A DNA stretch of 62,235 nucleotides, the filler included, from Dimargaris cristalligena (lineage: Eukaryota), in assembly GCA_003614675.1 (NCBI GenBank). It is 20 parts of 20 records of this genome, joined end to end, with 100 filler letters (N's around TTAATTAATTAA, not from the genome) between each part and the next. Parts side by side here need not be neighbours in the genome. Positions count along the whole stretch, not along the records: positions 12,598 to 15,634 come from ML004047.1; 19 more parts are not named here. One strand, written 5' to 3'. Made by a program: the position numbers and the translations under genes. Shown here piece by piece: positions 1 to 62,235 of this stretch. The notes under the pieces were generated by a model. The model was not told the DNA's origin, searched no databases, and saw only the letters and a list, made by a program, of their open reading frames with translations. Position 1 is the stretch's first letter. The number at the start of each line of letters is the position of its first letter.

Positions 1-1072
1 TGTGTCGCAAAATGGATGCAAAGTGATTGCAAATAAAAATCGGGTTCGTTAGAAATATATCAACTATAAACAAATTACAAATATTAATCGCAGTACTGAC
101 AGAATAGAAACCGCCATGGTAGTCATTACCAAAATAAAAACAAGGTAACCACAAGATTAGTAGATTGAGTATAGATTGGATCTCATATCTACCATTGACA
201 ATCCATCATAGTATGACAGATAGCTATACATATACCTGAAAGTATAGTCGCAAGAAAAATATACCGGTATTGATTATAAAGCTGCAGTCCAAAGTATTTT
301 TAACAATAAATAATTAATCGTGGCTGAAGGCTTGGTCACCTTATTGGGCATTAGACGCCCTTGTCCTATAATGCCATTGGCTGCTGACAGGACAGATGTC
401 CTGAGCTATATATCCTCGTACTCACTCGATTAAAAAGTAAGTGGAAGGATATACCCTCTCCCGAGTGTGCTTTAGGATATCAGCTTTGTTAGTCAATTGT
501 ATATCCGTATTTTGTAAAACCGATCCGACATTGGCTACTAAATAACAGATATATACTACCACAGAGGATCGAATTTTATGCCCGTGGTTGTTCTTTTCTA
601 ATCCAAACCATTCTATATATTCCCCTGGTTTAATGGTATTCGCTAGGATTAGTAGCTATCGCAACCCACAAGGGATAGCAGAGATTCCGCTATTTAAAGT
701 GAGGAAAGTTGGTAATATGGACAGAAGCAACAAAACTTGGAGTGTTGGTTACTAGTGCGTAGCCTACACCCAGCTGAGTGGAACATATTCAGCAGGTAGT
801 GCTGATGTGCACTCTACTTCCCAGTATTATTCTAAACAATCAAAGAGTCCGAGTATGCCAATACCATCTCTAAATACCCCACTCAATGGCATAAGTAATT
901 ATTTATTCAATTATCAATAAATGGTATGGGCAACTTAATAAATCTAATCAATTGATGAAATTCGTGCAATATCTGCAATAAACGAAATAAATGGGGGGGA
1001 AAAATCGTAAGCAATCACATAATGCGCTACATTCAATAAGTATATCATGGTAGTGGATTCAGACAAACCGGA

Positions 1073-2528
1073 TTAAATAGGGGGGGCAGAGGGCTTATTG
1101 GCCCTGTACTCGACTCGACCCCCACCGATAATAACTGGAATGATGGGGGGTGACATAATCCCAGCGAACCCGGTGCACATTTTGTCCAGTGGATTGGCAG
1201 GCGCACTGGCTTTACCAGCTGACGAGCGCGATGCTTGGGCCGGATTCCTGGCCGACGACTTGGCCACATAGCCCCGGCTGACACTTGAAGAATTGGTGGT
1301 ATTTACCCGACTCGGTACCGAAGAAAATGGCACACGGCCTTGTTGACGAGGTGCCGTTTTGGTCACGGGATGAGTTGGGCGACGACCTGTAACCGGATTC
1401 GGGAGGCGAGTGACAGACTGCGTCGTCGGGGGACGCGGCTGAGGAGTAGAGATAAGCTTAATGTGGCTATCAAGTTCAGAGACTCCCTTCATTATTTGGT
1501 CAAGGCGGTCGGAGAGGGGTTGCGGCGGAGATTGATTCTGCTTTCTTCTAGCAGGGACGGGCAAGCGGGAGGGCGTAATCCCTGGGGGTAAGTGTGGGTT
1601 GGAACTGGTTTGACCGGCAAGGCGGGCCTTAATCGCCGCAAGTGGCTCACCGAAAGGTGAAGCGCTCGCATCTTGAGTAAATAGGCAGTTCTTTTTCCTG
1701 GGCGGAAATAGCTCCCGCGGCAATAGATCTTTTCCATCTGAACCAGAGAAGGAAGGCGGACTAAAAGCCACACTACTATCAGACTTTGTTAACGGGGAAT
1801 AGGGTATGTCGCCTAGTGCACAGTCCCCACTCGGGGTGGCCGGGCAGTAGGGTGAGTAATACCGAGAGGAGGAGGAGGAGGAGGTCCGTTTCGGAGTAGA
1901 CGCTGGCGTCGATGAGTCGATGGACGGGGTATACACTTCCGACTCATCTTCCCAAAGGGCGGCCTCGGGAACTGGCAGGAATTCGTCGGCGGGATTGGCT
2001 TTGGTATAGGGTTCGGTATTGATATCCGGCTGCTCGCCTTGACTGGCTAGTCCAACAGCGATCAAATGGGCCAAGTGCTTGAATGACAGCACCTAAATGC
2101 GATACAGTGTGTCCAAATACATATAGAATGTTAGTTATATAGTCACTAGTAAAAAAGTATACCGGCGACGTTCGACAAATTGTGTACATACAATGGTAAT
2201 AAAACCAACGGAGTTCTCTACGTACTTTGTTAGTGCTAAACACATCTCCACAGATGATAGGCCGGGTAGCGAGCGGTTGGTGCAGTTTAGTCGAGATCAT
2301 CGTTCCAAGCTGGCGCGAAATAACTGACGGTGGTAAATATAGTAGGAAGGAAATAATAACAATCGTGTATAAAATCAAGTCAAACAGATCCGGACTGGGT
2401 AGTAACGTAGAGTATAGCAGAGTTCTAATGTAATAGTTGAGTGTGAATACTAGGTAGAAGGCAATATAAATCAGTGGTGGAAGTATTGTCGGGAAGAAGG
2501 TGGAGAGTAGAGTGGGCGGGAAAGGCAT
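1073..2528 (-). CDS. Two-exon hypothetical protein (~461 aa) with hydrophobic N-terminus and long Ser/Pro-rich disordered tail
   Basis: Exon 1 is 2528-2163 (122 codons from ATG). A 70-nt intron at 2162-2093 reads GTATAC...ACTAAC branch...TTTAG. Exon 2 (2092-1073) is the 339-aa ORF and joins exactly in frame. Confidence 0.65.
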
Positions 2529-3053
2529 ACATATATATATACACTACATTTTTCAGCTTATGACTGGTCCTAGACGGATATCGTTATGGGTGTAGTCCAA
2601 TCCCATGTTGGAAAACAAACACGCTGCTGACAAGGGGGGTATTTTTCATACGACTTTAGCATCTTCCTTATCCCCCCATTTGCATCATGCAATACCTCAT
2701 GCATTAGTGGCGGGCTCCACCTGTACGCCTGACATTATGCATAATGCTGTGATCTTGCTCTTTTTGCTCGCTTCGACTTGTACGCAGTATTCTTGACTAG
2801 ACCATCAGGGCAGCGGTACCAGCTCTTCAAGTATGCGTTGGGATAAGGAACTTGATCCCGCTACTTGGCGAAGCTATATAAATGGACCTCCGGGTATGGA
2901 ATGTCTGTGTGATGGGTTGAGGGCTTGTTGCAATAATTCGAGGAGAAGGGCGGTTCGGGTGCGGACCCGGTGCCTATCGGATGGTTGAGTTTAGAGCAAT
3001 GCAAGGTAATGCACGGCACGTAGAAGCCATGTGAGGAGATATGGATGGAGCAA

Positions 3054-3153
3054 NNNNNNNNNNNNNNNNNNNNNNNNNNNNNNNNNNNNNNNNNNNNTTA
3101 ATTAATTAANNNNNNNNNNNNNNNNNNNNNNNNNNNNNNNNNNNNNNNNNNNN
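3054..3153. other. Artificial contig linker (first of 19)
   Basis: N44-TTAATTAATTAA-N44 gives stops in all six frames. Identical linkers start at 6204, 9352, 12498, 15635, 18771, 21901, 25025, 28144, 31263, 34382, 37498, 40613, 43727, 46840, 49949, 52945, 56043 and 59142. Confidence 0.99.
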
Positions 3154-3599
3154 AAATCCAACAAATGAAAGTGTTCCAGAAACCTCTCGACAAGGAGGAC
3201 AGCTCAGCAAGACTCTGGATCATGACACAGGGATGGTCGATATTCGTTTTTTCCCTCAACACCCGCCCATGTGTGGAGATGCCATAAAGAGAAGCTATAG
3301 CAGCTGGAGCATAGAAAGAGGGAGGGATAAGTGACAACACTATGTGGAGTAGGCAACAGTGCGGGAGGGACGGCGACCACGCTAAAGGGAAGGCAACAAC
3401 GCCAATATTTGCAACAGTGCGAGAAGGAAGCGAGTGACAACGCCGATAGTTGCGACAACACGAGGAGGCAACAACTTTGTGGAGGAATCGCGACAATGCG
3501 AAAATGGGAGGGGGAGTCTAACCGGACAAATAAGTGCTGGATCTAGAGGTGCTTCGTGAGATTTTGATAGGCGGGGTTCTCCGACAGTGCAATGCAGGG

Positions 3600-3934
3600 C
3601 ATGTTGTCCTCATGCAGAATGGTTAGACCGACAGGGAGCAAGCAAACGTTCCTGGGTAGGGATGGAAGCCAGATGGCTTCCTGGGTAGCTTAGCTGCGGC
3701 CATGTGTTGGCCTCTGTTGACAAGAGGGCAATGGTCTGCTGTCGTATGCTGTTCCAGCCAACCAGAGATGATCTGTGGAAGAAGAGCAACACAGTACAGG
3801 AGTGACGTGTGATGTTACCGCTCGCCCTGTCCACTTCAAGGAATCCCTCCACCTTGCCCATGTTCCCCTTTGCGAACCAGAGGCCCAGATTTTTCGTCGT
3901 CTTCAGGTAGCGGAAGATATAGCAAACTGCATAC
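3600..3934 (-). mobile_element. Ty1/Copia RT-end/RNase H relic
   Basis: Translates YIFRYLKTTKNLGLWF...VEGFLEVDRASGNITRHSCT...VGWNSIRQQTIALLSTEA, matching the Copia pattern RYL.GT...GY.DAD.A....RRS.SG...W.SK.Q..VALSTTEAEY. Degenerate. Confidence 0.8.
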
Positions 3935-4309
3935 TGTTTACTGAGGTCTTCAACATTTCGGGGCTCATAGTCAAGGTGGAGGTGTCAAAGTCCTAAGGGA
4001 TTTTGAGAAGAGGTAAAGGATGAAGATGACTACCCAATGTGGTCGCTACCCCTAACTACAGGTCAGCTACACCTGCTTCCACTAACTATCCTAAGGCAGG
4101 GCGCTCAGCGGCATACATGCGTGATGTACATAATGAGGGTATACAGAGGGGATGTAAATGGGATTGGCTTAGCCGATATATGTCGCAACCAACGTGTCGG
4201 GACTTCTAAACGCTTGAAGTCTGACACTCGCTCTGTCCAGGCGTCCAAGGGCGTCCACCGTAGGGGAATACCACAGGGATCAGAAGTCTCAGCGCGAATG
4301 CATTTTACA
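3935..4309 (-). repeat. LTR family D, copy 1 (3' LTR with polypurine tract)
   Basis: On the minus strand it reads TGTAAA...TAAACA and is preceded by AGGGAGAG. It is an inverted homolog of 5309-5654. Confidence 0.75.
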
Positions 4310-4405
4310 GCACTCTCCCTATCTGATCTGGAAAAAATGTCTATGCAACCAGAAGGCCCAAGGTAAATCTGAATCCAAAGAACGGCTTGCAGCTGCTACC
4401 TGACC

Positions 4406-4406
4406 C

Positions 4407-4492
<86 letters not shown>
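4406..4492 (+). repeat. (CAA)29 perfect microsatellite
   Basis: Read directly from the sequence. Confidence 0.98.
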
Positions 4493-4569
4493 ATTGCTAC
4501 AAGGCTCGCCTCCTCGCCATCGGATACATCTAGAAGTACAGGGAGGACTACCTGGGCACCTTCTCCCCT

Positions 4570-5308
4570 GCGGTGGAGATGCCAACCATTCGCCTTCTCA
4601 CCTCCGTCGCGGTTGCGCTTGACCTCTCCCTCTACCACATGCACGTCAAGACAGCCTTCCTCAACAGCCGTCCTCACAAGACAATCTACATGTGCGCCCC
4701 CCCCACTGTCCCTGTGGCACTTGCGTCATCCACTCCCTGCGGACTCTGTACGCCTTGAAGCAGAGCACTTGTGAGTGGAATGCATGCCTGCATGTGTTCA
4801 TGACACCAATGGTGTTCCATCGCTTGTCTGCCAATCCCCCCTCCTACATCCCCGATGACGCAAATGGGCGGGTCCTCATTGCAATCTACGCCGACAACAA
4901 TGGGCCCCTTCCAAGACTGTTGCCCAGGGGGTGAATCACTTGATCATGAAAAAGTTCAGCATGTTGCTGATTGGAGGAACTTGACTTCATTCTTGGCAGA
5001 AAGGTGGACAAGTACTCCGGCGGATGGTTCCTGAACCAGACAGGCTACATCGACATGATCCTAGATCGTTAAAACACGGCAGACTGCCAGCCTGTCATAA
5101 CACTGCAGCGACCTTTGCCAACGATCCCATCAAGCAAGTACCAAAGCTGGCAGATCCCAACGTCCTTCCCCACTGCACCGCCGTCGGTTTCCTCATGTAC
5201 ACGATGATTGTCACCCATCCAGATATTGCCTACACCGTGTCCCTGGTCTCCTGGAACATGGCTAGCCCTACCAAGGCAAGGGGGCAACATGTCATGCACA
5301 ACTTCTTT
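4570..5308 (+). mobile_element. Ty1/Copia reverse transcriptase relic (frameshifted)
   Basis: Motifs MHVKTAFLN (DVKTAFLNG), LYALKQS (LYGLKQS), IAIYADN (YVDD) and AVGFLMYTMIVTHPDIAYTVS (VGSLMY...TRPDIAYAV) lie in shifting frames. Confidence 0.9.
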
Positions 5309-5654
5309 TGTAAAGCGCATCAGCGCCGGAACCTGGAACCCCTATTGTATTGCTCTACAGGGGCGGCCCTTGGACGCCTAGACGGAGCAAGTGACGGACT
5401 AAGCCTTTAGCAGTCCTGCCGTGTCGTGCTGTAGATTGGCTATGTCTTCTTATCCCATATACATCCCCCCACTATCCCCTCATTGTGTACATCGCGCCTG
5501 TATGCGGCTTGGAGCCCCTCCTTAGCATAGTTAGCGGTGGCAACTGCATTTGGGGAATCATCATCATCCTTTACCTCTTCTCAAAAGCCCAAAGGAGACT
5601 TTGACACCTCCACCTTGACCATGAGCCCGGAAGCGCTCAAGACCTCAGTAAACA
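5309..5654 (+). repeat. LTR family D, copy 2
   Basis: TGTAAA...TAAACA termini. Long blocks such as CCCTTGGACGCC and ACTTTGACACCTCCACCTTGAC are shared with the reverse complement of 3935-4309. Confidence 0.75.
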
Positions 5655-6303
5655 TTACCCTGTTTACTACATTGTAGCACAACTGGTTTTCACCCCGCCA
5701 GCTAAAACTCAAAGAGAAGTTTCGCTCAACAGCGAAAACCCTTTTCACTACACCGGCCTACGTTTGACATGTCCTCACATTAATGAACTTCAAACCCACC
5801 CAAGAAACCCCCTCATCACTGCCTCCATTACCCTGAGGGCATGCCGTGCAGAAGAGAACACGGACGCGGACAGCCTGCCTGTCTCGCCCTGGCACTGCCC
5901 CAGTTCACCCAACTACTGAGGGCCACCTAACCTCCCGCATCTCCGCCGCCTGCCGCTGCCAGTGAACTCCGCTTGCCACGGAAGCCCTTATATCCATCCG
6001 ATGTCATGATCCAGAGCCATGGTACAAGTCATGACTTGGAGTCACGGTACAGGTAACGCCCAGAGTCATGGCACTTGGATACCTTCTAGCACAGTCCCAA
6101 TCCCCAGCACAGCCCCAAGCTTCCTCTACCTAAAGACCCATGTATCCCTCCTGTTATTTACCATCCTGATCAACACCAGTCCTGGGCGGTAGAATCTATC
6201 CCANNNNNNNNNNNNNNNNNNNNNNNNNNNNNNNNNNNNNNNNNNNNTTAATTAATTAANNNNNNNNNNNNNNNNNNNNNNNNNNNNNNNNNNNNNNNNN
6301 NNN

Positions 6304-6411
6304 CTTACTGCCACCTCTTGGAACAGCAAGTCTATCATCACCTTTCCCTTTTTATCACCTATCTTTTCAAATAAAGATAAGTTTTCAAGGATTTGAGTTC
6401 AGTTCTCTATA
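6304..6411 (+). repeat. LTR family B, 3' tail at contig start
   Basis: ...AATAAAG...GATTTGAGTTCAGTTCTYTA(C/T)A. The same tail occurs at 9452-9521 and 31363-31493. Assignment to family B is inferred from the terminal inverted match with TGTGGTGAACT. Confidence 0.7.
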
Positions 6412-7624
6412 AGGGTGCTTGTTTGGGGTTGGGCCAGGCTTGGGGTGCTTAGTGGAGTTGCCAGGGCAGATACGGGCAGTGCATTCCCTGGGTGGGTGGC
6501 TAGAGCTATTTCAATCCAGCATAATGTTTCTTGTGTAGAGTTCTCTTACTGTTGGAGGGTAGCTTATTGCTCCTCCATGCCCTGCATTCAATTGGTGATC
6601 CAAAGGATGCTATCTACTAGTTATTCTTGGGTCTGGGAGTGGGTAGCACTTTGTTCCCAGAGCATCACTAGAATTTCTTGGTATGGGTTGGGGTCGCATG
6701 CCAGGGCTGGTGGGGTTGGGTTCAGGGGCTGCAATATGTTGGTACTCAGTGAATCACTGATCTTGATGTATAGTAGGGTTGCTTCATTCCACTTGTCATA
6801 GTAGGGGAGTCTAGGTGTGTTATCCAGGTTGACTGAAACAGTTGTTGGAATACTGGTTTTGGGCTGTCCTTGGGTGTGGCATGTGGACTGGGTTGCCTGG
6901 GCAGTCTCCTCCTTCCTTTGACTAGCTCGGGTATCTGAGCTAGTGGGGGCAGAGGGTTTGATGATGGTAGCCATTGCCTGGGTACTATGGTGGGTGCAAC
7001 TTGAGATGGGCTCATCATTATCAGCCACAGCCTGGGGGAGTCAATAGTTGGGCCCCAGTATGTGAGTACCAAGGGGTGAACTGTGGTTTCATTATTTATT
7101 ATGTATCCAAATGAATTTGGTTGCTCTAGTGTACAGTGAGTTGGTAGGGGTCACTGTCTGGTCTTGGGGTATACCTGTCAGGGAGGGTTGGTGAGGGGGT
7201 ATCAGGTCTCCTGGATTTGAGTGTAGTCAGAAGTCTCTGATAAGTGATAATTCTGCTTAGATTGGGGTTTCTCATGAGGCTAATCTTGGGAGGTTTTGTA
7301 AGTAGCCTTGTAAAATGCATACTCTATGGTTTGGCACTGGTCAATCAATGTATCACTGTACTTGGGTAGTTCTAAGTTCATCCTCAGAGGGGGTAGGTGT
7401 TGTTGGGGGGTGTGCTTCCACAGTCCTTTATGGTTGGGCATCTTTGGGGTGTATCTCCATGTTCTTTTGTGGGGTAACAGCTTGATTGTCTGCAGTCCTT
7501 TGTGGGTGGGGGCCCATTCCTTCCACAGTGCCTTATAGTCCTTCATAAGGTACAGGTAGGTCTATGGCTGATAGGGGTACAGAGGCTTTCCTTTGAGAGA
7601 CTGTTCAATATGGTCCTCTACCAG
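6412..7624 (-). mobile_element. Degenerate internal (5' UTR/gag-side) region downstream of LTR-A
   Basis: Follows LTR-A and a PBS-like TGG (7623-7612). Its first ~320 bp are homologous to 55410-55732 and 58508-58830. Almost no CpG; no intact ORF. Confidence 0.5.
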
Positions 7625-8205
7625 TGTCACCCAGGTTAACTACTCTTAGTCTGTCAAGAGTCCTGGGGGTAGGCTTCTAACAGTAGGCAGGCTTTAGACT
7701 TGGCTAAGTGGGCTACTAGTGTTAGGGAGGGAATGGTACTAACCAAATAAAGCAAACATAGTCAACTATACCAGGGATATGCAGCAGTGCACACTTACTT
7801 AGTTAATATAAGGGGATGAGCATATATAGGTGTTTATTGGGGGTAAACTAAGGAATATGAATAAGCTGAAGATTCTAACTGGTCCAAATGGGCCCAGTTA
7901 TATATACACAGGGGACTACTCCAACAGGAGGTCCCAAGGGGAGGAACTACATAACTAAGCTATTAATGAGTAAACCGGCCGGGTGGTCCTTGTATCAGGA
8001 AGACTTCTATGGGAACTGGAAGGGGCCTCAGATTAACAGTAGAGTGATTAGTGTGAACACCGGAGAGCCTGATTGGTGGGGTTATATGATAATGGTTATC
8101 CCCATAGTACTGGGGGTGACCATGGGGGGGTTCAATATGGTGCTATAAGGCCTGATATGGCAGATAATCATCCTGTCAGATTAGGTTGGATTAGGAGGGC
8201 CGACA
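7625..8205 (-). repeat. LTR family A (~580 bp), probable 5' LTR
   Basis: TGTCGGCCC...GGGTGACA termini and an internal TATATATAA box. Homologous to eight other copies in this window. Confidence 0.85.
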
Positions 8206-8829
8206 AGGGGAAGAGGGGATGGCAAAGTAAATAGTGGCAACGATAAAGAGACAGGGTAAATCTTCAACTTTCTCTCTCCTTTTCTCTCACTAAAGCAGCG
8301 AGAAACAGGCTTAACCATGTTTATCCATTTGTAGTGGAACATTCCATATTACAGTTATCCTGCTGGCCAAAGTAGACTGATTTGCAGAAAACGGGCAAGA
8401 GGGGTGAGGCTTCTAGACAAGAGCGAAAAATTGTCTACTTTGTAGCCCAAGGATCGTCACCAAAGAGTCGTCATGTAAATCTCTGTATTATCAGCTTGAA
8501 CTGTGGCGGCCATGTGGCCATTGTGCAATTGGCAGAGGTAGAAAGACGGGACGGCATTCCCAAAACATATTTTACTTAAATCTCTCTACATGACTGTAAC
8601 AGAGAACAGCAGCCTGGATAGTAGGGAAGCTAGTGAGACAGTTTTTCTAAAACTGCCCATCTAATGAATAACGGCCACCTATACTCCCTTTACAGAAAAA
8701 TATAAATACCACTTGGCAGCCCACTCTTCTGGTAGCAGTATCCACTCATCCGCACTTCATCCAAAGCAGTTCATTACAACTCATCTCATTCCATGTTTTC
8801 CACTTACCCAAATTCCCACCATATCCACC

Positions 8830-9051
8830 ATGCAGTTTACCTTGTTTTTCAAGGCCCTCCCCATTGCCATTGTCGCTCTTTTCGCTGTGGCCCAGGCCAA
8901 CCCCGTTAATGGCCATTCTGACAGCTCCGCCGCTCATGCCCAGGGGCTTTTCCGCCGTCAACTGGCGGGTGCAACTGCTTCGGTTGGAAAACGATTTGTA
9001 TCTTCAAAAGAGCCCATTTTTTGGCCGACCTTTTATCATAAACATCAATAG
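8830..9051 (+). CDS. Small secreted peptide precursor (73 aa) with signal peptide and RR/KR sites
   Basis: MQFTLFFKALPIAIVALFAVAQA|NPVN...GLFRR-QLAGATASVG-KR-FVSSKEPIFWPTFYHKHQ. TATAAA at ~8701, CCACCATG start context, AATAAA at ~9153. Confidence 0.7.
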   Translation: MQFTLFFKALPIAIVALFAVAQANPVNGHSDSSAAHAQGLFRRQLAGATASVGKRFVSSKEPIFWPTFYHKHQ

Positions 9052-9451
9052 ACTGGTTTCTCCTTCCAGCTCCTGCCACTCCACTTCGGCCTGATTTTAT
9101 TAAGTCATAGTAGCCTTACCCTACCTAGCATGCTCAATCAGACATCCATATCAATAAAATCTCTATGCGTAATCCCCATTAAAGACGAGCAGTGTCTCAA
9201 TGTGCCCATTATTTCTATTAATAGTATGAATGAGCACGGTTCCCACTCAGCTGTTTGCTCAGAGTGTTCGGGCAGGAACCACTGCTCCATCATAAGTCCC
9301 CCATTAATCTGGGGCCATAACTGTACTATAAAATATAATTCAGTTTAAGACNNNNNNNNNNNNNNNNNNNNNNNNNNNNNNNNNNNNNNNNNNNNTTAAT
9401 TAATTAANNNNNNNNNNNNNNNNNNNNNNNNNNNNNNNNNNNNNNNNNNNN

Positions 9452-9521
9452 CCTTTCCCTTTTATTATCTATCTTTTCAAATAAAGTTCAGTTTTCAAGG
9501 ATTTGAGTTCAGTTCTTTACA
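9452..9521 (+). repeat. LTR family B, 3' tail
   Basis: Ends AGTTCTTTACA; matches 6304-6411 and 31363-31493. Confidence 0.7.
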
Positions 9522-12500
9522 GCCAATATAGTAGTGATCAGCTTTCCTCACTTAAAAAACCTAGAAATCCAGTTTACTCTTGGCCAACATGGCCTAGGGA
9601 ATAGCCGTTGGATAAATGTGCTGATTCTCTTTGGCCAACCTTTGCCCAAGGTTACTTCACTTACTTTTGTTGGAGTAACTGCAGATTCTCTCAAGTATAA
9701 CCTGAGATAGACTAAAGATGAAGTTTATTTTAAGATAGATAGAAGTAAGAAAGAACCGTAAGATGAGAATTAAGCTCATCACAGTGGTATTTATTGGGTG
9801 TAGTTTTGACCAATAGGATCACTCAAAATACCCAATACAGTAAATGGTACTTGGGGGGAGATACAGTCCAACAACTTTAACTGGTAGTAACCTGCTGTGT
9901 GAGGTCATAATGACTATATATTGCAATTTTCCAAATCTCAACTGCTCATCACTGATGTGTAAACACAGACTTAAAGGTCATTCATAAATACTTTATACTG
10001 ATTTATTTTGTATTTGAATTACTTTGTCTATAATAGTTCCTTATAAATAGCATTCAGCTAATCTTCTAAGGTTTCTTTATACATTTTATTTTCACTTTTA
10101 ATCAGTGTTATTTTTTAACAATTGATGACAGCACTCTATATAAATTACACTATATAATATGATACAAGCCTAGGAGGTGTTGAGAAACAATGGTCAATGT
10201 GTGTAGATATAATAGCCAATATATTAGCATGGCCTGATAGTCCAATGATACTATGGATTACATTGCTAGTGTTGAAAGAGCATGAGATATGAGCAAATTT
10301 TATTAAGGAAACTATATATGTAGATTGAACTTGCTGAAGCAATGTGGGCACTACTAAACTAGAGAATCAGAGAGCATGGCCAATATTTATTTAGATGGAC
10401 TATAACAGGCATCTGATAAGCCTAAAGAAGGTTGATCACATATCCGCCAAACCTTCCAAAATAGTGCTCTAGATAACAGGACTGGTGACACCCATGGTGA
10501 AATGTTGGTTAACCAGGAGTCCCTGGTTGGGACATAGGCAGCTGGAGTATACTCTTGATAGCAGGTGCTGCAGCCAGAACTATGGATCTGGTTAAATCAA
10601 TGGGCTCCAAGGGAAACAGACTGCCTTGGTGACTGGGTTTGGACCCTGTGGTGACTGTGGATGCAACATTATCTTAGCCGTATTAAGATGTATGGTAGTA
10701 CCTAGGCAATATAGTTATTATGACATCACTAAGTGTATGTAGTATCTTCCACTTTATGGTAAATATCTACAACATAATCAAATGGCTGGGCAAAATAGAA
10801 CTGTGTTAGTCATTAAAACCACATTTGGATAAAACACCATTATGTGTGTGCTCTTATTAAAGCTAAGAGTAGATATCTTATAAGTAACCATGCCAAAAAT
10901 TTCAACTATTTACAATGGCACATTCAGGCTTTTGGCCCCAACAGGCTGGTCATCAATTCGAATGATAATGATGAGATACTACTGAGGCTGTGACTTTTTA
11001 TTGGTGCTTATTAGGCTATCTATTGCTACTATAATCTTATGGCACACCCCCTATATTGTTCAAAGCCTTATTATTTAAGATCTCGTGTTAAATTATGGCC
11101 ATTTTTATGTTAGGTATGTTTGTAGCACCTTTCAATAGGAATTTATAAATCTATGATGGCATTCCACATTGATACGAAAGAGTACCCCTAGGTTTGGTGC
11201 CTGTATGCACAAAATGGATCTAAAAAATATTTACATACATCTACATTAAGGAATATTCTAGTCTTCATGATAAATAAATCACTATTTGGTTTAATGATAC
11301 ATTATTTTTACCTGTGGTGACCACTAATCCAACTGAATTCGGCTTCGTGGAGCCATACCTTGAAGGAATAGTGGCATTGTCATTACACTTAGACATTAAC
11401 AAGACATACAGGGTGGGAAATAAGGGTGCCATATCTAGCTAGACAATTCGAGTGCAGAATATGTGGGAAATAGGGCCAGTTATCGGGAATATAAGGTCAT
11501 ATTGACAATGGACAAATAGGACAATGCTGATGTACCTTGTTTTAAGCGAGCAGGGGATATCAATGAGAATAGCCAAATTGTTCTTGGCTACTACAGGGAA
11601 AAGTATTATTATTCATGGAATGAATGCTTCTCCAAGTGAATGGGAAGTACTATTGTTGGTGAAAGAGTCACCCCACCTTCAAGGAAAAGGTCGGGGCCTG
11701 CTATTAGGATATGTAAAACCACAATACCAGTGGCACTTTCGATTGAATTGGATTGAAATTGGAAGGGAAGACACAATACAAGGAAAACCCAACTATCCAA
11801 TACTGTTATACCAGCCAATGTTAAAAATTCGCTTCACCAATGGCCTCATTAATTCTTTTTTTCCTGTAAGGGAAACCCCTATTCCCCGCCCAATACACTT
11901 GTTTTTGATAGGTCAGTTGGAGTACCCCCGTAGATATATAAATGCACCAGCTCTCCTTGCCTAAAGCTTTCGAATATAGATTTAAAGTCATATATATCAT
12001 AAATATGACTTTGAATAAATTTTTACTAATTAAGGGCAAGGATCGGCCCAGTAGGGATTACCCTACGGCCGATCCCAAGGCCCCAATCGTAAAACCCATA
12101 TATTGGGTTTTACAAAAGGTAAGTTCATTATATTATTTATATTTATATCTGCATTACTGGTGTAGCCATTCACCCTTTATAAACTGCTCAATTGGCGACC
12201 ATTACACTGTCATTTGGCTGCTGGAATAATTCATACTGATACTACAGTTAATGAAAGGGTGGAGGTGAAAGGATAATTGGGGCGGTGGCTGCTTGTTTCC
12301 AAGGAGTTATAATGAACCTTGTCCCCTTTACCACCACGGCCAATTCTATATTCCCAATGCGTCAGAAGTATATGTACAATGGCCTCTTTCGAATATATAA
12401 TTGATTCTAACTAATGTTGCTATATCTATTTTATCTTAATACCTTATCACCCCTATACAGATTAAAAATGTATTTAGGTCTAGAAAGTAACCGGCCCNNN

Positions 12501-13349
12501 NNNNNNNNNNNNNNNNNNNNNNNNNNNNNNNNNNNNNNNNNTTAATTAATTAANNNNNNNNNNNNNNNNNNNNNNNNNNNNNNNNNNNNNNNNNNNNAAG
12601 TGGATGAAGAGGAGTCTGAAAGGTGGAGACCTGGTGCTGGATGCTGGAGGACTCGGCGGGGGGCTTCATGGGTGGCATCGTTGTCTTCTTCTTTGGTGGG
12701 GCTTCGGTTGGGGTGGTGGCTGGTTAGGCTCTACGTACATCTCCTACAAAAGTAGTAAAGGGGTTCTGTATGGGGGCATGATCGGACATCGCTTCGGCTG
12801 AGGCTCTGCTGGGGTTGAGGGCGGGGGTGCTATTGGTGGGGCACTGCGCTGGTCTGTGGGGAGTGTGTCTGAGTACCTCGGTGGCCTCTTACTCATAGTG
12901 AGTGGAGGGTTTACCCTGGGGTGCGCCTGGTCGGTCGGGAGGAAGGAGGTGCGGGTTCCCACATCAAGGACTTCACCACACACGGTGTAGATCCCTCATT
13001 TATGGGGGGCGTGCCGTTTGGTGAGGGTGTGCTGGACGTGCTGAATGAGCCCTTCATTGAGGGGGGTGCTAGTATATGATCTTCTTGTACGCTTTTGGGG
13101 GTGTTAAGTGGAGGTGGTGCGGAGGGGTGGTGTTAGTGGAGGCTGAAGGAGTGGGGTCTTGCAGCGTTCGCCCCGTAAATCGATGGTAGTCGATTGGAGG
13201 GGTGATAAGTTGCAACTTGCAGACCCCACGGTCAGCCGCAGCGTGCCACCCCGTAGTAACACCGGAACGACTTGGGTGATTCAGGGAGACTTGGTTGGGG
13301 TGTTGCTGGATAGTGATGTTTATGATAACGGTTAGCTTGATGACTCATT

Positions 13350-15634
13350 GATGTTGCACGGTTGGTGACGCATGAGTCTATCGCTTCGCTCAACATCACC
13401 AATTGAATGGAGCCAGCTGTTGCTGTCTCGGGTGGATGACTTCTTCCTAACCCTAGTTGCATTGCTGATAGACACAGCTGGCTCACCTCTCATTATTTAA
13501 TAATCATTGCTGCAATGAGCCACCTCGTGGGTGTCTCAGGTAGCTCAACATTCATGTTGCACGGCTGACATTCACTTATGCTGGGTCGCTTTGCTTACCG
13601 ATGACCCCATGATGAGCCGACTGTGGCCGTCTCAGGTAGCCATTACAACGAGTTCCCCTCCATTGAGACAGCTGTGGCTGTCTCGGTAAACATTCAGGCT
13701 GCACCGTGAATTAGCTATGTCATGCGAGGGTCGTTCCGTTTCATTCCGTCAGCCACGCTCTAGTCTCCAGTCTCCCCTAAAGGGGCCCCCAAGGACTGGC
13801 TCCTGGCGCTAACACCTGACTCCATTGTACTGCACTTGTTTATCTTGATGGGTTCCTGACGCCCTTCGGTTGTCCCGACAATATCACCTGCGGTGAGCTA
13901 CCTATAAATTAACGCTGCATCTAATTCCTAGCACACTCCGTTTGCCACTCCCTACTATCCATATTGGCTGCACCGTACTCATGATGCACAATGCTGCTTA
14001 GAATGATCAATGAAGGGAGCCGCCTATGGCCGTCTCAGACTAATAATCGTTGAACTTGCTGAGACGGCCACAGGCGGCTCCCCTTGCTAATCCTTGAATG
14101 GTCATCACCTTCATGATCCCTGCTGCCCTGCCTAACTCTGGACATAGAATAGCCATGAAGCCAACTGTGGCTGTCTCAATATAGCCTCCTAGATAGCAGA
14201 GGACCTACTTTAAATTAGTGTTGCACGGTTTAATAACCACCTTGGTTGACAGCTGTGGCTGTCTTATAATGAAGGGTATGAATTAGCTGTTATTGGTCCT
14301 GGTTGCACCGGTAGACGTTATACCGATGTCCTTGATGGTCTATCCGGTGGTCTTAACGTCCCTGTGGATGGTATTGACGGCCCCGTTGTTGGTTTAGCAG
14401 GTTCCCTGATGTTGATCGAGTGGGTGAACCTTGGTTTACTTGGTGATCGGGCTGATCTATCTGTTGATCCGTAGGTCCTTAATGGCAATCAAGTTGGTGG
14501 TCTTGCGTCCTGTTGATCGAGACGTTGATGATATCGCCCTTACTGTTGGTCGTAGTATATTTCAGATCCTTGCTGCATCGTGAGACAGCCACAGCTGGCT
14601 CCTTGGTGATCATTTAAATCAGTGTTGCAGGTTGAACGTACACGAGTCGCTTCGCTTATCACTTGATCCTGCATGGAGCCGTCTGTGGCCGTCTCGGGCT
14701 GATTCATAATCCTGGTTGAACTGCTATCCTCACTTGGTGAGACAGCCACAGCTGGCTCCTCGTTGCAGAACACTTACAGATCATCGCTGCACGGTTAACA
14801 CGAACTCTAGGTCGCTTCACTTATTGAATTCGAGGATCCTTATTAGTCACTGCTACATTGACCCTGCTGATAACGACGTTGATGCTGCTGTTGACGAAGG
14901 TGGCTAACCGGTTGAACTCTATCGCTTCACCTATCAACACTTCCATTGAGCCATATTTAAGTCATTGTTGAACTGAAGGATCAAGCGAACCTATAGATCA
15001 TGGTTGCTCGGTTGGTAATTCGTTATGTACATGTCGCTCCGCTTATCAACTCCGATCTAAGGAGCCAGCTGTGGCTGTCTCGGATTAAACCTATAGATCA
15101 AGGTTGCACCGTTGAATAAACAAGGAGTCGCTTCGCTTAAGGTGATGAATAGATTGAGCCGCCTGTGGCCGTCTCACGTTAACATTGCTTGAGACAGCCA
15201 CAGCTGGCTCCCTTGGCTAATCACTGATGACCTTGAGGGTGATGATGCGTTACAGGTTGAACACGACCATCGCTTCAGGTGGAGTAAGTCTTGCACATGT
15301 TGACGATGAACGATGCCGCTGCGCTCACTGCTAATGATCCTAACCGAGGGGTTCCGCGTTTAGAGTAAGGGGGTTCACTAGAGTACTCCAGGCCGGACGG
15401 CCAAGTCATTTAAATTGATGCTGCACGATTGATGATACACGGGTCACTTTGTTAACTGATGATGGTGGTGACTAACTAGCTTCGCATTGATAGCAACACT
15501 CCTCATTCGCTCAACCTCGAGGCCTCGGGGCATCGCCCATTCGTACGTTAGGTTACTGGTTCCTGACGCCCTTCGGTTGTCTCCTACAGATTAGGGTTGC
15601 ACTGACTGATGCACGGGTCGCTTCGCTTATCGAC
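13350..15634. repeat. Complex array of a 20-bp palindromic motif (~15 copies, both orientations) interleaved with a second motif
   Basis: GAGCCAGC-TGTG-GCTGTCTC or its reverse complement at 13410, 13465, 13517, 13614, 13665, 14017, 14061, 14158, 14246, 14582, 14676, 14739, 15062, 15156 and 15191. GTTGCACGGTT..GTCGCTTCGCTTA occurs about 9-10 times. Confidence 0.9.
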
Positions 15635-15735
15635 NNNNNNNNNNNNNNNNNNNNNNNNNNNNNNNNNNNNNNNNNNNNTTAATTAATTAANNNNNNNNNN
15701 NNNNNNNNNNNNNNNNNNNNNNNNNNNNNNNNNNT

Positions 15736-15843
15736 GACGAACCGGCTTCGGAGGCGAAATTGCCGCCACGTCGGAAGCCCTGGGAAGCGGCAACGAATGC
15801 TGGCCCATCTGCGTCAATGAAACCATCCGGAAACTTTCCTTAA
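15736..15843 (+). CDS. 3' fragment of a probable PEX39/DUF5572-like peroxisomal import factor (KPWE motif)
   Basis: Open frame from the contig edge: DEPASEAKLPPRRKPWEAATNAGPSASMKPSGNFP*. The RRKPWE motif lies near the C-terminus. Confidence 0.45.
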   Translation, partial: DEPASEAKLPPRRKPWEAATNAGPSASMKPSGNFP

Positions 15844-16191
15844 AAGGGCACCACTATGTCGCGATGGGATTGGAACATCCACACCCCCTCTCTCATACGC
15901 TTCCGACATTTCCTATAATATCCCGAACTGCTAGATTGTTGAATACATTAAGTACCGAGTATCAATGTATAAAATTGCAGTTCTAGGCAACTCTTTCACA
16001 TACATTATTACCATTTCATATCAGTGTGACCATATATTTATTAACAGTGTTAATTTTCATGCTAGAATGATTACTAAGCCAGTATGGTCCCCGGCACTTA
16101 AGTTAAGAAGAGTAAGATTGAGAGAAATGGTAGGAGGGCAAGTAGATGTGAATAGTATACCAGTCCTCTGTAATACCGATCCAACTCAAAT

Positions 16192-17772
16192 TTATTGGCG
16201 TTTGATATATTCGATCATAGCAGGAGTCTGGGGCAAGATGAACATTTTGGTGTAATCGGCGGCGGGCATACCCTTGGCGGTCAATTTGAAATCAAAGTGA
16301 CGGACAAGGGTGGCCAGAATGGTCTTGACCTGTAGGTAGGCAAAAGGTTCACCGATGCAACGATGACGACCGGCACCGAAAGGCAAGTAAGGACTCCGGG
16401 CACTGGTGGTCCGGAGGACACCGAACCCGTAGTCGACATCATCGGCTTCAGTACCAATGGAAGCGGCACTTTCCTTTTTGGCGTCCTCGAACCACCGGGC
16501 GGGGTTGAACCGCAGGGGATCGCGGTAGATTTTAGGGTCGGTTTGGGTAATGGCGGGGGAAGCCATGATGAAGTCACCCACGGGAATGACGTAACCCGAA
16601 CCGGGGAATTCAACGGGCTTGACCACCTTGCGGATAATTTCAATGATGGGGGGACGCAGACGCAGGACTTCAGTGACGAGGTTGTCGAGAACAGGCATTT
16701 GCTTGATGGCGTCGAAAGTCAAGGGAGCGTCCAAACTGCCGAGGACCTGGATCTGTTCCTCGCGCAGTTGGTCAATCAGTTCGGGCTGTTCGGCCATATA
16801 GAGCAGGGCCCAGGCGGTGGTGGCCGAGCTGGTGTGCTGGCCCGCCATGAGCAGCGCGATCATGATACTGGCAATCTCGTAGTGGGACAGGACCTGGCCG
16901 TTCTTGTAAGTGCAGGTCATCAGGTGGTTGATGATGTCCACGCCCTGGGACGGGGTCGAACTTTCGCTGCGGTTCTTCAGGATATCCAGGTAGATGGACT
17001 TGAGGGCGATATGGGCGGCATCGCGCTTGCGGTAGCTTTCCAGGGGCAGATTTTCGAACAGGAAGTTGAGCGGGGTGAAGCCATTATCCAGGTCGTGATA
17101 CAGATCAGCGATCTTCTCGTCCAGTTGGGAGCGGATTTCTTCCCCAAAGAGCGTGCGGGAGGCGGTTAAAGTAACCAGTTCGGCGACGCTCTGGACAACA
17201 TCCACGGAACCGGATTTTTCGGCCCAGCGTTGGATATAGGTCTCGGTTTCGTCCACGATCATCGGTACGTAGGCGCGCAAGTTATCGTTGGACAGGGAGT
17301 TCTTCATGAACCGCTTCTGTTCCATCAGGATACTATTGTCGACATCGTAGACCACTCCCTTGCCGAACACGGGCACGGTAAGGTGCTTGTAGGCTTCTTC
17401 GGCGGAGACGTGGGCCAGTTTGGCGTTGAAGAAAAAGTTGTTCCCCTCGGGTCCCAGACAAGCGGTCATGCGGCGGCCAAAAACGAGGAAGGTGTAGCAG
17501 TCACCATAGCGGGCCTGGTTGTTGCGGAAAAAGGCCAGCGGATCCATGCCAAAGGTGATCATACTGCCGAAGAAGGGGAACAGGTAAGGCACCACGGGGG
17601 GAGCATGGGGATCCTTAAGCAAGCGCTGCTCGATTTGGGCCCACAGAAGGGCGGTGAAGATCAGGCCCCCGATGGCGGTCAGAATAAGGACAGGAGTGGA
17701 TGTGGTGGCCACGTAGGCTTGGTAGGCCGTATGGACCTCCCGAAGGTACGGGAGCAGAAAATCTAGAATCAT
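16192..17772 (-). CDS. ERG11: Sterol 14-alpha-demethylase CYP51 (526 aa, intronless)
   Basis: N-terminal TM anchor, AEEAYKHLTVPVFGKGVVYD, LMEQKRF, I-helix LLMAGQHTS, EVLR (ExxR) and heme motif FGAGRHRCIG. Confidence 0.98.
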   Translation of the reverse strand: MILDFLLPYLREVHTAYQAYVATTSTPVLILTAIGGLIFTALLWAQIEQRLLKDPHAPPVVPYLFPFFGSMITFGMDPLAFFRNNQARYGDCYTFLVFGRRMTACLGPEGNNFFFNAKLAHVSAEEAYKHLTVPVFGKGVVYDVDNSILMEQKRFMKNSLSNDNLRAYVPMIVDETETYIQRWAEKSGSVDVVQSVAELVTLTASRTLFGEEIRSQLDEKIADLYHDLDNGFTPLNFLFENLPLESYRKRDAAHIALKSIYLDILKNRSESSTPSQGVDIINHLMTCTYKNGQVLSHYEIASIMIALLMAGQHTSSATTAWALLYMAEQPELIDQLREEQIQVLGSLDAPLTFDAIKQMPVLDNLVTEVLRLRPPIIEIIRKVVKPVEFPGSGYVIPVGDFIMASPAITQTDPKIYRDPLRFNPARWFEDAKKESAASIGTEADDVDYGFGVLRTTSARSPYLPFGAGRHRCIGEPFAYLQVKTILATLVRHFDFKLTAKGMPAADYTKMFILPQTPAMIEYIKRQ

Positions 17773-18870
17773 ATTAGACTAAGTATGTATTAAATTAGGA
17801 TGAGGGGCTTGAGAAAGAGCTAGATGGATGGACAAAGGGCTAAAGAAGAAATGGTAAAAAGGACACGGCAGTCCAAAAGGCAGGAGAAAGAAGAGAGTGG
17901 TTTAGAGAGAAGAGGGGGCCAGTCAGGTCTTAATGATACTGGAAAAAAAGCAACACCGGAAGGAAAACCTGAGGGACTCGGTTGGTTGTATATGCGCACA
18001 CACATCGAACGGGAGAGGTCGCTGTGGCTGGAAATATATATATATAGAGGGGAGAACCTGAGGTTGGGTAATAATTAATGGTGAGCGCATACAGAGAGAG
18101 ATTGGAATTAGTGCAGAATCAGACCACCCTCGCTATCCTTGATTATGGCGCTACTTCGCCAGTTACCATAAAAGGCAATCGGGGGGGAAAGCACTACCGA
18201 GATATATTCTCTGGGCTGAGTGTGAAGATTCAAGAAACATACTAGGCCTGTCCATTTCACGTGCCAGTTCAGACCCTTTCACTGTGTACACCCCGGCCGA
18301 CGGATACTCGCGGGACCGGATCACCTCCGGGGAAGGATCCCCCCTTATTCCAATTAATCTACGGTAGTAGTCGGTCAGTCGCGGACTTTTAGGCATTATA
18401 TAGACGAGAGACATCGAATGCAAGATATGGCGCGACTAGTTAGAGTCAGTCAGTCAGCCGTTTAGAATAGCCATGCTATTATCAGAGCATATGGCAGAAA
18501 TTCATCCAGGCTGTATAACGAAACATCCATTTGACGAGGTAAATATTACTGGCCAAAAGTTATTCTCCCACATATTCTCCCATACATATATTGTGTAAAA
18601 TCTTATACAGTTGGGTTGAAGTTCACCCATATCCATACATAGGTTAGGGGCAAGTGGATGCCATTGGACCAGAAGTTCGAGAGGCGGCCCTATCCTTCCG
18701 AAGGTCACTAAATACGGGGGGCAGGCAGCAAGGAGATGGCGTGTGTGATTCACTCACTACAACCATTACTNNNNNNNNNNNNNNNNNNNNNNNNNNNNNN
18801 NNNNNNNNNNNNNNTTAATTAATTAANNNNNNNNNNNNNNNNNNNNNNNNNNNNNNNNNNNNNNNNNNNN

Positions 18871-19324
18871 AAAAGATAGATGAATAATAGAGAAAGGGAG
18901 AGAAGGTCCCAGAATATTGGATGACTAAGCAGAGGGAAAGAGAGGGGATTTCCCAGATAATAATATTAGTTATTACAAAGGATAGGTAATACTCAGGTAA
19001 CTAATAAATTTAATGTAATATAATAAAAGGGAAAAAGGGAAAGCTATTTTTAACTGTACTTTAAATTGGGGCACAATTGAGCCAGGGGTAGTGTGAATGC
19101 AAGGGTACAGTCTGGTCAGGGGCAGGAGTGCATTATAGTCAAGGGTATAAAAATATACTAATGGAAAAAATACTTTACTAATGAAAATGGAGGAAAAATG
19201 ACTATGCTTGTCAGGGGTAGGGGTAGGGGTGGGGGCTCATTCACTCATCAGGGGTGTACTTCTGATAAGTGCAAAAAAAAATATAAAAAATCAAAGTAGG
19301 TAAAAATATGGTAAGTTCACCACA
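18871..19324 (-). repeat. LTR family B, 5' part, inserted into LTR-A
   Basis: The minus strand begins TGTGGTGAACTTACC and abuts internal LTR-A sequence. Confidence 0.8.
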
Positions 19325-19786
19325 ACCCTTCTCCTTCCAGCCCCAATCCTTTATACAAAACACTTAACTGACTGATCCAAATGACTATTCTGGTTCCCAT
19401 GAGAGTCTTCCAGATACAAAGCCATCTGGTCAGATTCTTTATCTACCTATACCTTAGTCTTAGTAGAATTTCCCTTGGGACCTCCCTCTAGAGCTGTCCC
19501 TGTGTATATATAACCAGGCCCCACTGGGACTGGTTCAAGGGCTCAGCTTATTTTTATATCCCCCAGTTTACCTCAATAAACTCTATATGCTCATTCCCCC
19601 TTGTGCTAACTAGTAAGTGTGCCTGCTACATGTCCCTGGCATTAACCTGCATCTGTCCTTTATTAGTTAGTACTACACCCCCATCCTAACACTAGTAGCC
19701 TGCTTGGCCAAGTCTAAGCCCTGCCTACTATTAGAAGCCTATCCTCAGGACTCTTGATGGACTAAGAGTGGTAAACCTGGGTAATA
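19325..19786 (+). repeat. LTR family A, 5'-truncated
   Basis: Ends GGACTAAGAGTGGTAAACCTGGGTAATA (decayed GGGTGACA). Confidence 0.85.
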
Positions 19787-22700
19787 CTGATATACTCTAT
19801 TGCTAGTTGTCAATTGATATTTAGTCTGAAAAAACATACCAATACTGTCCTGAATTGGTTAATCAATATGGAAATTAATAGAGAAGTGCACCCATCAGTC
19901 AATTAGTTCATTATGGGGATATTTGAAAATATTGAATTCAGGCAATTTCAATGGAGCAAGTAAGTCAAACAAGCTGGAATTTTGGGGGGTTCCTTTAGTA
20001 TCAAGTAAAGGATTATGTGCCCTGCTTCAAAAACCAGCTGCCAGTTACACCTCTAGTTGCCATTGCCATTTGGGTTTTTTTTTATAAATACTAGAATCCC
20101 TACGCCTAGGGAGAATACACTCAAAAAAAGACTTTAAAAGGTGTTTTTATGGGTATCACATAGTCAGTGAATTGCCTGTGTGATAATTGTATGAAATTGT
20201 TAGGATTTATATAATCTAGCAGATAATGAAGATTGATGTAGATCCAGTAAGGCAAATGGCAGTGGATGCTACTAGATGATACAATAAGAAGATGATGAAT
20301 AGATATAGTTGGGGTAACAAGTAATCATTTGAATTATATGACTAAGATGATCATGGCCATGACCAAGTTGAGGCAATACCCTTGGTGATTGAGTGACCAT
20401 GCCCTATTGACGCACCTAGGTCAAAATTGACCTTGGAACTTAAATATGGTTTGATTTTAATAACTTTGGTTGTTAAGCATGACTATCACACCAATCAAAT
20501 GGGTTGCCCTACTACATAGACACCATACACCAACCACAGTCTGCCTTAGAATATGGGTGAAATTCAGCACAGCTGTATAAGTTTTACAAGATATATGTAT
20601 GGGATAATAGGTAGGAGATTTAATTTCAACCAGTAATATTTGCCCCACCCAGTGGATTTTTTGTTATACAGCTTGGATGAACTTCCCTCATATGCTGTCC
20701 CATTCAGCAGACAGCCATGAGTATTTTATAGTGTTGATTTCGTATCCTGGTTACAGGACTGGGCTATTTTTGCCTATGGCTCCCTGTCAGTATAGGCCAC
20801 ATCCTTTGGCAAGGGAGTGGAGAGCTGAGTAAGCAGGTCCAGAAGGCCACCCCATTCCAAACTAGGGCCACTAACTTTGCCCAGGGGTACAAGTGCATTA
20901 CTTTGGCCCCCTTGGTTAATGAACTGTCAAAAGCTGGGTAACTTATACAACCATGGCCAGTAAAAGGGAGTAAAAAATAAAATGTGATGGGGGGCCATAT
21001 ATTGAGCCGCCATTTTGTATATTCAGGCTTCTTTCTTTTTAAATATATTATACTATAATTAATTAATTTGTGTCTCCTCTCTATTATACCATATACCCAT
21101 TTAGCCCCCAAGAAGTGTGCTACTCTCTACAACATATTTGATGAGTGTCTAGAGGTCCTAATGATTATGCACATTCCCAGTGTCTTGTGAGCCACGGTTT
21201 ACCAGGTGATAAAAATATGGAATATTGCTGGCTCAAAGGCACCTGAATAACACGGGGGCTGTAGCAAGATCCTCAATGATTATGACAAGCACAGATTAGT
21301 GATATAAATGCCAGCCCACCCATTCATTACCAACCAGAGCCCTGTGGCCATCATATTCCCCGGCTAGTGTATATTGGGATAGACAATTTGAAGGGCATTG
21401 AAAGAAGCCAATATGCTCCTATGAGAAGCACAACTAAGGGAAATACCTAGTTGGAATGGTGTAGTTCATCGTCTATAGCTGAAGCTCTTTCAGAAAATGC
21501 AATATCACCCATAGGTTACTAACTGCGCCAGTATAGACTACATCTTTATTGGCCAGCTGGAGTCGATTATCATGTGTTTTCATCAAATGATTGAGTCTCC
21601 CGTGGAATAGACCATGGGCCTGAGGATTGTACTTGTATCGGCTTAAGCAGCAATTAAGTAGATAGCAATGATACATTAGCGATTACAATGATTCTAACAC
21701 AAACCACATTTTTAGGATCCAATAGGCAAGGTGGTCAGATTTTACAGGGAAAATTATGTGTAGTTTCCATCTGAATCAAGTTCCAGTGCACTAGCAAATT
21801 CGTTTTAAAAAACCCATTATGTTAATAGAGGGGAAAGAAAAAAAATTCCGTAAAAATATTACTTTCCCCGAAGTAGAAAGGAAAAATTTTCTAGTGAAAA
21901 NNNNNNNNNNNNNNNNNNNNNNNNNNNNNNNNNNNNNNNNNNNNTTAATTAATTAANNNNNNNNNNNNNNNNNNNNNNNNNNNNNNNNNNNNNNNNNNNN
22001 GTGCATAATTTTGCATATATAGGAAACTTTTTCCCCTCTTTTTTTCTGTGTGTCAATTTGTTTAGGGTTAATTTTCTTCTACTTTTTTTCTTTACAATAA
22101 AACTACATTTACTATTACTTTGGATTACTTGGATTTATATACCTTTGAAAGTTGTGGTTGCCAAGGAAATGGTCCTTTTGAGCTTCCAAACTGGTATTTT
22201 TCATATTGGATTACTTTGGTTTAAAAACTTTATATGGTTGGTTTTATTATTTTTCATTTGAGTGACAAACCAGTTCGCCTGGAGAAGCCACCCTGCACTT
22301 TTGATATATTTTTGTTGTTCATTTTAGTGGCCTGACACCACCACACTATGACACCATGGCTACTTTTCCTTCGCTCTTCGATGGCCTTTTAAAATTAATT
22401 AGTTAATAGATTGGATTTTGTAGGAGAAGTTTTTATTTAATAATAAGGATAGTTTTTATGGATTTTATAATGATATAAATAGGTTTTTTCTGCTGGATTT
22501 TCTCCCCAAATTAGGGAGCAAAATAGGTGGGTTTTTATACCCGATTGCAAGACTATGATAGAATGATCACTAGGGGTGCCGAACGGTCATTGACGATGAT
22601 TTCTCCCATCTCGACCATTCTCCTTCAACACTTTATGACCTCATACTCTAGAAAACATCGCCTCCTCTCACGGTTTCAGCGATAATGGCTTTTTTCTAGA

Positions 22701-23667
22701 CCGAGTTCAATGTTGACGTCCGTTTCGGATTAAAAGAAATATATATAGTAATGATCCGGTCTTGATAAAACTGATAAAGAAATTAATAAAAATAAGCTTC
22801 CCTCAATCCTGCACTATGCAGCAGTACAGATCTACTCAGCCATGTGCTTCATATTCATTATTATCCATTGAACTATAGTAACCAATATATCCAAATCTAG
22901 TCCATCTCATTGATCACTTTCCTTAAAAAGGTCACGAGCAATTTATAGTTATTCCACTAAGACCTGCAGCCCTCTTATGCCACCATCTCATAGCGTATGT
23001 GATGTAGAAGAACATCATCAACTCAGAAGTCACTGAGTGCTTTTGGTTCACTGGCTCCATAATGGCACAATGTCAAAGCCAAGATAATACTTATCGATGG
23101 CCCAGTGGAAACTAAATCCTTCGATATTTTTGCTACGCAGCCGGATAGTAGCCTTTTAGGGAAATCGAAATAGGGAGGATCGGCTGCAGCCGCAGGGCTC
23201 TTAGTTAAAAATTTACATCTTTATGTCATAGTTGAAGGAATATCATTTGAGCAGACAAAATTAACAGTACATAATAATTGCATCGAATTGAAAGAGCTTG
23301 TATGGTTTTTAATTTAGCATTCCGACACAGGGAGGTCCCAGTCGGGATATTCAGTTAGCGCTTCACACAATCCTGTTTTAGCCGCTACAGAAGTAAAGCA
23401 ATCATCTAATCAAGATGATACTGGTTAAGTAAGTATCTGTTGAGCTATTACATTTAGTTGAGTCTGACCCATTTGGGAAATATGCACTGACAAAGTATAA
23501 AAGCGTACCACTAGTCTGTCGTTCTGATACCAGTATCTCATCTATTCATCTATTCAACAAGCATACTTTGTCTCCATCTCCACTAAGTCGCCCCACTCTT
23601 CACCCTCAATTCCACACTACTATTCCCACCCTCCTTCTACAACCCCAACTCACCCACCACCTTCACC

Positions 23668-23988
23668 ATGCAGTTCCCCTCGCTCTTCAGGACCCTTCTT
23701 GTTGCGGCCGTCGTTATAGGTGCCACTGTCCTGGCCAGCGCTGCCTCTTTACCTCAGCCTGAATCCCACCTTCAGCGCCGGGCGGCTGGCCTTGAGCAGT
23801 CTATAGCTCGCCGCCATCCTGTACCTTCTAGCCCCACCCCTCCACCCAGCCCCAATCCGAATCCCCCTCCCGCTCCTCCACCGAGTCCCGTACCCACTCC
23901 CAATCCGTACCCTTCTCCCCCACCGTCTCCACTGGTCATATCCAAATCCAAATCCAAACAGGCCGGTGATAAGGGTCCCAATAAGTAA
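23668..23988 (+). CDS. Small secreted Pro-rich (extensin-like) precursor (106 aa) with two RR sites
   Basis: Signal MQFPSLFRTLLVAAVVIGATVLASA, then HLQRR-AAGLEQSIA-RR, a Pro-rich tract (PPPSPNPNPPPAPPPSP...) and a Lys-rich tail. TATAAAA at ~23496; CACCATG context. Confidence 0.8.
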   Translation: MQFPSLFRTLLVAAVVIGATVLASAASLPQPESHLQRRAAGLEQSIARRHPVPSSPTPPPSPNPNPPPAPPPSPVPTPNPYPSPPPSPLVISKSKSKQAGDKGPNK

Positions 23989-26900
23989 TATAGTCGCTAG
24001 GATGTCTTGGTCATCTTGAGGTAGTGTTTGCCTTCGGATATGAACCCGGCTCCATGAGCTGTCCACTATGTATTGGTTTAAATTTATCGGTTTTATATTT
24101 TCGTGCCCGGCCAATCCAAGTCGACCCAGTGGTGGTAGGCTGACTTTGTTGTAGTACACCAGTACTATGCAACATTATAACCCGCCTTCGGTTCAATAAA
24201 CACCCTAAAAGGATTGGTATATGTGGTCTGAGAGGTATACATATTGGATGTGATCAATGGAAGGAATAGGTAACTTTGTAAACTGCCGAACGTATGTCGC
24301 CTTCGGGATGTTGCGAAATAGACCCCTAAAATAATAACGAAGCCTAGGTAAGTGCGGCGGGATTCTCCCAAAGCCGGTAGCCATAATAGGTATAGCCAGA
24401 TGTAATCATTTTGACTGTTGGGCCTACACCCCAGCTATCACGCAGTCCTAAATACCAGTATATTACGTAAAAGTGTGGTTTAAAGAGTGCTAAGGGCAGA
24501 TTGAAATTGGCCAATTCACGTCTCTATAGGTGATTGTTCTGACCCCATAGTGTTAGACCGAGGTGATGGCTGTTAAATAATATATAAAAACGCAAAGGGA
24601 CCAACCATTTACCCGAATAATAGACAACCGACCCATGCATATATTACCCCATTCGGGACCCGCAACTGGATGCCCTACAAATTGCCGATATATAGTATAA
24701 TGCGTAGATACGCGGAGAGTAGAGGCTAGCTATAGCATTAGAGGCCCATTTATTGTTGTCGATAACTGCATTAGTACTGTACTGGGAACTACTAAATATG
24801 GCTAACTCGTCTTTTAAATTGTATACCGACCATCCGTCAGTGACTCTGACCACCAGTAGGATGTGCAGCGTCCGATATATGAAACTAACGCCAACCCTAG
24901 TACTTTGGCAATGGGCTGCTACGTACCACGATTACTTTTTCGCTGTACTTCAGACTCAAGGCCGTTGTTATCCACGTATAAAAGCTCTCTGTGTGTATTG
25001 CTAACAACTTAGCCTGGATGTTATNNNNNNNNNNNNNNNNNNNNNNNNNNNNNNNNNNNNNNNNNNNNTTAATTAATTAANNNNNNNNNNNNNNNNNNNN
25101 NNNNNNNNNNNNNNNNNNNNNNNNACCCCTTATGATGACCCTGATAGTGACCGTGAAAGTGACAGTGAGAAAGTGTCTTTTGCGGGAGAGGATGATAATT
25201 GGGAGGAATATGATGTATCACCGGGTTCAGTAGAGATAAGCTCTTTCCGCCCAACCCCTCAAGTAAGTTACCCATAGTCGCTGGGCGGCTTTAATGACTG
25301 GCTGTGTTGACGTGACCTGTAAACTCTTATTCATACACTGACAATTACCAAACCCTCCTTCACCACTGCAGATTCCATCAAAGTTGGCCCCTCCTTCGAG
25401 TGCAGCTGACTTCAGCACTGATTTAAATGGCATGAGCATGAGTCTTTTTTGTTTAACATCTGATCTCTAAGAGTCAATCCCTCATTCCTTCCGATAATGA
25501 AAAACGATGTTTATGTCCCTGTGCACTTGTCGCTGGTCAACAAAACATTTTTTGACCAGTGTAATTTTTGGGTGTCTTCAACTTTCCAAAAACCTGAACA
25601 TTTGATCATATTTACCACTGCACCTTGGCCCAAACAAGATGATCATTCTTTAGTTGAAAACATAATTTCAAAGCAGAGCATGATGATCTCCAATCATTTA
25701 TAATGTACAGATTCTAAACGAGAATTTTAGGGAAGCCGTCCCATAATCCTGTTGGTCAGAATGATTGAGTTGGATTGGACTTGGAAAATATATGAAAGCT
25801 GGGCACCGATCTCTGATATGTTGCCAAAGATCTCCTCAATATTCTGTGACATCTTGAATGACATCTCCTTGGTCACAATATTGATGAATATAACTCAAAT
25901 AAGTGAAAGCATTGTGCTGATTAACAGAGGATTCACAAGGGTTGCTTTTATGAGTATTTGTTTAAGAAAAATGAGTGTCTCCCAGCCATGTTTTATCTTC
26001 TCTTCTGATTATAAATTTTTCAGCTGACGTCTGATAAAAATGTTGTGACAAATTTCTCCCATGTCTGCAGGAATCGCCCAACCGATTTAAGCTGTCATTT
26101 CTAGCAGTGTCGGGAATTCGTGGTTTGATTACATCTCAGAACGTTCTAGTTCATGTAGATAGTTTGTCATGGGAGTGTTTAGATTTGGAGGACCTTTTGG
26201 AAGCAATGTAAAGGATCTATCTGGGAGCAGATCTCATTGGTCACTTTGTTTGAGCTGTTGTTGACAAGATCAGGTAAAGACAATAAGAGGAGAGAAACTG
26301 TCAGGTCTAGGATGGAGAACATTGCAGTCGTCTTAGTAGCAATTGAGTGGTGTTCACACAGACTCCTTAAGGTCGGACACAGTATTTACACTTAGGATGC
26401 TTTGGTGCGGTGCAGTCTTAACAACTCCAGTTGATGAAATCAAGTATTGAAAATAAAGCCCGAAGTCGTTAGTAACGTGGACCACGTAATCGATTTCCAT
26501 TTCTTTCGGATAGGCGGATCACCTGTTGCCAATCTAATTTTCCGGAGACTTGAGAGACTTGGGAGACCCAAGAGGACAAGACGTTTTCAGGAGGAGTGTA
26601 AATTCTTCCAGGCAATAACACAAGAATTAGTTCTGAAAGAAACAGCTGCAAATTCGGCATATAGAGCCATAAAGTATGAAAAAACCAATGTACTTACCAA
26701 AAACACTTCCTTACGGGTCAGCTTTCTGTGAATGCCAAAGTTATTTAAAATGTTTGATTAAGTTTTTTGAGTCTCCCATATGCTAGTCCCACGGCCAAAG
26801 GAGAAGTTTTATTTTCCACTCTCTTGTCAACGGACGCCTTGGCAAGAAGCTTGTACTTTTGTCTGGGATATCTTCCTGCCGTTCGACCAAGCTTGGTGAA

Positions 26901-29287
26901 AAACTTGAAATCCGGGTCCGGATTGGTTGGCACGGTTATAAAAAGCCGCTTAGGAGAATCTGATTGTGGTCGCCATAAGGTGTGTTACAGGAGAAGGGGA
27001 CTTTTGTAACTAAGGCGGCTGCGTCGATGTCTATGGATAGGACATTTAAAGGGAGTTGATTGCTGTACACTGAGAAATAAATTTCATGTATCATAGTGTC
27101 ATCCAATCATCCTTGAGACCGTCCTTCACGCTTGTCATATGATATGATCGCAGAAAGAGGCTAACTCACAGGGTGGAAAGTCTCACACTGTAGTCTGCCT
27201 TTTGAAGGCATCCAAACGGAGCAAGGAAGTGGCTTGAAATGTTCTAAAATACAACAGGCCCGCTGTGGGGATCGGTTTTCGATGACAGCAGGGGGAAGGC
27301 TTCATGTATTCAACAAGATGAGACTGAGTTCAAGAACAAAGGACCAAACTTCTGTTAATTTTGAATCTTTTCGGGCAGAGAACACAACTTCGCCAGCATC
27401 TTCCCCAGCACAAAAATGTCACAGCGCTAAATGTCACTTTGCTCTGACGTACTCTCTTCAATAATGTATGTCAATCGCCATTCCATGTCACGCTGTGCTT
27501 ACATAATTTTTTCAATAATCAAATTCATTTGCATGTTAACCCGCTCCATATCACGCTGTGCTCACGAAAAAGATTATGGAATCAGAGATTGAAACGAAGA
27601 GATCATTCAAACAAGCATTCAAAGATTTTAGCATTAACAAAATACAAACATGCATCACATTGTTCGCAAAGTCACCTCCTCCTAGGTATCTTGCAGGCCA
27701 TCAATTACGTCGTATTTGCCTTCCAGGTCACAGAGCAAGACAGAAACAAAGAGCCAGCTGCCGTCAAGTTGGGACGTCTCCTCCCTCTTGCCCAACAAAT
27801 TATTATTCTCTGCACACAGCCCAACAACCGTGACATCAGTGAATCCCTTGAAAACAATGCCCTCTTATCCCTCGAAATCCAGAATCCCTCCCCCCTACTA
27901 CTTGTGGGGACCTGTCCCTGACACCCCTTAAGGCAAACCACCTGTGTCTGTCAGCCCACACTCACCAAGCCAATCCAACCACACCTGCTACGGTGTTTTC
28001 GCCTCATCATCTCATCTCCATCCCCTCCATTACTACCATCCTTTCTCCAGCTGCATTTCTGCAGAATCCACGGATGGACCCCACTGTAGTGAGCAAGCGC
28101 GGTAAAACACAGCTTGATATCTATGTCCAAAAGGGAGTAGACTNNNNNNNNNNNNNNNNNNNNNNNNNNNNNNNNNNNNNNNNNNNNTTAATTAATTAAN
28201 NNNNNNNNNNNNNNNNNNNNNNNNNNNNNNNNNNNNNNNNNNNTGTAGAAAGAATGGGTTAAAAGGGAAGGGAAAAAAACTGGATATACCAGACAAAAAA
28301 GCTGCTTCATACCTTATATATAAATATAATAATCAAATAGTAATACTTTATACCTGTGGTAATCAAGGGGACACTCCACCTTGCCACAGCGCCCCAGCCC
28401 AATCTCGTTGATTCAGGCGATATTGGAAGCCCCGGCTGGCGGGGTTATCGCACCAGTTTACGTTACGCCTAGATCTCATCCATTGTGGATGGCTCGGCTG
28501 GTAGCAGTGCTGGTGTGACCGATTACCTGCACACGAAAGCCTCACGGTCAGAATCAGTGGTTTGTCCCAGTGACCTGGTGCCTCAGCTAACCCTTCAGTG
28601 GTTATTGGGTGAATACTTATTTGCACTCTGGCCCATACTTTATGGTAAGTCAAATATCAATTATGAAATATTTAGTATCCTTCTCATAGCCCCACTTAAA
28701 TCCACAAAAGAACTAGTTGACAAAGGTTTATATACACACGTATTGGTCACATAACTGCTTGCTAATTATTTAATCATTATATAATTATCTCTTCCCCTCA
28801 TCCTCCCGAACAGTATTTGATATTCGTAAATGAGGGTGCCGGGCATGGCTACCTTGGGTTATTTCTCTTGCAATAGAATCACTTAATCGCCTCATATCCA
28901 TTTCCTCTGGTCGTAAGCGCAGTACAGGAGTCTCACTCCACAAGAGTCTGAAGCTCACTGAATTAAGTCCCTGGTTGTGACTCTTCTTGAATTACTTCTT
29001 ATGCAGTCCATTTTACGAGCAGTTTACTAAACCCCGTCTGGACTGGGCATTAAGCGAACCCAAAATAAGTCCATTACTTCATTGTTCACGGGTATTCTGA
29101 GCGACTACCAACCCCTTTTGGAGTCATCCTATTTCTATACAGCAGGATCATAGGCAAGTCATCGCGACTTGATATAGGCAGATGGAGTAGCACATGCACC
29201 TCTTTATTAGGGCAAGTGCCTCTGTTCGAACCTCTTACTGTGCTGGATGGATATTTGCATACTGGGAGCAGTTGTGCAGTATATAAT

Positions 29288-29870
29288 TGTTAACTAGGTT
29301 AACCACTCTTAGTCCATCAAGAGTCCCAAGGATAGACTTCTAATGGTAGGTGGGGCTTAGACTTGGCTAAGGGGGCTACTAGCAACAGGTATGGGGTACA
29401 GTACTAACTAATAAAGGTTTAGGTAATTGGTTATGCAAGGGACATGCAGCAGGCACACTTACAGGTCAGTATAAGGGGGTGAGCATATATTGAGTTTATT
29501 AAAGTAAACTGGGGGGTAAGGATAAGCTAAGGAATCTAACCAGTCCCAATGGGGGCCAGTTATATATATGCAGGGGACAGCTCCAAAGGGAGGTCCCTAA
29601 AGGAAGATACTACTAAGACTAAAGGTATGATGAATAGCTAACCAAATGGCTGTAAGGACTTAGAAGACTCTATTAGGAACTGGAAGAGTTGTTAGATCAG
29701 TACAGGAGTGATTGGTGTGAACTACATAGTCCAGAAGGGGAATGGTAATATAATGTAGGATGATCCCATAGTACCAGGGGTGACCATGGGAAGGTTAATA
29801 TGGTGCTATAAGGCCTAATATGGGTGGATGATCATTATGTCCAGATTAAGTCAGATTAGGAGGGCTGACA
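29288..29870 (-). repeat. LTR family A, full length
   Basis: Reverse complement reads TGTCAGCCCTCC...CTAGTTAACA. Confidence 0.85.
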
Positions 29871-30367
29871 CTCCAAGCATACTTTCTATTGGTATAAATG
29901 CAGTTTCTTCATAATATTTAGAGATTAATGTCTAGTCACTCTATTTCATCAGCCTATATTGATATTGATATCCACACATGTCATTTACCCTTATGACAAC
30001 TCTTATCTGCTTATACCTTATAGAACCTGTCCCCCTAGTTTGTATTCATAGGTCTATTTGGCAAGAACTACCTTGAGCACAATTTGAAACTAAAAAGGCA
30101 CAATCCACCCAGGTATCTAACTACCCTTACCCAAGGATCATGCATGGCCAGCATCTGGTGTTTTCTTGTTGTCTGGTGACTGATAGTGTCATGAAGCCCA
30201 ATTATCTATATAAACCAATTCTACAGCTTGATCCTACTGTTAGAATGTAGAATCCCAATTACAGGAAGGTATCTTTCCAGGCCCACTGCTATCTTAGTTA
30301 CATATTGATATTTGCTGAGATTATTAATTAATATATGACTGTGGCTATCGTAAATGTATGAGCCCTG

Positions 30368-30950
30368 TGTCAGCCCTCCTAATCTGACTTAATCCAGACC
30401 TAACAATTGTCCATCCTTATTAGGCCTTATAGTGCCATATTAACCCTCCCATAGTCACCCCCAGTACTATGGGGTCATCATTTATTATATAACCCTACTC
30501 ATTCTAACCCCAATACTTTGCACCCCAAATACTCAACTTGCTGATCCAAGACTCTTCCAGTTCTCATAAGAGTCTTCCCAATGTAAAGCCATCTGGTCGG
30601 ATTCTTTAATTATCCACACCTAAGTCATAGTAGTATTTCCCTTGGGACCTCTCTCTGGAGCCATCTCCACATATATATAACCAGGCCCTCCTGGGACTGG
30701 TTCAAAGCTCAGCTTATTCATATCCCCCAGTTGACCTCAATAAACTCTATACACTCATTCCCCCTTATGCTAACTAGTAAGTGTGCCTGCTGCATGTCCC
30801 TGACATTTACCTGCATTTTTCCTTTATTGGTTAGTACTACACCCCCATCCTAATGCTAGTAGCCTGCTTGGCCAAGCCTAAGCGCCACCTACTGTTAGAG
30901 GCCTATCCTTGGGACTCTTGATGGACTAAGAGTGGTTAACCCGGGTGATA
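30368..30950 (+). repeat. LTR family A, full length
   Basis: TGTCAGCCCTCC...CCGGGTGATA. Confidence 0.85.
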
Positions 30951-31207
30951 GAGGTATATATAAAAATTATATAAAGATGCATTAGTTAGACAATTGAAGA
31001 TAAAGTATTGCTACTACATATTTTCTAATATGTGATTAAGGAAATAATTGAGTAGTGGAAAATCAACTAAGCCATTGTGGTAGTGTTCCATCAAAAAGTT
31101 GCAACAATGCTATATCCATTATCCTAGTCCTTTATGGGAAGAAAAATGGTACCACATAGATGCAGTAGAAATACATTTACATTGTAATGTGTCGTGAACT
31201 TACTACA

Positions 31208-31262
31208 TGTGGTGAACTTACCACATTTTTTACCTACTTTTATTTTTTATCTATTTTTCGCA
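31208..31262 (+). repeat. LTR family B, 5' end at contig edge
   Basis: TGTGGTGAACTTACCACA, preceded by a second partial terminus TGTCGTGAACTTACTACA (31190-31207). Confidence 0.75.
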
Positions 31263-31362
31263 NNNNNNNNNNNNNNNNNNNNNNNNNNNNNNNNNNNNNN
31301 NNNNNNTTAATTAATTAANNNNNNNNNNNNNNNNNNNNNNNNNNNNNNNNNNNNNNNNNNNN

Positions 31363-31493
31363 CTCTTTCAAGTATAAATACTCCCCCTTGCTGCCACCTC
31401 TTGAAATAGCACATCTATCATTACCTTTCCCTTTTATCACCTATCTTTTTGAATAAAGTTCAGTTTTCAAAGATTTGAGTTCAGTTCTTTATA
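31363..31493 (+). repeat. LTR family B, 3' tail with TATA and polyA signal
   Basis: TATAAATA, AATAAA; ends AGTTCTTTATA. Confidence 0.7.
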
Positions 31494-33440
31494 CAAGGGT
31501 ATTTCCCCTAGCAAAAGAGGTACCATAGCAATTTGTGACCACCCTATTTCAACATCAATTACTGGAGTCCACTAATTCTTTAGCCCTATTAATTACTACT
31601 ACTGTTTCATTGCCATGCTGGCTACAACTTCAAAACTGCTGTACCTCCTCCTCTGTAAGAATGCTACCTTTAACTGGGGGAGTGCACAACAACAAGCCTT
31701 TGAAACCATCAAGGTTACCCTATTATCCCCCCCCCATTCCCGGCCACCCTGACTTTTCACTCCCCTTTACAATCCAAACTGATACCAGTACATGTGGACT
31801 GGGTACTATACTACAGCAGCACTGAAGTAATGGTGAAGTCCTCATCCAGTGTGCTAGCCAAACATTGTCCTCAGCTGAAGATAACTACACAGCTACCAAA
31901 ATGGAGTGTTTAGCAGTAGTATGGGCCATCAAATACTTTTACATTTTTATCCATGGGACCCATTTCACAGTTGAATCTGACCATACTGCCCTCTGCTGGC
32001 TTATGGATACCCATGAGCCTACTGGCAGGATTGCTTAATGGATAATGTACCTCAAGCCATACTCATTTGACATTGTCCACAGAAAAGGGACAGATAACTC
32101 AGCTGCCTATGCCTTATCCCAAATCCCATGGAATCCCCCAGCCCCCATGCCTGACCACATCCTCACTATTAAAGAAACCAACCTCCCCATTCCAAAGTTC
32201 CGGGACCATATACTGGTAGTCCCAGATGACCTCATTGACATCCTTATGAGTTTTATCAAAATGGGATACCTACCATCAAATGTGACCCCCAAAGACTCAT
32301 CCCAAATCACAACCACTGTACCTTTATTTAAAGTTGGAGAGGATGATACTCTGTATATTACTTGCCGAGGATCAAATAAACTCTGCTGAGTCATTCAAGC
32401 AAAAGACATCAACAATATTATCATATTACACCATGGCTCTACCCTGATGGGCCATCTAGGTGTTGCAAAAACTGCCAAACTAATCTAACAGCACTACTTC
32501 TGGTGTGGGATCACTCAATCAGTCTGAAACTTCATAACTCAATGCCCCTACTGCCAAAAGGGCAACTCCTGATGTGACCACCTCGTCCCAAAGACCTGGC
32601 TGGAGTCACATCCATTCTCCACTGTGGCACTCGATATTATAAGCCCATCTGAACAACCAACGGCCATGGGTAATTGGTATTTCATCACTACAATGGATCT
32701 CTTCTCCTCTTGGCCTGAGGTTCAGGTATTACCTGACAAATCTGTCCCTTCTGTCATTGACCTCTTCATTACCAATATCATCTGTCAATTCGGCTGTCCC
32801 ACCCAAATTTTAACTGATAATGGGCATGAATTTGATAACAATCTCATACATGGTATATGCGAATGCTTGAACATTAACTAAAATTTCTTGGTACCATACC
32901 ACCCACAAACTGATGGCCAACTCGAGAGGTACAATGGTACCCTGGTCCAGCAATTACACCCACTCACCAAACAACACCAACAAGACTGGGATGAATTCCT
33001 CCTGCAAGCCCTATTCACCTACTGCATGAACACACACACTGCAACCCTCAAGGAGCCCTCCTGAGTGCTCTACTCCTTCAACCCCCCAACTACCCGCCAA
33101 AGTCCTCTACCCTACCAATGACACTATAGGGCCATCTGTTACTAAAGATTTCGAAGAATTACATCAGGAAGTCATTGCTAATCAATCTAAAGCCCAGGAA
33201 CATCACTTAAAGCATAAGGTCACCTCTGTGCCCTTTACCGAAGCTGAGCTCCCACTTGGTACTATGGCCTTTTATGAAAACCTTGCTTGTACCAAGTCCC
33301 AACTCCCGTGGCTGGGTCCCTTTATAATTGGGGACCATTCCCCACATAATACTGCAACCCTCAGAGGGGGCGGACAACCCTGAGTCAGGATGACCCCTCA
33401 TCTCAACCAATGAGAATGCTCCATCTAACCCCCTCACTAT
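31494..33440 (+). mobile_element. Ty3/Gypsy pol relic: RT thumb, RNase H, integrase
   Basis: PDFSLPFTIQTDTS, AEDNYTATKMECLAVVWAIK, SDHTAL, HRKGTDN, HHCC zinc finger (H..GHLG...CPYC), DLFS, ILTDNGHEF and YHPQTDGQLERYN. The RNase H-then-integrase order is Gypsy-type. Many stops. Confidence 0.95.
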
Positions 33441-36400
33441 AGCGGCCCCCTCCGAACAAGCAGCGAATGGCAGTCACTCTACCCAGATACCAGAGATATA
33501 AATATAAAAGAAGTAGCAACTCGTATACTCAAAAGATCTTCATGTTTCAATAAAATACTTATTTTAAACTTATATATCTTTTCCATAAATAACCCTCCTC
33601 GGTATTTACTAGTTTACTTAGTCCCCACTCGGATTTCCGTCATAATACTCACACCCTAGCTGATAGGTTCAGCCACATTTTCCGCCATCACGTCTCTCAT
33701 GAACTCATCAAACGCCCTCCGCCTCCGCCTGCGCCTCCTGATCCCATGAGTATGACCCACATCCTTAATGACAGACCACAAACTAACTTCCGTCTACAGA
33801 TTAGCTCTGAGGAGATGTAAAATTTTACGTCCCCTGTCTAATGCACATAATACTATTGATGTGTCCCTCTGCGTCTCTTTAATTATCTTTCAGCAGCTTG
33901 AGTCATTGCTGCCTTGCATTCTTCCGGGGTATCCCATCCCAGCTCTACCACAACACGCCATAACGGCGTCTTGCTTTCAGCAACCATAATCAATTCCTTA
34001 TAAAAGAATGTCCTTGGTGTATATTGAAAAACAACAACCATCATCACCCCCAATATTCCACACCATCACCGTTCTGGTTTTTCTCCTTGTTTCCTTATTC
34101 TTACCTATTATTTTCCTATACCTCGAATAAAGCTTCATCTTAACACCAATATTGACGTTGAACGAAGTGAGGTTCTCTCTAAACTCATATATTGTTACAG
34201 CCTTCTTATATTGTGTAAAGGTCCACCCTTCTATATATGACTGTGATAGCAACTGGCCAATCAGGGATTCATATACTAATGGCACTAGTGTACTACCTGG
34301 GAGGTCCGGCCTGTTGCCAATGGCCTTTAGAAATCGCAAGGAGGCAGCGGCCTCCTTATCAGCGCGGCCTAAATTTGATTTNNNNNNNNNNNNNNNNNNN
34401 NNNNNNNNNNNNNNNNNNNNNNNNNTTAATTAATTAANNNNNNNNNNNNNNNNNNNNNNNNNNNNNNNNNNNNNNNNNNNNGAATGGCGAACCGTGGATG
34501 CCCCCTACTTATATAATTTTTCAAAACCCAAGGGTTTGATCATTTTTGGTGAGCACCATATTTGTAGGGCTTCTCCTATTGGTGCAAATTTTCGACCAAT
34601 ACAATGTGACAATCCCCGTTGTTTGGGAACTCCACACCCAATCCAAACCAATGGTGTCATTAGTACCGACGGTTAGACGGGGATTGGCCCTCACCTTCAC
34701 AAAACAGTATGGAAGAATGGCGATTTCTCCCCTACCCACGCCGCCAGCCATAAATAAGTTTGCCACTGTGTCAACAGTGTTCCAGCGGCCTTAGTCCTTT
34801 CTCTAGTATCGGACTGAGAAGTATTTTAGGAGTCGGCCAACGGACATGTCCGAGGAGTGGGGGCTAAACCAAAACTGAGTGGTTTATCAACTAACTACCC
34901 TCAGTATAGGTAAATTTTAGACCAACCGCGGCAGACGGATTTCTGCTAGCAATATCTGATTGGATGTTCTCTCTTTCGTTCCCCTTGAACATTAAATAGC
35001 CGAATTATTCGTTTACTCAGCCTTTATCATCCTCCCAGCGAACCCCATACGGGGCTCATCCATATCCGACTACCTTACAAGCAGACCAAATATGGGCCAT
35101 ATTGTAGCTATTCCAAGTGCAACAGCATTGTGGGGATGGAGTAGCCAACCTTATCACACTACCATCGCCGACTCGCAAAAACATCACCAGGATACATTAG
35201 GCTGCCTCTGGGAAAGACTGGTGATATGGTAAATAATCAATCTTAGGCACCAATTGATTCACATGATCATCTCCCTTTCTAATGGAGCTTCTTCAATATT
35301 TCGGTGTTGATGGGCATTGGTGCAAATTTTAAATACTCGGATTATATGACGCTCCGAGATGCGCTCGTTTTGTGATCCTCCCTGCTTTAAACCCAGTATC
35401 CGGCTGCCAAGACCAATGAAGTCCGGGGTGTTTGCGATATATTTGCGGCTGCATCCATCATTAAAACTGCGGCATTGGCTAGCTTCCTGTCAGGCGCCGG
35501 CGAGGAATATAGTAATATTCGAGGTGGCAACGTTGCCTGGCCCAGGCAGGCTCGGCTGCCAAAGCTGCTGTTGTTCAAGGTATTCTAATTTTGTTGAGGC
35601 ATTGGTTAGACAAAACTAGCCATCCTCTGGTCTCCTGTATATTGGAATCAGTGCCACGGCTCCCTGGTACCCCGGATTCTTTTTCAATGTACAATGAAAC
35701 TCTTATATCGGGATCGCTAGAACAATATTTATATTAGTAGGACCTCTCCCACTCCGCAAAATCAGACCTTTAAAGCAAAGCTTCCCCCAATGTAGTGGCA
35801 GGATTCTTTACTGTCTTCTAGGCCCGTCAGTGAAACGGAGAAAACCAGTTTATATGGCAATTGGGTAAGCCGCGTTTTCTGACTGATATTAGATTCTATT
35901 ATTTAATATACTACTAATTGCCTGTAGCTCCGAATCGGCCAAGGCATGCTGTTTGGGTGCGCGACTAGCCCAACACTGGCAATACCAATGACCAGCAAAA
36001 ACGGCTTTGCTCCGATTGGTGCAAATTTGGACTGGGCGTTTTTTCACTCACGTGCTTTTATTAGCCTACTGTAGCCCAACCACAGTTCAACTTTATGAAT
36101 TCTTTGTACCCCACATCCCATCTTTCAACCATAGTTTATACATCCCATCTTTCACCCATAGTTTATATATCCCAGTATCTTCATCTACTATGGTTATTTA
36201 AGAACATGCACAAATCTCAACCGTGGCATATTGGATTACAAATGAACATCAATAAAATATAACCATTTTTAGCTAGCAACATTAATACACAGATACCCCC
36301 CATTCCTTCCCAATCCCCCCGCATCTTAACATGTTTTGTCTTGAGCTCCCTACTTTCCACTTTAAGCCGCCTACCTGACACTCCCCCATTTCCATGTTTT

Positions 36401-37662
36401 CCTTTTTTAGTTCACCTGACCATTCCCTGCCTCCTCACCCGCCAATCCATAGTATACTCTAGAGTGTCTTGGTCTTCCAAGCAAGTAAATCTCAGATATG
36501 GGGCAATTAGGTGAGCTAGGCCAGTTATCTAATAATATAAATTTATTTAAGGCCATCCAACTTCCAGTCGGTGGTGGGCATCTCTAGCTTACTACACCTT
36601 TCTGAAGGACAGCAGGCATGAGCTATAATGTAACACTCACCTAAGACTTTATTAAGTGACCTAGAGCCCAAATATATGCATAATGTGTACATCTACGAAA
36701 AGTACCAATTGTTAGAAATCGCGTAACCTAATGTGATTCCATTATAACTCTGTGAGGAGTATTTTATTCACCCTCCATAACCGCACCCTCCCTTTATTCG
36801 AAATGGGCGCGTCCCCCATTCAATAAACCAGCTCAACTGGAATTGTTATTTCCATTGCGGTTTTCTCTCTGATTCATTTTGACTTTTTATTAGTGATTCT
36901 ATTTCAATTCAATAAAGCTTGCGTTTACCATTCCTTTTACATTCCAACGCCAATTAGTCGTCCTGGCGGCTACTTCCCATTTTCATTTATATTGATTTGA
37001 CGATTGTGGTGAACGGGCCTACTATTGGGATAATTAAAACCGAACAGCGGATGATCATAAGATAGGTGGAGACATAAATATATCGGGGTTTATGTGATTT
37101 TATAGGGAACCGTCTAATGTTAAGTATTGAGCGAAAGTGCGTAGTTAAAAATACTTATGAAGATAAATGGGGTAAATTCTGAAAATGAAGTCAATTGCCT
37201 AATAATAAAATGAATAACTGGAAATACTTAGTTTGGTATCCCTCTATACGGCAGTGGGGAGTAGTCCTCCCTTGGTAGTTGAAAAACGTGTTTCGAAGAG
37301 GAGAACCCAGACCACGGTTATTCAGAGCAATAGTATACGCGTGGTCATACTGGCATTCAATAAGAAATTCGGCGGGACTAGACTTGATAGAAAATTACCA
37401 CTAGTCAATAAGAGTGGACACCCAGGGGATCTAAACTAGAACAGAATTAGTCACCACACGGTGCCTCTTAGAAGGCTAAACCGTTTCTTCACTTGCANNN
37501 NNNNNNNNNNNNNNNNNNNNNNNNNNNNNNNNNNNNNNNNNTTAATTAATTAANNNNNNNNNNNNNNNNNNNNNNNNNNNNNNNNNNNNNNNNNNNNCCC
37601 GAGCCTGAGCCCTAGTCCCGAAAGCGAGACGCTCCCAAATGCCGGCCTAACACATCCACCTA

Positions 37663-38604
37663 TTACACGGAAATGTCCTTTTTGCTGAGGCCCGTCGTCT
37701 TGGTCAAAAAGTCCAGATGTGGGCTAACGTGGGTGAAGAACGAGGTTTTGTCCCCGCTATCGCAGGAAATCTTGTCGCCGGGGTTGGTGCCGAAGCTGGT
37801 GATGCCCAATTGGACCCAGTTGCTCATGTACAGTCCCAGAAGTGGGCCGCCCGAGTCACCCTGGCAAGTTCCCTTGAAGTCGTTCTTGGCCGAACAAATG
37901 TAGGGACCGTTGGAATCCTTAAAGTCCAGTCCATCGATGAGGTCGCAGGCCTCGCGATCATTGGACAAGGCTAGATCCACCTCATACGGCGCGGGGTTGG
38001 CCGACTTTTGATTCTCCTGAGTCTTGCCCCAACCAATGACGCGCGAGGAGTCGTTGTCCTTGATTGTGCCCGTGTAGATCTTGATGGGTTGAATCTTGGC
38101 CGAGTAGACGAGAGGCGTTTCCAGTTTAATGAGGGCGATGTCGTTCACCGGCACGTCTTCCATATAGTAGTCAGGGTGGGCAACAACTTGGGAGATGTTG
38201 TAATTTGTCACGGTGCGAGGGTCCGCCGTGCCGATGGTGACATGGGTAAGGCCGGCTTTGTTAATGCTGCACAGTTTGAGGGAGTCGAACGAGTCAGGAC
38301 AGTCGACTACACAGTGCGCGGCGGTCATAATCCATTCGTTGCTCAAAACACTACCGGAACAAAGGGTGCTTTTGGCACCATTATACACCAACCGGGCCAG
38401 GAAGGGGTAATTGCTGGTGGCTGCCTGGCCACCGTAGACACGGGTAACGTCGGCGGCGGTCACCTGAGGTTGGTCACCAGAGAATACCCGGGGGGCCAGC
38501 TGGGCGGATGGGGTAGCCGGGGCCGCATACGTAGGGGTGTTGATGAGCAGCACTGAACTGGCCCAGAGAGCGGCCGAGGTGAGGGAAATGACGCGCAAGT
38601 ACAT
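37663..38604 (-). CDS. Secreted S1 (trypsin/chymotrypsin-fold) serine protease (313 aa)
   Basis: Signal peptide from MYLRVISL (ATG 38604), activation site R|VYGG, catalytic motifs TAAHC, DIAL and GDSGGP. Confidence 0.95.
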   Translation of the reverse strand: MYLRVISLTSAALWASSVLLINTPTYAAPATPSAQLAPRVFSGDQPQVTAADVTRVYGGQAATSNYPFLARLVYNGAKSTLCSGSVLSNEWIMTAAHCVVDCPDSFDSLKLCSINKAGLTHVTIGTADPRTVTNYNISQVVAHPDYYMEDVPVNDIALIKLETPLVYSAKIQPIKIYTGTIKDNDSSRVIGWGKTQENQKSANPAPYEVDLALSNDREACDLIDGLDFKDSNGPYICSAKNDFKGTCQGDSGGPLLGLYMSNWVQLGITSFGTNPGDKISCDSGDKTSFFTHVSPHLDFLTKTTGLSKKDISV

Positions 38605-40359
38605 GATTAAGCAAGGGGAGGGGCGAAGGGGAAGGAGGGTTACGTATATCGGAGGTTCCTGGGATTGGTTCAAAAAGGGGGATTACGCAATATAAAGCAA
38701 GGCCAAAGTGAAAAATGACTTTTCTGATTGTGTTTGATGCTGGAAAACCTCGTACTAAATACAATGCAACAGTGCAGGATGAAAACAATAAGTTGGTAAA
38801 CTGGGGCTGCGAAGGGTTGCCCATTTATACCATTTACAGATCCGTTCCGGTTACGAAACAGAGAGCCCTAGGCACAATACCCAGCCCATTAAGACGGGAT
38901 CGTACAGCCGTATGGCCCAGGGAATATTGGTAAGCACGGAATAAGGCAAAAGTAGTCTAGTCATTCCCTATATAGTGTAGTTGGCGGACAATAGGTTTCA
39001 TGGGAAAGGGGAGTGTGATATTATTGATGATCTCCATTCCGACCTTTTATTGTTAGTTAGCCAGGGGCTCCACTCAAGGGTGAAGGTCCCGCAGAAGAAA
39101 CGGATATTACAACTATTGGCTTACCAACATGGAAACGACTGGCCCATTGTTTAAACACCAAGTCCATCCTATTTGTTCTTGTTACTAGGCATTATACCTG
39201 GCAATTTCTTTTTGGATTATACAAAGTTCCGCTGAGTATACCCATACTAAAATCGCCACTGTCGTCGGAAAGCGATAGCCAGGGAGGGCTGGTCAGTTAG
39301 AATACTAATGGGGGCTAGAATCTTGTTCAAGTGGGTTTACTACTGCTCGTTCCTTACGAGTTCCCGTAATGCCTAAAACTTTGGCATGCATTGATTTTTG
39401 TCCCGGGTGCTGGCTACTGCAGGCAACATACTAGACAATCGGAAACGGTCATGTCTCTAATCCCACTAATTATCCGAATTTAGACCAACACCGTCATACA
39501 CATGCGACTCTTAACAAGAGAATGCCAAGTATATTCACTTCTTATACTCGGAGCGTGGCTGAGTTATTGTGCAATACCTTTGTTGGTTCCAGGCACGTCT
39601 ACTAATAGTGCAAATACCCAGGCTGGCAATGTCCTGTTTTAAAGGCAGCGGTAAGTTAGCTCACCGTGAGCATGTAGTGCCAATTTATCACTTTTCTTGC
39701 AATAAACGTAATTAGGTGCCAGTACCTAAAGTCGATGGGCAATAGTTCATATCCTAAGCTAGGAGCCCCAACGGCCCCATTTGGTCTAAAAATAAAGTTA
39801 CGCCAGATGGTATTGTGTAGGCATGAATTATAGATGCGTCCGTCAAAGAAGAAGTATAAAAGGTACATTATAACAAAATGATTATCATCATGTCAGAGAG
39901 ATAGTTTTGAAATTCCGATGCCGTAAGCCAAATCAGGTATACTTGTCAATTGGAAGATAGTCGAGAGGACAATAGCAATCGCAAGACAATAGTGCTTTGT
40001 TAATGAACTACCATAGGCTCATATAATAGTTTGCAAAACTTAGTTGGCCAACGTTCTAATCTAATGACCAGCGTATTTTACTGAACTGCCTCTTCTAAAT
40101 CGCGGAAATAGTAAATAGGGGTGACATCCAGCCTGGTTTATGTATGGTATAATGTGGGGTGGTGATTCATTCTAAACCAGGGACAGTTGCCTAATTCTAC
40201 CAGGTTTTTTTCGTTATAAAGCCTCGTTGAACTTCTTCTATACACAGTCAGTCGAAAACTAATTTACCTAAGAGCAACAACCGTTCCCCCGCAAACTTCT
40301 AGAAAAATAAAAATATGTAAGCCCGGCACTGTGGTGTCTAAAAAAAATCAAAAAAAGTT

Positions 40360-40434
40360 TGCCTCATACAGGGATCGAACCTGTGACCTTCGCGTTATTA
40401 GCACGTCGCTCTAAACCAACTGAGCTAATAAGGC
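40360..40434 (-). tRNA. tRNA-Ile (AAT)
   Basis: GCCTTAT-TA-GCTC...GAGC-G-ACGTG-CTAATAA-CGCGA-AGGTC-ACAGG-TTCGATC-CCTGT-ATGAGGC-A. A and B boxes present; oligo-T Pol III terminator just downstream. Confidence 0.95.
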
Positions 40435-40712
40435 ATCTTGTATTGTTACGATGTTGGGCAATGTAAATAGTAATAAAATATAAATATAATAGAAATAATA
40501 CCCTCGGGTACTCGAAAATAACTAAAACAAAATCAAACTTCCGCAGAAGTGCTATCTGGTGGATTCTTTAGCCTCGACTAAAAAGTTGTGTTTATTGATA
40601 AGATATTCCACTNNNNNNNNNNNNNNNNNNNNNNNNNNNNNNNNNNNNNNNNNNNNTTAATTAATTAANNNNNNNNNNNNNNNNNNNNNNNNNNNNNNNN
40701 NNNNNNNNNNNN

Positions 40713-40984
40713 TTTTTAACTGTACTTTGAACAGGGGCACAGTCGGGCCAGGGGCAGTGTGAATGCAAGGGTATAGTCCGGTCAGGGGTAGGGGTGCATC
40801 ATAGTTAAGGGTATAAAAATATACTAATAGAAGAAATACTATACTAATGAAAATGGAGGAAAAATGACTATACTCGTTAGGGGCAGGGGTAGGGGTGTAT
40901 TCACTTATCAGGGGTATACTTCCTATAAGGGTGAAAAATATATATATATAAAAAAGTAGGTAAAAATGTAGTAAGTTCACCACA
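40713..40984 (-). repeat. LTR family B, 5' part, inserted into LTR-A
   Basis: The minus strand begins TGTGGTGAACTTAC. Confidence 0.8.
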
Positions 40985-41388
40985 CCAAGACTCTTTCAGC
41001 TCCCACGAGAGTCTTCCTAATGTGAAGTTATCTGGCTGGATTCTCATCTACTGATATCTTAGTCTTAGAAGTATTTCCCTTGGGACCTCCCTCTGGAGCT
41101 GTCCCTACATATATATAACCAGGCCCCACTGGGACTGGTTCAATTAAGAGCTTATTCATATCCCCCAGTTTACCTCAATAAACTCCATATATACTCATTC
41201 CCCCTTGTACTAACTAGTAAGTGTGCCTGCTGTACATCCCTGACATTTACCTGCATTATCCTTATTGGTTAGTATTATGCCCCCCTCCTAATGCTAGTAG
41301 CCCACTTGGCTGAGCCTAAGCCCCACCTACCATTAGAAGCCTATCCTCAGGACTCTTGATGGATGAAGAGTGGTTAACCTGGGTGACA
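40985..41388 (+). repeat. LTR family A, 5'-truncated
   Basis: Ends GTGGTTAACCTGGGTGACA. Confidence 0.85.
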
Positions 41389-44300
41389 ATAACAAAAGCA
41401 TAGTAGAATAATGGTGATTTATTTTACTTAAATAATTAGCTAACTTGTAGTGCAAATAAGTGGATCATGATAACCCCCTTCTGGATACTATCTAATATGT
41501 GTGTAATAGTGCATAGACTCCTACTTAATTATATATTAGTTTTATTAGTTCATATCCAAGAGCCCTACCACTTCCATTGTGCACAGATTCATCACCTCTA
41601 CTTATTAGCATCATAGGCCTATCCCTGGGATCTTAAACAGACTAAGAGTGGTGAACCCAGGTTACATTTACCAACTTTATTGTAGCTAGTCTACTAATAT
41701 TCCTTCAATATGTAGCAAAACCAATTTAATGAACTATTTTTCTGGGGATAAGGATGTATGGGTATAAAGGTATGATAATGGAAAGAGTGTATTGAATATA
41801 TGAATGGTAAGGTAGGAATGGTTGAATAAAGATGGTCTTTTAGGAGCTAGATTATCATGTCCAATTGAAGGAACCAGGTAATGATAACACCTAGTTCCCG
41901 AATATGAGAATGCCTTTAATCCCGTAGATTATGTGTTTATTAACTGTAGATGACTTCCACCTTCTGTTAAACTGTATGGTTGGTTTCGACTTGCCTGCTA
42001 ACCCTCGGTTTATCATATATAACTCACACCACCAGCCCGCATATACAAGTTTATTATCCACCCCACACTTATCATCCACCACTTCATCCCGCAATTCTTA
42101 TAAACTCACTCCAGCCTAATTTTCCGTTTTAGCTTATTAGTTCACCCTATCACCTACTACATACCGCCCACCAACCATATTCTTAGCCATATATTACAGA
42201 ATCATGCTCATAGAACACGCGACCAACGGTTTGGAACATGTACCTATTAACAGTAAGTCAGTATAAATTATTATTACATTGTGATTACTAAAGACTCTGT
42301 CATTGGAATCTAAATACGCTGCGATGTCGCCGTGTTTTACCCTTCACTGGATGATTACATTGCCTTTATTACCAACTTATTTTATTCGACTGGGTTGGGT
42401 AAGTAATTAGACGATAAACGGGGGGTGTTAATAATAATTAGACTAATATCATTTATGTATATACATATAAATCATCAATTTTACGTTGATGTGCACTTGT
42501 ATTTTTTTCCGGACGTCTAGAATGGGTTATAGTTACATTCCGCGCTACTCCTTTCAAGTGGTTTGAAGTCAAAGTCGACGTTCCAGATGTATTTCAGAAT
42601 ACGGTTAGGTTGACCGACTACTGTCGAAATACCTGTATCACCCCGGCCAAAGATATTATCTTTGAATATAGATTTCCGACCGATGGTCCATATTCAAGCT
42701 TTAATGACCAAATACCGGCTTAGCTGGTGAATCGTACGATTTAACTTCCCATTAGTGAAATATTCGAGTGGCAACAATTCATATTTTGAAAAACTTGCCG
42801 AATACGACAAAAATTTCTACTCTTTCGGGAAGTAACTATTCTGACAAATAATTTAACTAAATTTTATTTATAACTACTGCTTAAAGGCACTTGTTGAAGG
42901 GGGCCCTCTTCGAAAAAGATGCTTTCATTCTAAGCATTTATTTCATAATCCTTTACGATTTTATATCATCCCTGAAATAATGGGTTATGAAATTAATATA
43001 GGTTAAAGTTGGCGCAGCTGTAAAAGGGTTTACATGTTTTAGATAATACTAGGTGAGATATTAATTTTTTTAACCAGCAGTATCAATCACCCCGTCGGCT
43101 GAATTGTTCGCTTTACAGCCTTGTTGAACTTCGCCCATAATATAGTTGTTAAAACGGCATATGTTTCTCATTGTAGGTAAATGTTTTCAACTGTTTCAAA
43201 TTTTACTATATCCAATTTCGCCTTGATTTCTTTATATTTGATCAACATCACCAAACCTTGTACTATAAGACTCAGCCCTGATGGCAATATATTTGCCCCT
43301 GGTCTTTTCTTCATTTTTTGGTTGCAATTCTCTCACCCTCTCCTTGTACTCCGCGCCGACATTCCACATTAGCTGCACACGGGGCCTCTTTTCCCATTCC
43401 TGCCCTTTTATTTGTTTATTATTTTACCAACATCGATGTGGTCAGTCTATTAGTTCTCTTAAAAGTGTTTCAAAATTGGTATAATGGAGTCGCGCAGGAA
43501 ATAGGGATGATTAATAGTATAGACGGCATGAATATCAGGGTGCACTAGGTATTTGAATACAGGATGGGAATGGCTGAAGGGTTTCGTGTCACCGGGGATA
43601 TAGGGGTACAATGATAAATATTCGATAATCAATAGACTTGGGGGATACTAAAAACACTTGTGATACTTGGAGAAACACTATAACATGGATAATCCTTGGA
43701 AGCGACACTAAAGTGATACTGACGAANNNNNNNNNNNNNNNNNNNNNNNNNNNNNNNNNNNNNNNNNNNNTTAATTAATTAANNNNNNNNNNNNNNNNNN
43801 NNNNNNNNNNNNNNNNNNNNNNNNNNGGGCTTGGAAATACTGGCGAAAATACGAACTTCGATAAGTAGGCGACTGTCGGGTTTCCGTCCCAGGATTACGC
43901 CGTCTTTTATATGGGAATGTGGCTACTATATAAATGCCAATTGCTTCGCAGAATAGATACATAGAGGATTGAGAGCAACACTATCACATACATACATTGG
44001 AAATACACCGACATTAAAATAAATTACAAGCTATTAATTGCAGTAATGGCAAAAATACAAACTGTCACAGTCGACGGTGGCTGGGCAAAAGCAATCTAAT
44101 CGTGGAACCGGTGGGTTACTTATAGATGGGATGCGATACCAGCCGTTGACATACAGCCATGGCAAATCGGACGACACTAGACATTGTCACCTCCTAGATA
44201 ATACCCCAAGTCTAAGCGCCCATATTTTGAGGTCACCCCTTGTGTTCCCTTTTGCTAAAGTCCAAGTCGAGGCGACTCCTGTCGCTGTATTAGATAGGAA

Positions 44301-45170
44301 GCCTGTTCCGAGGACTCTTGTACGCCATTAGAGAGATTAACCACGATAAATACCGGTATTATTAGAGTGGGATTGCCCATCGAAAGAGCCGTTTGCACTC
44401 GAGACCAGGGATTGGCCCGATTTGAAGAATAGGCGCTCATCAACGGACGACAGCACAGTATTGGTGAGGAGGACCGCCAACCGATAGGATGATCGGGCGG
44501 GGGAACAATTGGGGTGGGATTAGAGCAATTGGAAACCACCTCAACTGGATTCGCGTAGTTGCCCCTTTTCGAGAGACAAATGGGCGGATACCTCGTAAAA
44601 AAATTCGAGACTTAGTGCTTGTTGCCCCCTCATCCGCCTAACCTTTACCGGATACTGGCTTCTCCAGCTAGGTGGGTGATCTGGGTCGATCTGGGGTTTT
44701 CAATCAAGGCTGATTCTCTACTATACCGAAGTTGGGCGAAACTGCCTGTAAAGCTAATCGGATCGCCAGTCAACACAGGAGCTGATCTACCCCACACACA
44801 ACTAAACTATTTAAATGGCTTTAGTGAGGTGTGGCCAGATCATATTTGAGGGTATCGAGATGGGTGCCGCAATTAGGGAATGGCTTTTAATGCCCTACGT
44901 AAGGCATGTCGCAAATGATTTACTAAAGCGATCCCGGGGTTGATATTTTTTGCACATCCCTAAAGCCCGACATTAAAAGCCTCAACGTCAGGCCACAGTA
45001 GGCTACTTGGGGGTATAAAACTAGCTATGCCCCCTCCCCAGTTTTATTACATCGTATCCAGCTCCTCATCCATCATTCTGAAATATTCTTGACTCTCTCC
45101 CAACCACACTGTTTCATTAGGTCGTATTTTAAATTCCCCGCCACTTTAAGATTCCCTGTACATTATAACC

Positions 45171-45515
45171 ATGAAGTTCATTGGATCCCTTTTTACCACT
45201 GCTATCCTAGCTGCTACCCTTGGGACAGCTGTACCCGTGGTCCCTGAAATTCCCCGCAACTCCGTTGAGTTATCCAAACGCTCCCAAGCACATCGCCGTC
45301 GCTTATTTCTATTGATCGACTCTGAACAATCTGGCCACTTGTATAGACGGACTCCATCCCCAGTGCCCATCCCTAAACAGCACAAATATGAATATAGCAG
45401 CTCAGACGAAAAAAGCAACTCCGAGTCAACTGAACCGATTCAGATCATCGATGTTAAGACTGTGCCTGCTCTTTTAATGGTCCAATTACGCAAATCTTTT
45501 ACTGCACCTTTCTAG
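45171..45515 (+). CDS. Small secreted precursor (114 aa) with KR/RRR/RR sites
   Basis: Signal MKFIGSLFTTAILAATLGTA, then LSKR, HRRR and HLYRR followed by TP-SP-VP-IP dipeptides. TATAAAA at ~45015; ACCATG context. Confidence 0.7.
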   Translation: MKFIGSLFTTAILAATLGTAVPVVPEIPRNSVELSKRSQAHRRRLFLLIDSEQSGHLYRRTPSPVPIPKQHKYEYSSSDEKSNSESTEPIQIIDVKTVPALLMVQLRKSFTAPF

Positions 45516-46004
45516 TTATCAGAGCCACACCATTTAAACACTTCCTCGTTCAAATAGATTCAAATCCTAATGAGTGAGCTCTCAACTTGGTCAATGTAAA
45601 AGATACCCAAGGGCTACCTTATTTCGTCGTTCAAAATATTTTGCACGCCTCCTTTTACCTGTCGGGGTCTTTTGTACCAGTTAATATTGCCCCCACTGCT
45701 TATCAATGGTTTGGTAGATACTCTCACAATTATAATTAAATAAACGCCTAATTTTTCAAACGATTATCCGGTAAATTGCCCGTGAATATGGGTTTATTTT
45801 ATTATTTTAGCTGACCTCTTAATCTATTCTCAGTATAAGTTTCGGGTCTTACATTAATGGCATCCCAGTAAAATAAAATAGTAAAATGGTATTATAATTG
45901 ACTACCTGGCTGTGAGGTAAGTGGATACCATATCCCCCTAGGGGGATCAAAAGAGTATGTAAGTAGGCCCATTAAATCAAACCTTTTTAATCTAATTTAT
46001 TCCA

Positions 46005-46598
46005 TGTTGGACCATCTAATCCACCCTAATTTGCCCTAATTTAGACACCTTAGTGTCCATCCCCATTAGGCCTTATAGTACCATATTAACCTTCCCATGG
46101 TCACCCCTGGTACTATGGGATTACCCTATATTATATAAACTTTCCTCTTCCAGACTTTGCCTCTTTGCACTAATCACTCAAATGCTAATCCAAAGACTCT
46201 TCCAGTTACCATTAGAGTTTTCTAGACCCTAACAGCTATCCCATTGGCCTATTTATTATACCTTAGTCTTAGTAGCATCCTCCTTCAGGGACCTCCCTTT
46301 AGAGTTGCCCCCTAAATATATATAACTGGACCCCATTGGAATGGGTTAGATTCTTTAGCTTATTCTTACTCCCTAGTTTACCCCTAATAAACCCCATATA
46401 TACTCACCCTCCTGTACTGACCATTAAGTGTACCCACCACATACCCCTTTCTTATACTTATATTAAGAGCCTTTATTAGTTAGTACTATACCTATACCTA
46501 ATGCTAGTAACCCACTTGGCTAAGCCCAAGCCCCATCCACCATTAGGAGCTTATCCTCAGGACTCTTGATGGACTAAGAGTAGTTAACCCAGGTGACA
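46005..46598 (+). repeat. LTR family A, full length, decayed
   Basis: TGTTGGACC...CCCAGGTGACA. Confidence 0.8.
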
Positions 46599-46705
46599 AG
46601 TAAGGATAAGATAAATAATCTTAGTCCTGGTGACCACAGTAGTGTAAAGATTACTACAGGATACCAGCTTAATATCCAATTCATGACTGTAGGTGTTGGC
46701 CCACC

Positions 46706-46839
46706 TGTGGTGAACTTACCTCATTTTTTACCTACTTTTATTTTTTTATCTATTTTTCGCACTTATCGGAAGTATGCCCCTGACGAGTGAATGAGCCCCT
46801 GCCCCTGCCCCTGACGAGTATGGTTATTTTACCTCCATT
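46706..46839 (+). repeat. LTR family B, 5' end
   Basis: TGTGGTGAACTTACC; retains several CpGs. Confidence 0.8.
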
Positions 46840-46939
46840 NNNNNNNNNNNNNNNNNNNNNNNNNNNNNNNNNNNNNNNNNNNNTTAATTAATTAANNNNN
46901 NNNNNNNNNNNNNNNNNNNNNNNNNNNNNNNNNNNNNNN

Positions 46940-46994
46940 TCTATTATTTTGGTATTGCACCCATTGCCCGATATTGCCTGGGGGTATTGGACAA
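46940..46994 (+). repeat. 55-bp terminal direct repeat of the ARG4 contig (copy at 49894-49948)
   Basis: The first and last 55 nt of contig 46940-49948 are identical. Confidence 0.97.
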
Positions 46995-47996
46995 TCCCAG
47001 CCTTACCTATGTTGTCTCCCGAGCCCCTGTTTTATGTTGGCCAATTTACTTTAGCCCATTATTAGAGTACCCTCCCCATCATATTGGAGCATCCAGAATC
47101 ATTTAGCCTTTTTTCCTTCCAATTTTTTGTTTAATTAACTTCAGCAACTGGACTGTCATTTCTTTATATACACCTTTTCAATTTCTTTTCTTGTTGAGAT
47201 ACTACGGACTCTTTTCTTTTACTTTTTCAACCCTTTCAATATTATCCCAATTTTTTCCTTAATCAGCCATGTCAAGGAATAAATGCCCCTCATATACACC
47301 TTAGGAGTTTTGGTAAATGATTTGATGTGGCTTTTGGCACAATGCAAACGCACTTAAAGAGAAATTGCGTTATATTCTATTTACAGACTCTCCTCAATCT
47401 ATCTCGTTAACTGATACGATGAGGTCGACTTGAGTCGGAACTTCGCCCTTCCTTCATGATGTATCCACTTGGTTGATCTTACTGGGCGTAGTGGACTGGG
47501 AGGACTCCTTGGTTTATTTCGGGGCCTTGTTTATCGTTTTAATCACCCCCGAGTATGCATCCTTGAGTCTGAGCTAGGGTAGTCGGTAGAATGATCGACT
47601 CTAATGGGCTTAATTTGGAATACCAGTCACTAGATATGGCACGGCAGTGGAGGGCTTCTAATGACCCACAGCTATACAGTGGTAGTATGGAATGAAGCAA
47701 CATATCAACGAAGTACATTTGCTATTGATTGGTCCCCATGGCCATGAAGAGTCATAATGACTTGGTGATCGTATATCTTTGAGCCATGTCATTTGCTATA
47801 GGGGCAATACAGCCCGACATGCCCTAACGGAGTTTTTGCGTATGCCGTAAGGCCTATTCGATTGATTGAAGGGGGGGGGGCAAGTATAGACCACCATTCC
47901 CTTTGGTAGCTTTTTTTCCCTCCATAATTTTACACAGGTATCAAAGAGAAAGACCGGCCGAATAGGGGTTTAGCCCTACATAGTGAAACATCCTCT

Positions 47997-48112
47997 CTAT
48001 ATAAAATACCCTTAGTCTAGCTCTGTAGCCTAAGCCTTCTTTTGGTACGCCCCGCAATTTTACCCTCTGTTGACTGTCTTTCGCACTCTGTTTAACTGTG
48101 ATTACTATTTAG
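47997..48112 (+). promoter_or_regulatory. ARG4 TATA box and putative 68-nt 5'-UTR intron (48045-48112)
   Basis: CTATATAAAA; GTACGC...TTTAAC...TTTAG. A Gcn4/CpcA-like GAGTCAT lies at ~47749. Confidence 0.4.
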
Positions 48113-48252
48113 AGTGACTTGTGATCCCACCTTGTCTCACCACCCCCCGCCTTTCTCTTTTTAAACCGCCTACTGCGCCGATCCTATCTGTGACTCTTCA
48201 CCGCATTATTCTCCCTTTCCCTTTTCGCCCTTCCATATTCTCTACCCACACC

Positions 48253-49629
48253 ATGTCGACCAAGAAACTCTGGGGTGGCCGTTTCACCGGTGCCACTGAT
48301 CCCCTGATGGACCAGTTCAACGAGTCGATCCACTTTGACCGTCGTATGTTCAAGGCCGATATCATGGGCTCCCAGGCCTACGTCAAGGCTCTCTGCAAGC
48401 GCCATATTTTGACCGCCGACGAGGCCCGCACGCTGGACCAGGGGCTTAGCGCCGTGCAGGCCGAATGGGAAGCCGGTACCTTTACCATCAAGGCCGGCGA
48501 CGAAGATATCCACACCGCCAACGAACGCCGGCTGGGTGAACTCGTGGGGTCGGTAGCCGGTAAGCTGCATACGGGGCGCAGCCGGAACGACCAAGTGGCC
48601 ACCGATATGCGTCTGTGGCTGCGCGACGCTGCCCGGGAGTTGGTGGAATTAACCCGCGACCTGGTCCGGAGTACCGTGGAGCGGGCCGAGGCGGAAATGG
48701 ACGTGCTCATGCCCGGGTACACCCATCTGCAGCGCGCCCAGCCTATCCGGTGGAGCCATTTCCTCCTCAGCTACGCCTGGAACTGGCAGCAGGATACCCA
48801 GCGGTTGGAACAACTGATTGAACGGTTCAACGTATTGCCCCTCGGCGCCGGCGCGCTAGCTGGTAATCCGTTTGAAGTGGACCGCGAGTTCCTGGCCCGG
48901 GAACTCGGGTTCCGCGACGTCATCCCCAACAGTTTGGTGGCCGTCGGCGACCGTGACTTCGTCTCCGAATTCCTCTTCTGGTGCAGTCTCACCATGATGC
49001 ATGTATCCCGGATCGCCGAGGACCTGATCACTTATAGTTCCAGCGAATTCGGCTACGTTTCGTTGGCCGATGCCTACAGTACCGGCAGTAGCCTGATGCC
49101 CCAAAAGAAGAACCCCGATAGTTTGGAGTTGCTGCGCGGTAAGTCCGGCCGCGTCTTCGGGTCCCTGTCTGGTTTTCTCATGACCGTCAAGGGTCTACCA
49201 AGCACCTACAATAAGGATCTGCAGGAAGATAAGGAACCCATGTTCGATGCCTATGACACCCTCCACGGCTGTCTCCAGATTCTGACCCGGGTGATTGCCA
49301 CTTTGAAAATCAACCCTGACCGTATGCGGCAGAGTCTGAGCCCCGATATGCTGGCCACCGATTTGGCCGAGTACCTGGTGCGTAAGGGGGTTCCTTTCCG
49401 CGAAACTCACCACATCTCCGGGGCGGCGGTGCGCATGGCCGAGGAACGTCAAGTGCCTTTGTCGAGCCTAACCGTGGCTGATCTCCAAACGCTGCACACA
49501 TCCTTTGCCGACGATGTCAGTGCCGTGTGGGACTACGAACGGAGCATCGATAACCGCTCCAGCATCGGAGGTACCAGCCGGAAAACGGTCGAGGCCCAGA
49601 TTGCCGCTCTGCAGAAATGGTTGGCCTAA
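48253..49629 (+). CDS. ARG4: Argininosuccinate lyase (458 aa)
   Basis: KLWGGRF, EDIHTANERRL, LHTGRSRNDQV, MPGYTHLQRAQP, signature GSSLMPQKKNPD, YNKDLQEDK. The real start is the ATG at 48253. Confidence 0.99.
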   Translation: MSTKKLWGGRFTGATDPLMDQFNESIHFDRRMFKADIMGSQAYVKALCKRHILTADEARTLDQGLSAVQAEWEAGTFTIKAGDEDIHTANERRLGELVGSVAGKLHTGRSRNDQVATDMRLWLRDAARELVELTRDLVRSTVERAEAEMDVLMPGYTHLQRAQPIRWSHFLLSYAWNWQQDTQRLEQLIERFNVLPLGAGALAGNPFEVDREFLARELGFRDVIPNSLVAVGDRDFVSEFLFWCSLTMMHVSRIAEDLITYSSSEFGYVSLADAYSTGSSLMPQKKNPDSLELLRGKSGRVFGSLSGFLMTVKGLPSTYNKDLQEDKEPMFDAYDTLHGCLQILTRVIATLKINPDRMRQSLSPDMLATDLAEYLVRKGVPFRETHHISGAAVRMAEERQVPLSSLTVADLQTLHTSFADDVSAVWDYERSIDNRSSIGGTSRKTVEAQIAALQKWLA

Positions 49630-50343
49630 ACATTTACAACATAACCGCACTGTCCTCCACTTCGAGCAACGTAGAGATAACCCAAAGGCCGCGGAGAAGG
49701 TGTATTCCATGCGTAAAGTGCTTTAGCCAGTGATCTGGCCCTAGTCCTGCCCCGCTCATTTAGGCCGTCAGGTATCAGCAATTTTCCTTCTTGGAGGGTA
49801 GCCCAGTCCACCTATTGACTATTATCCCTTTTCCATATATATACATATATACACGCATACTTCAATTATCTGATATCAATTTTAAGAACAGAGTCTATTA
49901 TTTTGGTATTGCACCCATTGCCCGATATTGCCTGGGGGTATTGGACAANNNNNNNNNNNNNNNNNNNNNNNNNNNNNNNNNNNNNNNNNNNNTTAATTAA
50001 TTAANNNNNNNNNNNNNNNNNNNNNNNNNNNNNNNNNNNNNNNNNNNNTCGACGTTGGGTTCCCGTCATCGAAAAGCTCCTTCGAGGTAGGTCCCGTGTT
50101 TATATTTACTACTATTCAGAGCCCTTTTAAGCCGGAAATAGCCTAACTGACACCCATACCGGGGTGTATTCCGGGGAGGGGGGGGGGGGTCCCGATAAAT
50201 ATTAGATATATGGGTATCTATATACCTCTCCTTGAGTCCCTATTTTGTGTAAGTCCATACAGCTGCCCGCCACTGAGCAATATTACTCGTTGCTTAGTCA
50301 CTAATGGTCATTTTCAATCTATACTGACGTTATCGGAATATAG

Positions 50344-51399
50344 GGGCTGGCCTACTTACACACCAACACCACAGCACCGAGCTTCCCTTATAATCTCGGC
50401 TACGTCGCCATATATGACAAAACGGTGTTGGACAAAACCGCACCTGTTGATGTTTTCGACCCCAACGTCAACCTGGTGATTGTATATGTAAAATCCGATA
50501 CCCTCCGCTGTCGCGATTTCCCAGCACTTCATAACCACCATTGTATCATGATCTCCTATCGGCGGGTCCACCCGCTTCTCGGAGTTATGAACCGGTATAA
50601 TATCAATCAGCCGATTCTGATGGACGACCGAGGGCGCGATGGCCACTACGCCCCTTTCCTGAACCTTCGGCTCGTCTTACTCGATAAAGATGGCCAGCCG
50701 GTGGACTTTAGCGTCATGCCCACGTCGAAAAAACGTGCCATCATCGCCGGCTCCGTCATTGGCTCTATCGCCTTTGTGGTTTTTTTACTCATTACCTATT
50801 TCGCCTACCGCCGTTATCAGTACAGTCGCCTTCTGGCTATGCGTCGTAGCCGTGGTATAGAAATGCTCGAAACGGGCCTTAAGCAGGGCGCCCCGGGCCC
50901 TCTGGACCCATTACTGTTGGAGTATTTACCCGTCATCAGTACCCCAAAACGAGCTCTGTCCTCATTGAAGCGGGCCACCCCCCAGGTGTCAAGTAATGAC
51001 GGCGAGGAACAGGTGGACGAAGATTTGGATCTCGGTGAGCGACGGGCCGCGCGGGCTCCCCAATTTGGCCTGGCGGCTGCCGTGGCCAGCTTGAGGAGTG
51101 GCATACGGCCCCTAATGGGCGAGTCCCACTGCCATTCTTCGGGGAATCGGAGCAAATCCGGTGGACCTAGTAGCGGTAGCGAAAGCAGGGGTGAACACTG
51201 CGCCATCTGTCAAGAAAGTATACGGGGAGGGCAAAAGATTCGGCAACTGCCTTGCCGGCACGATTTCCATGTAGCCTGCATCGACCAATGGCTTACGAAG
51301 AAGTCTTCCGTATGCCCGCTGTGTAAGCGGGACTGTGCCCTGCCATGTATAAAAAAAGCGGGGCCTGGTTTCTTACTTTATCAACGAACCAGCCGATAA
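50344..51399 (+). CDS. Single-pass membrane RING-H2 E3 ubiquitin ligase (PA-TM-RING/RNF13-like), last exon; 5' end unresolved
   Basis: TM AIIAGSVIGSIAFVVFLLITYFAY; RING-H2 C-AI-C...C-R-H-DF-H-VA-C-IDQWL...C-PL-C. A TAG acceptor at 50343 follows a CTGAC branch; in-frame donors exist at 50249 and 50087. Confidence 0.85.
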   Translation, partial: GLAYLHTNTTAPSFPYNLGYVAIYDKTVLDKTAPVDVFDPNVNLVIVYVKSDTLRCRDFPALHNHHCIMISYRRVHPLLGVMNRYNINQPILMDDRGRDGHYAPFLNLRLVLLDKDGQPVDFSVMPTSKKRAIIAGSVIGSIAFVVFLLITYFAYRRYQYSRLLAMRRSRGIEMLETGLKQGAPGPLDPLLLEYLPVISTPKRALSSLKRATPQVSSNDGEEQVDEDLDLGERRAARAPQFGLAAAVASLRSGIRPLMGESHCHSSGNRSKSGGPSSGSESRGEHCAICQESIRGGQKIRQLPCRHDFHVACIDQWLTKKSSVCPLCKRDCALPCIKKAGPGFLLYQRTSR

Positions 51400-53754
51400 A
51401 GAGCCTTTCAAGGCTGTACTATATTTAACATTTTATATTTAATTGACGTCGTATCTCGGTTTTGTGGGCTGGGATTGTTGAGCTATATTTACAGTATAAA
51501 ATTACCACATTTTTAATAACTGGTCCAATTGTAGTGGCACTGCCTTGTTTAACACCCCATATGGGCTATTCTAATACTTAAAGTCCATAGCGTATATGGT
51601 ATTCACGGTTCGTTACAATGAAATAAGGTCGCGGGTATATAGTTTAGTTCAGATGTTTTTCATCAGAAACAGGGGGTTGAATAAGAGTTTCCTATCAATA
51701 ATTCAGAGATGTGCGCTGATTAGGTCAGACTAAAATTGAGCTCAAGTATTGGGCGGCTATCGATGCTCCTGATAGCAGGGTGTTGTACATACTGTGGGGA
51801 TACCATCGACCCCCCTTCAGCCGTCTACTTGCCACGCTACACACCTATTATGAGGGTAAAGGGGCCGGGGTCGGTATATTGAGCCCAATTGGGTGTATGA
51901 TTGACTCCTTTAGCCTGAAACCAGGGGAGGGTCCAATTTCAGGAGTATGCATCTAAGCTGTTAAATATTTGTCGAAACCTAACAAGGGGGTCCCTCCTAT
52001 ACGAAGGCGTTCCATTCAGGTCAATCAGTTTATTAGAAGGGCATTGTTATTAATGCCCCATACAATAGAGGTCTAGTGCAAATATAGGTGCGGTTTGCTG
52101 TCTGATCCCGGCCATGGTTAGACTAGTTCGAGGTTTCACTGCTACAATAGTATAGAGCAGTTGGTGTGAGTAGGAAATTGTCCGCGTATTTCCGCATATC
52201 GTTGAATTTACTCGCCGGGATAAGCGCTGGGACTAAGTGGTACTAGACAATATCTCAGATGTGCAGCAGCAGCTCTTATTGTAAGATGTACGCATCCGAA
52301 TCAGGTAGTTTCCGATGGTGTTTGGCTCTGTTTAGGGCTTATGGTCTCAGTGAAGAGAATGGGGAGATGAGCAAGCCGCATTTTTGCTTGCCTTTCGGTA
52401 TAATGCTGGTGGTCTGACTTAGGTCCAAACATCGGAAGCACGTTGGGATGTTATCCGGTAGCCCATTACTGTGCTTGGTTGTACTTTACCCTGGCTTCAA
52501 GTGTGAAACCTTGTTTCTCATCGCTCGTTCGTCTTTTACCAGGCGATAATCACTTTTAAGGGGCATCTATTTTAAGACAGGACGCACTAGTGGTTCGCCG
52601 GTGATTTATTAATAGTAATTGCTCTAGAGATGCAGTCAAATGGGATAGCCGGGTTAAAGCTGTGGCCACGTCATTGAATTTGAATGACCTAGCCATGGTT
52701 CGTGCATTAATACTGTGCTAGTAACTGAAACCGACTAATTCAACAACCTGCTTTTACACTGACATTTACAAAGTAATTCAGCTGGCATTACATTATTAGC
52801 AAGGTAATATAGATAACGGGTTCAGATCCCCCACTAATTTATTACAACCTATTGTTTGACTTGGCGAAGCTCGGTAGTTTTATGTCCAACTAGGACCCCA
52901 TTATTCATACTAGCTCCTGTTTGGATACCATCGTCATAGTAGACNNNNNNNNNNNNNNNNNNNNNNNNNNNNNNNNNNNNNNNNNNNNTTAATTAATTAA
53001 NNNNNNNNNNNNNNNNNNNNNNNNNNNNNNNNNNNNNNNNNNNNAATTATTTGACTGGCTTTAGTCAAAACCATAGTCACTAACCACCATCAAACTACAT
53101 TTAAATATCTTAGGGCATACTTCCACGCTATTTTACCCAATTTCTACATTGCCTCCACCGTAACCAATATCGTTTTAAGATCCCTGGGACAACGGTCGCA
53201 GTGCCTTCTGTTCATTAATCTCCAACAGCCTTTTTATTGAGCCCACAGTGTGTATCCAGATCTAAGATTTTGGTTAACATGTGTAGGTAACTACGTATTA
53301 CTAGTAGGCATGTGCGAGCATAAAATTCAGGGGGCCCTTCATACATAATCCTAAGAGGCATTGTAGTTTTTGTAGAATGGGTCCACAAATATAATCCAGA
53401 AGGTCTGGTGTTTATGAAAGAGAAGCCTGCACAGTAATTAATGATAAGATGGTTGTACTATCTACTTATTTATCATCAGAATAGATTGGTGATTTAATCG
53501 GAAAACGTCTTAAACTGGATTGTTTGTTATGGTGCAGTTATGGCCCCAGATTAGTGGGGGACTTATGATGGAGTAGTGGCCCCTGCCCGAACACTCTGAG
53601 AAAACAGTTGAGTGGGAACCGTGCTCATTCATACTATTAATAGAAATAATGGGCAGATTGACATACTGCTCATATTTAATGGGGATTACGCATAGAAATT
53701 TTATTGATATGGATGTCTGATTGAGCATGCTAGGTAGGGTAAGGCCACTATGAC

Positions 53755-53976
53755 TTAATAAAATCGGGCCGAAGAGGAGTGGCAGGAGCTGGAAGGAGAA
53801 ACCGGTCTATTGGTGTTTATGATAAAAGGCCGGCCAACAAATGGGCTCTTTTTAAGATAAAAATTGTTTTCCAACCAAAACGGTTGCACCCGCCAGTTGA
53901 CGGGGTTGGCATGGGCTATAACGAAGAGAGCGACCATGGCAATGGGGAGGGCCTTTAAAAATGGGGTAAACTGCAT
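53755..53976 (-). pseudogene. Frameshifted paralog of the 8830-9051 secreted precursor
   Basis: Same signal peptide. A 52-bp deletion between CCGTTAA and CCGTCAA shifts the frame; the ancestral frame now has KR changed to KQ and a stop. Confidence 0.6.
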
Positions 53977-54599
53977 GGTGGATATAGTGGGAATTTGGGT
54001 AGGTGGAAAAAACAGAGTGAAATACATTGTAATGAACTGCTTTGGACGAAGTGTTAATGAGTGGATACTGCTACCTGAAGGGCGGGCTACCAAGTGGTAT
54101 TTATATTTTTCCATAAAGGGAGTATAGGCGGCCGCTGTTCATTAGATGGGTAGTTTAAAAAAACTGTCTCACTAGCTTCCCTACTATCCAGGCTGCTGTT
54201 CTCTGTTACAGTCATGTAGAGATATTTAGGTGAGATATGTTTTGGGAATGCCGTCCTGTCCTTCCAGCTCTGCCAATTGCACAATGACCACCTGGCCACA
54301 ACTGTTCAAGTTGATAATACAGAGATTTACATCTCGACTCTTTGGTGACAATTCTTGGATTATGAAGTAGATAATTTTTCGCTATTGTCTAGAAGCTTCA
54401 CCCCTCTTGCCCGTATTCTGCAAATCAGTCTATTTTAGCCAGCAGGATAACTGTAATATAGAATGTTCCACTATGAATGGATAAACGTGGTTAAGCCTAT
54501 TTCTCTCTGCTTTATTGAGAGAAAAGGAGAGAGAAAGTTGAAAATTTACCCTGTCTCTTTATCATTGCTACTATTGACTTTGCCATCCCCTCTTCCCCT

Positions 54600-55409
54600 A
54601 GTTGGCCCTTCTAATCTGACCTAATCCAGCTGGATAATTATCTGCCATATCAGGCCTTATAGTGCCATATTGAACCCCCTATGGTCACCCCCAGTACTAT
54701 AGGGACAACCATTATTATATAACCCCACTAATCGGGCTCTCTGGTATTTGCACTAATCACTCCACTGTCAATCTGAGGCCCCTTCCAGTTCCCATGGAAG
54801 TCTTCTCAATACAAGGACCACCTGGTCAGTTTACTCATTGATGGCTTACTTATATAGTTCCTCCCCTTGGGACCTCCTGTTGGAGTAGTCCCCTGTGTAT
54901 ATATAACTGGGCCCACTTGGACTGGTTAGGATCCTTAGCTTATTCATATTCCCTAGTTTACCCCTAATAAATATTGGAATACTAAGGACTTTAAAGGAAT
55001 TATAACTGGAAGAAAAGGAAGAAAGCAGCTAGAGGATGGTAGGTGCCTCTAGGTGGTTAGTTTTATTGAACTGTAATTTTTGATAGGGTAAAATATAAGT
55101 GCCTAACACAAACAATCTCATGATAGTAGAATAAACTAATGTAATTGGATAAAATAGGATAGGATAAATACTATGTAGCAACATACTCTTCAATAATAAA
55201 CAACTATATATGCTTATCCCCCTGTACTGACTAAGTAAGTGTGTACCACTACATGTCCCTGGCATAGTTGACTATGCTTGCTTTATTTAGTTAGTACTGC
55301 ACCCCTCCCTAACACTAGTAGCCTGCTTAGCTGAGTCTAAAGCCCACCAACCATTAGAAGCCTACTCCCAAGACTTTTGATAGACTAAGAGTGGTTAACT
55401 TGGGTGACA
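54600..55409 (+). repeat. LTR family A carrying a nested 224-bp element
   Basis: Homologous to 7625-8205 apart from the insertion. The duplicate lies at 57698-58507. Confidence 0.85.
54972..55195. mobile_element. Solo LTR family C (224 bp) with 5-bp TSD
   Basis: ATAAA|TATTG...CAATA|ATAAA. Absent from other LTR-A copies; duplicate at 58070-58293. Confidence 0.75.
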
Positions 55410-55732
55410 CTAATGGAGGACTATATTGAATGGTCTCTCAAAGGAAAGCCTCTGTACCCCCATCAGCCATAGACCTACTAGCACCTTATAAAGGACTATA
55501 AGGTACTGTGGAAGGAATGGACCCCCACCCACAAATGACTGCAGGCAATCAAGCTGTCACACTACAAAGGACCATAGAGATATACCCTGAAGATGCCCAA
55601 CTACAAAGGACCATGGAAGCACACCCCCCAACAACACCCACCCCCTCTGAGGATGAACTCAGAACCACCTGAACACAGCAATACATTGATGGACCAGTGC
55701 CAAACCATGGAGTACACATTTTACAAGGCTAC

Positions 55733-56042
55733 TGTGATGAACTTACCATATTTTTTACTTACTTTTATTTTTAATCCATTTTTCGCACTTATTGGAGGTA
55801 CGCCCCTGATGAGTGAATGAGCCCCTGCCCCTGATGAGTATAGTCATTTTTCCTACATTTTCATTATTATATTATTTTTCCTATTATTATATTTTATACC
55901 CTTAACTATGATGCACCCCTGCCCCTGGCCCAACTGCGCCCCTGTTTAAAGAATAGCTAACAATAGCTTTCTCCCTTTCTTTTTTCTCTTCTATTATTTC
56001 ACATTGAATTTATTGGTTACCCAAGTATTACCTATCCTTTGT
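55733..56042 (+). repeat. LTR family B, 5' part (duplicate at 58831-59141)
   Basis: TGTGATGAACTTACC start. Confidence 0.8.
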
Positions 56043-56852
56043 NNNNNNNNNNNNNNNNNNNNNNNNNNNNNNNNNNNNNNNNNNNNTTAATTAATTAANN
56101 NNNNNNNNNNNNNNNNNNNNNNNNNNNNNNNNNNNNNNNNNNAATTATTTGACTGGCTTTAGTCAAAACCATAGTCACTAACCACCATCAAACTACATTT
56201 AAATATCTTAGGGCATACTTCCACGCTATTTTACCCAATTTCTACATTGCCTCCACCGTAACCAATATCGTTTTAAGATCCCTGGGACAACGGTCGCAGT
56301 GCCTTCTGTTCATTAATCTCCAACAGCCTTTTTATTGAGCCCACAGTGTGTATCCAGATCTAAGATTTTGGTTAACATGTGTAGGTAACTACGTATTACT
56401 AGTAGGCATGTGCGAGCATAAAATTCAGGGGGCCCTTCATACATAATCCTAAGAGGCATTGTAGTTTTTGTAGAATGGGTCCACAAATATAATCCAGAAG
56501 GTCTGGTGTTTATGAAAGAGAAGCCTGCACAGTAATTAATGATAAGATGGTTGTACTATCTACTTATTTATCATCAGAATAGATTGGTGATTTAATCGGA
56601 AAACGTCTTAAACTGGATTGTTTGTTATGGTGCAGTTATGGCCCCAGATTAGTGGGGGACTTATGATGGAGTAGAGGCCCCTGCCCGAACACTCTGAGCA
56701 AACAGTTGAGTGGGAACCGTGCTCATTCATACTATTAATAGAAATAATGGGCAGATTGACATACTGCTCATATTTAATGGGGATTACGCATAGAAATTTT
56801 ATTGATATGGATGTCTGATTGAGCATGCTAGGTAGGGTAAGGCCACTATGAC

Positions 56853-57074
56853 TTAATAAAATCGGGCCGAAGAGGAGTGGCAGGAGCTGGAAGGAGAAAC
56901 CGGTCTATTGGTGTTTATGATAAAAGGCCGGCCAACAAATGGGCTCTTTTTAAGATAAAAATTGTTTTCCAACCAAAACGGTTGCACCCGCCAGTTGACG
57001 GGGTTGGCATGGGCTATAACGAAGAGAGCGACCATGGCAATGGGGAGGGCCTTTAAAAATGGGGTAAACTGCAT
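56853..57074 (-). pseudogene. Second frameshifted paralog of the 8830-9051 precursor
   Basis: Translation identical to 53755-53976. Confidence 0.6.
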
Positions 57075-59242
57075 GGTGGATATAGTGGGAATTTGGGTAG
57101 GTGGAAAAAACAGAGTGAAATACATTGTAATGAACTGCTTTGGACGAAGTGTTAATGAGTGGATACTGCTACCTGAAGGGCGGGCTACCAAGTGGTATTT
57201 ATATTTTTCCATAAAGGGAGTATAGGCGGCCGCTGTTCATTAGATGGGTAGTTTAAAAAAACTGTCTCACTAGCTTCCCTACTATCCAGGCTGCTGTTCT
57301 CTGTTACAGTCATGTAGAGATATTTAGGTGAGATATGTTTTGGGAATGCCGTCCTGTCCTTCCAGCTCTGCCAATTGCACAATGACCACCTGGCCACAAC
57401 TGTTCAAGTTGATAATACAGAGATTTACATCTCGACTCTTTGGTGACAATTCTTGGATTATGAAGTAGGTAATTTTTCGCTATTGTCTAGAAGCTTCACC
57501 CCTCTTGCCCGTATTCTGCAAATCAGTCTATTTTAGCCAGCAGTTTAACTGTAATATAGAATGTTCCACTATGAATGGATAATCGTGGTTAAGCCTGTTT
57601 CTCTCTGCTTTAGCGAGAGAAAAGGAGAGAGAAAGTTGAAAATTTACCCTGTCTCTTTATCATTGCTACTATTGACTTTGCCATCCCCTCTTCCCCTTGT
57701 TGGCCCTCCTAATCTGACCTAATCCAGCTGGATAATTATCTGCCATATCAGGCCTTATAGTGCCATATTGAACCCCCTATGGTCACCCCCAGTACTATAG
57801 GGACAACCATTATTATATAACCCCACTAATCGGGCTCTCTGGTATTTGCACTAATCACTCCACTGTCAATCTGAGGCCCCTTCCAGTTCCCATGGAAGTC
57901 TTCTCAATACAAGGACCACCTGGTCAGTTTACTCATTGATGGCTCACTTATATAGTTCCTCCCCTTGGGACCTCCTGTTGGAGTAGTCCCCTGTGTATAT
58001 ATAACTGGGCCCACTTGGACTGGTTAGGATCCTTAGCTTATTCATATTCCCTAGTTTACCCCTAATAAATATTGGGATATTAAGGACTTTAAAGGAATTA
58101 TAACTGGAAGAAAAGGAAGAAAGCAGCTAGAGGATGGTAGGTGCCTCTAGGTGGTTAGTTTTATTGAACTGTAATTTTTGATAGGGTGAAATATAAGTGG
58201 CTAACATGAATGATCTCATGATAGCAGAATAAACTAATGTAATTGGATGAAATAGGATAGGATAAATAATATGTAGCAACATACTCTTCAATAATAAACA
58301 ACTATATATACTTATCCCCCTGTACTGACTAAGTAAGTGTGTACCACTACATGTCCCTGGCATAGTTGACTATGCTTGCTTTATTTAGTTAGTACTGTAC
58401 CCCTCCCTAACACTAGTAGCCTGCTTAGCTGAGTCTAAAGCCCACCAACCATTAGAAGCCTACTCCCAAGACTTTTGATAGACTAAGAGTGGTTAACTTG
58501 GGTGACACTAATGGAGGACTATATTGAATGGTCTCTCAAAGGAAAGCCTCTGTACCCCCATCAGCCATAGACCTACTTGCACCTTATGAAGGACTATAAG
58601 GTACTGTGGAAGGAATGGACCCCCACCCACAAAGGACTGCAGACAATCAAGCTGTCACACTACAAAGGACCATAGAGATATACCCTGAAGATGCCCAACT
58701 ACAAAGGACCATGGAAGTGCACCCCCCAACAACACCCACCCCCTCTGAGGATGAACTCAGAACCACCTGAACACAGCAATACATTGATGGACCAGTGCCA
58801 AACCATGGAGTACACATTTTACAAGGCTACTGTGATGAACTTACCATATTTTTTACTTACTTTTATTTTTAATCCATTTTTCGCACTTATTGGAGGTACG
58901 CCCCTGATGAGTGAATGAGCCCCTGCCCCTGATGAGTATAGTCATTTTTCCTACATTTTCATTATTATATTATTTTTCCTATTATTATATTTTAGACCCT
59001 TAACTATGATGCGCCCCTGCCCCTGGCCCAACTGCGCCCCTGTTTTAAGAATAGCTAACAATAGCTTTCTCCCTTGCTTTTTTCTCTTCTATTATTTCAC
59101 ATTGAATTTATTGGTTACCCAAGTATTACCTATCCTCTGAANNNNNNNNNNNNNNNNNNNNNNNNNNNNNNNNNNNNNNNNNNNNTTAATTAATTAANNN
59201 NNNNNNNNNNNNNNNNNNNNNNNNNNNNNNNNNNNNNNNNNC

Positions 59243-59443
59243 CGCCGTGACATTGGTGAGGATCAGTTCCTTGTCCGTCGTGCAAAGAAAAACAAGGGTA
59301 GCAAGTCCAAGAATGCGGAAACGGCCGCCCCTCTGAACCGCCGTGACATTGGTGAGGACCAGTTCCTTGTCCGTCGTGCCAAGAAGAACAAGGGCAGCAA
59401 GAAGGGCAAGTCGGCCGAATTACCCCCGGCCCCTACCGCTTAG
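59243..59443 (+). CDS. 3' end of a Kex2-processed repeat protein (KEP), 96-bp tandem units
   Basis: RR-DIGEDQFLV-RR-AKKNKGSKSKNAETAAPLN-RR-DIGEDQFLV-RR-AKKNKGSKKGKSAELPPAPTA*. The four differences in the first 21 codons of the two units are all synonymous. AATAAA at ~59606. Confidence 0.8.
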   Translation, partial: RRDIGEDQFLVRRAKKNKGSKSKNAETAAPLNRRDIGEDQFLVRRAKKNKGSKKGKSAELPPAPTA

Positions 59444-61559
59444 TCCCTATTATCGACTGGTTCTCCATCATATATTATATTTATTTAACAGGGCTAGTCG
59501 TCACATTTGCCGTGCACCATTGTCAGTGGTCCCATTTCTTTGGACAATCCATCAGACATACTTAAATATCCATAAAGCCACCTTCTTGTGATGTCAATGT
59601 TGCCCAATAAATGCCGTATATACACACATATGCTAAGCAAAAGGCTTCTTAGTCCCTATTTACGATTGCTTGAAATGGGATTGTCACTTTGTATACAGTA
59701 ATTAGACACTTATGTAAGGATTGTGGAGCTTTTCTCCAGAAGAATTCTACTTGGGCTGATGATAAATCAGATGGATTGTTTATATATACGATGCTGGCCT
59801 ATTTCTGAAGAATAGCATCGTCTACTTAACCCAATAACCACAATACACGTGTTTTTGTCAGCCGTGGGCTGCTATGGGGGCATTGTGATTGGAATATAAA
59901 ACACTGTTGCGGATACGCGGGCATGCAGGGTCACGGATATTGTCAAATAGGCTTTGGGCTGCGTTGGTAAATTCCTGACTATACTGTAGGTAGAATTATT
60001 GTCTATGCATAGCTATAATCCACCACTAATTTCTAAAATATGTACACTATACTCACACTAATGTGTAATTCCCCTCTGACAAGCCATGATTGATTGCTAG
60101 CGGTTGATATCACATCCAGTCTATAGTTTATCGAGCAATCCTATGATTAGCTTGAGCATATTCTGTCGGCATCCAGCGTGACGATTTACATATTTATTAT
60201 TACTAGGATTAATAACTTACCATTATCTTGTCATCGATGTATTTCTATAACACTCGAACTCGCTTATAAAAGACAGTAGAATCCTGTGATGGGAACACAA
60301 TAGTTTTCTACTTATTGAAGTTCACATATTTCTGATACTATATTTATTTTTATGAATTAACTAATACCATGTTCGCTAGTATTTGTAGGTACTTTGGCAA
60401 TTGTATTTCTTTACTCCCTATGATTCTACCCAGCACCTTTGAGGCCGCCCCATCTGCACCCTCGAACAATCCTAGCCCTGTTAGTTAGGTACCCTTTATT
60501 GCCACGTCTAAACAACTGGAGAAGGAAGGCAAGGATGCTTCGCAGATCCCTAAACCTAGTGGTTTGAAGATGGAGTCAGCCAACTACATATACTAAGTTA
60601 TGAATAATCCCAAAGTGAAATTAAATAGTAGGACTGCTAGTATCTTAATGTGGAGGGCTGATGGATGGATGGTGATACCAGTTCATGGACGTGTACAAGG
60701 AAATTTGCCGGGGCTTTTTATTTGTGGCCCGTAAATGAAAATGCGCGTACGACCAGCCTCTCCCCCGAAGTTGCATAGGGTTGCCTTGCTTGGCCATCCC
60801 AAACCACCATTTAAGGACGGATGCCCTTTTACTAGAGAATGGTTAGTTGCGCCACCCTGCCCCTAGACCTACACACCCTAACCATACCCAAATTGTACCC
60901 CCCGTTTTTTACCAATGAGCCCTTAATCCTGAATACTTTGGCAATATCCCCTGATCTTGATCACTGTATTTTATGTATACTGTCAGAGTATAACCGGAGG
61001 TAGTTAGGCGATAAGAAACTGAATGGTACGGTGTAAAAAATGAGAATGCAGCATCAATGTGAAAATATAGGGACACTTGCCTAAACAGCCAATCCAGCCC
61101 TAATATGGTTGGGCAGTGCAGATCACATTTTACCCCACCTCCCCCTAATAGCTTTCACTGAACTCTAATTTGTTCCAATCTTCCCACTAGCTGCTACTGT
61201 CTTCAACCTCCTTTTCAAGGGCATGTCAGAATTGGGCTGGCAGGAATACCAGATGGGTTGTTTTATGCAGATTGGTTAACAGATGGCATAGTCAGAAGTG
61301 AGTTTGGAGGAATGTGGGTGTCTGAGGGAATGGGGGGGGGGGGGGGGGGTACAGTCTATGTATAGCCTTAGCATCCTAATTCTCCAATGCACTTTTACTC
61401 TTAGAATTATAGTTCCAGCTTTTTATGAAAGATTGGCCCATATTTAATGTGGGTACTAAGCTCAATACAGTGGGAGCCAATAAAGCAACAAAGGGGGCAG
61501 CAAGGTGGACTAGCATGGATAACTTCATTGTGTAGGATATATCACTGTGAATAGGGGGT

Positions 61560-62061
61560 TGTCAGCCCTCCTAATCCAACCTAATCTGGACCTAATGATC
61601 ATCCACCCTTGTTAGGCCTTACAGCACCATACCTACCCTCCCATGGTCACCCCTGGTACTATAGGATCATCATCTAGTATATAACCCTTCTCCTTCTGGC
61701 CCCAATGTTTTTCACCAAAACACTCAACCTGCTGATCCAAGACTCTTCTAGTTACTATGAGAGTCTTCCAGATACTAGTAGCTGTCCAGTTGGCCTATTT
61801 TTATTATATACCTTAGTTACCTGTAGTCTTCCCTTGGGACCTCCCTCTGGAGTCATCCCCATATATATATAACTAGGCCTCATTAGGATCAGTTAGATTC
61901 CTTAGCTTATTCTTACCCCCCTAGTTTACTCCAATAAACTCTACATATGCTCACCCCCTCATACTGACCAGTAAGTGTGCCCACTGAACATCCCTTACAT
62001 AACCAATCACCTAAGCCTTTATTAGTTAGTACTGTATCCCCTACCTGATACTAGTAGCCCG
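61560..62061 (+). repeat. LTR family A (3' LTR-like, purine tract upstream), interrupted by LTR-B
   Basis: GAATAGGGGGT|TGTCAGCCCTCC. Confidence 0.85.
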
Positions 62062-62235
62062 TGTGATGAACTTACCACATTTTTTACCTACTTTTATTTT
62101 TTATATATTTTTCGCACTTATTGGATGTACGCCCCTGATGAGTGAATGAGCCCCTACCCCTGCCCCTAATGAGTATAGTCATTTTTCCTCCATTTTCATT
62201 ATTATATTGTTTTTTCTATTATTATATTTTATACC
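62062..62235 (+). repeat. LTR family B, 5' part
   Basis: TGTGATGAACTTACC start. Confidence 0.8.

Follow-up and report, generated by a model that had tools for sequence, protein, structure and literature searches.

Tandem non-coding units with short, sharply bounded and putatively protein-binding boxes in a small contig of Dimargaris cristalligena

Described palindrome systems and the 20-mer

DNA transposons of the CACTA (En/Spm) and hAT (Ac) types carry a short transposase-binding motif that recurs in direct and inverted orientation at variable spacing, within subterminal regions that are two-ended and a few hundred bp long. Site-specific recombination sites of the loxP/FRT type consist of an asymmetric core of 6-8 bp between two inverted arms, each about 11-13 bp long. 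The REP/BIME elements and REPIN doublets are imperfect palindromes of ~20 nt that occur clustered and in both orientations, with facing pairs forming hairpins, and the PstI palindromes of Neurospora and the double-hairpin elements of Allomyces exemplify mobile palindromes of organelles. The sub-repeats of rDNA intergenic spacers present terminator, enhancer and spacer-promoter boxes, as in the mouse Sal-box series. GC-rich palindromic organelle repeats of chlamydomonadalean green algae (Haematococcus and Stephanosphaera) are described in PMC7235400. Here we analysed a window of 62,235 nucleotides from Dimargaris cristalligena, in which 20 contigs of about 3 kb are joined via N-TTAATTAATTAA-N linkers (N runs). 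One small contig, at 12598-15634 (3037 bp, from ML004047.1), bears a 2.3-kb non-coding array of repeated boxes at 13338-15634.

The initial annotation had reported about 15 copies of a 20-bp palindrome in this contig, and this count was borne out. The 20-mer GAGCCAGCTGTGGCTGTCTC has 11 copies at <=3 mismatches, a number reached in 0/100 shuffles, which expect 0.01. At <=4 mismatches it occupies 14 places, nine on the plus strand and five on the minus strand, whereas 300 first-order Markov simulations average 0.003. All copies lie within 13410-15210, and none was found at <=4 mismatches in the remaining 59,198 bases of the window. Two additional forms were read: the copy at 13519 is 21 nt long because of one added base, and the copy at 14949 breaks off after GAGCCA. 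Arms of 8 nt flank a TGTG core, in which T9 and T11 are invariant over the 14 copies while G10 and G12 are present in 13/14. G3, C5, C8, C14, T17 and C18 are likewise invariant. As the same annotation had seen, the arms are perfect at 13665-13684 (plus strand; GAGACAGC TGTG GCTGTCTC; -8.8 kcal/mol, z = -4.1), and they are so in this copy only; arm pairing is 7/8 in the consensus 20-mer and 6/8 in the GAGCCGNC...GCCGTCTC variant. Whereas C occupies position 4 in 12/14 copies, T is found at the mirror-image position 17 in all 14, and the 20-mer is thus kept as an asymmetric word whose dyad symmetry is partial. Positions 6 and 15 show an A:T to G:C switch (9 and 5 of the 14 copies).

The mean column identity of the 20-mer is 90% over the 14 copies and its conservation drops to background 1-2 nt beyond each edge, in agreement with the earlier observation that the motif is better kept than its surroundings. 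Four of the five minus copies follow a plus copy at a distance of 15-43 nt and form long hairpins with it; alone among the minus copies, the exact one at 14582-14601 has no plus copy close by. Minus copies are followed by CTTGG(C)TAATC. In its length of ~20 nt, imperfect palindromy, clustering, occurrence in both orientations and facing-pair hairpins, the 20-mer resembles REP/BIME and REPIN elements, but the host of the array is eukaryotic and fungal-looking and a RAYT-type gene was not found. When the genomes of 185,579 bacterial and archaeal species were scanned, the exact 20-mer gave four single isolated matches without further boxes, where by our own estimate roughly one is expected by chance, and a bacterial REP-type origin was rejected because the exact matches are at about chance level. 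A plasmid or phage origin was rejected because blastn at E <=0.01 matched nothing. An adapter-remnant artefact was also considered and set aside, as the array is presumably not one.

The composite unit and its boxes

The 20-mer is the best-kept box, and the last, of a one-directional unit, and does not stand free among unique spacers. The unit runs from a TATA-like box (M0, consensus YTWYARATYA) through M1 (GTTGCACGGTTG), 10-18 nt, M2 (GTCGCTTCGCTTATC) and a further 14-15 nt to a plus-strand 20-mer, and it is about 100-200 bp long. M0 is located 8-12 nt upstream of M1 in most units. All seven M1 boxes and all eight M2 boxes are on the plus strand and none is on the minus strand (Markov simulation means 0.28 and 0.05, respectively). 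M1 boxes start 82-322 nt apart, and the start-to-start distance from M2 to the 20-mer is 30, 29, 30, 29 and 29 nt in the 5/5 full units. The gaps of 15 to 332 nt between successive 20-mers agree with the range given initially (~15 to >300 bp); the accompanying claim that these spacers are unique and unrelated was not borne out in that form, since M1 and M2 stand upstream of the plus-strand 20-mers in fixed order and orientation and the hairpin loops have GTTGAAC/TTGCT in common.

Between pairs of copies, identity averages 87% for M1, 81% for M2 and 88% for the 20-mer, whereas the variable stretches v1 and v2 reach 45% and 54%, against 41% and 47% after shuffling. Boxes that are 81-88% identical, with near-random stretches between them, make the region a tandem array that is very diverged. 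The co-linear order M0-M1-M2-20-mer recurs on one strand at least 13 times, head to tail, and the array consists of at least 13 much-diverged composite units from 13338 to the contig end. Tandem Repeats Finder did not see the array and found only a 14-bp x 2 array, and the term tandem repeat is therefore founded on box order only. The initial view that this is not an ordinary satellite was right in that the spacers, being near random, do not align as the motifs do, and wrong in that the region is still a diverged tandem repeat of co-linear boxes. A sequence-only model, R1, built from six units, gave 21 matches, all at 13343-15634, and 0 matches in the other 19 contigs; beyond the six training units there are 15 further whole or partial matches, all at 13452-15634.

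The units are all read on the plus strand. Full unit a (13343-13435; M1 at 13353, M2 at 13380, 20-mer at 13410) is a training unit and scores 69.1 bits with R1. The degenerate near-full unit at 13452-13543 begins inside the minus-strand 20-mer 13465-13484, ends in the 21-nt variant at 13519 and, from outside the R1 training set, scores 18.4 bits (E about 1e-4, model positions 12-98). Full unit b (13545-13638; M1 at 13556, M2 at 13585, 20-mer at 13614) is followed by the perfect-arm 20-mer and by a 5' half unit at 13687-13740, which has M0, M1 and an M2-like box without a 20-mer and bears box M5 (13851-13874, plus strand; GGTTCCTGACGCCCTTCGGTTGTC). Full unit k (13954-14042) has an M1-like box at 13967 and a 20-mer at 14017; after it come a plus-strand 20-mer with two mismatches (14158-14177), short unit j (14207-14265; M0, M1 at 14220, 20-mer at 14246, without M2) and the longest box-free stretch, which is T/G-rich and spans about 280 nt (14302-14581). 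Beyond the lone minus copy lies full unit c (14611-14702; M1 at 14624, M2 at 14646, 20-mer at 14676). In 5' half unit f (14773-14829; M0, M1 at 14786, M2 at 14811) the 20-mer is absent at the expected distance, and in the weak shortened unit g (14908-14953; M2-like box at 14921; R1 6.4 bits, E 0.53) it is the truncated copy, fused to the next M0. Full unit e (15089-15181; M1 at 15103, M2 at 15127, 20-mer at 15156) lies 100 bp after full unit d (14989-15087; M1 at 15003, M2 at 15033, exact 20-mer at 15062). The 5' half unit h (15408-15459; M0, M1 at 15420, M2-like box) is followed by the second M5 at 15558-15581, and the contig end cuts the last unit, i (15583-15634; M0, M1, exact M2 at 15617), inside its M2 box.

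These units are mosaics. Units d and e have 24/27 nt in common over M0-M1, and their v1 and v2 are not alignable. Similarly, M5 is 24/24 identical in two units that are otherwise not alignable and lie 1707 bp apart; a higher-order repeat was rejected because the neighbours of the two M5-bearing units do not correspond. Local variants are present as well, one M0 being common to d and e and TTTAAAT to c, j and h. In four units the plus-strand 20-mer is followed by a short loop with an M1-like GTTGAAC..TTGCT and then by an inverted 20-mer. Such a pattern might be produced by a neutral, decaying minisatellite-like repeat whose boxes stay alike via short-tract gene conversion or sequence-biased repair. 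Several units are indeed decayed or truncated, and the variants common to neighbours suggest local duplication or conversion. However, without selection it is difficult to see how conversion tracts of only 12-24 nt would end at identical box edges every time while the 14-15-nt stretches between boxes remain at random-level identity, and we regard this neutral explanation as unlikely.

Surroundings of the array and mobile-element readings

The left flank of the array (12598-13330) is 39% G and 18% C and lacks the boxes. Comparison of the array contig with the other 19 contigs gave three shared 18-20-nt matches (E 0.53), which is chance level. The rest of the window holds many repeats and retrotransposon remnants; the other contigs examined have nuclear-type fungal genes, and one of them is Dimargaritales-like. 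The longest stop-to-stop frame on the array contig is 91 aa, and the left flank has short overlapping frames only. Pfam searches of seven frames of the contig found nothing significant (one listing, at E 0.059, was below the cut-off), the 77-aa and 91-aa frames had no word-sharing protein candidates, and the 74-aa frame at 14250-14471, in the 5' part of the box-free stretch, had 0 matches in 1.84 billion representative proteins. With no frame longer than 91 aa, no significant Pfam match and no protein match, a coding repeat was rejected; the repeat-coding ORF that the initial annotation had named as a match telling against its reading did not appear. No tRNA and no organelle gene, tRNA or rRNA fragment was detected on the contig, and rRNA matches were absent from the whole window. 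The papers searched contained none of four 14-16-nt stretches of the motif or its complement, and literature searches on Dimargaritales repeats, fungal rDNA spacer sub-repeats, double hairpin elements and Zoopagomycota mitochondrial palindromes brought up nothing relevant to it. The array is real and without a match to a described family in the comparisons with Rfam, Pfam, bacteria, plasmids and phages.

A transposon origin would explain the array as a nest of foldback or MITE-like elements with 20-mer ends, or as an internal or subterminal part of a DNA transposon, with the 20-mer serving repeatedly as a binding site for the transposase. Like the subterminal repeats of CACTA and hAT elements, the motif occurs in direct and inverted orientation at variable spacing, its facing pairs give foldbacks of 55-85 bp, the box edges are sharp, the family is restricted to a single place in the 62 kb, as expected of a local element, and the remaining window is rich in repeats and retrotransposon remnants. 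Unlike those two-ended regions, the array is polar over at least 2.3 kb, with M1 and M2 strictly one-directional, and the 3-kb contig shows no termini, terminal inverted repeat or transposase-like or recombinase ORF. Target-site duplications are not consistently present at the four facing pairs, where the direct repeats that abut them measure 0, 2, 1 and 0 nt. Among the 76 window frames of >=90 aa, the 45 longer ones included no DDE transposase or tyrosine recombinase and matched only RVT_2, RT_RNaseH_2 and rve fragments in Pfam. In addition, CpG is not depleted in the array, with an observed/expected ratio of 0.76 compared with 0.14-0.32 in the window's repeat contigs, which speaks weakly against an old silenced transposon. 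The array reaches the contig end, and element ends could lie beyond the contig. Taken together, we consider a transposon origin a minor possibility of some weight, and the CACTA/hAT-style subterminal repeats suggested initially were not substantiated.

The loxP-like alternative offered alongside it fared worse. Inverted arms, an asymmetric TGTG core and copies in both orientations would suit site-specific recombination, with inversion or shuffling of the segments between the sites, but the imperfect arms measure 8 nt and the core 4 nt, so that the 20-bp site falls below the usual sizes of tyrosine-recombinase sites. A recombinase is absent from the contig and from 52 Pfam-screened frames (7 + 45) from other contigs, and M1 and M2 are never inverted (15/15 on the plus strand), where flipping would sometimes be expected if facing 20-mers recombined. 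We find this explanation extremely improbable.

Invasion of mitochondrial non-coding DNA by short mobile GC-rich palindromes was also considered. The array region is gene-free, ~50% GC and strand-asymmetric, with T over A, and has hairpin repeats in both orientations that are better kept than their surroundings; in these respects it is similar in general style to the organelle palindromes of PMC7235400. It differs from them in that the host is apparently a fungus, and in that its palindrome is one box of a polar, co-linear multi-box unit whereas the palindrome in that description is free-standing (PMC7235400). The contig also lacks an organelle marker, whether gene, tRNA or rRNA, next to other contigs of nuclear-type fungal content, and a mitochondrial origin is very unlikely.

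Hairpins, RNA-based readings and selected boxes

The strongest hairpin, at 14015-14082 (plus-strand 20-mer 14017, minus-strand 20-mer 14061), pairs at 23 positions around a loop of 20 nt and has a single mismatch (z = -7.3; -29.7 kcal/mol when folded as DNA), close to the ~24-bp stem that the initial annotation had proposed; the hairpin it had named at 15156-15210 (15156 on plus, 15191 on minus, 15-nt gap) was likewise found, with z = -3.9. Weaker than the first, too, are those at 14675-14759 (14676 on plus, 14739 on minus; z = -3.8) and at 13410-13484 (13410 on plus, a decayed copy at 13465 on minus; z = -3.2). Facing arms are of mixed subtype in 2/4 pairs, each with 3/20 positions unmatched, as at 14675-14759, so the stems are not maintained. 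Folding of single 20-mer copies was no better than that of shuffles in 3/4 stretches, the exception being 13665. No consensus fold was found for the unit (-4.3 kcal/mol, covariation term -0.02). In the 20-mer stem 1/8 pairs covaries; the observed percentage paired was reached by 67/500 shuffles and the observed number of double changes by 22/500. These results do not support the structured ncRNA suggested at the outset. The switch at positions 6 and 15 is accounted for equally well by two sub-lineages and by a selected stem.

Rfam searches of the contig gave no match at gathering level, and at E up to 5 only generic miRNA-hairpin rows and two weak snoRNA rows. Hairpin 14015-14082 is like mir-4524 (RF03781) in its long near-perfect stem, with GUCUCA...UGAGAC near the loop, and matched this model at 43.6 and 42.2 bits on the two strands. 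Since these scores are below the gathering cut-off of 68, occur on both strands and are shared with three other unrelated miRNA models, the match reflects a generic long stem, and membership in mir-4524 was rejected. A C/D-box snoRNA was rejected because TGATGA strings are present at varying places of the unit. When the variable segments and loops were compared with the window, one exact 15-nt reverse-complement match was obtained (13395-13409 with 6585-6599). Two 15-mers of the contig match elsewhere, against 0.33 expected, and as the second is a non-spacer 15-mer, the match is background and the idea of a guide-target relation was rejected.

These data bear on the possibility that the units are small transcription units reaching from the TATA-like box through M1 and M2 to a 20-mer hairpin as terminus, with the long hairpins as Dicer-type substrates (milRNA-like) or with RNAs that carry guide-like segments. 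The position of the TATA-like box, 8-12 nt before M1 in most units, the polarity of the units, the fixed length of 14-15 nt of the variable segments, the four hairpins (z from -3.2 to -7.3) and the score of the best of them with an animal miRNA precursor model are what such units might show. Set against this, the Rfam match is sub-threshold and equal on both strands, the unit has no consensus fold, its stems are not maintained and the segment match is background, and we consider transcription units distinctly unlikely. A battery of small-RNA genes, with TATA-like promoters, a scaffold of M1, M2 and the 20-mer hairpin, and hypervariable guide-like segments (10-18 and 14-15 nt), would be a fungal counterpart of guide-RNA gene arrays and would fit the mosaic of d and e, and is highly improbable.

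We tentatively favour, at somewhat less than an even chance, the reading of the array as tandem non-coding units with selected, putatively protein-binding boxes. Polarity, fixed spacing, mosaic conservation, sharp edges, ordered orientation, the non-coding nature of the region and the lack of a consensus RNA fold of the unit speak for this reading. Selection would keep the boxes as sites on double-stranded DNA that are bound by sequence-specific proteins, and the most economical reading of the sharply bounded 20-22-nt box makes the 20-mer a putative, partly symmetric site of a sequence-specific and possibly dimeric protein. Inverted 20-mers may arise by local inverted duplication of the 3' end of the unit, and the hairpin- or cruciform-prone spots would be a by-product and not the selected feature. 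The nearest functional analogues would be one-orientation arrays of promoter, enhancer or terminator boxes, as in rDNA intergenic spacers, together with satellites that contain a box for protein binding. Like rDNA spacer sub-repeats, the array is non-coding and one-directional, repeats TATA-like elements and sets short boxes of protein-binding type at irregular intervals in non-aligning surroundings; it also has inverted copies and long hairpins, which are not typical of them. The contig has no rRNA gene end, and the rDNA-spacer analogy is therefore without positional support. Selection, if real, is not uniform, since the 20-mer or M2 is missing from units f, h and j and from the one at 13687. 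Short-tract gene conversion or box-sized mobile insertions could also conserve boxes, and a role as hairpin would account better than a double-strand site for the A:T to G:C switch between positions 6 and 15.

Annotation as palindromes with unique spacers can conceal a longer polar unit. If neither selected protein sites nor transcribed units are involved, the array would be a lineage-specific repeat of local interest, mainly explaining the assembly break, and if the units are transcribed, they would be clustered small-RNA genes of a new class. As selected protein sites, the boxes would form a compact natural grammar of five sharply bounded boxes at fixed spacing, and would provide a handle on a new DNA-binding factor in the Dimargaritales, a little-studied order of mycoparasites.

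Organization of the repeat units

The window is a set of 20 contigs of ~3 kb, connected through N-TTAATTAATTAA-N linkers, and not one genomic stretch, and the whole finding lies inside a single contig (12598-15634, 3037 bp), so its true context is 3 kb only. The initial annotation had described a near-palindromic 20-mer, GAGCCAGCTGTGGCTGTCTC, recurring in both orientations, and this recurrence is real and statistically solid. Eleven copies were found at <=3 mismatches, all in 13410-15210, against 0.01 expected; relaxing the limit to <=4 mismatches gives 14 places (9 plus-strand, 5 minus-strand), and the other 59,198 bases have none. Two further copies were read by eye, one at 13519 that is longer by a base and one at 14949 that is truncated. 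Gaps between copies vary from 15 to 332 nt. Across the 14 copies, 8 positions never vary and another 6 deviate in one copy each; the TGTG core is all but invariant, perfect arms occur at 13665 only, and conservation reaches background within 1-2 bases on either side.

The array is more ordered than first reported. Plus-strand 20-mers have two more boxes upstream, always on the plus strand: M1 (GTTGCACGGTTG, 7 copies at <=2 mismatches where simulations expect 0.28) and M2 (GTCGCTTCGCTTATC, 8 copies at <=3 mismatches where they expect 0.05). The 20-mer starts 29 or 30 nt after the start of M2 in 5 of 5 clean units, and M2 22-30 nt after that of M1, with a TATA-like box, M0 (CCTATAGATCA, TTTAAATTAGT, CTTACAGATCA and similar), just upstream of M1. 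A sequence-only model trained on six full units gave 21 matches, 15 outside the training set and all within 13343-15634, and no match on the other 19 contigs. Together, the ordered boxes and the model matches show an array of at least 13 head-to-tail units that begins near 13338 and is cut short, within an M2 box, where the contig ends. Some units are partial: those at 14773-14829, 15408-15459 and 13687 lack the 20-mer, that at 14207-14265 lacks M2, and that at 14908-14953 has a truncated 20-mer.

Conservation of boxes and spacers

Mean pairwise identity among five clean units, set against shuffled sequence, was 87% for M1 (shuffled 52%), 81% for M2 (52%) and 88% for the 20-mer (54%), compared with 45% (41%) for v1, the stretch from M1 to M2, 54% (47%) for v2, from M2 to the 20-mer, and 52% (49%) for the 20 nt downstream of the 20-mer. 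The claim that motifs are better kept than spacers therefore stands, and v1 and v2, near the shuffled level, do not align as well as the motifs; the accompanying picture of unrelated spacers is too simple, because M1, M2 and the TATA-like box recur in order. Adjacent units 100 bp apart (14989-15087 and 15089-15181) are alike at 24 of 27 nt over M0-M1, and their v1 and v2 are unalignable. An exact 24-nt box, M5 (GGTTCCTGACGCCCTTCGGTTGTC), occurs at 13851-13874 and 15558-15581, 1707 bp apart, in two units without a 20-mer, and the sequence around it is unalignable. Tandem Repeats Finder reported no array, only a 14-bp doublet. Even so, the region is a tandem repeat of which the boxes are the sole surviving part. 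A neutral repeat whose boxes are maintained by conversion is a rather unlikely account.

M5 has partial dyad symmetry, and its second copy ends in TGTCTC, as the 20-mer does. In the first unit, the 15 variable nt that separate M2 from the 20-mer (13395-13409) have, over their whole length, an exact reverse-complement match at 6585-6599 on another contig, which stops exactly at both box edges. This match is likely due to chance, because 2 such 15-mers were seen in the focal contig against a background of 0.33 expected.

Inverted copies, hairpins and tests of mechanism

Long hairpins had been noted where a plus 20-mer faces a nearby minus copy, and folding confirmed them: the strongest (14015-14082; z = -7.3) forms 23 pairs and contains a single mismatch, and the other three, at 13410-13484, 14675-14759 and 15156-15210, are weaker (z from -3.2 to -3.9). 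Minus-strand copies are not scattered, as 4 of 5 sit 15-43 nt downstream of a plus copy; they have an M1-like GTTGAAC..TTGCT ahead, in the hairpin loop, and CTTGG(C)TAATC after. Positions 6 and 15 of the 20-mer switch jointly (A:T in 9 copies, G:C in 5) and form the sole covarying pair in its stem; pair 7:14 is broken in 5 of 5 G:C-type copies, and positions 4 and 17 fail to pair in 12 of 14. Shuffle controls of stem covariation were unremarkable, and two sub-lineages explain the switch as well as a selected stem. Single copies folded no better than shuffles in 3 of 4 stretches. The long stems of facing pairs are not maintained, since the subtypes are mixed in 2 of 4 pairs.

The structured non-coding RNA proposed initially found no support: the unit consensus folds at -4.3 kcal/mol without covariation, and the array has no gathering-level Rfam match. 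The best hairpin scored 43.6 and 42.2 bits on its two strands against mir-4524 (cut-off 68) and was also matched by three other miRNA models; the mir-4524 match is that of a generic long stem. We regard a small-RNA or hairpin-RNA locus as distinctly unlikely.

Transposase-binding or recombinase sites had also been suggested. Derivation from foldback or subterminal transposon DNA is unlikely: facing pairs lack target-site duplications, the focal contig has no transposase frame, and all 15 copies of M1 and M2 keep the plus-strand orientation. That fixed orientation, with no recombinase frame on the contig, makes recombination sites extremely unlikely. Organellar mobile palindromes, of the style described for green-algal organelles (PMC7235400), are very unlikely.

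A coding repeat was ruled out as far as frame, Pfam and protein searches reach. A bacterial origin was rejected after an exact search across bacterial and archaeal genomes, one for each species, gave 4 isolated matches without further boxes. The plasmid and phage sequences searched held no match to the array, the motif sequence was found in no paper in the literature searched, and topical searches gave nothing specific. The array belongs to none of the families tested.

Genomic setting and proposed nature of the array

The only sequence in common between the focal contig and the others is three chance-level matches of 18-20 nt, so its origin from the same organism is an assumption. Other contigs carry eukaryotic genes, namely genes without apparent introns for a cytochrome P450 (16192-17772, minus strand), a trypsin-like protease (37663-38673, minus), an argininosuccinate lyase (48121-49629, plus) and a RING-finger protein (50425-51399, plus), and a tRNA-Ile(AAT) (40359-40435, minus). 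The lyase is 81-83% identical to its Tieghemiomyces, Dimargaris and Dispira counterparts, which places at least that contig in a fungus of the Dimargaritales (Kickxellomycotina).

Degenerate LTR-retrotransposon fragments lie on other contigs, with scores below or near Pfam cut-offs: RVT_2 (copia-type; 4623-4931), RT_RNaseH_2 (31529-31822) and an rve integrase core (32573-32878), all on the plus strand. Contigs 53045-56042 and 56143-59141 are near-identical copies of one repeat (>2600 exact 15-mers in common), and six more (6304-9351, 18871-21900, 28244-31262, 40713-43726, 43827-46839 and 59242-62235) have many 15-mers common to other window contigs. No Pfam domains were found in the longer frames of the repeat contigs. 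The observed/expected ratio of CpG comes to 0.76 in the array, 0.85-0.90 in gene contigs and 0.14-0.32 in most repeat contigs; the depletion in the last suggests that repeats of this genome decay through methylation or a RIP-like process. To the left of the array, the flank 12598-13330 is strikingly G-rich on the plus strand (39% G, 18% C), with many GGGG runs, and its minus strand holds proline-rich frames of 73-91 aa that overlap in different phases; none has a Pfam match, and the 91-aa frame has no homologue in a protein search. This flank may be non-coding DNA prone to G-quadruplexes, or what is left of a Pro-rich gene.

The array is a polar, multi-box, highly diverged, non-coding tandem array. 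Our tentative reading, held with somewhat less than even confidence, is that selection holds the boxes as putative double-strand protein-binding sites and that the hairpins are secondary. The inverted 20-mers may have arisen when the end of a unit was duplicated locally in inverted orientation, and the hairpin or cruciform potential would be a by-product. Ribosomal DNA spacers carry one-directional sub-repeat arrays, and some satellites have a protein-binding box; by analogy, these would be the closest functional counterparts of the array.

Follow-up and report, generated by a model that had tools for sequence, protein, structure and literature searches.

The stretch of Dimargaris cristalligena DNA that we analysed (62,235 nt, hereafter the window) consists of 20 pieces of 2,896-3,053 nt, with a GC content of 0.368-0.519 per piece, joined by 19 identical copies of an artificial spacer (N44, TTAATTAATTAA, N44). 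The last piece is a contig of 2,994 nt (59242-62235) that carries a repeat at its first bases. The spacer between this contig and the preceding, unrelated one (59142..59241) ends at 59241, so that no sequence to the left of 59242 can be part of the repeat gene. The repeat, which a preliminary description of this DNA had placed at a contig edge, thus lies at a true contig start (59242), right after the artificial spacer.

On the plus strand, the frame that opens at 59243 reads RR-DIGEDQFLV-RR-AKKNKGSKSKNAETAAPLN, RR-DIGEDQFLV-RR-AKKNKGSKKGKSAELPPAPTA, and then TAG (full translation: RRDIGEDQFLVRRAKKNKGSKSKNAETAAPLN RRDIGEDQFLVRRAKKNKGSKKGKSAELPPAPTA). The same two units, each made of RR, DIGEDQFLV, RR and a Lys-rich peptide, and the same stop had been read in the preliminary description, and we obtained an identical translation for 59243-59443. 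The C at 59242 is the last base of the codon preceding the first RR. This first dibasic site (59243..59248), whose P4 residue lies off the contig, is followed by copy 1 of the nonapeptide (59249..59275; charge -3), a second RR site in the context L-V-R-R (59276..59281), a Lys-rich 19-mer with a charge of +4 (59282..59338), a third RR site in the context L-N-R-R (59339..59344), copy 2 of the nonapeptide (59345..59371), a fourth RR site, again in the context L-V-R-R (59372..59377), a C-terminal Lys-rich 21-mer with a charge of +5 (59378..59440), and the stop codon (59441..59443). At the DNA level, this corresponds to a direct repeat of 63 nt (59243-59305 vs 59339-59401; 94% identity, spacing 96 nt), the tails that follow the shared 63 nt (33 and 39 nt) having diverged. 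The repeat is absent from the list produced by Tandem Repeats Finder, probably because it comprises just two copies, whose tails have diverged. The bacterial-style ORF list gives other frames (59343-59591, +, and 59263-59409, -) at this place, confirming that another frame had been called; the RR frame is missing from it because its start codon is off the contig.

The DNA that lies 3' of the stop codon (59444..62235) is AT-richer (GC 0.413). The longest stop-to-stop frame that is wholly 3' of the TAG measures 81 aa, two longer listed frames entering from the repeat, and no neighbouring gene informative on function was found among the stop-to-stop frames of these 2.8 kb. A run of 18 G is present at 61332-61349, outside the coding part of the contig. 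The last bases of the contig belong to a repeat element of about 175 nt that is dispersed over the window; its 7 copies (85-96% identity) lie at 62062-62235, 58831-58998, 55733-55900, 40810-40985, 19144-19324, 46706-46839 and 31208-31262, in several cases at the end of a contig, and this element is probably one cause of the fragmentation of the assembly. Elsewhere in the window, the contigs at 53045-56042 and 56143-59141 show 98.8% identity along a length of 2,994 nt and represent alleles, haplotigs or a recent duplication, and a third contig (6304-9351) is 86-92% similar to them over about 2 kb. Four ORFs of the window that have no introns correspond to a cytochrome P450 (16195-17778, -), a protease of the trypsin type (37666-38682, -), argininosuccinate lyase (48118-49626, +) and a protein with a RING finger (50344-51396, +).

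The two units differ at four positions of the shared segment (59263 T/C, 59284 A/C, 59290 A/G and 59299 T/C). In agreement with the preliminary description, all four are silent third-position changes, and they are synonymous in the RR frame only. The same differences alter residues in four of the remaining five frames (in frame 2 through one or two of the four differences, in the others through three or four); in reverse frame 0, the residue is unaltered at one of the four sites and altered at three. When four substitutions were drawn at random in 200,000 trials, all were silent in a fraction of 0.0017 if any change was allowed and of 0.0046 if three transitions and one transversion were imposed. 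The RR-frame ORF has a GC content of 0.576 and a GC3 of 0.652, as compared with a GC content of 0.413 in the remaining 2.8 kb of the contig and with values of 0.545-0.588 (GC) and 0.598-0.724 (GC3) in the four larger coding ORFs of the window. The four synonymous differences out of four, together with a GC and a GC3 similar to those of the other genes of the window, show that the RR frame is coding and under purifying selection.

We searched for homologues of the 66-residue fragment. A phmmer search against 1.84 billion representative sequences yielded one match, P0002 (E 4.4e-24, 83% identity), and no second one at E <= 0.001. P0002 is a partial hypothetical protein of D. cristalligena that is cut inside unit 1 by the end of its contig, which therefore breaks in the same repeat as ours. 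A complete D. cristalligena protein of 104 aa, P0003, was found in the 90% cluster of P0002, and a second one of the same length and species, P0004, came from a further homologue search. In an alignment of these proteins (A1), identity to P0004 is 92% for the window fragment and 86% for P0003. None of 79 candidates scored at E <= 0.01 when homologues of 117-2000 aa were sought. One metagenome scan gave 598 pattern matches, none of which was confirmed by tblastn; a second one, with a degenerate DNA pattern of the nonapeptide plus RR, gave 0 matches. No Pfam family reached its curated cutoff (best E 0.033); hits to RecO_N (E 0.5) and to DUF1381, SH2 and Coagulase (E 0.03-0.15) were discarded as sub-threshold noise. 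A sequence search of the PDB returned 0 matches at E <= 10, and the best feature score in the ESM Atlas, which yielded no structure model, was 0.82, below the level of 0.9 used for leads. Tblastn of a full-length homologue against the window disclosed neither a second copy nor the missing 5' end on another contig, the only hits being look-alike signal peptides of other small ORFs. By these sequence comparisons, the putative repeat-precursor family is confined to the genus Dimargaris in the data searched. Our literature search for papers pairing Kex2-processed repeat proteins with Dimargaris found none. The product had been presented as possibly undescribed; this holds only in part, since relatives, although uncharacterised, had already been deposited as hypothetical proteins of D. 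cristalligena.

The complete homologues gave access to the part that the window lacks. P0003 and P0004 start with MHSASFIKAFIVAAM[AV]LSAVAQA, a segment with a Kyte-Doolittle hydropathy peak of 2.67 (residues 9-21) that AF2 models as a helix (residues 3-22). It ends in A-Q-A, to which we applied the -3/-1 rule for the ends of signal peptides. On the grounds of hydropathy, the modelled helix and this ending, the N-terminus is signal-like. The lack of a signal peptide upstream had been named in the preliminary description as an observation that would speak against its reading; in the homologues P0003 and P0004, the N-terminus is, on the contrary, signal-like, which favours that reading. It is followed by a pro-piece of 15 residues, NQSNTSVLPEGSSLM, with two N-x-S/T N-glycosylation sequons, and then, in this order, by RR, nonapeptide, RR, 19-mer, RR, nonapeptide, RR and 21-mer. 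All four RR pairs are invariant in alignment A1 (LMRR, LVRR, LNRR, LVRR). In the nonapeptide, columns G3, E4, Q6, L8 and V9 are invariant, L8 doubling as P4 of the next RR site, and the aromatic residue is F or Y depending on the homologue. Conservation is highest in the Lys-rich 19-mer, where 18 of the 19 columns are invariant. The mature part is devoid of Cys, and the mature precursors have a net charge of +9 to +11 and a pI of 10.3-10.8. The AF2 model, built from an alignment of only 4 sequences, has a mean pLDDT of 55.8, with values of 50-55 past the signal helix; the mature part is thus without a confident fold and apparently disordered.

Compared with the complete homologues, the window gene is short of only about 38 codons, i.e. 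the signal and the pro-piece. From the sequence, 59243-59443 would therefore make up the 3'-terminal two thirds of a gene with about 104 codons, which is possibly one unit longer. The preliminary description had proposed that more units lie upstream. This was not borne out, since the two complete homologues (2/2) each contain two units and no more, and the search for longer forms came back empty, the only hints to the contrary being the base at 59242 and the sequencing depth. As 59242 is a C, the first RR cannot be preceded by the ATG (Met) of the homologues; the base equals the C of the AAC (Asn) codon that precedes unit 2, and the RRDI codons are identical in units 1 and 2. There is possibly, then, a third unit or a different end of the pro-piece upstream of 59243.

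Six sequencing runs contain the stretch, five of them with half of its words or more, and none is recorded as RNA. We compared the contigs of four runs (X1, X2, X3 and X5) over 59242-59941. The summed word depth at 59290-59409 is about 5-20 times that of the 3' flank in these four runs, a ratio that is not a copy number. Such a high depth over the repeat is a hint of several gene versions or several units. At least three gene versions (P0003-like, P0004-like and window-like) with two units each already make about six units. The break of the contig is more likely to have been caused by a small family of near-identical units than by a long array. One contig each in X1, X3 and X5 extends before 59351, by 205-255 further letters, with a loose end before a GEDQ unit. 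The last 30 letters of these extensions, read by hand, encode EGSSLMRRDI, the end of the pro-piece in the homologues, after which comes GEDQ. The organism that carries the window's DNA therefore has a signal/pro-piece context linked to a unit. Yet, the codons used for RRDI in these extensions differ from those of unit 1 in the window, indicating that they are not simply its missing upstream part.

We considered the possibility that the open frame arose by chance in a non-coding tandem duplication, or that it is an artefact of assembly at a contig end. The locus does lie at a contig end, in a fragmented and repeat-rich assembly, and the runs assemble the repeat region from many short variant contigs. 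Neither version accounts for substitutions that are exclusively synonymous or for a coding-like GC3 in the RR frame; furthermore, the protein homologues (82-92% identical to P0004 in alignment A1) stem from other assemblies and keep the frame and the stop, and the junction between units 1 and 2 is spanned in the divergent run X5 by a contig of 141 letters (record 23). We hold this explanation to be hardly credible and, as far as the sequences can tell, effectively refuted. We consider the locus to be a real and conserved gene, coding for a small and probably secretory repeat precursor whose putative kexin sites are near-ideal.

These putative sites conform to the pattern described as preferred by Kex2, with Leu or another aliphatic residue at P4, Lys or Arg at P2 and Arg at P1 (bioRxiv 10.1101/2020.05.27.120113). 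Leu occupies P4 at 4/4 sites in P0004, 4/4 in P0003 and all 3 visible sites of the window, although these 11 of 11 sites go back, by duplication and homology, to no more than 3-4 independent ones; by comparison, 2 of the 15 [KR]R sites present in the four larger ORFs of the window have an aliphatic P4. [quoted passage not shown] The product would, with a similar degree of likelihood, be a small, Cys-free secretory pre-pro-protein, its secretion and its cleavage being inferred, like any activity of the peptides.

The proposed course of events would be as follows. The signal peptide would direct the precursor to the endoplasmic reticulum, leaving a short pro-piece that bears the two N-glycosylation sequons. 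A Kex2-type kexin of the Golgi would cut after each L-x-R-R, and a Kex1-type carboxypeptidase would trim the terminal Arg-Arg, as occurs in the alpha-factor pathway. The predicted products are two nonapeptides D[IV]GEDQ[FY]LV, one 19-mer [AS]KKNKGSKSKNAETAAPLN and one C-terminal Lys-rich 21-mer. A survey of 250 fungi mentions only a few lineages lacking KEX2, and those it names do not include Zoopagomycota (PMC6339444). Dimargaritales are described as parasitising other fungi through appressoria and haustoria (PMC9866270). For a haustorial parasite of fungi, it is plausible that the peptides act outside the cell, either between hyphae or where parasite and host meet, and this way of life suggests, without showing it, a role at the haustorial host interface.

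The resemblance to KEPs lies in the signal-like N-terminus of the homologues, in the short repeats between RR sites and in the fact that most of this small protein is repeat. The surveys of Le Marquer et al. 2019 (PMC6339444) and Umemura 2020 (PMC7329392) look for repeated peptides between KR, RR or KK, which we found here as two units of RR-9mer-RR-19/21mer. The nonapeptides cover 18 and the units 66 of the 104 residues, where Le Marquer et al. state a threshold of at least 15% of the protein (PMC6339444). Both surveys, according to their stated rules, require at least three repeats (PMC6339444, PMC7329392), and a precursor with two units, as seen here and in the two complete homologues (2/2), consequently falls outside these rules. 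[quoted passage not shown] Neither the search of the 1.84 billion representatives nor the further homologue search revealed sequence similarity between the family and any non-Dimargaris protein. The KEP reading of the preliminary description is partly supported (RR-bounded coding units, a signal-like N-terminus in the homologues, Leu at P4), but not as to the number of units, of which only two are seen. As it stands, we see in this gene an uncharacterised precursor of a known kind and not a new mechanism.

The prepro-alpha-factor of Saccharomyces (MFalpha1/MFalpha2) consists of a signal peptide, a pro-piece with N-glycosylation sequons and tandem units cut at dibasic sites, and is encoded by more than one gene version per genome. 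The Dimargaris precursor is similar in having a signal-like N-terminus (in the homologues), a pro-piece with sequons, tandem dibasic units and more than one gene version. It differs from alpha-factor in that its sites are RR rather than KR, it has no X-Ala/X-Pro signature of Ste13, and no link with mating is known. The predicted peptides start with DI, GI, DV, AK or SK, which are not the dipeptides that the rule given in PMC6339444 assigns to Ste13. Each Dimargaris unit would yield two peptides because it contains two RR sites. The same survey cites some alpha-pheromone precursors with fewer than three repeats (PMC6339444). A further comparison is with effectors of the K2PP type, which likewise have an L-x-x-R or dibasic site past a disordered pro-piece (bioRxiv 10.1101/2020.05.27.120113). 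Unlike these, whose cargo is a folded and often Cys-rich domain, the Dimargaris protein would release short peptides only, with no folded cargo.

The nonapeptide and the repeated layout also call to mind a precursor of ribosomally synthesised peptides of the ustiloxin/dikaritin type (RiPP), in which the nonapeptide would be the core. A signal peptide and repeated short cores between dibasic sites are indeed the ustiloxin-type arrangement as outlined in PMC7329392. However, no ORF capable of encoding a DUF3328/UstYa protein is found in the 2.8 kb downstream, where the longest wholly downstream frame has 81 aa, there are only two cores, and their aromatic residue is F or Y among the homologues. 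We therefore take the nonapeptide to be very unlikely to be such a core.

The main rival to processing by kexin is that the protein is secreted and acts uncut, as a small, disordered and strongly basic effector whose KKNK stretches would be NLS-like or bind polyanions in or on the host fungus. Its net charge, its pI above 10 and its predicted disorder would fit such a role, and RRAKKNK agrees with K-K/R-x-K/R, the classical NLS pattern. Dimargaritales feed by means of haustoria (PMC9866270), and SP7 of Rhizophagus irregularis, a protein with repeats bounded by [KR]R, has been described as acting in its native form in the nucleus of the host, although whether it acts as a whole protein or as peptides is left unsettled in that source (PMC5293756). 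The SP7 family is a parallel in that it comes from an early-diverging fungus with a biotrophic interface and comprises small secreted hydrophilic repeat proteins with conserved [KR]R borders (PMC5293756). It is reported as specific to Glomeromycotina (PMC11333574), no sequence similarity to the Dimargaris proteins was found, and its host is a plant, whereas that of Dimargaris is a fungus. Four invariant RR sites, each with Leu at P4, would be superfluous in a mere basic patch, and sites exposed in a disordered chain would encounter the kexin of the Golgi. We thus regard action of the uncut protein as unlikely, though less so than the other alternatives.

Coming back to the kexin-processed precursor, two further ideas on its products can be judged from their composition. 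The preliminary description had suggested that the nonapeptide is an acidic spacer neutralising the cationic peptides. This does not fit with the strongly positive net charge of the mature part (+9 to +11, pI >10), nor with the first nonapeptide of P0004, GIGEGQYLV, which has a charge of only -1. An antimicrobial peptide should be cationic and, in addition, amphipathic or hydrophobic enough to insert into membranes. The Lys-rich peptides have a charge of +4 to +5, a helical hydrophobic moment of 0.05-0.09, a GRAVY of -1.28 to -1.55 and a hydrophobic fraction of 0.21-0.26. Peptides this hydrophilic and lacking amphipathicity are unlikely to act by lysing microbes and do not resemble amphipathic, membrane-active ones; the case for a cationic antimicrobial role is a weak one at these values.

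Two other small ORFs of the window have a related layout. One (23668-23988, +; 106 aa) has a signal-like N-terminus, followed by HLQ-RR-AAGLEQSIA-RR-, a long stretch rich in Pro and an end rich in Lys; like the 59243 repeat, it has a piece of 9 residues enclosed by two RR sites whose P4 is aliphatic. It has a homologue in D. cristalligena, P0006, with 87% identity. BLASTP of P0004 against this ORF gave no alignment, so that the layout is alike while paralogy is without support. The other (8830-9051, +; 73 aa) has a signal-like N-terminus that is identical to that of the repeat family at 13 of 27 positions and ends in AVAQAN. Past the signal, it reads GLF-RR-QLAGATASVG-KR-FVSSKEPIFWPTFYHKHQ, making it a second candidate for a small precursor with dibasic sites. 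Variant copies of it at 57074-56979 (-) and 53976-53881 (-) diverge right after the signal part.

A further-reaching reading, which we put forward as speculative and quite unlikely, is that the peptides, once released, act as an extracellular signal peculiar to this lineage, either directed at the mucoralean host at the haustorial interface or serving as a ribosomal peptide pheromone, and encoded by a small, fast-evolving family of variable copy number. We know of no mating signal described for this zygomycete lineage. If this reading were true, the Lys-rich peptides would, in the host-directed version, bind to or enter the mucoralean host, and short-read assemblies would keep breaking such a small, fast-evolving family.

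The finding bears on the way in which such precursors are looked for. Precursors with two units and perfect L-x-R-R sites are excluded by rule from both published KEP screens, which ask for at least three repeats, and this constitutes a blind spot. Peptide precursors are almost unstudied in early-diverging fungi, and nothing is known of how Dimargaritales communicate with their fungal hosts or manipulate them. The present family is tiny and restricted to one genus in the data searched, and its predicted products are exact: two nonapeptides and two Lys-rich peptides.
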